Of a stretch of 64,000 bases of DNA, positions 1 through 64,000 are shown piece by piece (position 1 is the first letter of the stretch; each line of letters opens with the position of its first letter). Source of the DNA: Pseudomonadota bacterium (GTDB lineage: Bacteria; Pseudomonadota; Gammaproteobacteria; Burkholderiales; Rhodocyclaceae). The notes under the pieces were generated by a model that worked only from the letters and a program-made list of their open reading frames with translations, did not search any database and was not told where the DNA came from. Made by a program: the position numbers and the translations under genes. Location of the stretch: assembly GCA_018240785.1 (NCBI GenBank), contig JAFEFC010000029.1, positions 3,865 to 67,864 of the forward strand. Direction: 5' to 3'.

Positions 1-74
1 ACGTCTTTACAACAACAGCAGAGACAAGTCTGCCAGATGATGTCAAGTATATGATTATTTTGTATTTTATTTTT

Positions 75-90
75 TGGTACAGAATTTGCT
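75..90 (+). promoter_or_regulatory. candidate sigma-54 (RpoN) -24/-12 promoter for the PEP-CTERM lectin gene
   Basis: The site reads TGGTAC-agaat-TTGCT. GG (76-77) and GC (88-89) are separated by exactly 10 nt, as in the consensus TGGCAC-N5-TTGCW. It lies in the only AT-rich tract of the window (1-110), 39 nt upstream of ATG 129, with a GGAG RBS at 119-122. Confidence 0.45.
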
Positions 91-128
91 TTTCTCAACT
101 CACCTTTCCTTTAGTCCTGGAGTGAGTC

Positions 129-986
129 ATGAAACCCATCAATTTGGCACTCGCCATTGCAGGCGTCGCAGCGGTCGGCTCGGCCAACGCCACGACGATT
201 ACGTACAACGATTTCTCCGACCTGTCCGCCTTCCAGCAAAACGGTTCGACGGCGGCGATTGCCGATCCGACGACCGACAACTTGGGCCGCAACGTGCTTC
301 GCCTGACCAACAACCTGGGGCAGTCAGGCAGCGCCTTCCTGAAGAATGCGATCGACCTCGCAAACCAGGCCTCGTTCAGCACCTACTTCTCGTTCCGCAT
401 CTCGAATCCGCTGGGAGCCTCGGATGGTGACGGGCAGGGCGCGGACGGCATCGTCTTCGTCGTGCAGACCGTTTCCAACACCGCCGGTGGCGGCGGCGGC
501 GGCATCGGTTATCTGGGAATCACGAAGAGCGTCGGCGTCGAATTCGACACCTGGAACAACGGCAGCGGTTCGAACGACCCCGACGGCAACCACATCGGCA
601 TCGATCTGGGTGGCGCATTCAACGGCCCGACGGCGTCGATCGCCACACGGATGAACAACGGCGCCGACTGGTTCGCGTGGGTCGACTACAACGGCGCCAC
701 CAAGGACATCGAGGTCCGCCTGTCGCAAACCAACACCCGCCCGACTGCGGCAACGCTGACCCGCAACGCCGATCTCGTCGCGGCCCTCGGCCAGACTAAC
801 GCCTTCATCGGTTTCACCTCAGGAACCGGCGCGGCGGGCGGCTACCACGACATCGTGAGCTGGCAGTTCGAAGACGATTTCCGCCCGATCGACCCGAACA
901 ACAACGTCCCCGAACCTGGCGTTCTCAGCCTGCTGGGCATCGGCGCGGTGGGCCTGATGGCCAGCCGCCGGCGTCGCACCAACTGA
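129..986 (+). CDS. PEP-CTERM-anchored L-type (legume-like) lectin domain protein
   Basis: Signal peptide MKPINLALAIAGVAAVGSANA. Lectin-like blocks GADGIVFVVQ and VGVEFDTWNN..DPDGNHIGIDL. The C-terminal VPEPGVLSLLGIGAVGLMASRRRR gives a PEP motif, a TM helix and an Arg cluster. Confidence 0.85.
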   Translation: MKPINLALAIAGVAAVGSANATTITYNDFSDLSAFQQNGSTAAIADPTTDNLGRNVLRLTNNLGQSGSAFLKNAIDLANQASFSTYFSFRISNPLGASDGDGQGADGIVFVVQTVSNTAGGGGGGIGYLGITKSVGVEFDTWNNGSGSNDPDGNHIGIDLGGAFNGPTASIATRMNNGADWFAWVDYNGATKDIEVRLSQTNTRPTAATLTRNADLVAALGQTNAFIGFTSGTGAAGGYHDIVSWQFEDDFRPIDPNNNVPEPGVLSLLGIGAVGLMASRRRRTN

Positions 987-1078
987 GCGCAATAATCATG
1001 CTGGCCGTGATGATGTCGGTCGCGGCCAGTCGGATCAGCGACGCTCAGCGGGATTGGCTCTCTTGATTACTTGCCGCG

Positions 1079-2155
1079 TCACTCCAGCACCCTGGCCTCT
1101 ATGCCCGCGCTGAACTGCAGCCTCGCGCGCAGCGCCTGCGTCACTTCCACACGGCCGTCCTCGGCCACGCGCAGTGCATGCTCGACGTTGAAGCGGCGCG
1201 TCATCGGCCGCCAGGCGTCGCCGGCGATGAAGGCCGGCTTGCTGGCGGCATCCGACAGCGTGCCGACCGACTCCTGCGCCATGGCGCCGGTGATGCTGGC
1301 GGGCGTGACCAGCACGGTGAGCGAGTGCGTGCCGCGCGCCGGTTCGCCGGTGCGCGGATCGAGCAGGTGGGAGTAGCGCCGGCCGTCCAGCTCGAAGAAG
1401 CGCTGGTAGTCGCCCGAGGTGCCGATCGCCTCGCCGTCGTACAGCGGCAGGGTGGCGATGGGCGGCTGGCCGGGGCGCGGGTCCTGGATGCCGATGCGCC
1501 AGGGCTGGCCGCCCTTGGTGCCGAGCGCCATCAGGTTGCCGCTGATGTTGATCAGCGCGTTGGCCACGCCCTGCGCGCGCAGGATGCTCGCCGCGCGGTC
1601 GAGCGCATAGCCTTTCGCGTAGCCGCCGAGGTCGAGCTGCACCGCCGGGTTGCGGCTGGAGACGCGATTGCCGTCGATGACCAGATCCGACATGCGCGGC
1701 CTGGCGGCGATCAGCGCCTGCACCCTGGCCGCATCGGGCAGGCGCGGCACGAAAGTGTCGGTATGGAAACCCCACAGCTCGATCAGCTTGCCCAGCGCCG
1801 GGTCGAACAGTTCGTCGCCGGTCGCGGCGATGCGCTGGGCGTCGCGCAGCATCGCGGCGAGCTCGTCGGACACGGTCGCCGTCTCGCCGCGGGCGATGGC
1901 TTCGTTCAGCGCGGTGAGTTCGGACGGCTCCCAGGCGTGGTAGGCGCGATGCAGGCGGTCGAACTCGCGCAGCACCGCGCCGATGGCGGCATCGGCCTGC
2001 GCTGCATCCTCGCCGTACACCGCGACCGACACCTGGGTGCCGAAGACGTAGGACTCGCGATGGAAGACCTGCGGCCGCGAACAGCCCGCCAGCAGCATCG
2101 CGAGGCAGAGCAGCAGGAGGCCGGCGACCCGGCCGGCGGCGCTCGCCCCCCTCAT
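1079..2155 (-). CDS. apbE: FAD:protein FMN transferase (ApbE family lipoprotein)
   Basis: The protein starts MRGASAAGRVAGLLLLCLAMLLAGCS (lipobox LAGC). ApbE-like blocks are GGYAKGYALDRA and GTSGDYQRFF..RYSHLLDPRTG. The ATG (2153-2155, minus strand) overlaps the gshB stop as ATGA. The 640-aa ORF-track version is a spurious Arg/Pro-rich extension running over gshB in another frame. Confidence 0.85.
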   Translation of the reverse strand: MRGASAAGRVAGLLLLCLAMLLAGCSRPQVFHRESYVFGTQVSVAVYGEDAAQADAAIGAVLREFDRLHRAYHAWEPSELTALNEAIARGETATVSDELAAMLRDAQRIAATGDELFDPALGKLIELWGFHTDTFVPRLPDAARVQALIAARPRMSDLVIDGNRVSSRNPAVQLDLGGYAKGYALDRAASILRAQGVANALINISGNLMALGTKGGQPWRIGIQDPRPGQPPIATLPLYDGEAIGTSGDYQRFFELDGRRYSHLLDPRTGEPARGTHSLTVLVTPASITGAMAQESVGTLSDAASKPAFIAGDAWRPMTRRFNVEHALRVAEDGRVEVTQALRARLQFSAGIEARVLE

Positions 2156-3114
2156 CAGAGGCCGCAGGCCTGTTCCAGCTTGGTGATCACCAGCCCGGCG
2201 ACGTCGAAGCCCTGCTGCTGGGCAATCTCGACCATGCAGGTGGGGCTGGTGACGTTGATCTCGGTGAGGTGGCCGCCGATCACGTCCAGGCCGACGATGA
2301 GCAGGCCGCGCGCCCACAGGATGGGGGCGAGGTGTTCGGCGATCTCGCGCTCGCGCGCGGTGAGCGGCATCGCCACGCCGCGGCCGCCGGCGGCGAGGTT
2401 GCCGCGCGTCTCGCCGGCCTGCGGAATGCGCGCCAGCGAGAACGGTACGACCTCGCCGCCGATGATCAGCACGCGCTTGTCGCCCTCGGCAATCTGCGGC
2501 AGGTAGCGCTGCGCCATGATGGTGCGGGCGCCCTCCTGCGTCAGCGTCTCGATGATGACGTTGCGGTTGGGATCGTCGCGGCGCACGCGGAAGATCTGGC
2601 TGCCGCCCATGCCGTCGAGCGGCTTCAGGATGACGTCGCCGAGCTCGTCGATGAAGGCCTGGATGTCCACCGCGTCGCGCGCCACCAGCGAGGTGGCCAT
2701 GAACTGCGGGAACTCGGTGATGGCGAGCTTCTCGGAATGGTCGCGGATGGCACGCGGGTTGTTGAACACCCTGGCGCCGGCCTGCATCGCGTCTTCCAGC
2801 AGCCAGGTGGCGGTGACGTATTCGAAGTCGAAGGGCGGGTCCTGGCGCATCATCACCGCGTCGAAATCGGCCAGCGACATCGGCCGCTCGTCGCCCGCCG
2901 TCTCGTACCAGCGTTCGTCGTCCGCGAGCGGCCGGATCGGCAGCGCGCGCGCCACCACCGCACCGTCGCGCCAGGTCAGCGCGCCGCGCTGGATCGCCCA
3001 CACCGCGTGGCCGCGCGCAGCGGCGGCACGCATCATGGCGATGCTCGAATCCTTGTAGGCCTTCAGCGCGTCGAGCGGATCGAGGATGAAGGCGAGCTTG
3101 AGGGAACGGGTCAT
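2155..3114 (-). CDS. gshB: glutathione synthetase
   Basis: 319 aa. Has the typical prokaryotic GshB N-terminus MTRSLKLAFILDPLDALKAYKDSSIAMM and an ATP-grasp C-terminal half (GGSQIFRV, RVLIIGGE, VGLDVIG..LTEINVTSP). Confidence 0.9.
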   Translation of the reverse strand: MTRSLKLAFILDPLDALKAYKDSSIAMMRAAAARGHAVWAIQRGALTWRDGAVVARALPIRPLADDERWYETAGDERPMSLADFDAVMMRQDPPFDFEYVTATWLLEDAMQAGARVFNNPRAIRDHSEKLAITEFPQFMATSLVARDAVDIQAFIDELGDVILKPLDGMGGSQIFRVRRDDPNRNVIIETLTQEGARTIMAQRYLPQIAEGDKRVLIIGGEVVPFSLARIPQAGETRGNLAAGGRGVAMPLTAREREIAEHLAPILWARGLLIVGLDVIGGHLTEINVTSPTCMVEIAQQQGFDVAGLVITKLEQACGL

Positions 3115-3203
3115 GGTCGTCGCGGCAATGGATCAGGAAGGTTCACCGTAGGAGCGCGACCAAGCGCTGCTGCTCGCGGTCAAGCCCGCTCCTACAAGGC
3201 GGT

Positions 3204-4493
3204 TCAGGCGAGCGCTTCGGCGGGTGCGGTTTCCTCGATCTCGACCGAGGCGGCAAGCAGCGCGAGGCGGGCGACCACGCCATACGCATAGAATCTGTTC
3301 GGTGCCGCATCCGGCCCCTGCGCGCTGTCGGGCAGGGTGCAGCAGGCATCGAACGCGAGCGGCTTGAAGTGCATGCCGGGCGCGTTGAGGTTCTCGTCGC
3401 GGCCGCGCTCGGTGTGCACGCGGTAGAAGCCGCCCACCACGTAGTGGTCCATCATGTAGACGACGGGCTCGGCGACGCCGTCCTCCACCGTCTCGAAGGT
3501 ATGCACGCCTTCCTGGATGATGACTTCCTGCACCTGCAGGCCTTCCTTCACCACCGCCATCTTGTTGCGCTGGCGGCGGTTGAGGCCGACCACTTCGGAA
3601 GCGTCCTTCACCGTCATCACGCCCATGCCGTAGGTGCCGGCATCCGCCTTCACCACCACGAAGGGTGTGTCGGTGACGCCATATTCGGCGTACTTGGCGC
3701 GGATGCGGGTGAGCAGCTTATCGACTTCGGCCGCCAGGGCTTCCTCGCCGGTGCGCTCCTGGAAGTTGATCTGCTTGCACACGCCGAACTCGGGGTTGAT
3801 GCGCCACGGGTCGATGCCGATCGCCGCAGCGAAGTCGCGCACCACGCGGTCGTAGCACTCGGCGTGCTTCGACTTGCGCCGCGAATGCCAGCCGGCGTGC
3901 AGCGGCGGGATCAGCCATTGCTCGTCCAGGCCCTGCAGCAACGGCGGAATGCCGCCCGACAGGTCGTTGTTAAGCAGCACCGCGCAGGGGTCGAAGCCTT
4001 CCAGGCCGAGGCGGCTGCCGCTGCGCTTGAGTGGCTCCAGCGTCAGCGTGGCGCCATTGGCCAGCTCGAGCACGGTGGGCTCGACGATGTCGGGCAGCAG
4101 GCTGCCGATGCGCACGTCGAGCCCGGTCAGCCGCAGGATGGACACCAACTTGGCGACGTTCTGCAGGTAGAACTGGTTGCGGGTGTGGTTCTCCGGCACC
4201 AGCAGCAGCTTGCTGGCGTCGGGGCAGATGCGCTCGATCGCCGCCTGCGCCGCCTGCACGCAGAGCGGCATGAAGGCGTCGTTGAGATTGTTGAAGCCAC
4301 CCGGGAACAGGTTCAGGTCGACCGGCGCGAGCTTGAAGCCGGAGTTGCGCAGGTCGGTGGAACCATAGAACGGCGGCGTGTGGTCCTGCCATTGCGTGCG
4401 GAACCACTTTTCGATGTCCGAGGCATTGTCGAGAAACTGCTTTTCCAGCTCCAGCAGCGGGCCGGTGAGCGCGGTGGTGAGGTGAGGGACCAT
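3204..4493 (-). CDS. gshA: glutamate--cysteine ligase (proteobacterial ~430-aa type)
   Basis: The N-terminus MVPHLTTALTGPLLELEKQFLDNASDIEKWFRTQW..DLRNSGFKLAPVDLNLFPGGFNNL matches the betaproteobacterial GshA family as I recall it. ATG chosen at 4491-4493; the alternative ATG at 4538 would add 15 aa. Confidence 0.8.
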   Translation of the reverse strand: MVPHLTTALTGPLLELEKQFLDNASDIEKWFRTQWQDHTPPFYGSTDLRNSGFKLAPVDLNLFPGGFNNLNDAFMPLCVQAAQAAIERICPDASKLLLVPENHTRNQFYLQNVAKLVSILRLTGLDVRIGSLLPDIVEPTVLELANGATLTLEPLKRSGSRLGLEGFDPCAVLLNNDLSGGIPPLLQGLDEQWLIPPLHAGWHSRRKSKHAECYDRVVRDFAAAIGIDPWRINPEFGVCKQINFQERTGEEALAAEVDKLLTRIRAKYAEYGVTDTPFVVVKADAGTYGMGVMTVKDASEVVGLNRRQRNKMAVVKEGLQVQEVIIQEGVHTFETVEDGVAEPVVYMMDHYVVGGFYRVHTERGRDENLNAPGMHFKPLAFDACCTLPDSAQGPDAAPNRFYAYGVVARLALLAASVEIEETAPAEALA

Positions 4494-4738
4494 GTCTTTT
4501 CCCGGGGAAACGCCACCACCGCGAAGCGGCGACGGCAAGAAGGATTGGTTGGAATATTACACCAAAGGCCTGTTGCGCCTTCGCGTCTGCGGGCGCGCTG
4601 CGCAGCGAGGAGCGGCCGGGTGCGCTGCCCGGCGCGCCGCAGCGGGCGCGGGACGGAGGGATCCGCTGCGCAGGGACGCGCCGCGCCCGATGCAGGGCGT
4701 GACGCGACGGATGAATCGCGGCGCCTGTTGCCGCCCCG

Positions 4739-5557
4739 TCAATGACCGTCGTCGATCGGGCCGTGGCCCGGGCGGAAACGGTTCTTCCATTCGCGCATCA
4801 GCGTGAAGGCGGCGAGGCGATCCGGAATGGGCCGAGCTAACGCATCGGCGAGCGTGCGCCGCAGTGCCGCAACATCGGCGCGCAGGAAAGGATTCAGCGC
4901 CCGTTCCTGCCCGACGGTCGTGGGCAGCGTCGGCTCCCCGCGCGCTCGCGCTGCGCTGGCCGTTTCGCGCCAGGTCTTGAGCCCGGGGTTGTCGGGTTCG
5001 CAGGCTAGGGCGAACTCGATGTTGGAGAGCGTGTATTCGTGCGCGCAGCAGACGCGGGTGGCCGGATCGAGCGCTGCGAGCCGGTCCAGCGAATCGAGCA
5101 TCTGCGCAGGCGTTCCTTCGAACAGGCGGCCGCATCCGGACGCGAAGAGGGTGTCACCGCAGAACAGGAACGGCGCGGCGCCCTCCTGCGTATCGAGCAC
5201 GTAGGCGATGTGTCCCAGCGTATGCCCGGGTACGCCGATGACCTGGAACGGCAGGCCCAGCGCGGGCAGCTGCGCTGAGTCGCCGTCGCGCAGCCGCACC
5301 GTGACAGCGGGAATGTCTTCCCCGGCGGGACCGTACACCGGAATGCGGCGCGTCGCGAGCAGGGCATTCACCCCGCCCACATGATCGTCGTGGTGGTGCG
5401 TGACCAGGATGGCCTGCAGGTTGACGGCGTTGGCGCGCAGATAGGCTTCGACCGGTGCCGCATCGCCCGGATCGACGACAACGACGTCCCCGCCCTTGCG
5501 GATCACCCAGATGTAGTTGTCGTCGAAGGCAGCGAGGGGAATGACTTCGGTCTGCAT
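4739..5557 (-). CDS. gloB: hydroxyacylglutathione hydrolase (glyoxalase II)
   Basis: Metallo-beta-lactamase motif VTHHHDDHVGG, preceded by DDNYIWVI and followed by VPGHTLGHIAY. Confidence 0.9.
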   Translation of the reverse strand: MQTEVIPLAAFDDNYIWVIRKGGDVVVVDPGDAAPVEAYLRANAVNLQAILVTHHHDDHVGGVNALLATRRIPVYGPAGEDIPAVTVRLRDGDSAQLPALGLPFQVIGVPGHTLGHIAYVLDTQEGAAPFLFCGDTLFASGCGRLFEGTPAQMLDSLDRLAALDPATRVCCAHEYTLSNIEFALACEPDNPGLKTWRETASAARARGEPTLPTTVGQERALNPFLRADVAALRRTLADALARPIPDRLAAFTLMREWKNRFRPGHGPIDDGH

Positions 5558-5654
5558 GGCGGTGGACGATCGAAGATGGGTTTACGGCAGGCCCCCGCGT
5601 GCCGCGCGCCCGCAGCGGATGCCGCTGGAGCGCGCAGCTGCGAGGGACGCGGCT

Positions 5655-6050
5655 TCAGCGGTAGTGGCCGTGCTGCTCGAGCACTTCGATCTTGTAGCCG
5701 TCCGGATCCTGGATGAAGAAGAAGCGCGCCAGCAACTCGTCGCCACGCTTGAATTCCTTGACCGGCGCCGGCTCGTAGCCCTTCTTCAGCAGCTCGGCAT
5801 GGAAGGCGGGGACATCGGGCGCGACGATGGCGATGTGACCATAGCCGGTGCCGTGCGTGTAGGGCTCCTCGCGGCCCTTGTTCAGCGTCAGTTCGATCTC
5901 GAAACCGCTTTCGGGGCAGCGCAGGTAGACGAGCGTGAAATCGGGGAAATCGAGGCGGTGCGACTCGCGCAGGCCCAGCACGCCACCGTAGAAGCGCATC
6001 GATTTGTCGAGGTCCAGCACGCGGATCATGCTGTGGATGATTTTGGCCAT
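5655..6050 (-). CDS. gloA: lactoylglutathione lyase / VOC family (glyoxalase I)
   Basis: 131 aa. HSMIRVLDLDKSMRFY..GYGHIAI..FIQDPDGYKIEVLE is a typical glyoxalase I fold signature. Confidence 0.8.
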   Translation of the reverse strand: MAKIIHSMIRVLDLDKSMRFYGGVLGLRESHRLDFPDFTLVYLRCPESGFEIELTLNKGREEPYTHGTGYGHIAIVAPDVPAFHAELLKKGYEPAPVKEFKRGDELLARFFFIQDPDGYKIEVLEQHGHYR

Positions 6051-6112
6051 GGAAACTCCGGGATGTAGGGGCGGATGGGGTATTGCGGGCAGCGCCGTGT
6101 GGCGGAACAGGT

Positions 6113-6463
6113 TCAGGACCTGCCCCCGACCGAGACGATGCGCGGAGGACGGGCCTCGGCCGCCGGCGGCTGCACGTTTGGGAGCGAACGCTCGGCCGCG
6201 ATGAGCTTGCGCCGCAGGTAGCGCATGCTCGTCACGCGCAGGAAGGACGCGAAGTTGGGCACCTCACCCCGGTGCGCGAGGATCTCGTCGTGAAACTTGC
6301 CGATGAGGTGGTTGGTGGTGCAATCCTCCTCTTCGGCCATTTCGGCGAGGATGTCCCACACCATGTTTTCCAGCCGGATGCTGGTCAGCGCGCCGCGGAT
6401 GCGCACGGTGCGGGTGCGCTGCTCGTACTGGATCGGATCGGCCTTGACGAAGTATTCGCACAT
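6113..6463 (-). CDS. ribbon-helix-helix domain-containing protein (RHH_4-like)
   Basis: RTVRIRGALTSIRLENMVWDILAEMAEEEDCTTNHLI matches the R.vri.G..TS.rLE..fW..L pattern of small RHH proteins. Confidence 0.6.
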   Translation of the reverse strand: MCEYFVKADPIQYEQRTRTVRIRGALTSIRLENMVWDILAEMAEEEDCTTNHLIGKFHDEILAHRGEVPNFASFLRVTSMRYLRRKLIAAERSLPNVQPPAAEARPPRIVSVGGRS

Positions 6464-6951
6464 GGTGGAGTCCTGCGGGAACCGGGCGCCGGGGATCGGG
6501 CGCCACTTCGGGTTATCGGGGAGTTCGACCTGCGGCGGCTGCCGAGCGGTCGACTGCGAACGCTGGAAAGTATTTCACCACCGTCCGGCCCGGGGGTAAT
6601 AGGCCGGTACTTACGACGGCCCCCGCCAGCGCCTCGCGCAGGCCTTGGGGAGGCCCTTGGTAAGACCAATTGATCGTTCAGCAAAAATCTACCGCCACAT
6701 CCCTTGCCCGTCAATCAAGCGGCGACAGGGGCGCGAGGCAGCGCTCGCCCTGCCCCCCCCACAACACCGCGCCTTCTGCGCCTGCGCGCGAAACTCCAGC
6801 CTGGCTGCTAACCTGAAACCTGATGATTCGCCTTGCCGGTGTCGGGCATGGCGAAACCTCGGGTTGTAGGTATGCGCCTATGACCCGCGCGCACAGCGGC
6901 CCCCTTAGAGTGCGCAACACAGGCCTGTCCAATGGCCCAACAAGAAGACCA

Positions 6952-7584
6952 ATGAACCTGCACGGAGACAAAGACGTGAGAACCATTCCGATTTCGCAAG
7001 AGCGTGCGCACGATGCGCCGACGTCCGCCAAAGGCATCTCCCTGACACGGCGCAACCTGCTGAAGGGCACGGGCGTGCTGATGGGCGTGCTGGCTGCGGG
7101 CAGTCCGCTGGCACTGCTGGCGCCCTCGACCGCCTGGGCACTGGAACTGAAGACATTGAGCGCGGCAGAGGGCGACACCCTGCTGCAGATGGGGCGGGTC
7201 CTGTTCCCGCACGACAAGCTGCCCGATGCGGTCTACGCGCTGCTCGCCAAGGACCTCGACGCCGCGGCCGCCGCCGACGCCGCAACGGCGAAGCTGCTGC
7301 GCGACGGCATCGCGTCCCTCGACCACCTCGCGGGTGGCCGCTTCCTGAAAGCCAGCGCCAGCCGCCGGCTGCAGGCGGTGCAGTCGATGGAAGGCCAGGC
7401 CTTCTTCAACCTGGTGCGCGGCAAGTGCGTCACCTCCCTGTACGACAACGAGATGGCCTTCACCGCGTTCGGCTATGAAGGCTCGTCATGGGAAAAGGGC
7501 GGCTACATCACGCGCGGCTTCCAGGACCTGAAGTGGTTGCCCAACCCGCCCGCCTCGGCCAGCCCGCCACCGTACTTCGGCTGA
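6952..7584 (+). CDS. Tat-signal small subunit, gluconate 2-dehydrogenase subunit 3 family
   Basis: Twin-arginine signal SLTRRNLLKGTGVLMGVLAAG..AWA, immediately upstream of a GMC flavoprotein gene. Start moved to ATG 6952; the ORF track starts at 6823. Confidence 0.7.
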   Translation: MNLHGDKDVRTIPISQERAHDAPTSAKGISLTRRNLLKGTGVLMGVLAAGSPLALLAPSTAWALELKTLSAAEGDTLLQMGRVLFPHDKLPDAVYALLAKDLDAAAAADAATAKLLRDGIASLDHLAGGRFLKASASRRLQAVQSMEGQAFFNLVRGKCVTSLYDNEMAFTAFGYEGSSWEKGGYITRGFQDLKWLPNPPASASPPPYFG

Positions 7585-7765
7585 CCAGGGCTCGAGCTTC
7601 TTCCCCGTTCATCGGCCCACTCCGGTGCGCTGGCGACACTGCGGTCGCCGGCTGCCATCGCAGGCCAGCAGCATGCACCTTTCCATTCATCGGCGCCGAT
7701 CCTTCGCTGGACGGCGGCCTTGCGCGCGCTGGCATTGAACCTGCGCCGCAAAGAGGAGACAAGAA

Positions 7766-9334
7766 ATGGCGAAATTCGATTACGCGGATGACTCGGTCGT
7801 CGTCATCATCGGTTCCGGCGCGGGTGGCGGCACGCTGGCCAACGAGCTGTGCCAGAAGGGCATCAAGGTCGTCGTGCTCGAAGCCGGCGGCAAGCAGTCC
7901 AACGCCAGCTTCATCAACGACGAGTGGAAGTCCTTCAGCCAGCTGGCCTGGCTGGACAAGCGCACGACCTCGGGCAGCTGGCGCATCGCCAAGGATTTCG
8001 CCGGGCTGCCGGCATGGATCTGCAAGACCGTGGGCGGCACCACCACGCACTGGGCGGGCGCCTCGCTGCGCTTCCAGGAACACGAATTCCGCGCGCGCAC
8101 GGAATACGGCGACATCAAGGGCGCCAACCTGCTCGACTGGCCCATCACCTACAAGGACCTGGAGCCCTACTACGCCCGCGCCGAGAACAAGATGGGCGTC
8201 ACCCGCACCAACGGCATCCCCGGGCTGCCGGGCAACAACAACTTCAAGGTCATGTACAACGGCGCCACCAAGCTGGGGTACAAGGAAGTGCACACCGGCA
8301 ACATGGCGATCAACAGCCAGCCGCGCGATGGCCGCGCACGCTGCATGCAGCTCGGCTTCTGCTTCCAGGGCTGCAAGAGCGGCGCCAAGTGGTCGACGCT
8401 GTACACCGAGCTGCCGGCCGCCGAAGCGACGGGCAACTTCGAGCTGCGCGTCCAGGCACACGTGACCCGCATCGAGCACGACGCCGCCGGCCGCGTCAAC
8501 GCCGTGGTCTATATGGACGCCGACGGCAAGGAGCAGCGCCAGAAGGCCCGCATCGTCTGCGTCGCCGGCAATGCAATCGAGACACCGCGCCTGCTGCTGC
8601 TGTCGGCGTCGAGCATGTTCAAGGACGGCCTCGCCAATTCGTCGGGCCAGGTGGGACGCAACTACATGCGCCACATGACCGGCTCGGTGTATGCGGCGTT
8701 CAAGCAGCCGGTGCACATGTACCGCGGCACGACGATGGCCGGCATCGTGCGCGACGAGGCGGTGAACGACACCCGCCGCGGCTTCGTCGGCGGCTACGAG
8801 ATGGAGACGCTGTCGCTGGGCCTGCCCTTCATGGGCGCCTTCCTGAATCCGGGCGGCTGGGGCGCCGAATTCGCCTGGTGGATGGAACGCTACGCCAGCC
8901 TGGCCGGCATGTGGCTGGTGGGCGAAGACATGCCGCGCGAGACCAACCGCATCACGCTGAACACCAACGCCAAGGACCAGCACGGCAACTACGTGCCCAA
9001 CGTGCATTTCGACGACCACGACAACGACGTCGCGATGCGCAATCACGCCTTCACCCAGGCCGAGCGCATCTACCAGGCCGCCGGTGCGATCCGCACCTTC
9101 CGCACGCCGCCCTACCCCTCCACCCACAACCTCGGCACCGCGCGCATGAGCGCCCGCGCGCAGGACGGCGTGTGCAACAAGTGGGGCCAGACGCACGACA
9201 TCCCCAACCTGTTCATCAGCGACGGCAGCCAGTTCACCACCGGCGGCTCGGAAAACCCGACGCTGACGATCGTCAGCCTGGCGATCCGCCAGGCCGAGTA
9301 CATCGCGTCGCAGATGACGCAGCGCGCGCTGTGA
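7766..9334 (+). CDS. GMC family FAD-dependent oxidoreductase (large subunit)
   Basis: FAD-binding N-terminus VVVIIGSGAGGGTLANELCQKGIKVVVLEAGG. C-terminal GMC block THNLGTARMS..NLFISDGSQFTT. AGGAGA RBS before the ATG. Confidence 0.85.
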   Translation: MAKFDYADDSVVVIIGSGAGGGTLANELCQKGIKVVVLEAGGKQSNASFINDEWKSFSQLAWLDKRTTSGSWRIAKDFAGLPAWICKTVGGTTTHWAGASLRFQEHEFRARTEYGDIKGANLLDWPITYKDLEPYYARAENKMGVTRTNGIPGLPGNNNFKVMYNGATKLGYKEVHTGNMAINSQPRDGRARCMQLGFCFQGCKSGAKWSTLYTELPAAEATGNFELRVQAHVTRIEHDAAGRVNAVVYMDADGKEQRQKARIVCVAGNAIETPRLLLLSASSMFKDGLANSSGQVGRNYMRHMTGSVYAAFKQPVHMYRGTTMAGIVRDEAVNDTRRGFVGGYEMETLSLGLPFMGAFLNPGGWGAEFAWWMERYASLAGMWLVGEDMPRETNRITLNTNAKDQHGNYVPNVHFDDHDNDVAMRNHAFTQAERIYQAAGAIRTFRTPPYPSTHNLGTARMSARAQDGVCNKWGQTHDIPNLFISDGSQFTTGGSENPTLTIVSLAIRQAEYIASQMTQRAL

Positions 9335-9388
9335 TGCGCCGCCCGCGCCGTGCCCGGCAAGCTTGTCCGGGTGCCGGGCGCGGGCCGC

Positions 9389-9850
9389 TCATGAGCGCGG
9401 CAGCGGCAGCTTGCGCTCGTCCTTCACCACTTCCATGACCACGTAGGTGTGCGTCTGGCGCACGCAGGGCAGCGCCGAGATGCGGTCGCCCATCACCCGC
9501 CGATACTCGGCGATGTCGCGCGTGCGGACCTTCAGCAGATAGTCGAAATCCCCCGCGATCATCAGGCAGGACTCCACCTCCGGGATGCGCCTGACAGCGT
9601 CGTTGAAGCGGCTCAGATCCTGCGCCGACGTGCTCGACAGCAACACCTGCACCACCACCAGGTGGTCGACGCCCACTGCCTTCGGGTCGAGGTCGGCGTG
9701 GTAGCCGCGGATCACGCCGTCCTTCTCCAGCCGCCGCATGCGCTCGCCGCAGGGTGTCTTGGTGAGGCCGACGCGCTGCGAAAGATCGACCACCGACAGT
9801 CGTGCGTCGTCCTGAAGCTCGCCCAGAATTTTCAGATCGATCCGGTCCAT
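9389..9850 (-). CDS. Lrp/AsnC family transcriptional regulator (PutR-like, divergent from putA)
   Basis: 153 aa. MDRIDLKILGELQDDARLSVVDLSQRVGLTKTPCGERMRRLEKDGVIRGY is an HTH_AsnC domain, followed by an AsnC_trans_reg C-terminal half. It corresponds to the C-terminal part of a 966-aa ORF-track artefact. Confidence 0.9.
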   Translation of the reverse strand: MDRIDLKILGELQDDARLSVVDLSQRVGLTKTPCGERMRRLEKDGVIRGYHADLDPKAVGVDHLVVVQVLLSSTSAQDLSRFNDAVRRIPEVESCLMIAGDFDYLLKVRTRDIAEYRRVMGDRISALPCVRQTHTYVVMEVVKDERKLPLPRS

Positions 9851-10045
9851 TGCACTGCAACAGGCTTTCCGCCTGCGCCTCGACGTAATTTCAGGAATTA
9901 TGTCTGTATAAATCGTAATCTTGGCGCCATTAACTGCACTTGTTGGAGAAAAATTCCGCTCCGGGATCCAGCAGATCGCGACCCTGCAGCCCACCCTTCC
10001 GAACCCTGTCGTGCCCGTGTCGAGGGCAAGCAACGGAGCCGCACC

Positions 10046-13000
10046 ATGAACACCCGCCTTTCCGCCGCCGCCCTGCCCGACAGCCCGCGCAGCCCGCTGC
10101 GCCAGCGCATCGATGCCGCCTGGCGCACGCCAGAAGCGGAATGCGTGCCGCACCTGGTGGAGGCGGCGCGGCTGGACGAGCGGCTGCAGGCGAAGGCGCG
10201 CGACATGGCGCGCAAGCTGGTCGTTGGCCTGCGCACCACGCGTGCCCGCTCGAGCGGCGTCGACGCGCTGATGAAGGAATTCTCGCTGTCGAGCCAGGAG
10301 GGCGTGGCGCTGATGTGCCTGGCCGAGGCGCTGCTGCGCGTGCCCGACAAGGCGACCGCCGACCGCCTGATCCGCGACAAGCTGGCCGACGGCAACTGGC
10401 GCTCGCACATCGGCAACAGCCCTTCGCTGTTCGTCAATGCGGCGACCTGGGGCCTGCTGATCACCGGCCGGCTGGTGTCGACCAGCAGCGAGGAGGGCCT
10501 GGGGGCGGCGCTGACCCGCCTCGTGGCGCGCGGCGGCGAGCCGCTGATCCGCAAGGGCATGGACCTGGCGATGCGCATGCTGGGCGAGCAGTTCGTCACC
10601 GGCCGCACGATAGACGAGGCGCTGGAGCGCGGCCGCACGCACGAGCAGCAGGGCTACCGCTACTCCTTCGACATGCTGGGCGAGGCGGCGATGACCGCGG
10701 CCGATGCCGAGCGCTACTTCCGCGACTACGAGACCGCGATCCACGCCATCGGCAAGGCGTCCGCCGGCCGCGGCGTGGTCGACGGCAACGGCATCTCGGT
10801 GAAGCTCTCCGCCCTGCATCCGCGCTACACCTGGGCGCAGCGCGAGCGCGTGGTCGCCGAGCTGCTGCCCAGGCTGCAGGCGCTGTGCGTGCAGGCGAAG
10901 GGCTACGACATCGGGCTCAACATCGACGCCGAGGAGGCCGACCGCCTCGACCTCTCGCTCGACCTGCTGGAGGCCCTGGCGCACGATCCGGCCCTCGGCG
11001 AGTGGACGGGCCTCGGCTTCGTGGTGCAGGCCTACCAGAAGCGCGCACCTTGCGTGCTCGACTTCATCATCGACCTGGCGCGGCGCAGCGGCCGGCGCAT
11101 GATGATCCGGCTGGTGAAGGGCGCCTACTGGGACGCCGAGATCAAGCGCGCCCAGCTCGACGGCCTGGCGGGCTACCCGGTCTATACACGCAAGGTGTAC
11201 ACCGATGTGTCCTACCTGGCCTGCGCGAAGAAGCTGCTCGCCGCGCGCGACCTGATCTATCCGCAGTTCGCCACTCACAACGCACACACGCTGGCCGCCA
11301 TCTACCAGCTCGCCGCCGCAGGCACGCCCGACGGCGGCTGGCGCGCCGGCGACTACGAATTCCAGTGCCTGCACGGCATGGGCGAGCCGCTGTACGACCA
11401 GATCGTCGGCACGCCCGAGACGAAACGCCTGGTGCGCATCTATGCGCCGGTGGGCAGCCACGAGACGCTGCTCGCCTACCTGGTGCGCCGCCTGCTGGAG
11501 AACGGCGCCAACACGAGCTTCGTGAACCGCATCGTGGACGAGAACGTGCCGGTGGAGGAGCTGATCGCCGATCCGGTGGAACAGGCGGCGGCGCTGGCGG
11601 GCGCGCCGCATCCCCGGATCCCGCTGCCGACCGGCATCCTCGGCGCACGCCGGAACTCCGCCGGCCACGACCTCGCCAGCGAGCCGGTGCGCGCGCGCAT
11701 CGCCGCCGCGCTGGACGCCAGCCGCGCCACTGCATTCGCCGCCGCACCGATGCTGGCGACGGCTGCCGTGTCCGGCGGCGATATGCAGCCGGTGACCAAC
11801 CCCGCCGATCGCCGCGAGGTGGTCGGCAGCGTCAGCGAGGCCGACACCGCCGCGGTGGACGCCGCCTGCGCAGCGGCCACCACCGCAGCCCGCGGCTGGG
11901 CGATGCGCCCGGCCACCCAGCGCGCCGAGATGCTCGAGCGCGCCGCCGATCTGTTCGAAGGCGACGCCGACACGCTGCTGGCGCTGGCGGTGCGCGAAGC
12001 CGGCAAGTCGTGGTCCAACGCGGTCGCCGAGCTGCGCGAGGCGGTGGACTTCCTGCGCTACTACGCGGCGCAGGTGCGCGACTTCGATCCCGCCACGCAT
12101 CCTGCGCTGGGCCCGGTGCTGTGCATCAGCCCGTGGAACTTCCCGCTGGCGATCTTCACCGGCCAGGTCGCGGCGGCACTCGCCGCCGGCAACCCGGTGC
12201 TGGCCAAGCCCGCCGAGCAGACGCCGCTGATCGCCGCGCGCGCGGTGGCGCTGCTGCACCAGGCCGGGGTTCCCGGTGACGTGCTGCAACTGCTGCCCGG
12301 CCGCGGCGAGACGGTGGGCGCTGCGCTGGTGGCCGATGCGCGCGTGCGCGGCGTGATGTTCACCGGCTCCACCGAGGTCGCCGGCCTCATCAACCGCACG
12401 CTGGCACGGCGCGGCGGCAACATCCCGCTGATCGCAGAGACCGGCGGCCAGAACGCGATGATCGTCGACTCCACCGCCCTGCCCGAGCAGGTGGTGGCCG
12501 ACGTCGTCGCCTCCGCCTTCGATTCCGCCGGCCAGCGCTGCTCGGCGCTACGCGTGCTGTGCCTGCAGCAGGACATCGCCGAGCACACGCTGGCGATGCT
12601 GCGCGGCGCGCTCGACGAGCTGCGCGTGGGCAACCCGGCCGACGTGCGCATCGACATCGGCCCGGTGATCGACGCCGACGCGCAGCGCAGCCTCGAGGCC
12701 CACGTCGCCACGATGCAGGCGAAGGGCGCGCGCGTCACCCGCCTGCCGCTGCCCGCGGCCTGCGCGGCGGGCACCTACGTCGCACCGACCATCATCGAGA
12801 TCGGCAGCATGGCCGAACTCGGCCGCGAGCAGTTCGGCCCCATCCTGCACGTGCTGCGCTTTGCCGCCGGCGAGCTGCCCGCGCTGGTCGACACCCTCAA
12901 CGCCAGCGGCTACGGCCTGACGATGGGCGTGCATACCCGCATCGACGAGACCGTGGAGCAGATCCGCAGCCAGGCCCACGTCGGCAACCTGTACGTGAAT

Positions 13001-13732
13001 CGCAACATCATCGGCGCGGTGGTGGGCGTGCAGCCCTTTGGCGGCGAAGGCCTGTCGGGCACCGGGCCCAAGGCCGGCGGCCCGCTCTACCTGCACCGGC
13101 TGGTGCAGCGCAGCCCGGGCGCACAACTGCAGGACGGCGCGCTGCGCGTGGAGCGTGACACCGAGCTGCCGCTGTTCGAGACGCTGGTGCAATGGCTGGA
13201 CACCCACGGCCGGGCCCTGCTCGAAGGCGACGAGATCGCCGTGCTGCGCGACCGCGCCGACGCCTGCCGCGCGCGGCGGCTGGCCGGCCTGCGCCTGGCG
13301 CTGCCCGGCCCCACCGGCGAGGACAACAGCCTGCGTTTCGTGCCGCGCGGCCGGGTCGCCGGCGTGGCGGCGACGGCCGCAGGCTGCGTGCATCAATTGC
13401 TGGCCGCGCTCGCCAGCGGCAACCGCATCGTGTTCGATGACGGCCCGCTCGCGCGCCGCGTGCAGTCGTCGCTGCCCGAGGCCATCCGCAGCCGCATCGA
13501 GCTGAGCGCAAGCGGGTTCGACACCGCCGATCTGGGCGCGCTGCTGTTCGACGGCGGCGACGCCGATGCCGACGCCTGGCAGGTGCGCCTGGCGGCCCGC
13601 TCCGGCCCCATCCTGCCGCTGCTGCGGCCGACGCCGGACTACGATCACGGCCGCCTGGTGCACGAGCGCAGCGTCAGCGTCAACACCGCCGCCGCCGGCG
13701 GCAACGCGAGCCTGATGGCGATGGGAAGCTGA
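10046..13732 (+). CDS. putA: bifunctional proline dehydrogenase / L-glutamate gamma-semialdehyde dehydrogenase
   Basis: 1,228 aa starting at MNTRLSAAAL. PRODH region (YRYSFDMLGEAA, RLVKGAYWD). ALDH region (FTGSTEVA, ETGGQNAMIVD, catalytic SAGQRCSALR). Confidence 0.95.
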   Translation: MNTRLSAAALPDSPRSPLRQRIDAAWRTPEAECVPHLVEAARLDERLQAKARDMARKLVVGLRTTRARSSGVDALMKEFSLSSQEGVALMCLAEALLRVPDKATADRLIRDKLADGNWRSHIGNSPSLFVNAATWGLLITGRLVSTSSEEGLGAALTRLVARGGEPLIRKGMDLAMRMLGEQFVTGRTIDEALERGRTHEQQGYRYSFDMLGEAAMTAADAERYFRDYETAIHAIGKASAGRGVVDGNGISVKLSALHPRYTWAQRERVVAELLPRLQALCVQAKGYDIGLNIDAEEADRLDLSLDLLEALAHDPALGEWTGLGFVVQAYQKRAPCVLDFIIDLARRSGRRMMIRLVKGAYWDAEIKRAQLDGLAGYPVYTRKVYTDVSYLACAKKLLAARDLIYPQFATHNAHTLAAIYQLAAAGTPDGGWRAGDYEFQCLHGMGEPLYDQIVGTPETKRLVRIYAPVGSHETLLAYLVRRLLENGANTSFVNRIVDENVPVEELIADPVEQAAALAGAPHPRIPLPTGILGARRNSAGHDLASEPVRARIAAALDASRATAFAAAPMLATAAVSGGDMQPVTNPADRREVVGSVSEADTAAVDAACAAATTAARGWAMRPATQRAEMLERAADLFEGDADTLLALAVREAGKSWSNAVAELREAVDFLRYYAAQVRDFDPATHPALGPVLCISPWNFPLAIFTGQVAAALAAGNPVLAKPAEQTPLIAARAVALLHQAGVPGDVLQLLPGRGETVGAALVADARVRGVMFTGSTEVAGLINRTLARRGGNIPLIAETGGQNAMIVDSTALPEQVVADVVASAFDSAGQRCSALRVLCLQQDIAEHTLAMLRGALDELRVGNPADVRIDIGPVIDADAQRSLEAHVATMQAKGARVTRLPLPAACAAGTYVAPTIIEIGSMAELGREQFGPILHVLRFAAGELPALVDTLNASGYGLTMGVHTRIDETVEQIRSQAHVGNLYVNRNIIGAVVGVQPFGGEGLSGTGPKAGGPLYLHRLVQRSPGAQLQDGALRVERDTELPLFETLVQWLDTHGRALLEGDEIAVLRDRADACRARRLAGLRLALPGPTGEDNSLRFVPRGRVAGVAATAAGCVHQLLAALASGNRIVFDDGPLARRVQSSLPEAIRSRIELSASGFDTADLGALLFDGGDADADAWQVRLAARSGPILPLLRPTPDYDHGRLVHERSVSVNTAAAGGNASLMAMGS

Positions 13733-13838
13733 GGCCGCATGGGGCCGTTAGTTGCGCCCGGTTTGACCTGACTCATCGCGCCGTGCGCTTTTTCGCTTAC
13801 CTTACGCGGACGGGTACGCCCGCCTGCGATGAATCACC

Positions 13839-13871
13839 CTGCAACACCCCTGCCACACCCCTGCAACACCC
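13839..13871. repeat. three tandem 11-bp repeats (CTGCAACACCC / CTGCCACACCC / CTGCAACACCC) upstream of the liv-type operon
   Basis: Read directly from the sequence. The repeats end 27 nt before ATG 13899. Confidence 0.8.
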
Positions 13872-13898
13872 GATAACGACTCGATTGAGGAGACCCGA

Positions 13899-14993
13899 AT
13901 GAAGAAGACCCTGCTTGCCACCGCCTGCCTCGCCCTCGGCACCCTCTCGAGCGCGGCGTGGGCCGATCTCGTCGTCGCGATCGCCGGCCCGATGACCGGT
14001 CAGTACGCCTCCGCCGGCGACCAGATCCGCAAGGGCGCGGAAATGGCCGTCGCCGACATCAATGCGCGCGGCGGCGTGCTCGGCCAGAAGCTGAAGCTGG
14101 AAGTGGGCGACGATGCCTGCGATCCGAAGCAGGCGGTGTCGGTCGCCAACACCATGGTCAACAAGGGCATCGTCTTCATGCACGGCCACTGGTGCTCGAG
14201 CTCGACCATCCCGGCGTCGGACGTCTATGCCGAAGCCGACATTCCGATGGCCACCGTGTCGACCAACCCGCAGGTGACCGAGCGCGGCCTGAAGAACATC
14301 TTCCGCATCATGGGCCGCGACGACCAGCAGGGCAGCGTCGCCGGCAATTACATCGCCGAGCACTTCAAGGGCAAGAAGGTCGCGGTGGTCGACGACAAGA
14401 GCGCCTACGGCAAGGGCCTGGCCGACGAGATCGCCAAGGCGATGACGGCCAAGGGCGCCAAGCCCGTGCTGCGTGAATCCATCACCGCCGGCGAGAAGGA
14501 CTACTCGGGCATCGTCACCAAGCTCAAGCAGGCCGGCGTCGAGGTGATGGCCTATGGCGGCTACCACACCGAAGTCGCGCTGATCCTGCGCCAGGCGCAG
14601 CAGGCCGGCCTCAAGCTCACCGTGATGGGCGGCGACACCATGACCAACTCCGAGCTCGTCACCGCCGCCGGCCCGGCCGCCGACAACGTGATGTTCACGT
14701 TCTCGCCCGACCCGCGCAAGAACCCCGACGCCGCACCGGTGGTCGAGAAGTTCCGCGCCGCGAAGGTCGAGCCGGAAGGCTACGTGCTGTACGCCTACGC
14801 CGCGATGCAGTTGTTCGACCAGGCCGCGACCCAGGCCAAGAGCGCCAAGTACAAGGATCTGGAGAAGACGCTGCGCGGCGGCAACTTCAAGACCGTGATC
14901 GGCACGCTGTCCTTCGACGCCAAGGGCGACCAGAAGGCGCCGGGCTTCGTCGTCTATCGCTGGCAGGGCGGCAAGTACGACTACGCGAAGTAA
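13899..14993 (+). CDS. branched-chain amino acid ABC transporter substrate-binding protein (LivK/BraC-like)
   Basis: Signal peptide MKKTLLATACLALGTLSSAAWA, then VVAIAGPMTGQYASAGDQIRKGAEMAVADINARGGVLG, typical of the Peripla_BP_6 family. Confidence 0.9.
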   Translation: MKKTLLATACLALGTLSSAAWADLVVAIAGPMTGQYASAGDQIRKGAEMAVADINARGGVLGQKLKLEVGDDACDPKQAVSVANTMVNKGIVFMHGHWCSSSTIPASDVYAEADIPMATVSTNPQVTERGLKNIFRIMGRDDQQGSVAGNYIAEHFKGKKVAVVDDKSAYGKGLADEIAKAMTAKGAKPVLRESITAGEKDYSGIVTKLKQAGVEVMAYGGYHTEVALILRQAQQAGLKLTVMGGDTMTNSELVTAAGPAADNVMFTFSPDPRKNPDAAPVVEKFRAAKVEPEGYVLYAYAAMQLFDQAATQAKSAKYKDLEKTLRGGNFKTVIGTLSFDAKGDQKAPGFVVYRWQGGKYDYAK

Positions 14994-15049
14994 GGGGACA
15001 CGACGCACTCCGCACGGGCGCACCAACATGCCGAGGTGACGCGTCGACT

Positions 15050-15146
15050 CCCTCCCCTTCAAGGGGAGGGCTGGGGTGGGGATGGGGTCGCAAGGGCGCC
15101 TGAAAACCCCATCCCCCTCCTAACCTCCCCCTTGAAGGGGGGAGGA
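15050..15146. repeat. REP-like intergenic imperfect inverted repeat (GEGWGGDG-type element)
   Basis: The left arm is CCTCCCCTTCAAGGGGAGGGCTGGGGTGGGGATGGGG. The right arm is CCCCATCCCCCTCCTAACCTCCCCCTTGAAGGGGGGAGG. Each arm also carries its own CCCCTTCAAGGGG mini-hairpin. The element lies between the binding-protein gene and livH. Confidence 0.75.
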
Positions 15147-15175
15147 ACAGCCCCTACACCACCACGGGAGACATC

Positions 15176-17402
<2,227 letters not shown>

Positions 17403-17406
<4 letters not shown>

Positions 17407-18238
17407 GCAAGAACGCGAGCGGCACCCTGCTGTCGGTGCGCAACCTGACGATGCGCTTCGGTGGCCTCACCGCGATCGACGACCTGTCGCTGGAAGTGCC
17501 GGCAGGCAAGATCACCGGCATCATCGGCCCCAATGGCGCGGGCAAGACGACGCTGTTCAACTGCCTCACCGGTTTCTACAAGCCGACCACCGGCACCTTG
17601 CGCCTGGCCCACCCGACGCGCGGCGAAATCCGCCTGGAGGCGCTGGCCAGCCATCTCGTCGCGCGCGACGCGCAGGTGGTGCGCACCTTCCAGAACATCC
17701 GCCTGTTCCCGAAGATGACGGTGCTGGAGAACCTGATCGTCGCCCAGCACAACGTGCTGCAGCGCGCGTCGAAGTTCTCCATCGCCGGCATCTTCAAGCT
17801 GCCCGGCTACCGCGAGGCCGAGAGGCAGGCGATCGAGCGCGCGGCGATGTGGCTGGAGCGGCTCAAGCTCACCCACCTCGCCGACCACGCCGCCGGCGAC
17901 CTGCCCTACGGCATCCAGCGCCGCATCGAGATCGCGCGCGCGCTGTGCGTCGATCCAGTGCTGCTGTGCCTGGACGAGCCGGCCGCCGGCCTCAACCCGC
18001 GCGAATCGGCCGAGCTCAACGAGCTGCTGCTCTACCTGTGCGGCGAGCTGGGCATCGCCATCCTGCTCATCGAGCACGACATGAGCGTGGTGATGAACGT
18101 GTCCGACCACATCGGCGTGATCAGCTACGGCCGCAAGATCGCCGAAGGCACGCCGGAGCAGGTCAAGCACGATCCGCAGGTGATCAAGGCCTATCTGGGC
18201 GAGGACGAGGAAGAAGAAGTGGCGGGAGGGGCCGCGGC

Positions 18239-18242
<4 letters not shown>
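17403..18242 (+). CDS. livG: branched-chain amino acid ABC transporter ATP-binding protein
   Basis: The ATG at 17403 overlaps the livM stop (ATGA). Walker A GPNGAGKTT; signature LPYGIQRRIEIARAL; Walker B LLCLDEPAAG. Confidence 0.9.
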
Positions 18243-18955
<713 letters not shown>

Positions 18956-18996
18956 TCGGCGATAATCAGCAACCGTCAAAGCTGCACCGGCGCAAG

Positions 18997-19183
18997 GCCG
19001 GGCGGCGGGGCGGGTGACGCCAACTTCATGAGCGCCGAGGCGAAAGGCGGCGCGGGGGAAACAAGGCGACGCATGTCCGAGGCGCGCAGCGCCGAGTTTG
19101 CGTCGCCGCCCCCGCGCCGTCTTTCGCCGAGGGCAGCCGCAGGCCGCGAATGCAGGCGGCGCCACCCGCCCCGCCGCCCGGCC
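18997..19183. repeat. 187-bp compound imperfect palindrome (two nested stems)
   Basis: The outer arms GGCCGGGCGGCGGGGCGGGTG (18997-19017) and CACCCGCCCCGCCGCCCGGCC (19163-19183) are perfect 21-bp reverse complements. The inner arms (about 19034-19073 and 19099-19134) are complementary with indels, for example GAGGCGAAAGGCGGCGCGGGGG versus CCCCCGCGCCGTCTTTCGCCGAGG. Confidence 0.8.
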
Positions 19184-19280
19184 GGATCGAAGCCGCGCAA
19201 GAGCCCGAACACGCATCACAGCCACCCGTAGCCCCCCAAGCCCATCTGGCGCGCTTCGCCCACCACGCTCCCTTCTGCCG

Positions 19281-20183
19281 ATGTCCCAGTCCCCCCAACC
19301 CACCCGCTGGCTCCCCTTCGTCGTCCTCGGCATCGGCCTCGTCGCGATCTCCCTGAGCGCCATCTTCGCCCGCCTCGCCCAGGCCGAGGGCGTGAGCTCG
19401 CTCGCGGTGGCCACCTGGCGCCTCGGCCTGGCGGCGCTGATCGTCACCCCGCTGGCGCTGCTGCAGGCGCGCCAGGAACTCGCCCGCCTTACCCGCAGGC
19501 AGCTCGGCATGGCGCTCGCCGCCGGCTTCTTCCTCGCGCTGCACTTCGCCACCTGGATCAGCTCGCTCGAGTACACCTCGGTCGCCTCCAGCACCGCGCT
19601 CGTCACCACCAACCCGCTGTGGATCGGCCTGGCCTCCTTCCTGATCTTCCGCGAGACGCCGACGAGGATGATGCTCGGCGGCATCGCGCTGTCCTGCGCC
19701 GGCAGCCTGTTCATCTTCTGGAGCGACAGCCAGACCGCCGGCGCCGGCAGCGATCCGATGCTGGGCAACCTGCTCGCGCTCGTCGGCAGCTGGTGCTTCT
19801 CCGCCTACCTGCTGATCGGCCGCCGGCTGCGCGCCGGCCTCGGGCTGCCGGCCTACGTCTGGCTGGCCTACGGCGCGGCGGCGCTGTTCCTGTTCGCGGC
19901 CAGCGGCGTGGGCGGCGTGGCGCTGTTCTCGCTGTCGAACGCGGCCTGGCTGGTGCTGCTGGCGATGGCGCTCGGCCCCCAGCTGCTTGGCCACACCGCC
20001 TACAACTGGTCGTTGCGCTACGTGTCGGCCACCCTGGTCGCGGTGATCACGCTGGGCGAGCCAGTGGGCAGCGCCCTGCTCGCCTTCATCATCTTCGGCG
20101 AGGGCTTCGCGCCGCTGCAGTTCGTCGGCTTCAGCCTGCTGCTGGCGGGCATCTACCTGGCAGCGAAAGGGGAAAAAGGCTGA
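19281..20183 (+). CDS. EamA/DMT family transporter
   Basis: 300 aa starting at MSQSPQPTRW. About 10 hydrophobic helices and a duplicated EamA-like organisation. The ORF-track N-terminal 61 aa fall within the palindrome and are Arg/Pro-rich. Confidence 0.75.
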   Translation: MSQSPQPTRWLPFVVLGIGLVAISLSAIFARLAQAEGVSSLAVATWRLGLAALIVTPLALLQARQELARLTRRQLGMALAAGFFLALHFATWISSLEYTSVASSTALVTTNPLWIGLASFLIFRETPTRMMLGGIALSCAGSLFIFWSDSQTAGAGSDPMLGNLLALVGSWCFSAYLLIGRRLRAGLGLPAYVWLAYGAAALFLFAASGVGGVALFSLSNAAWLVLLAMALGPQLLGHTAYNWSLRYVSATLVAVITLGEPVGSALLAFIIFGEGFAPLQFVGFSLLLAGIYLAAKGEKG

Positions 20184-20332
20184 GTTCCGCACGCCCCCAC
20201 CCCCGATGGGATGAAATGCGCAAGAACGCCGCCGCGCAGGAGCGGGCTCGACCGCGACCCGCAGCGGCTCACTGCGCCCAGCTGGACTGACCGCGCGGGA
20301 GTCGCCCGTCGGGATCGTTCACGGTGACCAAA

Positions 20333-21124
20333 TCAAGGGGTAGCGGCAGCCGCATCGTGCGACACCGTCGCATCGTCCATGCCCACGCGCCCGACAAAGG
20401 GCAGGCGCAGGCCGGGGTGATTGAAGTCGAGGCCGAAGCTGAGCCCCAGGATGTTGAATTCGATGCCCTCCTCCGGCCCCACGATGAGGCCGAGCATCCC
20501 GAGCAGCGTGGCCTGCACGCCGGCACCCGACGGCGACAGGCCGACGATCTCGCTCAGGGGGCGATAGTCCTTGCCGATCGCATTGGCCGGCAGGTCGAGC
20601 CGCAGCGCGGGTACCTCGCGGCCGATGTGGGCGAGGAAGGTGTTGCTGTTGGGCCCGGGGTAGGTGCGATATTCGTAGGCATAGGGATAACGCTCGATCG
20701 CGGCCTCGATGTCGTCGATCATCGCCTCGACACCGCTGCCGCGATGGTCGACCAGCAGCGACGGCATGGCGCCGAACCACAGCCCGTCGGGCACCGCGCC
20801 ATTGCGCCGCACGACCTTGCCGCCGCCCCAGCGCGTCACCTCGTAGCGGGTGTAGGCGGTTTCGCCCTGACGCTTCCAGATGATCCACGGATGCACGGCG
20901 AAATGCCCGCGCCAGCCGTAGGTCTGGGCGGCATAGACCTGCACGATGGCGGTGTCGGCGAGCACGGCCGGGTCGGGCGCGATGCCGGCCGAATGACGCG
21001 GCGCGGTGCGCCAGCCTTGCGGCTCGCCATGGCCCGCGCCGGGCGGATCCTTGGCCAGGCTGATGCCGAAGGACAGGGTCAGCAGGGCGATGAAGCCGAG
21101 CGTGAGGATTCGTGCTGTTTTCAT
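20333..21124 (-). CDS. DUF3750 domain-containing exported protein
   Basis: Signal peptide MKTARILTLGFIALLTLSFGISLA. The conserved stretch VYAAQTYGWRGHFAVHPWIIWKR..YTRYEVTRWGG matches DUF3750 as I recall it. Confidence 0.6.
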   Translation of the reverse strand: MKTARILTLGFIALLTLSFGISLAKDPPGAGHGEPQGWRTAPRHSAGIAPDPAVLADTAIVQVYAAQTYGWRGHFAVHPWIIWKRQGETAYTRYEVTRWGGGKVVRRNGAVPDGLWFGAMPSLLVDHRGSGVEAMIDDIEAAIERYPYAYEYRTYPGPNSNTFLAHIGREVPALRLDLPANAIGKDYRPLSEIVGLSPSGAGVQATLLGMLGLIVGPEEGIEFNILGLSFGLDFNHPGLRLPFVGRVGMDDATVSHDAAAATP

Positions 21125-21182
21125 GCGGACGACCCGGGAAGAGTTGAACAGCTCCGGTGAGAACCCGATCGGCGCGATCGGT

Positions 21183-21923
21183 TCATTGCCGCGGTGAGCA
21201 GGCGTCGCTCCCGGCCAGCATCTCGCGCAACACCAGCGCATCGCGCACCGCGCCGCCCGCTTCGTCGTTGTCGAAATACACGAAGGCCCGGCGCAGCGCG
21301 AGGCCCCGCAGCCACTGTGCCCACGGCGCCAGGCCGGCGGCCGCGTACTCGCCGCAGTAGGGCGCGCCGGGCCCGTGCAGACGCACGTAGGTGAAGTCCG
21401 CCGTCACGATGCGCGGACTGCGCACACCGCCGAGGTCGAACACGCAGAACGCGGCATTGTGCGCGGCCAGCAGGTCCCGCACCGGCGCGATGTGCCAGGA
21501 CGGATCGCGCAGTTCGAAGGCATACGAACGGTCGCGCGGCAGCGCGTCGAGGAAGGTTCGCAGGCGGGCGAGGTCGACATGCCAGCGCGGCGGCAACTGG
21601 AACAGGATGGGGCCGGCGCGGTCCTGCAACGCCTGCGCGGCGTCGAGCAGCGGCGGCAGGGTGTCCTCGGGCGCGGCCAGCTTCTTCATGTGGGTGACGA
21701 AGCGCCCGGCCTTCATGCTGAAGACGAAGCCGGACGGCGTCTGCTGGCGCCAGGCGGTGAAGTTGTCCGCGCTGGGCAGGCGGTAGAAGCTGCGGTTGAT
21801 CTCCACTGTCGCAAAGGTGTGCGCAAAAAAGCTCAGCCACTGCGACGGCGGCAGGCCTGCAGGATAGAAGCGGCCGCGCCAGTGCGGGTAGGCCCAGCCC
21901 GAGGTGCCGATCAGGATTTCCAT
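21183..21923 (-). CDS. DUF72 (YecE-like) domain-containing protein
   Basis: MEILIGTSGWAYPHWRGRFYP..TVEINRSFYRLPS is the hallmark DUF72 N-terminus. Start set at ATG 21923. Confidence 0.8.
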   Translation of the reverse strand: MEILIGTSGWAYPHWRGRFYPAGLPPSQWLSFFAHTFATVEINRSFYRLPSADNFTAWRQQTPSGFVFSMKAGRFVTHMKKLAAPEDTLPPLLDAAQALQDRAGPILFQLPPRWHVDLARLRTFLDALPRDRSYAFELRDPSWHIAPVRDLLAAHNAAFCVFDLGGVRSPRIVTADFTYVRLHGPGAPYCGEYAAAGLAPWAQWLRGLALRRAFVYFDNDEAGGAVRDALVLREMLAGSDACSPRQ

Positions 21924-21984
21924 GCCATTTGCCGATTCCTTCAGCGATTGCAGAGGCGTACAGGCCGCGGGCGCAGGCGCACGC

Positions 21985-23226
21985 TCAGGGTGGCGCGAAG
22001 GCAGCGAACTCCGCCGGCAGCGGCGCGTTCTCCAGGCTGCGCTGGGAGAACAGGAAGCGGCCGTCACAGACGAAGCCGAGATCGGCCCAGTCGACCGCGT
22101 TGAGCGCGTCGCGGAAGGCGGCGAGCGCGATGTCGTCGCGATGCGGGAAGATGGCCATCACCGCGCCATCGTAGTCCTTGCAGGCGTGGATGAAGAAAGG
22201 GCGGGCGACGCGCGTCTTGCCGTTCACGTAGACCCGCGGTCGCTCGCTGCGGAAATGCATGCGCCCCCACATCCACCAGTTGGTTTCGTCGAAGCGGGTG
22301 ACCTTGCGCTGCAACAGCCGCGCCTTGTGCGGCAGCAGCGCAGGCGGCGGCAGGCTGCCGGGTTCGCTCCAGATCATGCGCCGTGTGCAGCCGGTGCCGA
22401 CGGTGGAGGAGCAGACGAAGTCGCGGTTGCCATGCTCCGCATCGGCGTACAGGTCGTCGGCGCCCGACACCGCGCCGACCTTGACGAAAGCGACGTCCGA
22501 CAGACGCAGCGGGTAGTCGCCGCGGGTGAACATCAGGTGGCCGGCACATTCGATGAAGTGGCGCGTCTCCCAGCGCGGCGCGCCCAGGCTGGCGGTGACG
22601 TCGTCGCCAGCGCCGATCTCCGCATGGCGCATCGTGCGCTCGAAGCGGCCTTTCTCGAAGCGCCAGATCAGGCAGTTGGGCACCGCGTCGGGAAACACCC
22701 GCGCGTCGCCGAGCTCGATGGCGTCGGTGATGGTGCCGGCCTCGAACAGCAGCCGGTTGAGCTTCACCGCCGACGTCGCCTTGAGGAAGTCGCGCGGCGT
22801 GATGAAGATCAGCTCGCCGCCGGGCTGCAGGTGGCGCACGCACTTCTCGATGAAGAACAGGTAGAGGTTGGCGCGGCCGTCGAGGTGGAAACGCTGCGGT
22901 GCACGCTCGATCAGGCCGCGCGTGGAGGCACCGATGTCCTGGAAACGCACGTAGGGCGGATTGCCGATGATGGTGTCGAAGCGCTCGCGCTCGGGATAGG
23001 CGAAGAAATCCATCGCCAGCGCACCCGGCGGACAGTGGTCGGCATCCAGCTCCAGGCCCACCGCGCCCGGGAGGTGGCGCAGGAAGGCGCCGTCGCCGCA
23101 CGAGGGCTCCAGCACGCGGCCACGGTTGCGCCGCAGCGCGAGCATGGCCCGCACGACGGGATCGGGAGTGAAGATCTGGCCGAGCACCGCGATGTCGCGC
23201 AAGCCCAGGGCGAGCTGCGCCGTCAT
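21985..23226 (-). CDS. N6-adenine DNA methyltransferase, gamma-class (TaqI/Eco57I-like), no cognate nuclease adjacent
   Basis: SAM motif I VLEPSCGDGAFL precedes catalytic motif IV IIGNPPYV (NPPY encoded at 22951-22962). A C-terminal half of about 200 aa is consistent with a fused target-recognition domain. Confidence 0.75.
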   Translation of the reverse strand: MTAQLALGLRDIAVLGQIFTPDPVVRAMLALRRNRGRVLEPSCGDGAFLRHLPGAVGLELDADHCPPGALAMDFFAYPERERFDTIIGNPPYVRFQDIGASTRGLIERAPQRFHLDGRANLYLFFIEKCVRHLQPGGELIFITPRDFLKATSAVKLNRLLFEAGTITDAIELGDARVFPDAVPNCLIWRFEKGRFERTMRHAEIGAGDDVTASLGAPRWETRHFIECAGHLMFTRGDYPLRLSDVAFVKVGAVSGADDLYADAEHGNRDFVCSSTVGTGCTRRMIWSEPGSLPPPALLPHKARLLQRKVTRFDETNWWMWGRMHFRSERPRVYVNGKTRVARPFFIHACKDYDGAVMAIFPHRDDIALAAFRDALNAVDWADLGFVCDGRFLFSQRSLENAPLPAEFAAFAPP

Positions 23227-23368
23227 GACGCGCGCCTCGCATGCAACTGCGGCGGCGAGCGCCGACGGAACGTGGCGGGAAGGGCACGCAAGGTGCGGAG
23301 CGGCAGGGGGAAGGATGCGGACATGGGGCGTGATGTTACCAAGCCGTCACCGCACGCGGTCTTTGGCG

Positions 23369-24724
23369 TCAGCCCGCCCTGCTCTCTCGCTCGCGCCACC
23401 AGGCGATGAACTCGGCGAGGGGCATCGCGCGCCCATGCAGATAGCCCTGCGCGGAGGTGCAGCCCAGCTCGCCCAGCAGATCCATCACCTCATTCGTCTC
23501 CACCCCCTCGGCGACGATGCGCAGGCCCAGCGAGCGCGCGAGACTCGAGATGGAACGGATGATCTCGCGGTCGCGCGGCGAATCGGTGATCGGCGCCACG
23601 AAGCGGCGGTCGATCTTGACCTCGTGCACCGGCAAGCGTTGAAGGTAGGCCATGCCGGCATAGCCGGTGCCGAAGTCGTCGATGGCAAGGCGCACGCCGA
23701 GGCCGCGCAGGCGATGCAGCACGTCGGTGACCTCCTGCGACTCCTCGACCGCGACCGTCTCGGTGATCTCGACGCACAGCCGCTCCGGCGGCAGGTGCCA
23801 GAGGGTGAGCGCCTGTGCCACCAGGTCGGGCATCTCGGGATCGAGCAGATCGTGGGCGGTGATGTTGATCGACATGTCGACCGGCACGTGCGCGTCGCGC
23901 AATTGCGCCAGCGTCAGCGCCGCCGTCTGGAACAGCCAGCGGTTGAAGGCGTGGCGCAGGCCGGCGCGCTCGATCGTCGCCATGACGAGCGGCGGCTGTA
24001 CCCACTCGCCGTTGCGCCGCTGCCAGCGCAACAGGGCCTCGCCGTGCACGCAGCGACCGCTCGCGATCTCCACCTGCGGCTGGATGAACAGCGCCAGCGC
24101 GTTGTCGGCGAGGTCTTGCTGCAGTTCGGTGACCAGGTTCTGCTGCGCGGTGCTTTCCTGCTCCATTTCGGGGTCGTACAGCGCGACCCAGTCGCCGCGC
24201 TGCGATGCGGCCAGCGCCGCGATGCGCGCAGACTGCACCAGATGCAGCGGATCCTTGCCATGCTCGGGGCTGAGCGCCGAGCCGCACACCGCATTGAGTC
24301 CCATCTCGACACCGCCGATCGCGAGCGGCGGCTGGTAGAACACACGCCGGAACTTGAGCATGGCGAGATGAACCGGGGCGCTGCTGGGCAGGTTGGGCAA
24401 CACCAGCAGCCATTCCCACTCGCCCAGCACGTACAGCCGATCGGCCGGCCGCAAGGCGGCGCGCAGGCGGTCGGCGATGTGCATGCTCAGGCGCGCGACT
24501 GCCTCGGGCGCCAGCCGCAGCAAGGCCGGCTCGCGCACCACGCTGAACACGACCAGCCCCTGGCAGCTCGACGCGTCGGCATCGCCGGCGAGGCGTGTGA
24601 TGTCGGCCAGCGCCTGGCGCAGGCGCGGCAGCGAACCCGGCAGATCGACGTCGCCGGCAGGGGAACTAAACAAGATAGAACTCCGCCGGGTCGATGCCGT
24701 AGGCGTTGTCAGGCAGGGCGCCAA
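23369..24724 (-). CDS. EAL-domain c-di-GMP phosphodiesterase with degenerate GGDEF domain
   Basis: EAL signature residues are present: EALLRW, ..N.., EITE, DDFGTGYAG, KIDRRFV, EGVE, QGY. The N-terminal GGDEF-like domain has GEWEW in place of GGDEF (24410-24424). The start is uncertain: ATG 24724 overlaps the HD-GYP gene by 59 nt, and an in-frame TTG at 24673 is an alternative. Confidence 0.8.
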   Translation of the reverse strand: MAPCLTTPTASTRRSSILFSSPAGDVDLPGSLPRLRQALADITRLAGDADASSCQGLVVFSVVREPALLRLAPEAVARLSMHIADRLRAALRPADRLYVLGEWEWLLVLPNLPSSAPVHLAMLKFRRVFYQPPLAIGGVEMGLNAVCGSALSPEHGKDPLHLVQSARIAALAASQRGDWVALYDPEMEQESTAQQNLVTELQQDLADNALALFIQPQVEIASGRCVHGEALLRWQRRNGEWVQPPLVMATIERAGLRHAFNRWLFQTAALTLAQLRDAHVPVDMSINITAHDLLDPEMPDLVAQALTLWHLPPERLCVEITETVAVEESQEVTDVLHRLRGLGVRLAIDDFGTGYAGMAYLQRLPVHEVKIDRRFVAPITDSPRDREIIRSISSLARSLGLRIVAEGVETNEVMDLLGELGCTSAQGYLHGRAMPLAEFIAWWRERESRAG

Positions 24725-25958
24725 GGATGCGGTAAGACTCCCCGGTCGGTCCCAGCGGGTTGAGCATCAGATCCAGCGTGCGCGGGTAGCGCTCCACCGA
24801 CTTGTCCGGCGCCAGCAGCACCATGACCTTGGGCTGCAGGCGACGCACCTGGTTCTGCTGCAGCACCACCGCCACTTCGCCGGAGTTGAGTTCGACCAGG
24901 GTGCCGATGGGGTACAGGCCCATGCACTGCACGAACTGGTCGACCAGCGTGTCGCGAAACCTGCCGCCGCGCATGCGGACCAGTTCGGCGATTGCCTTCT
25001 GGCTGGACATGGGCTGGCTGTAGGAGCGCTCGCGGATCATCGCGCAGTAGGTGTCCATCAGGCCCGACATCTCGGCCAGCAGGCCAAGCTCCTGGCCCTG
25101 CAGCTTGAGCGGGTAGCCGCTGCCGTCGATGCGCTCGTGATGGCGGCCGATGATTTCCAGCGTGTCCGGTTGCAGGCCCGGCCGGTTGGCGACGATGCGC
25201 AGCGTGCTCACCACGTGATAGCGCGCCAGCTTGAGCTCTTCCGCAGTCAGGCGGCCAGGCTTGGTGAGGATTTCCTTGGGCAACTGGGTCTTGCCGAGGT
25301 CCTGGATCAGACCGGCTACGCCCACGCTCTCGATCTGCTCCCTGGGCAGGCCCAGGAAGCGCGCGAACACCATGAGGTGCACCGAGACGTCCAGTGCGTG
25401 GTCGTAGCTGTATTCGTCGGTGCTCTTCAGCCGTGTGAGCCACAGCAGTGCCTCCGGGTTGCGCACCACGCCAGCCGCAACTTCGGCGATGTTCTTCGAC
25501 ACATCCGCCAGATCGAGCGGCGTGTCCGCCTGCACGCAAGCAGTCAGCGAACGCAGGCTGGCCTGCACGTCGTCGATGACCGGTGCGGAATAGAGCAGCT
25601 CCTCCTCGAGCAGGCTGAGCGAGTCGCGGGCGCGCACGCGCGGCGTGCGCGCCCGCCGGGTCATGCCGCCGCGGCGCACCGCCTTGGCGATGCGGACGAA
25701 GTCGGGCTGCCGGGGCCGCGCGGGCGGCGGCAGGCCGACGAGAGGCGCATCCTTGCCATGCACCGTGGCGGCGAAGAACAGGCCGACGGACTTGCTCGGA
25801 TCGATCTCCACCGTGCGGCACAACAGTTGCAGATGGTCGATCTGCGACTGTTCCTCGATCAGGAATCCCTGCAGCAGGAAGGGCGTCTCCAGCCAGGGAC
25901 GATCGAGTTCGGCAACGAACATCCCCACCTTGAGATCGCGTGTCGACACAGACGTCAT
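24666..25958 (-). CDS. HD-GYP domain c-di-GMP phosphodiesterase (DUF3391 N-terminal domain)
   Basis: N-terminus LKVGMFVAELDRPWLETPFLLQGFLI (DUF3391-like). HD..HDLGK-type block (DHALDVSVH, IQDLGKTQLP). HHERIDGSGYP is the HD-GYP signature. Confidence 0.85.
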   Translation of the reverse strand: MTSVSTRDLKVGMFVAELDRPWLETPFLLQGFLIEEQSQIDHLQLLCRTVEIDPSKSVGLFFAATVHGKDAPLVGLPPPARPRQPDFVRIAKAVRRGGMTRRARTPRVRARDSLSLLEEELLYSAPVIDDVQASLRSLTACVQADTPLDLADVSKNIAEVAAGVVRNPEALLWLTRLKSTDEYSYDHALDVSVHLMVFARFLGLPREQIESVGVAGLIQDLGKTQLPKEILTKPGRLTAEELKLARYHVVSTLRIVANRPGLQPDTLEIIGRHHERIDGSGYPLKLQGQELGLLAEMSGLMDTYCAMIRERSYSQPMSSQKAIAELVRMRGGRFRDTLVDQFVQCMGLYPIGTLVELNSGEVAVVLQQNQVRRLQPKVMVLLAPDKSVERYPRTLDLMLNPLGPTGESYRILGALPDNAYGIDPAEFYLV

Positions 25959-26062
25959 AGACCTTGTGCTGCTCTCCGTTCCGGATTCCCTGTCTGCGAA
26001 TCATCGCACACGGTATTGTCGGCAGTATCGACCGATCCTGTAGGCTTGCTCAATCCGGATAA

Positions 26063-26082
26063 TTCCATGCGTTTCCATGCGT
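26063..26082. promoter_or_regulatory. tandem 10-bp direct repeat (TTCCATGCGT x2, then partial TCATGC) in the divergent HD-GYP / caspase intergenic region
   Basis: Read directly from the sequence. It lies 105 nt from the HD-GYP start (25958) and 116 nt from the caspase ATG (26198). An AT-rich TATTTTTAAA follows at about 26119-26128. Confidence 0.4.
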
Positions 26083-26197
26083 TCATGCCGCGGCTGGTTA
26101 TCGCCATGGCGATGCGCTATTTTTAAACTGAATCGGGCTTCTTGGGGAGCCCTGCAGCCCATCCGGATCAAGACCGCATCAACGCAGGAGTGGAGCC

Positions 26198-26992
26198 ATG
26201 GCCAAACGCGCCCTTTGCATCGGTATCAACAACTACCCCGGCACCGACAGCGACCTGTCCGGTTGCGTCAATGACGCCCTCGACTGGAGTGCGACCTTGC
26301 AGTCGCGAGGCTTCACCGTCACGACGCTGCTCGACGAAAAAGCCACGCGCAGCGCGATGGTAGATGCGATCGGCGGCCTGATCCGTGACGCACGCCCGGG
26401 CGACACCATCATATTTACCTATTCCGGGCATGGCACCTGGGTGGAAGACAAGAACGGCGACGAGCCCGACGGCCGCGATGAAGCCTTGTGCCCGCAAGAC
26501 ATCTCCACCGCCGGCCCGCTGCTCGACGACGACATCCGCGTCCTGTTCGACCAGCGTGGCGCAGGCGTGCGTCTGCTGCTGATCTCCGACAGTTGCCATT
26601 CCGGCTCGGTCACGCGCGGTGACGAGAGCGACCTCGATCCGGGCGGACCGCGCCCGCGCTACCTGCCGCCCGCCGCGTGGATGAAGCCGGGCACCGAACC
26701 CGCCGCGCCGCGCGCCAGCGCGATGAACCTGATCGGCGGCATGCGCCGCGCCGGCGGCGACCTGCTGCTGGCCGGCTGCCGCGACGACGAATACAGTTGG
26801 GACACCGGCTTCGGCGGCCGTCCCAACGGCGCCTTCACCTACTACGCGCTGAAGACGCTGAAGCAGGACAATCCCGAGACCTACGACGCCTGGCTTGCCG
26901 CCATCCGCCGCTACCTGCCGTCCACCCGGCTGCCGCAGGAGCCGCAGCTCTTCGGCACGCGCAGCGCGCGCCGCATGCGCGTTTTCGAGTAA
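26198..26992 (+). CDS. caspase family (peptidase C14, metacaspase/orthocaspase-like) protein, standalone
   Basis: 264 aa with no signal peptide. KRALCIGINNYPG..LSGCVNDA is a p20 N-terminus. Catalytic His in FTYSGHG (H78, nt 26429-26431). Catalytic Cys in LISDSCHSG (C133, nt 26594-26596). GGAG RBS before the ATG. Confidence 0.85.
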   Translation: MAKRALCIGINNYPGTDSDLSGCVNDALDWSATLQSRGFTVTTLLDEKATRSAMVDAIGGLIRDARPGDTIIFTYSGHGTWVEDKNGDEPDGRDEALCPQDISTAGPLLDDDIRVLFDQRGAGVRLLLISDSCHSGSVTRGDESDLDPGGPRPRYLPPAAWMKPGTEPAAPRASAMNLIGGMRRAGGDLLLAGCRDDEYSWDTGFGGRPNGAFTYYALKTLKQDNPETYDAWLAAIRRYLPSTRLPQEPQLFGTRSARRMRVFE

Positions 26993-27109
26993 GCCCGCGG
27001 GCCGTGTCCGCCCGGGCCGCGCGGCTGCGGCCGGGTGGCGCGCGCCCCGGCCCCCTGTCGTTCCCCACCCGCGGCCGCCCGGCCGCCATGTCACGCTCCG
27101 GAGCCCTCC

Positions 27110-30100
27110 ATGGCGCAGCGCAGCTTCACCCTACGCGGCACGACAGCTCAGACCGCGCCCCCGCCGGTGACGACCGGCGTCGTCGTTTCCAGCGTCCGGC
27201 GCCTGATCCCCGGGCGGGCGCGCGACGGCGTCGGCGGCGAGATGCAGGTCGGCGCCGACGAGGTGGTGCGTATCGAGCTCGAAAATGGCTTCGTGCTGTG
27301 GTCGCGCGCCGACAGCCTGGTGCGCGAGCATGGCCGCCTCTCGCTGTCGCGCGACGGTGGCGAGGCCTGGGAGTTCGACAGCCTGGTCGGCACGCCCGGC
27401 TCGCGCGGCGCCGGCGCGGCGCGTGACGAGCGCGGCCTGGTCGGTCTGGGTATACGGGTGCTGGATTTCTTCGGCATCGACCTCGCCAAGCACACCGCCG
27501 CCGAGCTGTCGACCTGGTTCGAGGACAAGCAGCTCCACCCGGACGGCCCCGGCCTGTACCGCTGCCCGCTGGACGATGGCTTCGCGCTGCACAAGCTCGG
27601 CGCGAACGAATCCGTGCCGCCCGGCGCACCCATGCTGCTGTTCCTGCACGGCACGGCCTCGAGCACCGAAGGCAGCTTCGGCAAGCTGTGGGATGCGGCC
27701 AACACGGCCGCCAGCGAGGTCCGGACGCGCCTGCGGCAGGTCTATGGCGAGAACGTCTACGCGCTGGAGCACCGCTCGCTCACCGAAAGCCCGATCCAGA
27801 ACGCGCTGGCGCTGGCCGAATCGCTCCCCAAGGGCGCGCAACTGCATCTCGTCAGCCATTCGCGCGGCGGACTGGTGGGCGAACTGCTGTGCCTGACCGG
27901 CAGCGCCCAGGCCACCGAGCTGCTGACGGCCGACACGCTGGAGGCGCTGTTCCGCACCGACCGCACGATCGCGCCGCAGCTCGGCCTGTTTCCGCTCGGC
28001 GCCGGCGAGAAGAAAGCGCGCGACGACGCCTATCGCCAGGACTGCGCGCGGCTCGCCAAGCTGCTGGAGACGCTGCGCAGCCGCAGCATCACGGTGCAGC
28101 GCTTCGTGCGCGTCGCCTGCCCGGCGCGCGGCACCACGCTGGCCTCCGGCCGGCTCGACCGCTGGCTGTCGGTGCTCGGCTTCGTCGCCGGCCACGCGGC
28201 GGGCGCCGACCTCTTCGCCGGCGGGCTGGATTTCCTGCTCGCGGTGGTCAAGGAGCGCACCGACCCGCGCACCCTGCCCGGCCTCGAGGCGATGATGCCA
28301 GGCTCGGCGCTGACCCGCCTGCTGCAACACCCGGACCTCCTCACCACCGCCGACCTCAGCGTGATCGCCGGCGACATCGAGGGCGATTCGCTGTGGCAGA
28401 AGATCAAGCTGGTGGCGGCGGACTGGTTCTATGGCGCCGACCACGACCTGGTGGTGAACACCGGCTCGATGTCCGGCGGGCTGCGGCGCCCGCCCAGCGG
28501 CGCGCGCTTCCGCCAGGACAAGGGCGCGGACGTCAATCACTTCAGCTACTTCCGCAATGCCCGCAGCCTGCAGTGGCTGCAGGCCGGGCTGTTGCGGGCG
28601 GAAGGCGATGCCGGCGGCTTCCTGCCGATCGAGGCCGCGCCCAGCGCGCCGCCGCGCTGGCGCGAGGCGGTGCAGCGCAGCCGCGCCGACGACACGCCGC
28701 GGCCGCTGGCGATCGTACTGCCGGGCACGATGGGCAGCGCTCTGTCGGTGCGCGGCGATCGCGTCTGGCTCAATTACTGGGCGCTGCTGCGCGGTGGCCT
28801 GAAGCGCATCTCCAGCACCGCCAGCGACGTCGCGCCGGTCGATCTGCTCGACGATTTCTATGGCCCCCTGCTCGAGTTCCTGTCGCAAACCCACCGGGTG
28901 GAGGTCTTCCCCTACGACTGGCGCATGTCGGTGACCGAGGCCGCGACGAAGCTCGCGCAGCGCCTCGCCGACTGGCTGCCGCTGGCCGAGCGCCAGGGCC
29001 AGCCGGTGCATGTCGTCGCGCACTCGATGGGCGGCCTGGTGGTGCGCGCGATGATCGCCGACGGCGGGCCGGGCAAGGCGCTGTGGGAGCGCATCCGGCG
29101 CCTGCCCAACAGCCGCTTCCTGATGCTAGGCACGCCCAATTTGGGCTCGCACGAGGCGGTGCGCTGGCTCACCGGCTTCAACCCGACCGAAGCCAAGCTC
29201 GCGCTGCTCGATTTCACCCAGGGCACCGACGACATCATCGGCATCGTGCGCGACTACCCCGGTCTGCTGGAGCTGCTGCCCTTCGCCGACGCGGCGCTTC
29301 CCTTCGCCAAGCAGGATGTCTGGAAGCGGATCTGCAGCGAAACCCGCGCCGCATGGAAGATCGCGACTGCGCCCCGCCTGAGCGACGCGGCACGCACCTG
29401 GACGCGCCTGCGCGCGGCCGCGCCCGACCCGCTGATGCGCTACGTCGCCGGCTGCCAGCCCGCCACCGTGATCGACTACCGCCTGGTGGAGGACGAGACC
29501 CTGGGCCGCCAGGGCAGCAGGCGCATCGAATTCCTCGCCACGCGCGAGGGCGATGGCACGGTGAGCTGGGCCTCCGGTCGCCTGCCCGGGGTCGACACCT
29601 GGTATGTGGAAGACACCGCGCACGATGCGCTGTGCACGCAGCGGCGCGCCTTCGCCGCCTACCTGGAGCTGCTGCAGACCGGCACGACGAAGCGCCTGCC
29701 GGCCGCGCCGCCGGCGCGCGCCCGCGGCGCGGAGGGCGAGGCGCCGGTGTTCGTGCTGCCCGCCAGCCCGCCCGCCGACGGCATCCCCGGCGAGGGCCAG
29801 GTGTCCCGCCTGGGCTTTGGCGGCGAGCTGCCGGAAGAGGACGACGCGCGCGCGCCGGTGCCGACGATCTCGGTGAGCATCCGCCATGGCGATCTGTCCT
29901 ACGCACGCCATCCGGTGGTGGTCGGCCACTATCTCGGCGACACCATCGTCAGCGCGGAAAAGATGCTGGACCACCGCCTGGGCAACGCGCTGTCGCGCCG
30001 CCACTTCCTCGGCCTCTATCCCGGCCGCCTGCACACCCATGCGCTGTTCTTCCACCCGCGCAAGGAAGGCAAGCCCGGCGGCGCCATCGTCATCGGCCTG

Positions 30101-32620
30101 GGCCAGGTCGGCGAGCTGACGCCGGGCCTGCTGGAGGCAGCGACACGCTCGGCCCTGCTCGACTACGCGCTGCAGGTGGCGCAATGGGCGGACGACCGCT
30201 TCGGCCCCGCCGGCAGCCCGCGCCGCGCCTCCGTCACCTGCCTGCTGGTGGGGACCGGCGCCGGCGGCATGCCGGTGCGCGACTCCATCGAGGCGATGCT
30301 GCGCGGCGCGGTCGCCGCCAACGCGCGGCTGGTCGAAGCCGAGCTGGACGGCCAGGTGACGATCGCCGAGATCGAGTTCCTCGAGCTGTACGAGGACGTG
30401 GCGATCAATGCCGCCGCCGGCCTGGCGCAGATCCTCACCAGCGGCGAGCTTGCGGCGACGGTGAGCTGGCCCGCACGCCAGGTCGAGCCCGGCGTGGGCG
30501 GCCACCGCCGGGTGCGCTTCGAGGACGCGCCCGAGTGGTGGCACCGCCTCGAGATCGCCGAAGACGAAAACCGCGCCGATGTGCTGCGCTTCGTGTTCGC
30601 CACCGACCGCGCGCGCGCCGAGGAGACCTTGTCCACCGGCCAGCTCGCGCTGGCGGACGCGTTCATCCGCAGCGCCTCGCGCTCGGCCCGGGCCAACCCT
30701 GAAGCCGCGCGCACCCTGTTCGAGATGCTGCTGCCGCTGCGCCTGCGCGAGATGGCGCCGCGCCAGAGCGACCTGGTGCTACTGGTCGATGAGCGCTCGG
30801 CGCGCTATCCCTGGGAGCTGCTCGAAGACCGCTGGAGCGCCAACGGCCGGCCGCCAGCGGTGGCCTGCGGCCTGGTGCGGCAGCTCAAGTCGCAGACCTT
30901 CCGCGCGCGCCCGGCGCATGCCTTCGAGGCGCGCGCACTGGTGATCGGCCATCCCGACCTGCAGGGCTGGGACAAGTTCAGCGACCTGCCGGGGGCGCGC
31001 GAGGAAGCGCGCCGCGTGGCCGACCTGCTGGCTGGCAGCGAATTCCGCGTGACCGACAGCATCGACGAAGGCACCGACGCCATCATCGAGAACCTGCACC
31101 GCGACGCCTGGCGCATCCTGCACCTGGCCGGCCATGGCGCGCACGAGTACGAGCTTGCGCAGCCGCCGGCGGTTGCCGGCGCGCTGCAAGCCGCAACGGC
31201 TTGCCAGCCTGCGGTGCGCAAGGTCTCCGGCATGGTGATCGGCAAGGAGGTGTTCCTGACCCCGGGCGACATCGAGCAGATGCGCTGGGTGCCCGAGCTG
31301 GTGTTCATCAACTGCTGCCACCTGGGCAAGACGCTGTCGACCGAACCGTCCGACCGCGGCGCGCTGGCCGCCAACCTGGGCGTGCAGTTCATCCGCATGG
31401 GCGTGCGCGCGGTGGTCGCCGCCGGCTGGGCGGTGGACGACGGCGCGGCGCTGACCTTCGCCGAAGCCTTCTACGCCCGCATGCTGGCCGGCGAGGCCTT
31501 CGGCGACGCGGTCCGTGCCGCGCGCGAGGAAGCCTGGCGGCGCCATCCGGGCGTCAATACCTGGGGCGCCTACCAGTGCTACGGCGACCCGGCCTTCCGC
31601 CTGCGGCGCGATGCCGGCTCGCGGCCGCGCCCGCGCACGCCGTATGCGGCAGTCTCGGAACTGGTCGCCGACCTCGACAACCTCGCCTGCAGCCTGCACG
31701 CCAGCGGCACGGACGATGACGCGGCGGCCGCGATCGACGCACGGCTGGCACGCATTCCCGATGGCCAGCACGACAACTGGCTGAAGCTCGGGGAAGTGCG
31801 CGCGGCGCTCGGCTTTGCCTGGGGCGAAGCGCGGCGCTGGGACGAAGCCATCGACTGGCTGGGCCAGGCGCTGGACGCCGACAAGGGCAGCTGCCCGCTG
31901 CGCGCCGCCGAGCAACGCGCAAACTACATCGTGCGCCGCGCCGCCGACGCCTGGCAGGCGGCCGAGGCCGGCACGACGCTGGCCGCCGAAGACCGGACGC
32001 GGCTGCTGCAGGCGGTGCACGACGCGATCGACGACCTCGATCGCCTCGCGCGCAACGGCGAAACCGAGGAAAGGCTGAGCCTGCTGGGCAGCGCCTGCAA
32101 GCGCCAGGCCCTGATCGAGGATGACGCGGCGCGGCGGGCCGATGCCTTGCGGCGCATGGCGGATTACTACCAGCGCGCGTTCAAGCGCAGCGACTGCTCG
32201 AAAGCCTACGCCTTCACGAACTGGGCCACCGCGGCAGTGCTGGCGGGCCTGCCGCAGGACGAGGCAGCGCGCACCCAATGGCAGACGCAGTTCCAGCAGG
32301 ACGCCGAACGCCTGTCTGCGCTGACGCAGCACAGCAATGATGCCGATCCCAGCTTCTGGGACGCTGCCGCCCTCGGCGACATCGCCCTGGCGCGCCTGCT
32401 CGCCCGTTTTGGTCCGGACACCGCGGCATTGCTGCCGGCGGAGGCCGAAGCGCTGGCGGACATGGTGATCGCGCGTTATCGGGATGCGATCGAGCGCGGC
32501 GCCAGTCCGCGCGAGCGCAGTTCGGTGGTCGAGAACCTCGATTTCATCCTCGCGCTGGCAGGTGCCGCCACAGGCGCGCTGGGCACCACGCTGCAGCGCA
32601 TCCGCGCCACGCTGCCCTGA
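27110..32620 (+). CDS. 1,836-aa multidomain protein: unknown N-domain + alpha/beta-hydrolase 1 + LCAT/lipase-like alpha/beta-hydrolase 2 + unknown alpha/beta domain + CHAT protease + helical (TPR-like) C-terminus
   Basis: Start at ATG 27110 (GGAG seven nt upstream); the ORF-track start is 27035. Hydrolase 1 has [10 protein letters not shown] and the nucleophile elbow VSHSRGG (Ser codon 27860-27862), then DHDLVVN and VNHFSYF. Hydrolase 2 has [15 protein letters not shown] (Ser codon 29024-29026), REGDGTVS and [11 protein letters not shown] has ILHLAGHG (His codon 31133-31135) and [10 protein letters not shown] (Cys codons 31313-31318), ending in GAYQCYGDP. The final 320 aa or so are Ala/Leu/Asp/Arg-rich and helical. 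Confidence 0.8.
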
Positions 32621-32649
32621 GCACGCGGGCAAGCTCGTCAGCCGCGTGA

Positions 32650-32702
32650 GGGAGCGGACCTGGGCGCGATCCCGATCAAGGATCGTGCCCAGGTCCGCTC
32701 CC
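32650..32702 (+). terminator. 22-bp-stem hairpin 30 nt after the giant gene stop (no U-tract)
   Basis: GGGAGCGGACCTGGGCGCGATC, loop ccgatcaag, then GATCGTGCCCAGGTCCGCTCCC, with one mismatch. It is not followed by a T run, so it may be a factor-dependent terminator or a structural element. Confidence 0.5.
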
Positions 32703-32861
32703 GCATGGCATCCCCCGGTTGCGCATTCCTCGCGGCGCGGCGGCGCGGCCGGGTTGATGCGCCGGGTTGATGCGTTTTGCGGCCGCCCGCCGCACAGGTA
32801 GACTAGGGCGTTGTCGCCCGCGGGCCGCAGTGCCCGATTCATTCCCCAAAAGGAGTTCCCC

Positions 32862-33833
32862 ATGCCCTTCGCCAAGCCCTGCACCACGCTGCTGAGCGCC
32901 CTGATCCTGTCTTTCGCGATCGCCGCCCCGGCGCTCGCGCAACAGAAGTCCGTCGCGGTGACGGCGATCGTCGAGCATCCGGCGCTCGACTCGGTGCGCG
33001 ACGGGGTCAAGGAAGGCCTCGCCGCGGCGGGCTTCGAGGAAGGCAAGAACCTGAAGTGGCAGTACCAGAGCGCGCAAGGCAACACCGGCACGGCCGCCCA
33101 GATCGCGCGCAAGTTCGTCGGCGACAGGCCCGACGTGATCGTCGCCATCGCCACGCCTTCGGCCCAGGCCGTCGCCGCAGCGACCAAGGAAATCCCGCTG
33201 GTGTATTCGGCGGTGACCGACCCGATGGCCGCGCAACTGGTGCCGTCGATGGCGGCTTCGGGCAACAACGTCACCGGCGTGTCCGACGTGCTCGAACTCG
33301 ACAAGCAGATCGCGCTGATGAAGCAGATCGTGCCGACGGCCAAGCGCGTGGGCGTGGTGTACAACCCGGGCGAAGCGAATTCGGTGGTGGTGGTGAAGGC
33401 GCTGCGCGAGGCGCTGCCCAAGCAGGGCATGACCCTGGTCGAAGCCGCCGCGCCGCGCACGGTGGATGTGGGCTCCGCGGCGCGCAGCCTGATCGGCAAG
33501 GTGGACCTCTTCTACACCAGCACCGACAACAACGTGGTGTCGGCCTATGAATCGCTGGTGAAGGTCGGCAACGACGCCAAGATCCCGATGATCGCCGCCG
33601 ACACCGACAGCGTGAAGCGCGGCGCCATCGCGGCGCTGGGCATCGACTACCGCAACCTCGGCCGCCAGACCGGCGCCATGGTCGCGCGCATCCTGAAGGG
33701 CGAGAAGCCGGGCACGATCGCCTCGGAGACCAGTTCCAAGCTCGAGCTGTTCGTGAATCCGGGCGCGGCCGAGAAGCAGGGTGTCAAGCTGTCCGAGTCC
33801 GTGCTGAAGTCGGCGGCACAGATCGTCAAGTAA
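32862..33833 (+). CDS. ABC transporter substrate-binding protein (COG2984 / ABC_sub_bind family)
   Basis: AAAGGAG RBS. Signal peptide MPFAKPCTTLLSALILSFAIAAPALA. VAVTAIVEHPALDSVRDGVKEGL..VIVAIATPSAQA is typical of this family. Confidence 0.8.
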   Translation: MPFAKPCTTLLSALILSFAIAAPALAQQKSVAVTAIVEHPALDSVRDGVKEGLAAAGFEEGKNLKWQYQSAQGNTGTAAQIARKFVGDRPDVIVAIATPSAQAVAAATKEIPLVYSAVTDPMAAQLVPSMAASGNNVTGVSDVLELDKQIALMKQIVPTAKRVGVVYNPGEANSVVVVKALREALPKQGMTLVEAAAPRTVDVGSAARSLIGKVDLFYTSTDNNVVSAYESLVKVGNDAKIPMIAADTDSVKRGAIAALGIDYRNLGRQTGAMVARILKGEKPGTIASETSSKLELFVNPGAAEKQGVKLSESVLKSAAQIVK

Positions 33834-33909
33834 TCGCAGCGAACGATCCGCGGCCGGCGATGGCGCCGGCCGCGGCCGCCTGCCTCCAGACCCTCATCGG
33901 TAATCCTCC

Positions 33910-34800
33910 ATGTCGCTCTATACCCTGCTCGGGGCATTCGAGATCGGGCTGATCTTCAGCCTCGTCGCGCTGGGCGTGTACATCTCGTTCCGGCTGCTGC
34001 GCTTTCCCGACCTCACCGTGGATGGCAGCTTCCCGCTCGGCGGCGCGGTTGCCGCCACGATGATTTCCAGCGGCTCCGACCCCTTCCTCGCCACCATCGT
34101 GGCGACCATCGCCGGCGCGGTGGCCGGCCTGATCACCGGCTGGCTCAACATCCGGCTGAAGATCATGGATCTGCTCGCGAGCATCCTGATGATGATCGCG
34201 CTGTACTCGATCAACCTGCGCATCATGGGCAAGCCCAACGTGCCGCTGATCACCGAGCCCACCGTGTTCTCGGTGCTGCAGCCCGATTCGATCTCCGACT
34301 ACGTGCTGCGCCCGCTGCTGCTGGTCGTGGTCGTGCTGGCGGCGAAATTCCTGCTCGACTGGTTCTTCTCGACGCAGACCGGCCTGGCGATGCGCGCCAC
34401 CGGCTCCAACGCGCGCATGGCCCGCGCGCAGGGCGTAAACACCGGCCTCATGGTGCTGGGCGGCATGGCGCTGTCGAACGCGCTCGTGGGCATGGCCGGC
34501 GCTCTGTTCGCGCAGACCCAGGGCGGCGCCGACATCTCGATGGGCGTGGGCACCATCGTCATCGGCCTCGCTGCGGTGATCGTCGGCGAAAGCCTGCTGC
34601 CGTCGCGCCGGCTCTACCTGGCGACGATCGCGGTGGTGGTCGGCGCCATCGTCTATCGCTTCTTCATCGCGCTGGCACTCAACAGCGATTTCATCGGCCT
34701 GCAGGCGCAGGATCTGAACCTGGTCACCGCGTTGCTGGTCACCGTGGCGCTGGTGGTGCCCAAGCTGCGCCAGCACTGGTCGGGCAAGAAGGGGAACTGA
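33910..34800 (+). CDS. ABC transporter permease (COG4120)
   Basis: 296 aa, multi-TM. GLIFSLVALGVYISFRLLRFPDLTVDGSFPLGGA is characteristic of the partner permease. Confidence 0.8.
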   Translation: MSLYTLLGAFEIGLIFSLVALGVYISFRLLRFPDLTVDGSFPLGGAVAATMISSGSDPFLATIVATIAGAVAGLITGWLNIRLKIMDLLASILMMIALYSINLRIMGKPNVPLITEPTVFSVLQPDSISDYVLRPLLLVVVVLAAKFLLDWFFSTQTGLAMRATGSNARMARAQGVNTGLMVLGGMALSNALVGMAGALFAQTQGGADISMGVGTIVIGLAAVIVGESLLPSRRLYLATIAVVVGAIVYRFFIALALNSDFIGLQAQDLNLVTALLVTVALVVPKLRQHWSGKKGN

Positions 34801-34801
34801 A

Positions 34802-35596
34802 ATGTTGAGAGCACAGGATCTGCACATCACGTTCAACCCCGGCACGCCGATCGAGACGCGGGCACTTCGCGGCATGTCGCTCGACATCCCGTCGGGTCAG
34901 TTCGTCACCGTGATCGGCTCCAACGGCGCCGGCAAGTCCACCTTCCTCAACGCCGTCTCCGGCGAGCTCAAGGTCGACAGCGGCCGCATCGAGATCGACG
35001 GCATCGACATGACGCGCCAGCCGGTATGGGAGCGCGCCCGCCACGTCGCGCGCGTGTTCCAGGACCCGATGGCCGGCACCTGCGAGGACCTCACCATCGA
35101 GGAGAACATGGCGCTCGCCGAGATGCGCGGCCACAAGCGCGGCCTGGGCTGGGCAGTGAAGCCGGCGCTGCGCGACGAGTTCCGCGCGCAACTGGCGACG
35201 CTGGGCCTCGGCCTGGAGAACCGCCTGTCCGACCGCATCGGTCTGCTGTCGGGGGGCCAGCGCCAGGCGGTGAGCCTGCTGATGGCGGCGCTGCGCCCGT
35301 CGCGCCTGCTGCTGCTCGACGAGCACACCGCGGCGCTCGACCCGCGCACCGCCGATTTCGTGCTGCAACTGACGGTGCGCATCGTCGCCGAGCACAAGCT
35401 CACGACGATGATGGTGACCCACAGCATGCGCCAGGCGCTGGACGTGGGCGAGCGCACCGTGATGCTGCACCAGGGCAAGGTGGTGCTCGACGTGTCCGGC
35501 GACGAGCGCAAGGGCATGACGGTGAAGGACCTGCTGGCGATGTTCGAGCGCGTGCGCGGCGAACAGATCGACGACGACGCCCTGCTGCTGGGCTGA
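34802..35596 (+). CDS. ABC transporter ATP-binding protein (COG1101)
   Basis: Walker A GSNGAGKST; signature LSGGQRQAVSLLMA; Walker B LLLLDEHTAALD. Confidence 0.85.
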   Translation: MLRAQDLHITFNPGTPIETRALRGMSLDIPSGQFVTVIGSNGAGKSTFLNAVSGELKVDSGRIEIDGIDMTRQPVWERARHVARVFQDPMAGTCEDLTIEENMALAEMRGHKRGLGWAVKPALRDEFRAQLATLGLGLENRLSDRIGLLSGGQRQAVSLLMAALRPSRLLLLDEHTAALDPRTADFVLQLTVRIVAEHKLTTMMVTHSMRQALDVGERTVMLHQGKVVLDVSGDERKGMTVKDLLAMFERVRGEQIDDDALLLG

Positions 35597-35603
35597 GCGC
35601 AGG

Positions 35604-36623
35604 TCAGCGCGGCAACTGGCGCGCGACGAAGGCCCACGCCATCTTCGAGGCGTCCGGGCCGTGCGCATCGCTGAACGGCTGGCGCGCATCGCCGCCACTC
35701 CAGGCATGGCCCAGGCCTTCGACCAGGCACAGGCTGGCGATGGTCCTTCGCTTCAGCTTGAAGTCGGTCACGGTTGCCGGATGGCGCTTGCCGCGCTGCA
35801 AGGCACGCGGTTCGGCGGCGACCGCGCCAGCCGCCGCCGCCCACGACTGCACGGCGGCAATGCCGTTGCCCGGCGCAACGACCGGATCGCGGTCGCCCTG
35901 GATGACGAGCAGCGGCGGCAGGGGCTGCGACGTCACGGGCAGCGCGGGGTCGCGTCGCCCGCCCATCGCCGCCAGCGCCGATGCGGCCGAATGTGCGGCC
36001 CCCGGCGCCACGCCCGAGTGCATCACCACCGCGCGGAAGCGCGCGGGATGCAGGCTGGCGAGCAGCGCCGCCATGCCCGCCCCGGCCGACAGCCCGGCCA
36101 CGGCGATCGCCGCCGGGTCCACCGGATACAGCAGGCAGACCTGGTCGATCGCCGCCATCAGGGTCGCCGCCTCGGCCTGTGCCTGGCGCGTGACGGTGCC
36201 GTACCAGTCCCAGCAACCCTGCGGATTCACGCGTCGGTCCTGCTCCGGATACAGCACCAGGAAGCGCTCGCGCACCGCCAGCCGGTTCATGCGCGTGCTG
36301 CGCGCGAAGCTCGCCGCGCTCTGGCCGCAGCCGTGCAGCATCACCATCAGCGGCAGGCGGTCGGCGTTCGTCACGCCCGGCGGACGGAACAGGAAGAAGC
36401 GGCGCATGCCGCCGGCGCCGATGGCCTGGCCGCTGATCCAGTCGCCCGGGCCGGGCGGCGGCCGCAGTTGCTCCGCGGCCGCGTCCACCGCCCGCTTCGC
36501 CAGCGTGCCGGCCATGCGGCTGCCGCTGCGCAAGGTGGCGCGCGTCATCGCCGTCACCGCGCGCTGCAGCGACTTGCCCAGCGCGGATCCGGCCAGCGGC
36601 GAGCGGCGCAGGCGCTTGCTCAC
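35604..36623 (-). CDS. PHB depolymerase family esterase (LpqC-like alpha/beta hydrolase)
   Basis: LPLMVMLHGCGQSAASF..CWDWY..AVAGLSAGAGMAA (GLSAG nucleophile elbow) ..VMHSG. The start overlaps the stop of the upstream peptidase gene by 4 nt. Confidence 0.75.
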   Translation of the reverse strand: MSKRLRRSPLAGSALGKSLQRAVTAMTRATLRSGSRMAGTLAKRAVDAAAEQLRPPPGPGDWISGQAIGAGGMRRFFLFRPPGVTNADRLPLMVMLHGCGQSAASFARSTRMNRLAVRERFLVLYPEQDRRVNPQGCWDWYGTVTRQAQAEAATLMAAIDQVCLLYPVDPAAIAVAGLSAGAGMAALLASLHPARFRAVVMHSGVAPGAAHSAASALAAMGGRRDPALPVTSQPLPPLLVIQGDRDPVVAPGNGIAAVQSWAAAAGAVAAEPRALQRGKRHPATVTDFKLKRRTIASLCLVEGLGHAWSGGDARQPFSDAHGPDASKMAWAFVARQLPR

Positions 36624-37642
36624 GGGCTGGCCGGTGGCGGCGCCGCGGTCGGTCGGCGGCGCTGACGCTTGCGGGCGGCGGAAGCGGCGTCGTCGATGCG
36701 GCGCAGCGTGGCGCGCGCGCTGTCGGCGATCGCACCCTCCGTGCCGGCGCGCTCGACCGCCTTCACTGCCGCGGCGCGCGCCTCCGCACGGCGGCCCAGC
36801 TCGAGCAGCACAGTCGCAAGATTGTTGTAGGCCGCAGCGGCGTCATGCCGCTGCGCGGCAGCGGCGAAGGCGCGGCGCGCACCGTCGAGGTCGCCGGCGG
36901 CGTAGCTGGCGTTGCCCAGCCCCATCGCCAGCGTCAGGCTGCCCGGCCAACGCGCCAGCCCTGCGGCGTAGGCCTGCGCCGCCTGGCGTGGCAGCGCGGT
37001 GCGCTCGAAGGCAACCAGGGCACGGGTGGCCTCCGCTTCGTCGGCGGTCGCCGGCAGCCTGTCAGGCGGCAGCGCGACGAAGGCCCAGCGCTGCGCCCGG
37101 TCCCAGGTGTGCTCGAAGGTCGACAACGGCAGTTCCTGGCGCTCGATCGGACCGGAGCGCAGCAGGAAATCACCCGCGTCGAGGTCGTAGCCGATCACCA
37201 GCGCGTAATGCCAGGACGGCGCCCACGACAGCCCCAGGTTCTGCAGCACCACCACCGGGTTGCCCGCGGCGGTCTCGCGCATCACCGCCTCCAGCGTGCC
37301 GGGAATCACCGTCGCCACCGCGCCCGAACGGCGCGCGCCGGCGAGCATCTCGATCTGCAGCGAGCCCTCGCGACCGGGCAGGAAGACCTTGCCGGTGAGG
37401 GCCTCCGGCCGCGTCGGCAGGCCCACCGCGCTGAGCGCGGAGGCAAGCGCCGCCGGGCCGCACTGGTACTCCTCCTGCGGGAAGAAGGGCGTGGCGCTCA
37501 GCTCCACCCGTCGCGGCAGTCCGTCCGGCGGCGCAGCGAGCAGTCGCGGCGTCTGCACCGCGCAGCCAGCCAGCAGCCATGCCGCAGCCGCCGCCCCGCC
37601 CAGAAGGAAACGCCGCCTTGCGGCGGCGCTGCACCCCGGCAT
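36620..37642 (-). CDS. PA2778 family cysteine peptidase (C39-like) lipoprotein with TPR C-terminus
   Basis: Lipobox LLAGC. PFFPQEEYQCGPAALASAL carries the papain-like catalytic Cys context, with WHYALVIGYD as the His block. C-terminal TPR-like repeats (YNNLATVLLELGRRAEA). Confidence 0.7.
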   Translation of the reverse strand: MPGCSAAARRRFLLGGAAAAAWLLAGCAVQTPRLLAAPPDGLPRRVELSATPFFPQEEYQCGPAALASALSAVGLPTRPEALTGKVFLPGREGSLQIEMLAGARRSGAVATVIPGTLEAVMRETAAGNPVVVLQNLGLSWAPSWHYALVIGYDLDAGDFLLRSGPIERQELPLSTFEHTWDRAQRWAFVALPPDRLPATADEAEATRALVAFERTALPRQAAQAYAAGLARWPGSLTLAMGLGNASYAAGDLDGARRAFAAAAQRHDAAAAYNNLATVLLELGRRAEARAAAVKAVERAGTEGAIADSARATLRRIDDAASAARKRQRRRPTAAPPPASP

Positions 37643-37653
37643 CGGACGCAGGC

Positions 37654-38049
37654 TCAGCGGATCGAGCGGGTGAAGGGGAAGACCTTGGTCAGCCCAAGGA
37701 TGTCGGTCAGCAGCAGCACGAAGAACACCAGCAGGATCGCGCCGATGATGCCGCCGGCCGGGGCGTCGTCCACCTGCTTGACCAGCGCCCCGGCTTCCTC
37801 GTCGGTGAGCGCGGCGATGCGCTCGCGCGCCTGGTCCTCGGTCAGGCCGTAGCGCTGCAGTTCGGCCTGCACCTCGGTACGCGCCAGCATGTCGTTGAGA
37901 CGCGCATGGCTGTCACCCGCCTGCTGCAACGCCGCGGCCTGGGCGACCTGTTCGGTGCTCACCATGGCAGCCTGCACGTTCTGGACCATGCTGACACCGG
38001 AAAAGCTGACGATGAGCAGGACGGACAGCAGCCGCTTGAACTCTTTCAT
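37654..38049 (-). CDS. PA2779 family protein (small exported, C-terminally membrane-anchored)
   Basis: 131 aa. Signal peptide MKEFKRLLSVLLIVSFSGVSMVQNVQA. Central helical region with ALTDEEAGAL. C-terminal PAGGIIGAILLVFFVLLLTDILGLTKVFPF. Start set at ATG 38049. Confidence 0.65.
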   Translation of the reverse strand: MKEFKRLLSVLLIVSFSGVSMVQNVQAAMVSTEQVAQAAALQQAGDSHARLNDMLARTEVQAELQRYGLTEDQARERIAALTDEEAGALVKQVDDAPAGGIIGAILLVFFVLLLTDILGLTKVFPFTRSIR

Positions 38050-38200
38050 GATGCACCTCGAATGGGATTGTTGGGGTTTTGGAACGGGATCCGGCTGCAG
38101 GCGCGGAGAAGACACAAGCTGCTGCGGCAGGCCTTCGCCCGTCAGGCGGGATGCTGCCATCGTCTGGCCTTGCACGGTGCATGTCGATTCATGCGGATAC

Positions 38201-38221
38201 AAAAATCGCCGCCCTGGCGAT
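38201..38221 (-). terminator. short rho-independent terminator candidate after the recBD / small ORF unit
   Basis: The minus strand reads ATCGCC-agggc-GGCGAT followed by TTTTT, 25 nt downstream of the stop at 38246. Confidence 0.4.
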
Positions 38222-38245
38222 GCGCCGGGCACCGGGTGCGGTGCG

Positions 38246-38530
38246 CTACTTCGTCGATTGCTCGCCCTCCTCACGCGCCACCGCGGACAGGTCGCGCAGG
38301 TACCAGGCGGCATAGGCGAAACCCGCCACCGCGACGAGCGCAGTGAACATCAGCGTGCGGTCGAAAGGAAGCCCGGCAGCAAGATTGACGACGACGACGT
38401 AGCCGAGATAGCAGCCGGCGAACAGGCCGCCGATGATGCGGATGAGCGCGAAAGTCTTGCGCTGCTTGAGGGTAGGCTGGGGCACGTGGAACTCCTGGTC
38501 GATGATCAGCGAAAGCCGGCCCGCGCGCAC
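38246..38530 (-). CDS. hypothetical small membrane protein (2 predicted TM helices)
   Basis: Two hydrophobic stretches, FALIRIIGGLFAGCYLGYVVVVNLAAGL and LMFTALVAVAGFAYAAWYL. The ATG overlaps the recD 3' end by 25 nt. I recognised no family. Confidence 0.4.
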   Translation of the reverse strand: MRAGRLSLIIDQEFHVPQPTLKQRKTFALIRIIGGLFAGCYLGYVVVVNLAAGLPFDRTLMFTALVAVAGFAYAAWYLRDLSAVAREEGEQSTK

Positions 38531-40422
38531 TGGGCGAGGCGCGCGGCGAGGCCGGCATGGCGTCGGGTACGGGCGGCGCAGGCGGCGAGGAACACGTCCT
38601 GCGGGCCGGCGAGCGCCACCCGCCGCGCCGCGCGGGTGACGCCGGTATACAGCAGCTCGCGCGTCAGCACCCGGTTCGGCGCCGCCGGCAGCACCAGCAG
38701 CACCTCGTCGAACTCCGAGCCCTGGCTCTTGTGCACCGTGAGGGCAAAGGCGGTGTCATGTTCGGGCAGCCGCAGCGGCGCGACGGCGCGGAAACCGCCG
38801 CCGCTGCGCGGGAAATACACCACCAGCTCGCCACCCTCGTCCGCCAGGCACAGGCCGACGTCGCCATTGTAGAGGCCGAGCAGATAGTCGTTGCGCAGCA
38901 CGATCAGCGGCCGGCCGGGATACCAGCGTCCTGCGCTGCCTGCGGCGGCGGGCAGGCCGAGCGCGGCGCGCAGATGGCGCTCAAGATGGGCATTCAGCGC
39001 CGCCAGGCCGCGCGGCCCCTCGTGTACCGCCGCCAGCACGCGAAAGCGGTCGAAGGCCGCAAAGGCCGCCGCCACGCGCGCCTGCACATCGCCGCGCGGG
39101 TTACGCAGGCAGTCCAGGTAGGGCGCGTAGCCAGCTTGCATGCGCGCCAGCGTCTGCGCCCCCGGTCGCGCGCCCTCATCGGCGATCCATTGCGCCGCCG
39201 CGTCCTCGCCCGCCTGCAGCCAGGCCAGCGCCGCGCCACCGGTGCCGGCGTTGATGTCCGCGGCGAGGCGACCGATGCCCGAATCGCGCCGGAAACGGTG
39301 GCTCTCGGTGAGCCAGATCACGCTGTCGGCGAGCGCCTGCACAGCGCCGGCTGCGCCCTGGACCGCGCCCGCCGCGGCGTCATCGCCCGCCAGCGCCTGC
39401 GCGATCCTCGCCGCCGGCGTGCCGCACAGCGTGGCGAGCCGCTCCAGCATGGCCGGCGTCAATGTCCGCGTAGCCGACAATTCGGCGAACACCGCGCCCG
39501 CCTCCACCGCTGCGAGCTGGTCCTTGTCGCCGAGCAGCACCACGCGCGCCCCGGCCGGCAGCGCGTCGAACAGCCGCGCCGCCAACGCCAGGTCCAGCAT
39601 CGAAGCCTCGTCCACCACCAGCACGTCGACGGCGAGCGGATTGTCCGCATCGTGGCGGAAGCGGCCCGGCGCGGGCGTCACGCCCAGCAGGCGATGCACG
39701 GTGTGGGCCTCGTCCGGCAGGCGTGCGCGCAGCGCCGGCGGCAGGCCTTGCGCGCGGCTGCGCAGCGCCTCGAGCATGCGCGCCGCCGCCTTGCCGGTGG
39801 GCGCCGCCAGCGCGATGCGCAGCGCCGGCTCGCGCTGCAGCAGGCAGGCGAGCAGCGCGGCGACAGTCGTCGTCTTGCCGGTGCCCGGACCGCCGCTGAT
39901 CACCGTCAGCCGCCCGTCCAGCGCGAGCGCCACGGCGAGCTTCTGCCAGTCGGGGCCGGCGGCGTCCACCCGCGACGGAAAGAGCGCATCCAGCAGTGCG
40001 GCGACGCCCTCGTCCGCCGGCGCGGCAGTGCGCGCCCCGGCGCGTGAGGTCAGGGCCCGGGCGAGGCGCCATTCGAGGTCGAAGAAGCGGCGCAGATACA
40101 GACGGTCGCCCGCGTCGAGCACCATCGGCCTTGGCGAAGGGCGCGGCCCACCGATCTCGTCTTCGCTCGCCACCAGGCCGCTGTGCAGCAGCCGCCCGCG
40201 CAGCGCCTCCACAGCCAGCGCCTCCACGCCGCCCTCTGGGCGCTGGAGCTCCGCCAGCGGCAGGCACACATGGCCCGCGCTCGCCGCCAGGCTCAGTGCG
40301 CGCGCGACGCCCGGCAGCACGGCGAGGCTGTCGGCCGGCGCCCCCATGCTGCGGGCCCAGGAGAGCACGTGCGCGGCGAAGCCATCGGCGAGGTCGAACT
40401 GTGGCGGAAGCGTGTCGTTCAT
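38506..40422 (-). CDS. recD: exodeoxyribonuclease V subunit alpha
   Basis: 638 aa. SF1 helicase Walker A ISGGPGTGKTT and Walker B VLVVDEASMLD. C-terminal TVHKSQGSEFD. Its start overlaps the recB stop (ATGA). Confidence 0.9.
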   Translation of the reverse strand: MNDTLPPQFDLADGFAAHVLSWARSMGAPADSLAVLPGVARALSLAASAGHVCLPLAELQRPEGGVEALAVEALRGRLLHSGLVASEDEIGGPRPSPRPMVLDAGDRLYLRRFFDLEWRLARALTSRAGARTAAPADEGVAALLDALFPSRVDAAGPDWQKLAVALALDGRLTVISGGPGTGKTTTVAALLACLLQREPALRIALAAPTGKAAARMLEALRSRAQGLPPALRARLPDEAHTVHRLLGVTPAPGRFRHDADNPLAVDVLVVDEASMLDLALAARLFDALPAGARVVLLGDKDQLAAVEAGAVFAELSATRTLTPAMLERLATLCGTPAARIAQALAGDDAAAGAVQGAAGAVQALADSVIWLTESHRFRRDSGIGRLAADINAGTGGAALAWLQAGEDAAAQWIADEGARPGAQTLARMQAGYAPYLDCLRNPRGDVQARVAAAFAAFDRFRVLAAVHEGPRGLAALNAHLERHLRAALGLPAAAGSAGRWYPGRPLIVLRNDYLLGLYNGDVGLCLADEGGELVVYFPRSGGGFRAVAPLRLPEHDTAFALTVHKSQGSEFDEVLLVLPAAPNRVLTRELLYTGVTRAARRVALAGPQDVFLAACAARTRRHAGLAARLAQCARAGFR

Positions 40423-43400
40423 GCCGGCACCTCGTCGAGCGTGGACGCCACCCCGGCCAGCAGGGCATCCAGCTCGGCGATCGTCGCGTGTTCGGCGCGG
40501 TGGTGGAACACCCCCGCTGGCTGCCCATCCTGGCGCCAGCCCGGGCGCACACCACGCACGAAGAGGTAGAGCACGCCGCCGAAGTGCCGCTCGTAGTCGT
40601 AGCCCGCCAGGCTGCGGGCAAGATGGCGGTGCAGCGCCACGCTGTAGAGCAGATGCTGCAGGTGGTAGCCGTGCGCCTGCATCGCCGCCTCGAGGCGCGG
40701 CGGCGCGTAGTCCTCGATGCCGTCGCCGAGGTGGTTCGACTTCCAGTCCAGCACCCAGTAACGGCCGTCGTGCTCGAACACCAGGTCGACGTAGCCTTTC
40801 AGGTAGCCGCTCAGCTCGGCGAACGCGAGGCGCGGAACGCGGTAGCCGCGCGCAGCCAGCCAGGCATTGAGGGCGGCGGCGGAAAGCCGCGGCGCAGGCA
40901 GATGGAAGCCGAGCTCAACCAGCCGGCGTGATGTCGGCAGGCTGTCCAGCCGTAGCATGGATGCACCATCGGCCAGCAAGGGCGTTGCCAGCACATCGTC
41001 CAGCATGCGCCGCAGCATGCGCGGCAGGCGGCCGGCGTCCACAGCGGCCGGCAGGCGCTGCGGATGGTCGGCCAGCGCCGCGGCGATGGCGGTCTCCCAG
41101 CCCTCGGGCGCGGTGAAGTCGATGCGCTCGAACACCGCATGCAGGCAGTCGCCGGCCACCGGCCCACGTGGAAAGCGCAGGATGTCGTCGTCGGCGATCG
41201 CCGCGCTGTCCGCCGCAGCGCGCGGTGCGCCCCAGGCCGGCTCCGATTCGGTGCCCGGCGCGCCAAGTTCGGCGGCAGGCAGCGCGCGCGCGTCATGGTC
41301 CAGCGCCGCCTGCTCGTGCGCCGCGCCGGACAGCAGCGCGCTAAAGCTGCCGATGCGCCAGCCCGCAGGTATCCCCGGCGGCCGCAACGCGCGCGGCCGC
41401 GCACCCGCCGCCTGTTCGGGCGGCAGCGCCGCGCCGCTGCCGTCAGGAAGGTCGGTGAGCGACATCGTCGGCTGCCCGTCGAGCACACTCGCGCCCACCA
41501 CGGCGCGCCAGCGCGCATCGATCTCGGCCGGCGTCATCTTGTGCGTGCGCCAGGCGGAAAGTTCGACCTCGGCGCCCGCCACCATCCAGTTCAGCAGGCT
41601 GCGGCCGGCTTCGCCGTAGCTCGCCTTGCCGCGGGTGATCTTTGCGTAGCAACCCACCACCAGGTAGCAACGATGTACCGCGCGCGTCAGCGCGACGTAC
41701 ATCAGGCGCACGCTCTCCGCGTCGCGCTCCAGGCGCATGCGGGCCTTGATGTCGTCATCCGCGCGCGCGCCACGCCGGTAGTCGAGCACCAGCCGGCCGT
41801 CATCGTCGTGCCAGGCGCAGGTGTCGCCGCCCTCGGCGCCGGACGGATAGCCATCGAACAGGAAGGGGCAGAACACGACGCCGTATTCCAGACCCTTGGC
41901 GCGATGGATGGTGACGATCTGCACCAGGTTGCGGTCCGACTCCAGCCGAAGCTGCGCCGCGTCGCCGCCGGCACCGTCGCGGCGGCGGGTGGCGAGCGTG
42001 CGCAGCAGCACCTCGGGCGAGGCACTGCCGGCGGCCTGCTGCAGCAGTTCGGCGAGGTGCATCAGGTTGGTGAGGCGGCGCTCGCCGTCGGCGCGGGCAA
42101 GCAGCCGCGCGGCCACGTCCTCGTCGGCCATCCACTGCCGCAGCATGACGCCGAAGCCACGCGCAAGCCAGGTGTCGCGCCAGCGCGCGAAGGCGTCCAG
42201 CGCCGCGAGCAGCGCCGTTTCGTCGGCGGCGAGCGCCGCCAGCGCGCCGGCATCGCGCCCCATCGCCGCAGTGGCGAGCGCGGCCTTGACGCGCCGCTCG
42301 CGCGCCGGCTCGGCGATCGCCAGCAGCACGCGCTCGAGTTCCTCCGCATCCTCGCTGGAAAACACGCTCGCCTGCGACAGCTCCACGCTACCGACGCCGA
42401 AGGCCGCCAGTGCGCGGCGCATGCGCGCACCCTGGGCATGGCTGCGCACCAGCACGGCGATGTCGGCGGGCACGAGGCCGCGCTCGCCGATGCGGACCTC
42501 GCCCGTGGCGCCGGCGGCGATCAGGCGCGCGATCTCCGCGGCACTGGCGATCGCGGCGCGCTGTATCGCCTTCGCGCGCGGCAGCCGCTCACCGCCCTCG
42601 CCGCCGCCGTCATCGTCGTCGAGCGCCTCGTCGCGCGGAATCCGCCACAGGCGCAGCGCGGCCGGGCTGGCGCCGCTCGCGCTGCGGTCGACGAAAGGCG
42701 CGCGCGGGCGGACGCCGGCGTCGACACGCTGGTAGGCCAGCCCGGGCAACATGAAAACCCCGGGATTGGCACCGAACAGCCGGTTGCAGGCCTCAATCAG
42801 CGCCGGCGACGAGCGCTGGTTGTGGCGCAGGGTGTGGCGTGTGTCGGTGCGCTCGCGCGCAGCGAGATAGGTGTGCAGGTCGGCGCTGCGGAAGCTGTAG
42901 ATCGCCTGCTTGGGGTCGCCGACGAGGAACAGGCTGCCGTGGCGGCCTTCGGCGTTGTAGATGCGATCGAAGATGGCGAACTGCAGCGGGTCGGTGTCCT
43001 GGAATTCGTCGATCAGCGCCACCGGAAAGCGCGCATGCAGCGCCGCCGCCAGCCACGGCTGGCGCCCGGCGGTGAGCGCGTCGTAGGCGTTCCACAGGAT
43101 GTCGTCGAAGGCGATCTGGCGACGCTCGCGCTTGCGCCGGCGCAGCTCCTCGGTCGCCTGCCGGATGAAACGGCGCAGCAGCGCGAGGCGCGCGCCTTCG
43201 AGGCGGTCCTCGGCCTCGGTGCGCGCCGCGAGCAGCTCGCCGGCGGCGTCGAAGAAGGGATGCCGTGGCGGCGCGATGCCCTTCGCCTGACCGGCCTTGG
43301 TGGTGCGCCGTTCGAGCGTGGCCGCGGTCAGCAGCGCGAGCTTGCTGTCCTCGGGCAAGGGCGACCGGGCATCGCCGGCGGCAAGCCAGGCGACCCAATG

Positions 43401-44210
43401 CTGGCTGGCGCGCGCTACCGACTCCTTGCTGTAGCTGTTGCCGTTGAGGCCGGGCAGCGCATCGTCCAGGGCACGGGCAATGGCGGCCTCCTCGCCCTGC
43501 CAGCAGCGCCGTGCCGCAGCATATGCAGCGTCGATGCGCGCGGCGGCCGCGGCCAGGTCCGGGTCGGCGGGGAATTCGTCCCAGCGGCGTTCGGCGAGCG
43601 GCCGCGCCATGTCGCCGGCGAGCAGCTCCGCCCAGCCCTCCGGGCTGTCGCCCCGCTGCAGCAGGCAGTCGGCCAGCGCCTGCGGCAGATCCCCGCCGGC
43701 GATCTCGCGGCGCCAGAAGTCCTGCGTCACTTCCAGGCGCAGTTCGCCATCGTCCTCGACCAGCTCCAGCGCGTAGGGCAGGCCGGCGGCGAAGGGCGTG
43801 TCGGCGAGGGCGCGCTGGCAGAAGCCGTGGATGGTGAAGATCGCCGCCTCATCGAAGGCCTGCAGTGCGGTGCGCAAGCGGCGCGCCATGTCGCCGCGCG
43901 CGAGGCGGCCGGTGGCGAGCACGGCGCCGATCAGCGACGGGACGAAGGGATCACCGTCGGCTTCGCCGCCCTCCAGCACCCTGAGGGTATCGACGATGCG
44001 GTCACGGATGCGGGTCGCCAGTTCGGCGGTGGCGGCGCGGGTGAAGGTGACGACGAGGAGCGATTCGACCGGCACCGCCTGCTCCAGCAGCAGGCGCAGG
44101 TAGAGCCCGCAGATGTTCCAGGTCTTGCCAGTGCCGGCGGAGGCCTCGACCAGGCGGATGCCGTCGAGGGGGCAGGCGAAGACGTCGAGATCGGTGGCGG
44201 TGGCTGGCAT
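40419..44210 (-). CDS. recB: exodeoxyribonuclease V subunit beta
   Basis: 1,263 aa from MPATATDLDVF. UvrD-like Walker A VEASAGTGKTWNI. LIDEFQDTD, TIHRAKGLEY, and a C-terminal nuclease block (GYVDLVFEHDGRYWVLDWKSN). Confidence 0.9.
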   Translation of the reverse strand: MPATATDLDVFACPLDGIRLVEASAGTGKTWNICGLYLRLLLEQAVPVESLLVVTFTRAATAELATRIRDRIVDTLRVLEGGEADGDPFVPSLIGAVLATGRLARGDMARRLRTALQAFDEAAIFTIHGFCQRALADTPFAAGLPYALELVEDDGELRLEVTQDFWRREIAGGDLPQALADCLLQRGDSPEGWAELLAGDMARPLAERRWDEFPADPDLAAAAARIDAAYAAARRCWQGEEAAIARALDDALPGLNGNSYSKESVARASQHWVAWLAAGDARSPLPEDSKLALLTAATLERRTTKAGQAKGIAPPRHPFFDAAGELLAARTEAEDRLEGARLALLRRFIRQATEELRRRKRERRQIAFDDILWNAYDALTAGRQPWLAAALHARFPVALIDEFQDTDPLQFAIFDRIYNAEGRHGSLFLVGDPKQAIYSFRSADLHTYLAARERTDTRHTLRHNQRSSPALIEACNRLFGANPGVFMLPGLAYQRVDAGVRPRAPFVDRSASGASPAALRLWRIPRDEALDDDDGGGEGGERLPRAKAIQRAAIASAAEIARLIAAGATGEVRIGERGLVPADIAVLVRSHAQGARMRRALAAFGVGSVELSQASVFSSEDAEELERVLLAIAEPARERRVKAALATAAMGRDAGALAALAADETALLAALDAFARWRDTWLARGFGVMLRQWMADEDVAARLLARADGERRLTNLMHLAELLQQAAGSASPEVLLRTLATRRRDGAGGDAAQLRLESDRNLVQIVTIHRAKGLEYGVVFCPFLFDGYPSGAEGGDTCAWHDDDGRLVLDYRRGARADDDIKARMRLERDAESVRLMYVALTRAVHRCYLVVGCYAKITRGKASYGEAGRSLLNWMVAGAEVELSAWRTHKMTPAEIDARWRAVVGASVLDGQPTMSLTDLPDGSGAALPPEQAAGARPRALRPPGIPAGWRIGSFSALLSGAAHEQAALDHDARALPAAELGAPGTESEPAWGAPRAAADSAAIADDDILRFPRGPVAGDCLHAVFERIDFTAPEGWETAIAAALADHPQRLPAAVDAGRLPRMLRRMLDDVLATPLLADGASMLRLDSLPTSRRLVELGFHLPAPRLSAAALNAWLAARGYRVPRLAFAELSGYLKGYVDLVFEHDGRYWVLDWKSNHLGDGIEDYAPPRLEAAMQAHGYHLQHLLYSVALHRHLARSLAGYDYERHFGGVLYLFVRGVRPGWRQDGQPAGVFHHRAEHATIAELDALLAGVASTLDEVPA

Positions 44211-44258
44211 CGCCGGGATGGTAGCGAGGGCGCAGTGCGGTCGCAAACCGGCCGTGCC

Positions 44259-44293
44259 AAAAGCGAAAGGGCCCCGCAGGGCCCTTTCGCTTT
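44259..44293 (-). terminator. rho-independent terminator of the phasin gene
   Basis: Perfect 15-bp stem AAAGCGAAAGGGCCC / GGGCCCTTTCGCTTT with a 4-nt loop, 38 nt after the phasin stop. The minus strand continues with TTTTGG. Confidence 0.75.
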
Positions 44294-44330
44294 GCATGCG
44301 CGCGAACCGCACGCGCAGGAGGTGTCAGGC

Positions 44331-44909
44331 TCAGGCGGCCTTCAGCACCGAGGCGGCAGCCTGGGTCGTCTTGGCGACGGTCTCGACGGCGGCGGCAGTG
44401 GCGCTCTCGACGTTGGCCTGGGCCACTTCGGACACCTGCTTGGCGGCCTTGGTCGCGCCTTCGTAGGCGGCGGTGGCGTTGGCGATGGCGCTCTTGAGCG
44501 CGGCGACGGCAGCTTCCGAACCGGCCGGCGCGTTCTTGGCGAAATCTTCGACCGCGGCGTTCAGGTTCTTCACCAGTTGATCGGCTTCGGTTTCGTACAG
44601 CTTGCTCAGCTCACCCTGGGCCTGCGCGGCGATGCTGGCGACGGAGCCGAGATAGGCGACGTTCTTTTCCAGCACCGGGGTGATGAGGCCGAGTTGCAGC
44701 GAGGCCAGGGCCTTCGGGTCCTTGGCTTCGGCGACCGACTTGCTCAGCGCGATGCTGTCGTCGAACAGCGCACGGGCGGCGGCCAGGTTCAGGCTCGACA
44801 GGCGCTCGACGGCGGAGAAGAGGCTGGCGCTGGCGGCGGAAGCGGCCTGCAGGCCGGTCTCGATGCTGGCCTTGCCGGCGGCGACGAATTTTTCAGTGGA
44901 CATGTTCAT
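44331..44909 (-). CDS. phasin family protein (PHA granule-associated)
   Basis: 192 aa, Ala-rich and helical. MNMSTEKFVAAGKASIETGLQAASAASASLFSAVERLSSLNLAAARALFDD is typical of PhaP. AAGGAG RBS 7 nt before ATG 44909. Confidence 0.85.
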   Translation of the reverse strand: MNMSTEKFVAAGKASIETGLQAASAASASLFSAVERLSSLNLAAARALFDDSIALSKSVAEAKDPKALASLQLGLITPVLEKNVAYLGSVASIAAQAQGELSKLYETEADQLVKNLNAAVEDFAKNAPAGSEAAVAALKSAIANATAAYEGATKAAKQVSEVAQANVESATAAAVETVAKTTQAAASVLKAA

Positions 44910-44963
44910 GGCGAAACTCCTTGGATTGATTTTGGTGCTGCAAAGCCTTGATGTGATTCGTAT

Positions 44964-44976
44964 GTTGCACTGCAAC
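44964..44976. promoter_or_regulatory. 6-1-6 perfect palindrome GTTGCA-C-TGCAAC in the phasin upstream region (candidate operator)
   Basis: Read directly from the sequence, 55-67 nt upstream of the phasin ATG, in a locally AT-richer tract that also contains TTGCAA and TGCAGC repeats. Confidence 0.3.
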
Positions 44977-45026
44977 AAAATCAATTGCAAGGGGTTCCGC
45001 GAAATTTTTGTCGGCCTGCTGGCCGG

Positions 45027-45791
45027 CTAGCGATCGGCCGACGGGGATGCATCGTCCGCCCAGTTCGCCCAGTCGGGGTCGGGCAGTTCGGCGAACACCC
45101 GCCGCAGGCTGGCGCCCCACTGGCCGTGGATCATGCTGAAGTAGGGGTTCTCGGCGTCGATGCTGACATGGCGCGCGACTTTCAGCTCGTTGCAGCGGTA
45201 GATCAGCAGATCCAGCGGCAGGCCCACCGACAGGTTGGAGCGGATGGTGGAGTCCATCGAGATCAGCGCGCACTTGGCGGCCTCGTCGAGCGAAATGGCG
45301 CTGGTGACGACGCGGTCGATGATGGGCTTGCCGTATTTCGACTCGCCGATCTGAAAGTAGGGCGTGTCCTCGGTGGCCTCGATGAAGTTGCCCGCGGCGT
45401 AGATCTGAAACAGCCGCGGCGGCTCGCTGTCGATCTGGCCGCAGAGGATGAAGGAGGCGTTGAAGTCCACGCCGAACTCCTTCAGCGGCCCGGCGTCGCG
45501 CTGGTACACCTTGCGCACGGTGTCGCCCACCATGCGCGCGCATTCGAACATCGTCGCCGCACTCCACACGCTTTCATGATCCTGCACGGTGGCGTGCTCG
45601 CGCAGCAGGTTGACCACTGCCTGGGTAATGGCAAGGTTGCCGGCGCTCATCAGCACCACGACGCGGTCACCGGGGCGCTCGAAGACGGTCATCTTGCGGA
45701 AGGTGTTGATGTGGTCCACCCCGGCGTTGGTACGGGAGTCGGACAGGCAGACCAGGCCTTCGTCGAGGCGCATGGCAACGCAATAGGTCAT
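45027..45791 (-). CDS. Anbu-type proteasome-like peptidase (Ntn hydrolase, COG3484)
   Basis: 254 aa. MTYCVAMRLDEGLVCLSDSRTNAG has Thr2 as the putative N-terminal nucleophile. It lies downstream of ATP-grasp and alpha-E genes, as in the described Anbu neighbourhood. The start overlaps the alpha-E stop (ATGA). Confidence 0.8.
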   Translation of the reverse strand: MTYCVAMRLDEGLVCLSDSRTNAGVDHINTFRKMTVFERPGDRVVVLMSAGNLAITQAVVNLLREHATVQDHESVWSAATMFECARMVGDTVRKVYQRDAGPLKEFGVDFNASFILCGQIDSEPPRLFQIYAAGNFIEATEDTPYFQIGESKYGKPIIDRVVTSAISLDEAAKCALISMDSTIRSNLSVGLPLDLLIYRCNELKVARHVSIDAENPYFSMIHGQWGASLRRVFAELPDPDWANWADDASPSADR

Positions 45792-46738
45792 GGGGTGGCC
45801 ACCGGCATCAGGAAATCGTTGCTGATGCGGTCGCCGAGCTTGTTGATGCAGGCGAGGAACTTCTCCAGCGATTCATGCAGGCCGACCGCGAAAATGTCGT
45901 CCATGCTGCCGTAGTGGAGGCTGGCATGCAACGCGCCGGCCTTGCGCGTCGTCTCGCAGGAGCGCGAATTGGCGACCTGGCCGAGGATGTCGACGATCTC
46001 GTCCAGGCAGGCGTGCAGCGAGCGCGGCATGGCGTCGTTGAGCATCAGCAGCTCGGCGACCTTGTGCGGCGTGATGACATCGCGATAGACCTGGCGGTAG
46101 GTCTCGAACGCCGACACCGAGCGCAGCAGCGAGCCCCAGCGGTAGTAGTCGGTGGCGTTGTGCACGTCCTCGCCCGCCGGCATCAGCGCGTGGTACTTCA
46201 CGTCGAGCAGGCGCGCGGTGTTGTCGGCGCGTTCCAGGAAGGTGCCCAGGCGGGCGAACTGGAAGGCGTCGTCGTGGAACATGGTGCCCACGGTGACGCC
46301 GCGCAGCAGGTGAGAGCGGAACTTGACCCACTCGAAGAAAGCGCCGAGATCCATGTCCTGCAAGCGGACGGGCGTCAGATCGCGGATCTCCAGCCAGGTG
46401 GTGTTGGTGGTCTCCCACATCTCGCTGGTGAGCTTGCCACGCACCGCGTGGGCGTTCTCGCGCGCCGCGCGCAGGCAGTTCCACACGCTGGACAGGTTGT
46501 CGCGATCGAGCAGCACGAACTCGATCACGTCGCGCGGGCTCAGCGGCCGGCCGGTGCGCGCATAGGCGTCGGAAAGCTCGCTGATGTCGAGGATGGCGCG
46601 CCAGTCGGCGTGGCCGTCGCCATTCACACCGGGCAGCATCGACATGCGATAGGACACGTCGAGCATGCGTACGGTGTTCTCGGCACGTTCGGTGTAGCGG
46701 GCCATCCAGTACAGGTGGTCGGCAGTGCGGCTCAGCAT
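45788..46738 (-). CDS. alpha-E domain-containing protein (COG2307)
   Basis: 316 aa. The N-terminus LSRTADHLYWMARYTERAENTVRMLDV is the hallmark of alpha-E/DUF403 proteins. Confidence 0.85.
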   Translation of the reverse strand: MLSRTADHLYWMARYTERAENTVRMLDVSYRMSMLPGVNGDGHADWRAILDISELSDAYARTGRPLSPRDVIEFVLLDRDNLSSVWNCLRAARENAHAVRGKLTSEMWETTNTTWLEIRDLTPVRLQDMDLGAFFEWVKFRSHLLRGVTVGTMFHDDAFQFARLGTFLERADNTARLLDVKYHALMPAGEDVHNATDYYRWGSLLRSVSAFETYRQVYRDVITPHKVAELLMLNDAMPRSLHACLDEIVDILGQVANSRSCETTRKAGALHASLHYGSMDDIFAVGLHESLEKFLACINKLGDRISNDFLMPVATP

Positions 46739-46784
46739 GATGCAATTCTCCGTATCGTTCTTGTCGGCCGTCGGGCGCGCGGGC

Positions 46785-48230
46785 TCAGTCGACCACCCAG
46801 GTGTCCTTGGTGCCGCCGCCCTGCGACGAATTCACCACCAGCGAGCCTTCCTTCAGCGCCACCCGCGTCAGGCCGCCGGGCACCATGCGGATCTGCTTGC
46901 CGCCCGACAGCACGAAGGGACGCAGGTCGATGTGGCGCGGCGCGATGCCGGCCTCGACGAAGGTCGGGCAGGTCGACAGCGACAGCGTGGGCTGGGCGAT
47001 GTACTTTTCCGGCGCGGCGAGGATGCGCTGGCGGAAGTCCTCGATCTGGGCCTTCGTCGACGCCGGCCCGACCAGCATCCCGTAGCCGCCGGCGCCGTGC
47101 ACTTCCTTGACCACCAGCTCGGGCAGGCGGTCCAGCACGTAGGCGAGGTCGTCCTTCTCGCGCAGCATCCAGGTGGGAACGTTGTTGAGGACGGGTTCCT
47201 CGCCGAGATAGAAGCGCACCATCTCCGGCACGTAGGGATAGATCGACTTGTCGTCGGCCACGCCGGTACCCACCGCGTTGGCCAGCGTCACATGGCCGGC
47301 CTGGTAGGCGCGCATCAGCCCGGGCACGCCCAGCATGGAGTCGGCGCGGAAGGCGAGCGGATCGAGGAAGTCGTCGTCGATGCGGCGGTAGATCACGTCC
47401 ACCCGCCGCGGCCCCTGGGTGGTGCGCATGTACAGCACATCGTCCTGCACGAACATGTCCTGGCCTTCGACCAGCTCCACCCCCATCTGCTGGGCGAGGA
47501 AGCTGTGCTCGAAGTAGGCGCTGTTGTGGGCGCCCGGCGTCATCACCACCACCGTGGGGTCGACCACGCCGGCCGGAGCCACCGCACGCAGCGTCTCCAG
47601 CAGCAGGTCGGGGTAGTGGTCGACCGGCTGCACGTGGTAGCGCGAAAACAGGTCGGGGAAGAGCCGCATCATCATCTTGCGGTTCTCCAGCAGGTAGCTC
47701 ACCCCGGAGGGCACGCGCAGGTTGTCCTCCAGCACGAAGAACTCGCCCCGGCCGTCAGCCCCGGCGGCGCGCACCAGGTCGATGCCGGCGATCATCGAAT
47801 ACAGGCCGCCGGGCACGTCCACGCCCTTCATCTCGGGGCGGAATTGCGCGTTGTCGAGGATCTGGTCGGCCGGGATGCGGCCGGCGCGCAGGATTTCCTG
47901 GCCGTGGTAGATGTCGGCGAGGAAGGCATTGAGCGCGCGCACGCGCTGGGCCAGGCCGCGCTCGAGCTCGCGCCACTCGCTGCCCGGGATGATGCGCGGC
48001 AGCAGGTCGAACGGAATCAGGCGCTCCTTGCCGCCTTCCGCGCCATACACGTTGAAGGTGATGCCGACGCGGTGGAAGGCGATGTCGGCCTCGCTGCGCT
48101 TGCGGTCGATCAACTCGCGCGGCATCTCGTGCAGCCAGCGCTCATAGGGCTGGTAGTGCGGGCGCACGGCGCCGTCCGCCGAGTGCATCTCGTCGTAGGG
48201 CGTGGCCCCGGTTCTGGTCGCTTCGGACAT
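46785..48230 (-). CDS. circularly permuted type 2 ATP-grasp protein (COG2308)
   Basis: 481 aa. YDEMHS..VRPHYQPY..GITFNVYG..ERLIPFDLLPRII..DNLRVPSGVSY..GGGTKDTWV is the typical family pattern. Confidence 0.85.
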   Translation of the reverse strand: MSEATRTGATPYDEMHSADGAVRPHYQPYERWLHEMPRELIDRKRSEADIAFHRVGITFNVYGAEGGKERLIPFDLLPRIIPGSEWRELERGLAQRVRALNAFLADIYHGQEILRAGRIPADQILDNAQFRPEMKGVDVPGGLYSMIAGIDLVRAAGADGRGEFFVLEDNLRVPSGVSYLLENRKMMMRLFPDLFSRYHVQPVDHYPDLLLETLRAVAPAGVVDPTVVVMTPGAHNSAYFEHSFLAQQMGVELVEGQDMFVQDDVLYMRTTQGPRRVDVIYRRIDDDFLDPLAFRADSMLGVPGLMRAYQAGHVTLANAVGTGVADDKSIYPYVPEMVRFYLGEEPVLNNVPTWMLREKDDLAYVLDRLPELVVKEVHGAGGYGMLVGPASTKAQIEDFRQRILAAPEKYIAQPTLSLSTCPTFVEAGIAPRHIDLRPFVLSGGKQIRMVPGGLTRVALKEGSLVVNSSQGGGTKDTWVVD

Positions 48231-48259
48231 GTTCAGACTCCCCTTTCCGATTTGACTTC

Positions 48260-48275
48260 AGCAGAAACCGTGCCA
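48260..48275 (-). promoter_or_regulatory. candidate sigma-54 -24/-12 promoter for the ATP-grasp/alpha-E/Anbu module
   Basis: The minus strand reads TGGCACGGTTTCTGCT, against the consensus TGGCACG-N4-TTGCW. GG-N10-GC spacing is exact, with one deviation (C for T at -14). It lies 29 nt upstream of ATG 48230 (RBS GGGGAG). It is immediately preceded by the direct repeat GGTTTGACGC-g-GGTTTGACGC (48276-48296). Confidence 0.5.
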
Positions 48276-48386
48276 GCGTCAAACCCGCGTCAAACCGCGG
48301 CTGCACGACGTCGCACCCGGCTGGTGCGCACCATCTCGGCCATCCGCGCATCATTGCGGTGCATGCGGCATGCGCGAGCCGCTCGA

Positions 48387-49328
48387 TCACCTTTCGCGGG
48401 CGGCGTGCTGCGGCAGGGCGCCGCTCCCGACCGGTGTCACCGTGACCGCCACCTCCACACGGTGCCCGCCACCGCCGAGGATGACGCCGCGCAACGGACA
48501 CACATCGCCATAGTCGCGCCCCCACGCCAGCGTGACGTGAGCACCGTCGGGGCGCATGTCGTTGGTGGGATCGACATCCACCCACCCCACCCCGGGGCAC
48601 CAGGCGGCCACCCAGGCATGCGAGGCATCGGCGCCGATCAGCCGCGGCTGGCCGGGCGGCGGTTCGGTAAGCAGGTAGCCCGACACATAGCGCGCAGCCA
48701 GACCGATCGCACGCAGGCAGGCGATCATCAGGTGCGAAAAGTCCTGGCACACGCCGCAGCGGCGTTCGAACACTTCGGCGACCGGCGTCGCCACGCTGGT
48801 GGCCGCCGGATCGAAACGGAAATCGGCATGGATGCGCGAGGCCAGATCCAGCAGGGCCTCGACCATCGGTCGGCCCGGGCGGAAGCTCCTGAGCGCGTAG
48901 TCGCCAAGGCGCGCGGACGGGTCGCCGAGGGGGATGAAGGGCGAGGCAAAGCGGTACTGCCCGGCATCGCGCGCATCGTCCTGCAGCGGCGCGTGCCCCG
49001 ACAGCCCTTTGCGCAGGTGCTCGCGCGCCAGCTCCCAGGGCGCGCTGCCCGCGCGCTCGGGCCATGTTGATGGCTTTACCCTGACCCGCGAGCGCGCATG
49101 CACCGCCAGCGTGTCGTGCGGCGCCTGCAGGCTGAAGGCGGTCACCGGGTTGCCGAAGAAGTCGATGCGCTCGCGCCGCCGTCCCTCGCCGGGCTCGATC
49201 GTCAGCGTGTGCGCCAGGCAGTGCTGGCCGACGCAGTCGCGGGGTCGCAGGTGGGCGAGTTGCTGCGACAGCAGCACCGCGCTGTCGTAGCGGTAGATGG
49301 TGTCGTGCGCGATGTCGTAGAGGGGCAT
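48387..49328 (-). CDS. transglutaminase family protein (COG1305)
   Basis: 313 aa from MPLYDIAHDTIYRYD (Bact_transglu_N-like). Catalytic core GVCQDFSHL..ASHAWVAAW..VDVDPTN (Cys-His-Asp). GGAGAG RBS. Confidence 0.85.
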   Translation of the reverse strand: MPLYDIAHDTIYRYDSAVLLSQQLAHLRPRDCVGQHCLAHTLTIEPGEGRRRERIDFFGNPVTAFSLQAPHDTLAVHARSRVRVKPSTWPERAGSAPWELAREHLRKGLSGHAPLQDDARDAGQYRFASPFIPLGDPSARLGDYALRSFRPGRPMVEALLDLASRIHADFRFDPAATSVATPVAEVFERRCGVCQDFSHLMIACLRAIGLAARYVSGYLLTEPPPGQPRLIGADASHAWVAAWCPGVGWVDVDPTNDMRPDGAHVTLAWGRDYGDVCPLRGVILGGGGHRVEVAVTVTPVGSGALPQHAARER

Positions 49329-49347
49329 TCCGGACTCTCCTGCACGC

Positions 49348-52011
49348 TCACCGCGAAGCGGTCGCCTGGCTGCGGGTGTCCAGATGGGTGAAGTAGCGCT
49401 GCGACAAGACATCCGCAAGCCGGTTGCCGCACGCCCAGGTGTCTGCGAGCACCTGTTGCAGGGGCTCGCAATGGCCGCCGGTCGCGCCCGCTTTCGCCCC
49501 GCCTTGTTTCGCCCCGGCCAGCTCGCGGACGAGGCAGTCGCACAGCGACAGCGAACTCAGCGCCTCGAGCTGATGCTGCAGCGGCGCCGCCAGCCCGGCA
49601 CCGCCCGGCAATGCCGCGGCGTGCTCGATGAGCGACTCGAGCTGATAGCGCAGCGCCCGCGGATTGTCGCCATCGAGCATGACCATTTCAGCCACCGGCT
49701 GCGGCGCCAGCCCGCGCGCATGCCGGCTGCGATAACGCAGTTCGGCATCGGTGACAGCCAGCAGCGCCTGCAGCGCACCGGTGCCGGGGGTCGGCAGCAA
49801 GGCCGCCAGTGCCGCGGCAAGGAACTGCAGCCGCTCGACGCGCCGGCCGATCGACAGGAAGCGCCATGCCGCGTCGCGCGGCATGCTCTCGATGACGAAG
49901 CCCGACAGGGTGACCAGCGACAGCATCGCTTCGTCCAGCCGGTCCAGTGCGTCGCCGAGGCAGGAAGTGCTGTCGGCCAACGCGGCGAATTCGGACAGGC
50001 GGTTGTAGATGCGCCAGCTATCGGGCGACAGGCGGTCGCGCACCTGGCCGGCCAGGCGCAGCACCTGGCGCAGATTGGCGGCGACCCCGCCACAGGCCGG
50101 ATCGAACAATGCGTGCGCGAAATTCTCGGCGGGCGCGAGCGCGCGCAACGGCGGCGACGCTGCTGCGTCCGCTGGCGTCAGCACGATGCCGATGCGCCGG
50201 CACAGCCCGAGCAAGGACGCCAGCGTCGGATCACGCTCCGCCGCGGCAGCCGCCAGCGCCATCGCGCCGGGCGACAGTCGGCTGTCCGGCTCCGCAGCCT
50301 CGGCCGGCGCGGAATCGGCGCCACCGGCCAGGCCCCCCAGGCGCGCCAGGGTCTCGCGGCCCAGGCGCACGGCGGTATCCGCGCGCTCACTGTAGCGCCC
50401 CAGCCAGAAGAAGTTCTCCGCCACCCGGCTCGACAGGCTGAGCGCCCGCGCCCGCCGCTCGGGAGGCGCAATCAGCCCGGGGACGATGCGCGCCGCGGCG
50501 CGCGGCGGCACCCGCTCACTCAGCACCCACGCGTCCTTGCTGCCACCACCATGCTGCATGGACACGATGCGGGTGTCGGGACCGGAGGCGACGCGGGTGA
50601 GGCCACCCGGCATGGCGCGAAAGCCGTCGGGGCTCGCGGCGACGAAAACGCGCAAGCCGATGTTGCGCGCCATCAGGCTGGCGGATGCATCCTCGGTCGC
50701 CAGCACCGGCGCCTGCGAGATGTTCACCATCTCCTGCGCGACGAAGTCGAAGGGCCGTGCCACGATGCTCGCCGCCAGCGCATCCAGCTCCTCCGCCGGC
50801 AGGTCGCGGCAGAACACGGGGCGCTGCCCCAGCGTCGGATAGGCGGGCTTCAGCACCAGTTCGCGCAGGTGCTTCAAGGCATAGTCGCAGGCGGCCGGCT
50901 CGCCGCACCACCAGGTCGCGACCGAGGGCATCTTCAGGTTCTGCCCCAGCAGATGCTCCGCCAGGCGCGGCAGGTAGCCCAGCAACGCCCCCGTCTCGAG
51001 GATGCCGCTGCCCAGCGCGTTGGCCACCGTGACCCTGCCCGCGCGCACCGCCGCCACCAGCCCGGCCACGCCCAGCGCCGAGTCGTCGCGCAGCTCCAGC
51101 GGATCGCACCAACTGTCGTCCACCCGGCGCAGGATCACATGCACCCGGCGCAGCCCGTCCAGCGTGCGCAGGAAGACTTTCTCGTCGCGCACCGTCAGGT
51201 CCTGGCCTTCGACCAGCGGAAAACCCATCTCGCGCGCGAGGAAGGCGTGTTCGAAGTAGGTCTCGTTGTAGGGACCCGGCGTGAGGACGACGATCAGCGG
51301 CTCGTCGCCGCCCTCCGCGGCGTCGGCCGGGGCCAGCGCCGCGAGGCTGTCGCGGAAGCCCTCGAAGAAGGGCACCAGCGGCTGCACGCCGGCTGCGCGA
51401 TACAGCTCGGGCAGCGCGCGCGCCACCACGCCACGGTTTTCCAGCGCATAACCGGCGCCCGAAGGTGCCTGCGTGCGGTCGGCCACCACCCACCAGCGGC
51501 CGTCGGGCGAGCGCGCCAGGTCGACCGCATACAGGTGCAGGAACAGGTCACCCGGCTGCTTCGCGCCCACCAGCGGGCGCAGGAAGCCGCTGTGGCCGTA
51601 GATCAGCGCAGGCGGAATCAGGCCTTGCTGCAGCAGCGTCTGCTCACCGTAGAGGTCGGCGAGGATGCGGTTGAACAACGTCGCGCGCTGGATCACCGCC
51701 GCCTCGATCTGCGCCCATTCGGCCGCCGACAGGATGTAGGGCAGCAGGTCGAGCTCCCACGGCCGCTCGAAGCCGCGCGGGTCGGCATACACGTTGTAGG
51801 TGATGCCGTTCTCGTGGATCTGGCGCCGCAGCGTCGACAGCCGCGCCGCCAGCTCGCCCGGTGACAGCGCCGCCAGGCCGCGGAAGAACTCGCGCCAGTG
51901 CGGCCGCACCACGATGACGCTGCCGATGCGCTGGCACAGCTCGTCGTAGCGATCCGGCCGTGCCGCGTAGGCGGCGAGCAGTTCGGGCGGGCTCTGCAAC
52001 TGGACCTGCAT
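49348..52011 (-). CDS. fused circularly permuted ATP-grasp + alpha-E domain protein
   Basis: 887 aa. The N-terminal half parallels the 481-aa ATP-grasp protein (GITYNVYAD..WELDLLPYIL..GGGSKDAWVL). The C-terminal half begins SRVAENFFWLGRYSERADTAVRL, an alpha-E hallmark. Confidence 0.85.
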   Translation of the reverse strand: MQVQLQSPPELLAAYAARPDRYDELCQRIGSVIVVRPHWREFFRGLAALSPGELAARLSTLRRQIHENGITYNVYADPRGFERPWELDLLPYILSAAEWAQIEAAVIQRATLFNRILADLYGEQTLLQQGLIPPALIYGHSGFLRPLVGAKQPGDLFLHLYAVDLARSPDGRWWVVADRTQAPSGAGYALENRGVVARALPELYRAAGVQPLVPFFEGFRDSLAALAPADAAEGGDEPLIVVLTPGPYNETYFEHAFLAREMGFPLVEGQDLTVRDEKVFLRTLDGLRRVHVILRRVDDSWCDPLELRDDSALGVAGLVAAVRAGRVTVANALGSGILETGALLGYLPRLAEHLLGQNLKMPSVATWWCGEPAACDYALKHLRELVLKPAYPTLGQRPVFCRDLPAEELDALAASIVARPFDFVAQEMVNISQAPVLATEDASASLMARNIGLRVFVAASPDGFRAMPGGLTRVASGPDTRIVSMQHGGGSKDAWVLSERVPPRAAARIVPGLIAPPERRARALSLSSRVAENFFWLGRYSERADTAVRLGRETLARLGGLAGGADSAPAEAAEPDSRLSPGAMALAAAAAERDPTLASLLGLCRRIGIVLTPADAAASPPLRALAPAENFAHALFDPACGGVAANLRQVLRLAGQVRDRLSPDSWRIYNRLSEFAALADSTSCLGDALDRLDEAMLSLVTLSGFVIESMPRDAAWRFLSIGRRVERLQFLAAALAALLPTPGTGALQALLAVTDAELRYRSRHARGLAPQPVAEMVMLDGDNPRALRYQLESLIEHAAALPGGAGLAAPLQHQLEALSSLSLCDCLVRELAGAKQGGAKAGATGGHCEPLQQVLADTWACGNRLADVLSQRYFTHLDTRSQATASR

Positions 52012-52017
52012 CGTGCA

Positions 52018-55000
52018 TCACCCCTGCCGGCGCAGGTCGAGAGTGAAGGGGAAGTCGGCGTTGCGCTCGGCCGCCGCCGGCGCGATGCGGCCCGGCGTGT
52101 GGCCGGTGGTGGTGAAGCGCGCCAGGCGCCGGCCTTCCGCTTCGTACGGGTTGACCGGGTAGGTCTCGTAGTTGCGCCCGCCCGGATGCGCCACGTGATA
52201 CACGCAGCCGCCCATCGAGCGTTGCATCCAGCCGTCGACCAGGTCGAACACCAGCGGCGCATGCACGCCGATCGTCGGATGCAGGCAGGACGGCGGCTGC
52301 CAGGCGCGGTAGCGCACGCCGGCAACGAACTCGCCGACCACGCCGGTCGGCTGCAGCGGCACGGCGCGGCCGTTGCAGGTGAGCACATGGCGATCGTCAT
52401 TGAGGCCGCTGACCTTCACCTGCACGCGCTCCACCGAGGAATCGACATAGCGTACGGTACCACCGGGCGCGCCCTCCTCGCCCATCACATGCCAGGGCTC
52501 GAGCGCCATGCGCAGCTCGACATCGACGCCGCGCGCGGCGAACTCGCCGTACTTGGGGAAGCGGAACTCGAAGTGCGGCGCGAACCAGTCGAACTCCATC
52601 GGATAGCCGAATTCGCGCAGCTCGGTGACGACGTCACGGAAATCTTCCGCCACCCAGTGCGGCAACAGGAAGCGATCGTGCAGCTCGGTGCCCCAGCGCC
52701 GCAGGCGGCCGGGCGCGTAGGGCTGCTGCCAGAAGCGCGCGATCAGCGCGCGCAGCAGCAGTTGCTGGGCGAGGCTCATGCGCGCGTGCGGCGGCATCTC
52801 GAAGGCGCGCAGCTCGAGCAGGCCCAGCCGCCCGGTGGCGCTGTCCGGGCTGTACAGCTTGTCGATGCAGAACTCCGAGCGGTGCGTGTTGCCGCTGGCG
52901 TCGATGAGCAGGTTGCGCAGCAGGCGGTCGATGAGCCACGGCGGGACATGCGTGCCGCTCAGTTGTGGATCAACCTCGGGGAGCTGCTGGAAGGCGAGTT
53001 CCAGCTCGTGCACCGAGTCGTGGCGTGCCTCATCCACCCGCGGCGCCTGCGAGGTCGGGCCGATGAACAGCCCCGAGAACAGGTAGGACAGGCTGGGGTG
53101 GTTGTGCCAGTAGCTCACCAGGCTGCGCAGCAGGTCGGGACGACGCAGGAAGGGCGAGTCGCCCGGCGTGGCGCCACCGAGCACGAAGTGGTTGCCGCCG
53201 CCGGTACCGGTGTGGCGGCCGTCGAGCATGAACTTCTCGGTCGACAGGCGCGACTGGTGGGCCTCCTCGTACAGCGTGGACGTGCGCTCGACGAGCTCGT
53301 CCCAGTTGGCCGCGGGGTGGATGTTCACCTCGATCACGCCCGGGTCGGGCGTGATGCGGAAGTGCGCAAGGCGCGGATCGGGCGGCGGCTCGTAGCCTTC
53401 GAGCACCACGGGAAGCTTGAACTCCGCCGCGGTGTCCTCGACCGCGGTGACGATCTCGAGGTAGTCCTCCAGCGCCGCCGTCGGCGGCATGAAGAGGTAG
53501 AGCAGGCCGCCGCGCGGTTCGGCGCACATCGCGCTGCGGGTGATCCAGGCGGCGGATTCGAAAGGCTGCGGCAGGCGCGTGGGATCGATGCGCTCGTCGC
53601 GCGTCGCCAGCCCGGCTTGCGCCGCGCCGGGCAGCGGCACTGCCGCCTCGCCCTGCGCACCGTGGAAGCCGGCATGCTCGGCGCGGCCGGGAGTCCAGCC
53701 GCCGCCGCGGGCCTCGAAGCCGAGTCCGCTGTCGGCGCCGACGGTGGCACCGCCCGCAGCGCCCGTCGGCCGCAACTGCTGACGCAGCTCCGCGTGCGCC
53801 GGCAGCGCGGGAAAGCCCTGGTTGGGATCGGCGTGGTGGATCCAGGGGAAATCGCCTTTCCCCACCCAGGGTTGGGAGTCCAGCGGCAGGCGGTAGCCGA
53901 TGGGCGAATCGCCAGGGATCAGGTACAGGCGCTCGCTGCGCAGGAACCACGGGCCGCTCTGCCAGCGACAGGCCCCCGCGTGGTTGCGCACGATCGGCAG
54001 CACATGGCCGATGACCTGCTTCAGGCCCTGGTCGAAGATCTTGGCGAGCCGCGCGCGTTCGAGCGGATCGTCCACGCGCGAGTCGTGCGGATCGACGTTG
54101 GTCGGCAGCCGGCGCTCGCGCCACAGGTAGTACCAGGCATCCTCGAAGGCCGGCATCATCCATTGCGGGTCGAGCCCCAGGCGTTCACCGACGCGCGCAA
54201 GGAAGCGCGCCGCCATGGCTTCGTCCACCGCGGTGCCAGAGAGCTCGCGCGCGAACAGCTCGGGTTTACGCCAGATCGGCTCGCCGTCGCGGCGCCAGTA
54301 GCAGTTGAGCGACCAGCGCGGCAACTGTTCGCCCGGATACCACTTGCCCTGGCCGAAATGCAGCAGGCCCTGTGGCGCGTAATGATCCTTCAGGCGGAAC
54401 ATCAGGTTCTCGGCCAGCGTGCGCTTGCTCGGCTTGCTGGCATCGCGGTGCTGCGGGTCGAGGGCGTCACTGTTCCAGGCCGCGCCGTCGCGGTCGTCGA
54501 GCGACACGAAGGTGGGCTCGCCGCCCTGCGTGAGGCGCACGTCGTGGGTCGTCAGGTCGCCATCGATAAGGTGGCCGAGGGCCTCGATCGCCGCCCACTG
54601 CTCGTCGGTGTAGGGCTTGGTGACGCGCGGCGCCTCCCACACCCGCTCGACCTTCATGTGGTGCTCGAACTCGCATTCGCATTCGTCGGTGAAGCCGGTG
54701 ATCGGCGCCGCCGACGAGGGCTCGGGCGAGCAGGCGAGCGGAATGTGGCCTTCGCCGGCGAAGAGGCCCGAGGTCGGATCCAGTCCCACCCAGCCTGCGC
54801 CGGGCAGGTACACCTCGCACCAGGCGTGCAGGTCGGTGAAGTCCACCTCGGTGCCGGAAGGGCCGTCGAGCGACTTCACGTCGGGCACGAGCTGGATCAG
54901 GTAGCCCGACACGAAGCGCGCCGCCAGGCCGAGGTGACGCAGCAACTGCACCAGCAGCCAGGCCGAGTCGCGGCAGGAGCCGCTCGCCAGCGCCAACGTC

Positions 55001-55521
55001 TCTTCCGGCGTCTGCACGCCGGGCTCGAGCCGCACCAGGTAGCGGATGTCCTGCTGCAGGCGCTGGTTGAGCGCGACGAGGAAATCGACGCTGGCTTTCG
55101 GTTCGCGCGGGATGGATTCGAGGTAGTCGATGAACTTCGGCCCGAGCGCGGCGGCCGGCGCCTTCACCAGATAGGGTGCCAGTTCGACGCTCAGGTCGTC
55201 CGCATAGGCGAAGGGAATCGACTCCGCCACCGGCTCGAGGAAGAAGTCGAAGGGGTTGATGACCGACATCTCGGCCACCAGGTCGACCTCGATGCGCAGC
55301 TCGGTGGCCTTGTCGGGGAAGACCAGGCGTGCGAGGTAGTTCGACTGCGGGTCCTGCTGCCAGTTGATGAAGTGGCCGACGGGCTCGACCTTCAGCGAAT
55401 AGGCATGGATCGGCGTGCGCGAGTGCGGCGCCGGGCGCAGGCGCACCACCTGCGGCGACAGGCTCACCGGCCGGTCGTAACGGTAATGGGTGACGTGATT
55501 CAGCTTGACGTGTATCGACAC
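52018..55521 (-). CDS. large transglutaminase-like protein (N-terminal TGase core + DUF2126-type C-terminal region)
   Basis: GTG start at 55521 gives [19 protein letters not shown] (GAGG RBS 8 nt upstream). TGase core [33 protein letters not shown]. About 1,167 aa. The ORF-track N-terminal 77 aa have no support. Confidence 0.8.
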
Positions 55522-55887
55522 GGGGACGCCTCGTGATTTTTCGGACTGAGTGACGCACTGCTTCGCAAGAAACGTGCAATCCCTGCATCCGAGCTGAAAA
55601 CAAGGGAGATGCACGGTTTCCGGACTCGCCCCGGCCGCGGCGATGCACCAGGACAGTGCGCGAAGCCTTGCGCGTGCATCCGGATGGCGCCAGGCAGCAC
55701 GAGCGCCTCCGCATCGCGGCTGTCGCCGCTCCCACAGGAAAAGCCCCGGCACACCGCATACCCGGGTGGGAGCGGACCTGGCCGCGATGCGGCGCAGCCG
55801 CCCTCAAACTCCCATCGCGGCCGTCGGCTGCACAGACCGGGCCGCAGCGTGCGGCGCTGCCGTTACACTTGGCCCTCCTGCAGCTCG

Positions 55888-57018
55888 ATGCTGCGCCTCC
55901 GTTCCCTCTGCATGCCCACGACGACGCGCCCGGCTTCGGCCTTGCCGCGCAACCTCGCCCTCGCCTATGCGCTGCTCATCGCCTACGCCTCCCTGCATCC
56001 TTTCGCAGGCTGGAAAGCGAGCGGACTGCCGGTGTTCGACTTCCTGGTGGCACCGTGGCCGAAGTACTTCGTCCTTGCCGACCTGGTGTTCAACGTCCTG
56101 GGCTACCTCCCGCTGGGCTTCCTGCTGGTCGCTGCCCTGCCCGGCAAATGGGCGGCCGGGCGCAGCATCTTCGTCGCGACGCTGGCCGCCGGCCTGCTGA
56201 GCCTGTTCCTGGAGACGGCACAGAACTTCCTGCCGTCGCGCGTCGCCAGCAATGTGGATCTGGGTGGCAACACGGCGGGTGCCCTGCTCGGCGCACTGCC
56301 GGGCGTGCGCTGGGGGCGCAGCCTGTTCGGCCTCGATGGCCGGGCGCGGCGCTGGCGCACGCGTTACGTCATCGGCGGCAACACCGGCGACGCGGGGCTG
56401 GTGCTCGTCGGCCTGTGGCTGCTGAGCCAGCTCACCGCGACCGACCTGCTGTTCGCCAGCGGCGACGTGCGCAACCTGCTCGGCATCGCCGCGCCGCTGC
56501 CCTTCAGTGCCGAGCGGTTCATGGCCTTCGACATGGCGCTGACCACGCTGTCGGTGCTGGCGATCGGGCTGTTCGCGCGCTGCATGATGCGCCACACCAC
56601 CGTGTGGCCCCTGGTGCTGGTGCTGCTGCTCGGCGTCGGCGCCAAGACGCTGGCCACCGCCACCTTCTTCGTGCCCGGGGCACCGCTGGCCTGGCTCACG
56701 CCGGGGACCGGACGCGGCCTGCTGCTGGGCGGCGCGCTGCTGGCCGGGGCGCTGATGCTGCCGCGCGTACTGCAGCACGCCATCGCGGGCATGACGCTGC
56801 TGGCCAGCACCGCGCTGGTCAACCTGATGCCGGAGAACCCCTACGTGGTGTATGAGCAGCGCCTGACGAACTTCAGCAACTTCCTCAACTTCCACGGGCT
56901 GACCCAGCTCACTGACAGCCTGTGGCCGTTCTTCGCCCTGGCCTACCTGTCCGCCGTGGGCCTGTGGCGTGGCGAGCACCTGAGCGGCCGCCCGGATTCG
57001 CGCGAGCGGCGTCTATAA
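55888..57018 (+). CDS. VanZ family membrane protein
   Basis: LAYALLIAYASLHPF..DLVFNVLGYLPLGFLL..ETAQNFLPSRVASNVDLGGNTAGALLG is a VanZ-like core, followed by additional TM helices. The start is ambiguous between ATG 55888 and ATG 55912. Confidence 0.65.
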   Translation: MLRLRSLCMPTTTRPASALPRNLALAYALLIAYASLHPFAGWKASGLPVFDFLVAPWPKYFVLADLVFNVLGYLPLGFLLVAALPGKWAAGRSIFVATLAAGLLSLFLETAQNFLPSRVASNVDLGGNTAGALLGALPGVRWGRSLFGLDGRARRWRTRYVIGGNTGDAGLVLVGLWLLSQLTATDLLFASGDVRNLLGIAAPLPFSAERFMAFDMALTTLSVLAIGLFARCMMRHTTVWPLVLVLLLGVGAKTLATATFFVPGAPLAWLTPGTGRGLLLGGALLAGALMLPRVLQHAIAGMTLLASTALVNLMPENPYVVYEQRLTNFSNFLNFHGLTQLTDSLWPFFALAYLSAVGLWRGEHLSGRPDSRERRL

Positions 57019-57134
57019 TCCGCTGCACCAAATCAGGACCCGGCCGCCACGCCGGGGCGGCAACGCACCACCACCCGACTGCCGCGCAGGCGCCGCCCGC
57101 GAACATGGCGCCCGCGCATCGAGACGAACCCGCG

Positions 57135-57458
57135 ATGAGCTATTTCAAACACCACGTCTTCTTCTGCTGCAATCAGCGCCAGAGCGGCGAGAGCTGCTGC
57201 AACGACCACGGCGCCAGCGCGCTGCAGACCTATGCCAAGGAGCGCACCGCCGCGCTCGGCCTGAAGGGCAAGGGCAGCGTGCGCATCAACAAGGCCGGCT
57301 GCCTGGGCCGCTGCGACGAGGGGCCGGTGCTGGTCGTCTATCCCGACAACGTCTGGTACACCTATGTCGACAAGGACGACGTCGACGACATCATCGACAC
57401 CCATCTGGTGCAGGGCCGCATCGTCGACCGGCTGCGCCTGCCGGAGGACGCCGTATGA
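57135..57458 (+). CDS. (2Fe-2S) ferredoxin domain-containing protein (thioredoxin-like ferredoxin)
   Basis: 107 aa. HHVFFCCNQR..SCCNDHG..GCLGRCDEGPVLVVYPD is a Cys pattern typical of this family. Confidence 0.75.
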   Translation: MSYFKHHVFFCCNQRQSGESCCNDHGASALQTYAKERTAALGLKGKGSVRINKAGCLGRCDEGPVLVVYPDNVWYTYVDKDDVDDIIDTHLVQGRIVDRLRLPEDAV

Positions 57459-58114
57459 GCCGCCCGCTGCCCACCGAATCCGCGCTGCTGCGCGGCCAGG
57501 CCGGCAACATCGAAGTGCTGATCGACGCGCCGGGAGAGGTGCGCGGCATCGCGCTGGTGTGCCACCCGCATCCGCTGTTCGGCGGCGCCAACACCAACAA
57601 GGTGGCGCACACGCTGGCGCGCAGCTTCCGCGACCTCGGCTATGTGGCGCTCCGGCCCAACTTCCGCGGCGTGGGCAAGAGCGAAGGCGAGCACGACGCC
57701 GGCAACGGCGAAACCGAGGACATGCTGTCGGTGATCAGTTGGGCGCAGTCGCGCTGGGGCGTGTCGCCGCTGGCGCTGGGCGGCTTCTCGTTCGGCGGCT
57801 TCGTGCAGACGCGGGTGGCGAACCGCCTCGCCGACGGCATCGCGCCGCCGCGCCAGCTCGTGCTGGTGGGCATGGCGGCCGGGATGGCGGCCGATGGCGC
57901 GCGCCACTACGACACGCCGCCGGTGCCCAAGTCCATCCCGACGCTGGTCATCCACGGCGAGAACGACGAGACCGTCGCGCTCACCAACGTGCTCGACTGG
58001 GCGCGCCCGCAGGAGCTGCCGGTGACGGTGGTGCCGGGCGCGGACCATTTCTTCCATGCCCGCCTGCACGTGATCCGCGACATCATCGCGCGCAACCTTC
58101 CGCCGCTGGCCTGA
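57455..58114 (+). CDS. alpha/beta hydrolase (COG2945-like)
   Basis: 219 aa. Overlaps the upstream stop (ATGA). ALVCHPHPLFGG..LGGFSFGG (GxSxG) ..LVIHGENDE..ADHFF. Confidence 0.7.
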   Translation: MSRPLPTESALLRGQAGNIEVLIDAPGEVRGIALVCHPHPLFGGANTNKVAHTLARSFRDLGYVALRPNFRGVGKSEGEHDAGNGETEDMLSVISWAQSRWGVSPLALGGFSFGGFVQTRVANRLADGIAPPRQLVLVGMAAGMAADGARHYDTPPVPKSIPTLVIHGENDETVALTNVLDWARPQELPVTVVPGADHFFHARLHVIRDIIARNLPPLA

Positions 58115-58158
58115 AGGCCTGGCGCCGCCGACGCTGCCACCCGCCGCAGGAGACCCCG

Positions 58159-58770
58159 ATGAAGCTCTTCGCCTCGCTCACCAGCCCCTACGCCCGCAAG
58201 ATCCGCGTCATCCTCGCGGAGAAGGCGCTGCCCTTCGAACTGGTGGTCGATTCGCCCTGGGAGGCGAACACCCGGGTGCCGACAATCAACCCGCTCGGCA
58301 AGGTGCCGGCGCTGGTCACCGACGCCGGCGACATCTTCTTCGATTCGCCGGTGATCGCCGGCTACCTCGAAACGCTGGACGCGGCGCCGCGGCTGCTGCC
58401 CGCCGACGCGCTGGCAGCCGTGCGGGTGCGGCAGAACGAGGCGCTGGCCGACGGCATCACCGATGCGGCAGTCGCCGCGCTGCTCGAGTCGCGCCGCCCC
58501 GATGGCGAGCGCAGCGAGCGCGAGATCGCGCGCCAGCTCGAGAAGGTGGAGCGCGCCGTGGTCGAACTCGAGCGCCGCGCCACCGACCGTGACTGGCTCG
58601 ATGGCGACCGCATGCAACTGGGCGACGTCGCCGCGGGCTGCGCACTGGGCTACCTCGACCTGCGCTTCCCGAAGATCGACTGGCGCGGCCGCCATCCGGC
58701 GCTGGCCGCGCTGGCAGCAAGACTGTTCGCCCGCCCGAGCTTCGCCGCCACCGTTCCGCCGGCGGGCTGA
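58159..58770 (+). CDS. glutathione S-transferase family protein
   Basis: AGGAGA RBS. MKLFASLTSPYARKIRVIL..NPLGKVPALV..FDSPVIAGYL is a GST N-terminal thioredoxin-like fold, followed by a helical C-terminal domain. Confidence 0.8.
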   Translation: MKLFASLTSPYARKIRVILAEKALPFELVVDSPWEANTRVPTINPLGKVPALVTDAGDIFFDSPVIAGYLETLDAAPRLLPADALAAVRVRQNEALADGITDAAVAALLESRRPDGERSEREIARQLEKVERAVVELERRATDRDWLDGDRMQLGDVAAGCALGYLDLRFPKIDWRGRHPALAALAARLFARPSFAATVPPAG

Positions 58771-58798
58771 ACGGCCGGCGCACACAGGAGAATCACGC

Positions 58799-59542
58799 GT
58801 GTTCGAATCCATGATGCACGCCGCTTTCTGGCTGTCGGTGCTGCAGATCATTGCCATCGACATCCTGCTCGGCGGCGACAACGCGGTGGTCATCGCGCTG
58901 GCCTGCCGCAAGCTGCCCGCGCATCAACGCAACAAGGGCATCGCCTGGGGGGTGGTGGGCGCGATCGCGCTGCGCATCGTGCTGATCTTCTTCGCCCTGC
59001 AACTGCTCGCGCTACCCTTCCTGAAAGTGGTCGGCGCGCTGCTGCTGCTGTGGATCGGCGTCAAGCTGATGCAGCCGGAAGACGATGAGGGCCACGGCAA
59101 CATCGAGGGCAGCACCCACCTGATGGGCGCGATCAAGACCATCGTCGTCGCCGATGCCGTGATGAGCCTGGACAACGTCATCGCCGTGGCCGGCGCTGCG
59201 AAGGGCGACCTCGGCCTGGTGGTGTTCGGCATCGTGGTCAGCATTCCCATCATCGTTTGGGGCAGCAAGTTCGTGCTCAGGCTGATGGACCGCTTTCCCG
59301 CCGTCATCACGCTCGGCGCCGCGCTGCTGGGCTGGATCGCGGGCGGCATGGTGGTGGGCGACGTCACGCTGCAGCCGCTGCTGCAGGGGCTGCCGGGCTG
59401 GCTGCACTACCTGACCTCGGCGGTGGGTGCGGTGTTCGTGGTGACGCTGGGCGGCTGGCTGGCACGACGCAGGACGCGAGAGGGAGCCGGCGTCGCCGAG
59501 CTGACGCTCGCCGACGCGCCTCGCGGCGCAGGCGACAAGTGA
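58799..59542 (+). CDS. TerC family membrane protein
   Basis: GTG start 7 nt after AGGAGA. IIAIDILLGGDNAVVIALA and ADAVMSLDNVIAVAGAA are the duplicated TerC motifs. Confidence 0.8.
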   Translation: MFESMMHAAFWLSVLQIIAIDILLGGDNAVVIALACRKLPAHQRNKGIAWGVVGAIALRIVLIFFALQLLALPFLKVVGALLLLWIGVKLMQPEDDEGHGNIEGSTHLMGAIKTIVVADAVMSLDNVIAVAGAAKGDLGLVVFGIVVSIPIIVWGSKFVLRLMDRFPAVITLGAALLGWIAGGMVVGDVTLQPLLQGLPGWLHYLTSAVGAVFVVTLGGWLARRRTREGAGVAELTLADAPRGAGDK

Positions 59543-59555
59543 GGAGGCGCGCACC

Positions 59556-59993
59556 ATGAAGGTACTCATCCCTGTCGATGGCTCGGAAAACGCCGTGCGC
59601 GCAGTGGCCCACGTGCTCGCGCTGCGCCGCGAGACGCCGGCGCTGGAGATCCACCTGCTCGCCGTGCAGATCCCCATCGATGGCCACGCGCGCAGCTTCG
59701 TCAGCAAGGAAGCGCTGGAGGACTACCATCGCGAGGAAGGCCTTGCCGCGCTCGCCAGTGCGCGAAAGCAGCTCGATGAAGCCGGCGTGGCCTACTCGCA
59801 CCATGTTGCGATCGGCCATGTCGCCGACACCATCGTGCGCTACGCCCGGGAACGCGGCTTCGACCGCATCGTGATGGGCTCGCATGGTCGCACCGGCCTG
59901 CTGCACCTGCTGATGGGCTCGGTGGCGCGCGAGGTCTCGCAGCGTTCCAGCGTGCCGGTGACGCTGGTGAAGCCGGATGAGGCGGCGCGCTGA
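59556..59993 (+). CDS. universal stress protein (UspA family)
   Basis: 145 aa. MKVLIPVDGSENA..IVMGSHGRTGLLHLLMGSVA..VPVTLVK. Confidence 0.85.
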   Translation: MKVLIPVDGSENAVRAVAHVLALRRETPALEIHLLAVQIPIDGHARSFVSKEALEDYHREEGLAALASARKQLDEAGVAYSHHVAIGHVADTIVRYARERGFDRIVMGSHGRTGLLHLLMGSVAREVSQRSSVPVTLVKPDEAAR

Positions 59994-60194
59994 GCGCGTC
60001 CTGCGGACATCGCCGCCCCGCCGCCCCGCCGCGACGCCCCGCAGACCCGCAGACCCGCAGACCCACGGCCCGGCAGGGCGGGCAGTGGCTTGCGCCACGG
60101 CAGTCGTCGTCTAGAGTGAAACGAGTCGGCCCGCAAGCACGTGAATCCGCGCGTCGCACGCACAACGCCGGCCCCCACAGGGAAGGAGAATGTC

Positions 60195-60659
60195 ATGGCA
60201 GAGCTCGACAAGGAGGCCGTCGTCGCGGTCCTGAACCGCATCCTCGAGGCGGAACTGGCCGGGGTGGTGCGTTACACGCATTATTCCTTCCTCGTCTTCG
60301 GCTTTGGCCGCATTCCCATCGTGTCCTGGCTCAACGCACAGGCGGACGAGTCGCTGCTGCACGCGCGCCAGGCAGGGGAGTGGATCACCACGCTGGGCGC
60401 CTACCCTTCGCTGGGCATCGGGCCGTTGCTCGACTCCCACCAGCACGATGTGGGAGCGATCCTGCGCGAGTCGCTGGAAGCGGAGAGCAAGGCCCTGGGC
60501 CTGTACCGCGAACTGCTGGCACAGGTGGAAGGGCGCTCGGTCGCGCTGGAGGAGTTCTCGCGCCAGATGATCCACGCCGAGGAGCTGCATCTGGCCGAGG
60601 TCGACAAGATGCTGCGCAAGCCCGGCGACCTGCAGGCTTTCGCCCCGCGCAACATCTAG
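60195..60659 (+). CDS. ferritin-like (bacterioferritin/Dps superfamily) protein
   Basis: GGAAGGAGA RBS. 154 aa, four-helix pattern with LNRILEAELAGVVRYTHY..ESLEAESKALGLYRELL..EELHLAEVDKML. Confidence 0.65.
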   Translation: MAELDKEAVVAVLNRILEAELAGVVRYTHYSFLVFGFGRIPIVSWLNAQADESLLHARQAGEWITTLGAYPSLGIGPLLDSHQHDVGAILRESLEAESKALGLYRELLAQVEGRSVALEEFSRQMIHAEELHLAEVDKMLRKPGDLQAFAPRNI

Positions 60660-60795
60660 CCGCGCGTGGCGGGCCGGCACGCGGCCGTGGCATTGAAGCA
60701 AGCCGCGGCCGCCTGCCTCGCGCCGCTTGATCCAGGTTAGCGCACAAGTGCGCGCCGTCCGCGATAATCGCGCTTCCCCCGCCCACGGAAGCGAC

Positions 60796-61143
60796 ATGAC
60801 TCGCGCACTGATCGTCCTCACCAACTTGCCCGACCAGGCCACCGCCGCGGCACTTGCGCAACGCCTGGTGGGCGAGCGGCTGGCCGCCTGTGTGAACATC
60901 ATGGCCCCCTGCCAGTCCGTGTATCGCTGGCAGGGGGCCATCGAGTCGGCGGGCGAAGTGCCGCTGCTGATCAAGACCACCGCCGACCGCTATGAGGCGC
61001 TGCAGGCAGCGATCCTCGAGTCCCACCCTTACGAACTTCCCGAAATCCTCGCGGTCCCTGTGCAGCAAGGCTTCGAATCCTTCCTCGACTGGATGAACGA
61101 CGAAACGCGCCCGTCGCGCGTTATCGACGAGCCTGCAAGGTGA
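60796..61143 (+). CDS. cutA: divalent-cation tolerance protein CutA
   Basis: 115 aa. LAACVNI..SVYRWQGAIE..E..LLIKT..HPYELPEILA is the canonical CutA1 pattern. Confidence 0.85.
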   Translation: MTRALIVLTNLPDQATAAALAQRLVGERLAACVNIMAPCQSVYRWQGAIESAGEVPLLIKTTADRYEALQAAILESHPYELPEILAVPVQQGFESFLDWMNDETRPSRVIDEPAR

Positions 61144-61181
61144 GCCTTGCCCGCCCCCAGATCCTCCCGACCCGAAACCCG

Positions 61182-63032
61182 ATGACGCACCGCCTGTCGA
61201 TCCTGCTTGCCCTGTTCGCAAGCTTGCTGCTCCTTGCCTTCCCCATGGCCCGCGCGGCCGATCCGATCGAACCGGAAAAGGCCTTCGCCATGCGCGCCCA
61301 TGCGCTCGATGCGCAGACGGTCGAGGTCGTGTTCACGGTGGCGAAGGGCTACTACCTGTACGGCGACAAGTTCCGCTATGAAGCAGAGCCCGCCACGATC
61401 ACGCTGGGCGCACCGCAGAAGCCCGCCGGCAAGGTGAAGCACGACGAGTTCTTCGGCGAGGTCGAGACCCATCGCGGCGACTTGCGCGTGCTGTTGCCGG
61501 TGACTGCGCCCGAAGGCGTCAGCCGCTTCGAGCTGACCGTCACCAGCCAGGGCTGCTGGGACGGCGGCATCTGCTACCCGCCCACGCCGCAGAAAACCAC
61601 CATCGATCTCTCCGCGCCGACGGCAACAGGCGGTGGCCTGCTCGCCGGCCTGATCGGCGGCCGCTCGCAGGGTGCCGCACAGAGCGTCGCGCCGGCGAGC
61701 GATGACACGGCGGCCGTTCGCGAGCCCACCGACGCCGGCAGCGGCGACGAGAGCGGGCGCATCGCCAGCCTCCTGAAGGGTGCCAGCGTGCCGCTGATCC
61801 TGGTGAGCTTCTTCGGCTTCGGCCTGCTGCTGGCCTTCACCCCCTGCACCTTCCCGATGATTCCCATCCTGTCGGGGATCATCGTCGGCCAGGGGCACAA
61901 GGTCTCGCACACCCGCGCCTTCGTGCTGTCGCTCGCCTACGTGCTGGGCATGGCCGTCACCTACGCGCTGGCCGGCGTCGCCGCAGGCGTGACCGGCACG
62001 CTGCTGTCGGCGGCGCTGCAGAACGTGTGGGTGCTGTCGGCGTTCGCGCTGGTGTTCGTGCTGCTGTCGCTGTCGATGTTCGGCTTCTACGAGCTGCAGT
62101 TGCCGAGCGCGCTGCAGAGCCGGCTGGCGAGCACCGCGAGCCACGAGAAGGGCGGCCACCTCGGCGGCGTCGCGGTGATGGGCGTGCTGTCGGCGCTGAT
62201 CGTCGGCCCCTGCGTGGCGGCGCCGCTGGCCGGCGCCCTGCTCTACATCGCGCAGACGGGGGATGCGGTGCTCGGCGGCTGGGCGCTGTTCGCCATGGGC
62301 CTGGGCATGGGCGCGCCGCTGCTGGCGGTGGGTGTGGCCTCGCGCTCGCTGCTGCCCAAGGTCGGGCCATGGATGGAAGGCGTCAAGAAGGCCTTCGGCG
62401 TGCTGCTGCTGGCGGTGGCGCTGTGGATGCTGAGCCCGGTGATCCCGCCGCTGGCGACGATGCTGGGCTGGACGTCGCTGCTGGTGTTCTCCGGCATCTT
62501 CCTGCATGCCATCGACCCGCTGCCGCCGCATGCGAAGGGCTGGCAGCGTTTCTGGAAAGGCGTGGGCGTGGTGCTGCTGATCTCGGGCGCGGCGATGCTG
62601 GTGGGCGCCCTCGCCGGCTCGCGCGACCCGCTGCAGCCGCTCGCGGTGCTGCGCGCCGAAGCGGCGGCACCGCAGGCGGCGCCGGCGTTCCAGAAAGTGT
62701 CATCGATCGCCGAGCTCGACGCGCGCCTGGCCGGCGCCGGCCGCCCGGTGATGCTGGATTTCTACGCCGACTGGTGCGTGTCGTGCAAGGAGATGGAGCG
62801 CTACACCTTCAGCGATCCGCAGGTGGCGAGCCGCATGGGGCGCATGCTGCTGCTGAAGGCCGACGTCACCGCCAACGACGACGAGCACAAGGCCCTCCTC
62901 AAGCGCTTCGGCCTGTTCGGCCCGCCGGGCATCATCTTCTTCGACCCGGCGGGCAAGGAGCGCGAAGGTCTGCGCGTGGTGGGCTACATGAAGGCCGAGT
63001 CGTTCTCGGCGGTGCTCGATCGGGCGCTGTGA
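61182..63032 (+). CDS. dsbD: thiol:disulfide interchange protein DsbD
   Basis: Signal peptide MTHRLSILLALFASLLLLAFPMARA. DsbD-alpha has QGCWDGGICYPP. The central TM domain has FTPCTFPMIPILS and GPCVAAPLAGAL. The C-terminal thioredoxin fold has DWCVSCKEME. An alternative GTG at 61140 overlaps the cutA stop. Confidence 0.9.
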   Translation: MTHRLSILLALFASLLLLAFPMARAADPIEPEKAFAMRAHALDAQTVEVVFTVAKGYYLYGDKFRYEAEPATITLGAPQKPAGKVKHDEFFGEVETHRGDLRVLLPVTAPEGVSRFELTVTSQGCWDGGICYPPTPQKTTIDLSAPTATGGGLLAGLIGGRSQGAAQSVAPASDDTAAVREPTDAGSGDESGRIASLLKGASVPLILVSFFGFGLLLAFTPCTFPMIPILSGIIVGQGHKVSHTRAFVLSLAYVLGMAVTYALAGVAAGVTGTLLSAALQNVWVLSAFALVFVLLSLSMFGFYELQLPSALQSRLASTASHEKGGHLGGVAVMGVLSALIVGPCVAAPLAGALLYIAQTGDAVLGGWALFAMGLGMGAPLLAVGVASRSLLPKVGPWMEGVKKAFGVLLLAVALWMLSPVIPPLATMLGWTSLLVFSGIFLHAIDPLPPHAKGWQRFWKGVGVVLLISGAAMLVGALAGSRDPLQPLAVLRAEAAAPQAAPAFQKVSSIAELDARLAGAGRPVMLDFYADWCVSCKEMERYTFSDPQVASRMGRMLLLKADVTANDDEHKALLKRFGLFGPPGIIFFDPAGKEREGLRVVGYMKAESFSAVLDRAL

Positions 63033-63100
63033 CCCCCGGCCCGGCCGGCGCGCAGGTTTTCCCCTACAATTCCCCTTTTACCTTTCGGTTCAGACCTTTC

Positions 63101-63715
63101 ATGTTCTCCGGCATCGTCGCGGCCGTCGGCCGCATCGAACACATCGCGCCGCTCGCAGACGGCATTCGCCTCACCGTCGACACCAACGGGCTCGACCTGT
63201 CCGACGTCATCGTCGGCGACAGCATCGCGCACAGCGGCGTATGCCTGACCGTGGTCGAAATGAACGGCGGCCACCTGAAGTACGACGTCTCGCGCGAGAC
63301 GCTGAACTGCACGGTAGGCCTGGATGCCGTGGGCAACGAGGTGAATCTGGAGAAGGCGCTGCGCCTGGCCGACCGCCTCGGCGGCCACCTCGTCACCGGC
63401 CATGTGGATGGCGTGGGCGAAGTGCAGAAATTCGAACCCGTGGGCGAAAGCCACGAGCTCGTGATCCGCGCGCCGGCGGCGATCGCCGGCTACATCGCGA
63501 AGAAGGGCTCCATCACCGTGAACGGCGTCAGCCTGACGGTGAACCACGTCGAGGGGCGCGACTTCTGGATCAACCTAATCCCCCACACGGTGGCGATGAC
63601 CAACCTGAAGCACCTCGCGCCCGGCAGCAAAGTCAATCTCGAGATCGACCTCATTGCGCGCTACGTCGAACGCATGCTCGCCTGGCGCAGCGAGGAAGCC
63701 GCCGCACAAGGCTGA
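63101..63715 (+). CDS. ribE: riboflavin synthase
   Basis: 204 aa. [48 protein letters not shown] is the duplicated lumazine-binding repeat. Confidence 0.9.
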
Positions 63716-63773
63716 ACCACGCACAGCGACGCGTCGTCAGAACGCCAGCAAGAACAGCAAACAAGGAAACAAC

Positions 63774-64000
63774 ATGAGCGCACTCGCGCCGATTACCGAC
63801 ATCATCGCCGACATCAAGACGGGCAAGATGGTCATCCTGGTGGACGAGGAAGACCGCGAGAACGAGGGCGACCTCGTCATGGCGGCCGAATTCGTCACGC
63901 CGGAGGCGATCAATTTCATGGCCAAGCACGGCCGCGGCCTGATCTGCCTGACGCTCACCGACGAGCGCTGCCGCCAGCTCGGCCTGCAGCAGATGGTGCG
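63774..64000 (+). CDS. ribB: 3,4-dihydroxy-2-butanone-4-phosphate synthase (ribB or ribBA), 5' partial at window edge
   Basis: [50 protein letters not shown] is the canonical DHBP synthase N-terminus. The gene runs off the window end. Confidence 0.85.

Follow-up and report, generated by a model that had tools for sequence, protein, structure and literature searches.

Two genes on the plus strand are the subject of this report; they lie in a window of 64 kb, i.e., the whole stretch of DNA that was analysed. ORF A (26198..26992, +) codes for a predicted metacaspase-like C14 protease of 264 aa and starts with an ATG, with AGGAG located 8 nt 5' of the start. A GC-rich spacer of 117 nt (26993..27109, +) leads to the giant ORF B (27110..32620, +), which encodes 1,836 aa, shows a GGAG approximately 10 nt 5' of its ATG and ends with a stop at 32620. 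Start signals and spacer were read directly from the sequence. The frame of ORF B is open already from a GTG at 27035. Since the Met at 27110 is invariant and aligned with the starts of 13 relatives, ORF B comprises 1,836 aa and the gap on the common strand is 117 nt, as the original prediction had stated. In orthologous loci this gap ranges from 14 to 600 bp, and both genes always share the same strand.

The strong hairpin predicted after the pair was recovered 30 nt past the ORF B stop (32650-32702, +). It has a perfect 23-bp stem and folds with -67.6 kcal/mol over a 100-nt stretch (z = -7.6). The element could serve as a terminator; since it lacks a U-tract and has a related half-copy at 55768-55790, it may instead be a REP-like palindrome. 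The immediate neighbours of the pair are EAL, ABC-transporter and recBCD genes. Of the flanking genes originally named, the ABC transporter (32811-35596) was confirmed, but only a single EAL gene (23369-24724, minus strand) was confirmed upstream, and the ORF at 24709-26004 gave no match in Pfam. An Eco57I-like methylase ORF is located at 21985-23226. The window is not a defence island. An array search found no CRISPR array within the 64 kb, as expected from the original prediction, and neither a TIR, a cyclase, a CRISPR component nor another signal generator is present in the window.

Judged by its sequence, ORF A is a C14 protease whose dyad is intact, as had been proposed for this gene, and is of the metacaspase-like kind. 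It matches Pfam Peptidase_C14 with an E-value of 2e-28 and 100 bits, at a score cutoff of 21.4 bits. The dyad consists of His78 in YSGHG and Cys133 in DSCHSG, both unchanged across 12 orthologues. Among the sequences of the PDB, ORF A matches GSU0716 (3bij, E 3e-31) as well as the metacaspases Yca1 and MCA2, each time with the dyad aligned: both motifs fall onto those of yeast Yca1, and the Ala of the Yca1 C276A mutant structure 4f6p falls exactly on Cys133. ORF A further contains an acidic stretch, DxDGDExDGxDE, and a variable linker with a conserved PRPRF[LM]P motif. In Pfam it shows the catalytic domain alone and no attached sensor domain.

ORF B is composed of an N-terminal domain, a DUF7379 hydrolase, an LCAT/LPLA2-like phospholipase, a macro-like domain, a CHAT domain and a TPR-S domain, in this order, and its AlphaFold models reach confident pLDDT values of 81.7 and 85.9. 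Residues 1-170 (27110..27619, +) form a beta-rich domain in the secondary structure of the AlphaFold model and have no match in Pfam. The first alpha/beta-hydrolase (residues 176-520; 27635..28669, +) matches DUF7379 (E 1.7e-33) and carries the candidate triad Ser251/Asp446/His477, with the nucleophile Ser251 in HSRGG. The second, LCAT/lysosomal-PLA2-like one (residues 530-870; 28697..29719, +) is assigned by Pfam to LCAT (E 1.8e-7; LCAT/PGAP1/DUF676-like hydrolase), and its candidate triad is Ser639 (nucleophile, AHSMGG), Asp815 (GDGTV) and His838. Both triads are invariant in the alignments. The two nucleophiles are the serines originally given as Ser276 and Ser664, which had been numbered from the GTG start. 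In Foldseek searches the complete model of the N-terminal half resembles lipases and phospholipases, and the lipase region finds LPLA2 (4x92, E 2e-11), LCAT and the T6SS lipase Tle4 (4r1d, E 4e-8), which supports phospholipase folds.

A linker (residues 871-914; 29720..29851, +) connects this lipase module to the regulatory module. Its Pro/Arg motif, RLPxxPPxRxRA...LPxxPPxDxIP, is conserved in an alignment of 77 orthologues and is found to the same extent whether or not a locus has a caspase gene. Residues 871-900, where the end of the N-half model reaches into the linker, have a lower pLDDT of 63-65. The linker is a candidate docking or cleavage segment.

The alpha/beta domain that follows (residues ~915-1125; 29852..30484, +) is indeed a distinct domain, but not an unassigned one as originally described: fold and motifs identify it as macro-like (Peptidase_M17_N / macro fold). 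Its Foldseek matches comprise macroH2A1.1 (1zr3, TMt 0.68), TTHA0132 (2dx6, TMt 0.74), a T. cruzi macrodomain and LAP N-terminal domains, and the conserved motifs GHYxGDxIVSAE and LLVGTGAGG both align to the macro protein 2dx6. Peptidase_M17_N matches 36 of 50 orthologous segments, while the copy in the window itself matches no Pfam family; by sequence, the domain resembles the N-terminal domain of leucyl aminopeptidase more than it does canonical macro domains. It is a candidate sensor of an ADP-ribose-type ligand, whose binding stays putative for these two reasons. The CHAT caspase-fold protease (residues 1195-1495; 30692..31594, +; Pfam CHAT, E 2e-28) has an invariant dyad of His1342 (LAGHG) and Cys1402/1403 (NCCHLG), and its top Foldseek match is the activated SAVED-CHAT filament 8tl0 (E 2.6e-5). 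Pfam, Foldseek and the invariant catalytic residues thus agree on the two Ser-hydrolase domains and the CHAT domain that had been predicted.

For the C-terminal ~330 aa the earlier description as helical was correct, as the AlphaFold model is all-helical and TPR-like, with Foldseek matches to TPR proteins. The sensor meaning had been missed: residues 1510-1836 (31637..32617, +) match Pfam TPR-S, 'Tetratricopeptide Repeats-Sensor' (E 3.4e-13). In shorter relatives TPR-S is accompanied by CHAT in 58 of 59 cases scanned, C-terminal to it wherever both were mapped. TPR-S is the most variable domain of ORF B (mean identity 0.39 among 76 orthologues), but a number of its charged or aromatic residues are conserved; the N-terminal domain (mean pairwise identity 0.43, same number of orthologues) is the other of the two most variable parts. 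Such fast evolution is expected of recognition surfaces.

A scan of species-representative genomes matched ORF B in 570 of them. In the best 80 loci from these genomes the six-domain architecture is fixed, and every full-length relative found has the same domains in the same order. In the alignments no substitution occurs at any of the three catalytic centres of ORF B or at the caspase dyad. Of the 72 informative loci, 32 have a caspase gene immediately 5' of the giant gene and in the same orientation. Such pairs span several orders of Beta- and Gammaproteobacteria, plus one Desulfobulbus locus, and their flanks are unrelated. Reciprocally, the giant gene was found downstream of all six further members of the caspase family that were sampled, again with differing flanking genes. 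The pairwise identities of caspase and giant co-vary (r = 0.70; Mantel 0/2000). Hence the adjacency, which the original prediction had put up for checking, recurs among homologs, and on comparative sequence grounds the pair is a conserved module and not a chance neighbourhood. In approximately 55% of the loci ORF B orthologues occur without the caspase and retain catalytic residues and linker motif. Since the giant often lacks a caspase, yet every caspase sampled had a giant, the caspase looks like an accessory component acting downstream rather than an obligate activator of the giant. Most of the hosts are Proteobacteria that live in flocs or biofilms or as symbionts: Thauera, Accumulibacter, Competibacter, Dechloromonas, Lamprocystis and Thiodiazotropha.

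Six partners recur beside the giant gene, and 57 of the 61 loci with 3 kb or more on both flanks have one or several of them. Caspase-less loci carry TIR genes, a weakly SLOG-like gene, a TIR-like/TPR-S protein, an M15 peptidase or a membrane protein; these other five partners are absent from our whole 64-kb window. Of 79 loci with ORF B relatives, 11 have a neighbouring TIR gene, as has the Desulfobulbus locus, and the TIR_2 proteins are ThsB-like in PADLOC. The TPR region of the TIR-like/TPR-S protein matches ASK1, a protein of ~190 aa matches the YAcAr SLOG family weakly, and Peptidase_M15_3 (cell-wall) and the membrane protein are frequent. Partner content is patchy, mix-and-match over the tree, and the remaining flanking genes are housekeeping genes that differ at each locus. 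PADLOC has no model for ORF B, and on 116 ORFs flanking related loci it reports scattered defence matches only. A distant ORF B paralogue on an Azotobacter plasmid adjoins a type I restriction-modification system, Fic genes and IS elements. Altogether, the comparative sequence context supports a biological-conflict or cell-death system, as originally suggested: a conserved module with TIR, TPR-S and weakly SLOG-like partners.

No description of the architecture of ORF B plus caspase was found in the literature searched, in line with the original prediction, but close precedents had gone unnamed there. A fusion of TPR to CHAT is known from Craspase (type III-E gRAMP with TPR-CHAT Csx29), whose protease activates a partner protein by a specific cut. 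Csx29 has its TPR N-terminal to CHAT and is activated by the RNA-guided Cas7-11 complex. ORF B likewise fuses TPR-type repeats to CHAT, with TPR-S located C-terminally and no CRISPR locus in the window. The first of the missed precedents is the SAVED-CHAT/PCaspase cascade of the Haliangium ochraceum type III-B CRISPR/CBASS hybrid, in which SAVED-CHAT cuts and activates PCaspase (Steens et al., 10.1101/2023.06.23.546230; PDB 8tl0). Both systems fuse a sensor to CHAT and have a separate compact C14 gene in the same cluster (dyad H79/C146 in PCaspase, H78/C133 in ORF A), and 8tl0 is the top structural match of the C-terminal half of ORF B. Unlike the N-terminal SAVED, the putative sensors of ORF B are the C-terminal TPR-S and the macro-like domain; its polypeptide adds two phospholipase domains and an N-terminal domain, and Cas10, CD-NTase, sigma-factor, kinase and inhibitor genes are absent here. 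That cluster is known from H. ochraceum and six further genomes, compared to the 570 genomes matched by ORF B.

The second missed precedent is the recurrent pairing of caspase and alpha/beta-hydrolase genes in the predicted vWA-MoxR (VMAP) and GAP1 conflict systems (Kaur et al. 2020, PMC7159879). Such systems centre on vWA proteins together with NTPases (MoxR, STAND, GTPase). Neither kind of protein is present here, and the hydrolases of ORF B are fused to CHAT. In type IV Thoeris, a TIR protein is combined with the caspase-like ThsE, an Arg-specific, promiscuous death effector switched on by the ADPR-derived TIR signal N7-cADPR (Rousset et al., 10.1101/2024.10.24.620036). The TIR genes beside some ORF B relatives resemble this situation. 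ThsE, however, has its own C-terminal sensor domain and a direct TIR partner, whereas ORF A consists of the catalytic domain alone, the window has no TIR, and a CHAT-containing giant sits between any signal and the caspase. Among other Thoeris effectors, the macro domain of type II senses His-ADPR and the TPR domain of type VIII ThsI is the proposed cADPR sensor (10.64898/2025.12.03.692087); ORF B was not found in the supplementary text searched. One partner gene in ORF B-related loci combines, like ThsI, a hydrolase/TIR-like domain with TPR. Unlike these effectors, ORF B joins both putative sensor kinds to protease and lipases, and its macro-like domain is nearer to the LAP N-terminal type. 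With CBASS CapV, ORF B shares as predicted killing output the hydrolysis of membrane phospholipids. CapV is patatin-type and directly activated by a cyclic nucleotide, while the ORF B lipases, whose fold resembles LPLA2, LCAT and Tle4, are alpha/beta-hydrolases inside a protease-containing giant.

By analogy, the pair is most likely wired like the known bacterial protease cascades. With about even confidence, we regard it as a cytoplasmic, signal-gated self-destruction module of the abortive-infection type with ORF B as its core, for which we infer the following trigger, order of events and immune role. The macro-like and/or the C-terminal TPR-S domain would sense a trigger, most plausibly an ADP-ribose- or NAD-derived small molecule as produced by TIR enzymes, or alternatively a viral or stress-derived ligand. 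The bound ligand would switch on the CHAT protease, which by specific cuts would turn the ORF A zymogen into a promiscuous Arg/Lys-specific executioner. CHAT would probably also lift the autoinhibition of the two phospholipase domains, such that membrane lipids are degraded and the cell dies or is arrested ahead of invader spread. Several observations speak against this reading: the window holds neither a signal generator nor the five other partners, the neighbourhood is no clear defence island, PADLOC gave only scattered matches around related loci and has no model for ORF B, the macro-like domain leans towards the LAP type, and the Arg-containing linker motif is indifferent to the presence of the caspase.

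A coincidental adjacency of both genes might be read from the caspase-less half of the ORF B orthologues, but it is hardly credible in view of 32 loci with the same order, strand and short gaps despite unrelated flanks, the 6/6 reciprocity and the correlated divergence; these comparative data effectively refute it. Export of ORF B as a lipase toxin against other bacteria, in the manner of the T6SS Tle effectors and with the caspase as a processing or immunity factor, is also very unlikely in our view. The lipase region resembles Tle4 and secreted bacterial lipases, but eukaryotic LPLA2 and LCAT match structurally better, and the fused macro-like, CHAT and TPR-S domains as well as the TIR partners are parts of cytoplasmic signalling. 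Moreover, no signal peptide was recognised by eye, Pfam reveals no PAAR, VgrG or Rhs marker, and no conserved immunity-like lipoprotein gene adjoins. Improbable, too, is a reverse cascade, in which the metacaspase acts upstream and cuts ORF B, e.g., in the Arg-containing linker between second lipase and macro-like domain, thereby freeing the lipase module; cleavage of the giant by the caspase was among the assays suggested with the original prediction. The conserved PPxRxR in this less confidently modelled segment would suit it, as the caspases of type IV Thoeris and PCaspase are Arg-specific and metacaspase relatives cleave after Arg/Lys. Yet caspase-less ORF B orthologues keep linker motif and catalytic residues, so the caspase cannot be an obligate activator; ORF A has no sensor of its own, and in the sole characterised pair of CHAT and C14 it is CHAT that acts on the caspase.

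Regulated autolysis, programmed cell death or membrane remodelling in aggregate-formers, driven by endogenous stress or population signals instead of phage, has a small but appreciable chance. It is suggested by the floc, biofilm or symbiont lifestyle of most hosts, the housekeeping genes that flank each locus differently, the weak defence-island signal in PADLOC and the frequent cell-wall M15 peptidase and membrane protein. Against it, the TIR, TPR-S and weakly SLOG-like partners are typical of nucleotide-signalling immune systems, the patchy partner content is typical of conflict systems, and the Azotobacter paralogue resides beside restriction-modification, Fic and IS genes. For the signal-gated self-destruction module itself, a non-viral trigger is possible, since many of the hosts are floc- or aggregate-forming environmental bacteria.

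The adjacency of the caspase gene ORF A (264 aa; 26198-26992, forward strand) and the giant gene ORF B (27110-32620, same strand) is not coincidental. Flanking open reading frames were clustered for the 80 best related loci holding relatives of ORF B (L001-L080), and HMMs were built for the recurrent families. The count of caspase neighbours was limited to the 72 loci with at least 1 kb of upstream sequence. In 32 of these, an ORF A orthologue (HMM E < 1e-100) directly precedes the giant on the same strand, at a gap of 14-600 bp. Beyond this pair, the flanks differ and are unrelated between loci. The caspase family comprises more than 120 clusters of approximately 263 aa with at least 64% identity, and all six members looked up, among them those of Desulfobulbus propionicus and Aromatoleum toluclasticum, are followed by a giant gene, in some cases after one small intervening ORF. 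The pairwise identities of caspases and giants are correlated (r = 0.70, reached by 0 of 2000 permutations), to which shared species phylogeny contributes. Locus counts, reciprocal look-ups and covariation thus uphold the pairing of the original prediction against chance.

The pairing is asymmetric: the giant often occurs without the caspase, and every sampled caspase had a giant. The caspase is distributed patchily on a neighbour-joining tree of the giants. The most divergent clade lacks it, and another small gene fills its upstream slot in some Thauera loci. The caspase looks like an accessory arm.

ORF A is a Peptidase C14 protein (PF00656) whose domain spans residues 3-253 of 264 and scores 100 bits against a cutoff of 21.4 (E 2e-28). 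The nearest solved relatives in a PDB sequence search are Geobacter GSU0716 and the metacaspases Yca1, MCA2 and AtMC4/9. In the alignment with Yca1, the motifs YSGHG and DSCHSG match residue for residue, and the Ala of the Yca1 C276A mutant structure 4f6p falls opposite Cys133. His78 and Cys133 are invariant among the orthologues. So is an acidic stretch, DxDGDExDGxDE, for which Yca1 has an acidic counterpart in the alignment. Profile, Yca1 register and orthologue invariance are in good agreement with the compact caspase with an intact His/Cys dyad that had been proposed. By analogy, ORF A would be an Arg/Lys-specific protease and a zymogen activated by cleavage, for which a candidate cut site is the PRPRF[LM]P motif, conserved in the variable linker of the family. 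Searches of both proteins for named systems (PADLOC, NCBIfam) yielded no more than a generic 'caspase' model and a match to an EACC1-type caspase below threshold.

The open frame of ORF B starts with a GTG at 27035 and stops at 32620. Since the Met at 27110 is invariant and matches residue 1 of 13 relatives in alignment A1, we place the start there, which yields a protein of 1,836 aa and the intergenic gap of 117 nt expected from the original prediction. Four Pfam domains are above threshold (DUF7379, LCAT-like, CHAT and TPR-S). ORF B matched no PADLOC model, nothing meaningful in NCBIfam and no named system, and sequence searches against the PDB with the single query and a 72-sequence profile gave nothing useful. 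Structure models were built as two halves from 72-sequence alignments, one of residues 1-900 (pLDDT 81.7, pTM 0.71) and one of residues 900-1836 (pLDDT 85.9, pTM 0.79). The layout comprises a beta-rich N-terminal domain (residues 1-170), the lipase domains Lip1 (176-520, DUF7379) and Lip2 (530-870, LCAT/LPLA2-like), a Pro/Arg linker, a macro-like domain (915-1125), CHAT (1195-1495) and TPR-S (1510-1836).

Foldseek matched the N-terminal half to lysosomal phospholipase A2 (4x92, E 2e-11) and the T6SS lipase Tle4 (E 4e-8), and also to LCAT, Pseudomonas and Burkholderia lipases and PlaB. Putative catalytic triads, Ser251 (in HSRGG)/Asp446/His477 in Lip1 and Ser639 (in AHSMGG)/Asp815/His838 in Lip2, are invariant in the relatives. 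The Pfam assignments, the lipase folds and the conservation of both candidate triads together substantiate the call of a dual lipase. A CHAT domain with its own His/Cys dyad had likewise been suggested; here the CHAT profile (PF12770) reaches 100 bits (cutoff 24), His1342 and Cys1402/1403 do not vary among the relatives, and the top match of the C-terminal half is the activated SAVED-CHAT filament 8tl0 (E 2.6e-5). This half also matches TPR proteins, and the TPR-S profile (PF20308), reportedly defined by Burroughs et al. in NAR in 2015, scores 50.5 bits against a cutoff of 27.6. Among orthologues, mean identity is 0.39 in TPR-S and 0.43 in the N-terminal domain, compared with 0.54-0.62 in the enzymatic domains. 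Between Lip2 and the macro-like domain, the conserved Pro/Arg linker may be a cut site. An Arg-containing linker motif peculiar to caspase-containing loci was considered and dropped, as the motif occurs in loci with and without a caspase neighbour.

The segment at approximately residues 915-1125 had been noted as an alpha/beta domain, which it is, and as unassigned, which it no longer is, because Foldseek points to a macro-like fold. The C-terminal half matches the macro domains of macroH2A1.1 (1zr3, TMt 0.68) and TTHA0132 (2dx6, TMt 0.74); other matches are 5fsz, a T. cruzi macrodomain, and leucyl aminopeptidases through their macro-like N-terminal domains. By sequence, the domain is LAP-N-like. 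The Pfam Macro family does not match the segment in ORF B; Peptidase_M17_N, which has a macro-like fold, matches 36 of 50 orthologous segments (best E 3.5e-6), and the window's own segment has no Pfam match at all. A profile of the segment aligns weakly with 2dx6, placing 'GDxIVsAe' against 'GDAIVNAAN' and 'LvGTGaGG' against 'LlGTGvGGL'. In macro domains these are the adenine-contacting and diphosphate-binding motifs, and the macro-like domain of ORF B may accordingly bind a ligand, as judged from these motifs.

Of six recurrent partners, at least one accompanies the giant in 57 of the 61 loci whose flanks both extend for 3 kb or more. Besides the caspase, these are a Peptidase_M15_3 protein approximately 70 bp downstream of the giant (35 loci; Pfam E 2.8e-10), a weakly SLOG-like protein of about 190 aa (24 loci), a membrane protein of about 520 aa without a Pfam match (17 loci), TIR_2 proteins (11 of 79 loci; Pfam E 2.5e-12, PADLOC ThsB E 3e-8) and a TIR-like protein with TPR-S (10 loci; PADLOC CBASS 'TIR effector' E 6e-7, Pfam TPR-S E 1e-10). 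The TPR profile of the latter matches the regulatory region of ASK1/MAP3K5 (8qgy, 5ulm). For the 190-aa partner, a search for a SLOG domain gave no PDB sequence match and weak YAcAr matches in 4 of 12 members (best E 8e-4). Typical gene orders are (TIR-like/TPR-S/SLOG-like), caspase, giant, M15, membrane protein, or TIR, giant, M15, SLOG-like. The Desulfobulbus propionicus-type locus (L081/L082) reads caspase, a 448-aa unannotated gene, giant, TIR_2 and a 715-aa TPR_10/TPR_12 protein. This mix of TIR, TPR-S, weakly SLOG-like, peptidase and membrane genes is a signature of nucleotide-signalling conflict systems. HMMs of the five partners other than the caspase found none of them anywhere in the 64-kb window, which contains just the minimal pair.

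Some individual loci deserve mention. In L010-L080, the M15_3 protein, a LAS-type cell-wall peptidase, is the commonest partner of the giant, commoner than the caspase. In L024, L029, L060, L013 and others, a partner of about 650 aa joins a TIR-like N-terminus, TPR-S and a weakly SLOG-like domain of about 190 aa, and by description recalls the type VIII Thoeris effector ThsI. The 715-aa TPR protein of L081/L082 weakly matches the PADLOC candidate PDC-M28B. In a gammaproteobacterial MAG (L030), the caspase is truncated or split (9196-9564, two tblastn pieces) and the M15 gene in the downstream region occurs twice or is split; these oddities may reflect accessory-gene decay or an assembly error.

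Close mechanistic precedents exist for the caspase and the giant. Among characterised systems, the SAVED-CHAT/PCaspase cascade (10.1101/2023.06.23.546230), reported in seven genomes, comes closest. There, SAVED binds cA3, the protein forms a filament and CHAT becomes active; its specific substrate is PCaspase, a standalone C14 protease with the dyad H79/C146. Cleaved PCaspase degrades many proteins, and abortive infection needs both proteases (10.1101/2023.06.23.546230). As in that system, a CHAT gene and a standalone C14 gene are clustered here, adjacent and on the same strand in the window as well as in the related loci and look-ups counted for the pair. Unlike SAVED-CHAT, ORF B has no SAVED match (Pfam, PADLOC) and carries macro-like and TPR-S domains as sensor-type domains; no Cas10 or CD-NTase lies near the pair, whose neighbours are EAL, methylase-like, ABC-transporter and recBCD genes.

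The sensing parts recall Thoeris. In type IV Thoeris, the TIR product N7-cADPR switches on an Arg-specific caspase-like effector (10.1101/2024.10.24.620036); in other types His-ADPR is recognised by a macro domain, and a TPR domain has been put forward as the sensor of cADPR (10.64898/2025.12.03.692087). ORF B combines a macro-like fold of LAP-N-like sequence with TPR-S, both putative binders of TIR products. In contrast to the type IV effector, ORF A has no C-terminal sensor of its own, its C14 domain filling nearly the whole protein, and a TIR HMM found no Thoeris-type generator in the 64-kb window; among relatives, TIR occurs in the 11 of 79 loci and in L081. The Pfam families concerned are not listed in the supplements of the systematic Thoeris survey (10.64898/2025.12.03.692087).

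Other known systems are more distant. Craspase Csx29 has its TPR N-terminal to CHAT and works with gRAMP/Cas7-11, whereas TPR-S of ORF B is C-terminal to CHAT and no CRISPR array occurs within the 64-kb window. Unlike in gasdermin systems, only EAL-region ORFs and an ABC substrate-binding gene adjoin the pair, and the recurrent partners in relatives are not gasdermins; the statement that the pair lacks a gasdermin or CRISPR partner stands. With the T6SS Tle effectors only the Tle4 fold resemblance is shared, and the conserved neighbours include no vgrG/PAAR or periplasmic immunity gene. Kaur et al. (PMC7159879) describe caspase-superfamily domains in other predicted conflict systems as always accompanied by an alpha/beta-hydrolase gene. 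In the literature searched, we found no paper on DUF7379, none relevant on TPR-S and none joining CHAT with macro, Thoeris and phospholipase; part of the neighbourhood may already have been predicted computationally.

Implementing these facts, the view that the caspase and the giant form a real, conserved and uncharacterised conflict or cell-death module is partly supported: the conserved module of the original prediction holds, and it needs revision in that its caspase appears accessory and near precedents can be named. We infer an immune role purely from the context. ORF B would perceive a trigger via its macro-like and/or TPR-S domains, upon which CHAT would be switched on, cut ORF A into an active executioner and also unleash the phospholipases fused in ORF B. 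Placing the caspase downstream of the giant fits because the pairing is asymmetric, because ORF A is devoid of any sensor domain, and because TPR-S and the N-terminal domain evolve faster than the enzymatic domains. The ligand might be sensed by the giant directly, or it might be made by a TIR enzyme encoded elsewhere in the genome. A serious rival to the immune role is programmed lysis of a non-viral kind in aggregate-forming bacteria.

A bolder version of this scheme, which we consider rather doubtful, takes ORF B as a self-contained 'death machine': one polypeptide with two sensors of small molecules or other ligands (macro-like and TPR-S) and a CHAT initiator that would launch a metacaspase arm and a phospholipase arm together, as an initiator-to-executioner cascade independent of CRISPR and CBASS, linked to TIR/ADP-ribose and widespread in Proteobacteria. 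In this version the activated metacaspase would shred the proteome, and the phospholipase pair would dissolve the envelope, helped by the cell-wall M15 peptidase in many relatives.

Caspase-type proteolytic cascades were long regarded as eukaryotic, and to our knowledge only one bacterial CHAT-to-caspase cascade has been dissected. The present family would show the same cascade logic in a far commoner form, with matches in 570 species-representative genomes. The logic would be tied to different sensing, for which the macro-like and TPR-S domains suggest ADP-ribose/TIR signalling, and to another means of killing, with phospholipases fused to the protease. The family offers point mutants and ligands that can be tested, in a compact two-gene unit, and may explain the recurrent, unexplained pairing of caspases with alpha/beta-hydrolases in earlier comparative genomics.

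The 570 genomes with ORF B relatives come from a scan of one genome per species; the best 80 loci belong to Beta- and Gammaproteobacteria, the closest relative among them being that of Thauera sp. 2A1 (95% identity), from which a Thauera is very probably the source of the window. Full-length relatives with the same Pfam set form more than 120 clusters (at 90% identity) and are 54-95% identical to ORF B. The TPR-S region alone, searched against 1.84 billion representatives, gave 824 matches at E <= 1e-3, and among the best 150 of these all full-length matches have the same six-part architecture. The shorter matches are mostly fragments of the giant, because they mostly begin mid-domain; a few, with the composition macro-CHAT-TPR-S (about 900 aa) or Lip2-macro-CHAT-TPR-S (about 1,280 aa), might be true short forms. 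The idea that this TPR-S subfamily is also joined to other effector types was dropped, as 58 of the 59 shorter relatives scanned contain both CHAT and TPR-S and most are fragments. A tblastn search of phage genomes gave no homologue of the giant.

Distant paralogues, 33% identical from the N-terminus through CHAT, occur on plasmids of Azotobacter, Paracoccus and Ensifer. Such a Lip-Lip-macro-CHAT paralogue (about 34% identity) is carried by the mobilizable 76-kb plasmid NZ_CP066312.1 of Azotobacter chroococcum (L089), where its neighbours are two Fic genes, three IS elements, a recombinase and a type I restriction-modification system; on its chromosome, this species has an orthologue with caspase (L005). 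Many carriers in L001-L080 are activated-sludge floc formers, phototrophic aggregate formers or symbionts (Thauera, Accumulibacter, Competibacter, Dechloromonas, Lamprocystis, Thiodiazotropha), a host bias that may stem from sampling or from a link to social lifestyle.

PADLOC was applied to the ORFs lying up to 5 kb from the giant in 46 related loci, 116 in all, and gave scattered defence matches only (a type I specificity subunit, type II methylases, MADS components and a weak AriA match). In the window, base composition is unremarkable. Upstream of the pair lies an EAL phosphodiesterase on the opposite strand; a second c-di-GMP phosphodiesterase, predicted at 24709-26004 (reverse strand, directly upstream of ORF A), was not confirmed, since this long ORF has no Pfam match, nor has the one at 19026-20192 (reverse). 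A 413-aa Eco57I-like/N6_Mtase methylase ORF (21985-23226, reverse), possibly an orphan or a remnant, precedes the pair by 3 kb and has no identified restriction partner nearby. Downstream of ORF B lies the ABC transporter, whose substrate-binding protein gene adjoins the pair. Further on, a Peptidase_C39-like/TPR gene (36620-37642, reverse) adjoins a recD-type gene (38506-40422, reverse; AAA_19/AAA_30/UvrD_C_2/RecD_N) and a recB-type gene (40419-44312, reverse; UvrD-helicase/PDDEXK), and the chromosomal context is thus of a housekeeping kind.

The hairpin after ORF B (32650-32702) is as strong as described, with a 23-bp stem and z = -7.6. Its role as a dedicated terminator is doubtful, as it has no U-tract and a half-copy of the palindrome recurs approximately 23 kb away, at 55768-55790, with 2 mismatches in 23. 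This half-copy suggests a dispersed REP-like element over a gene-specific terminator.
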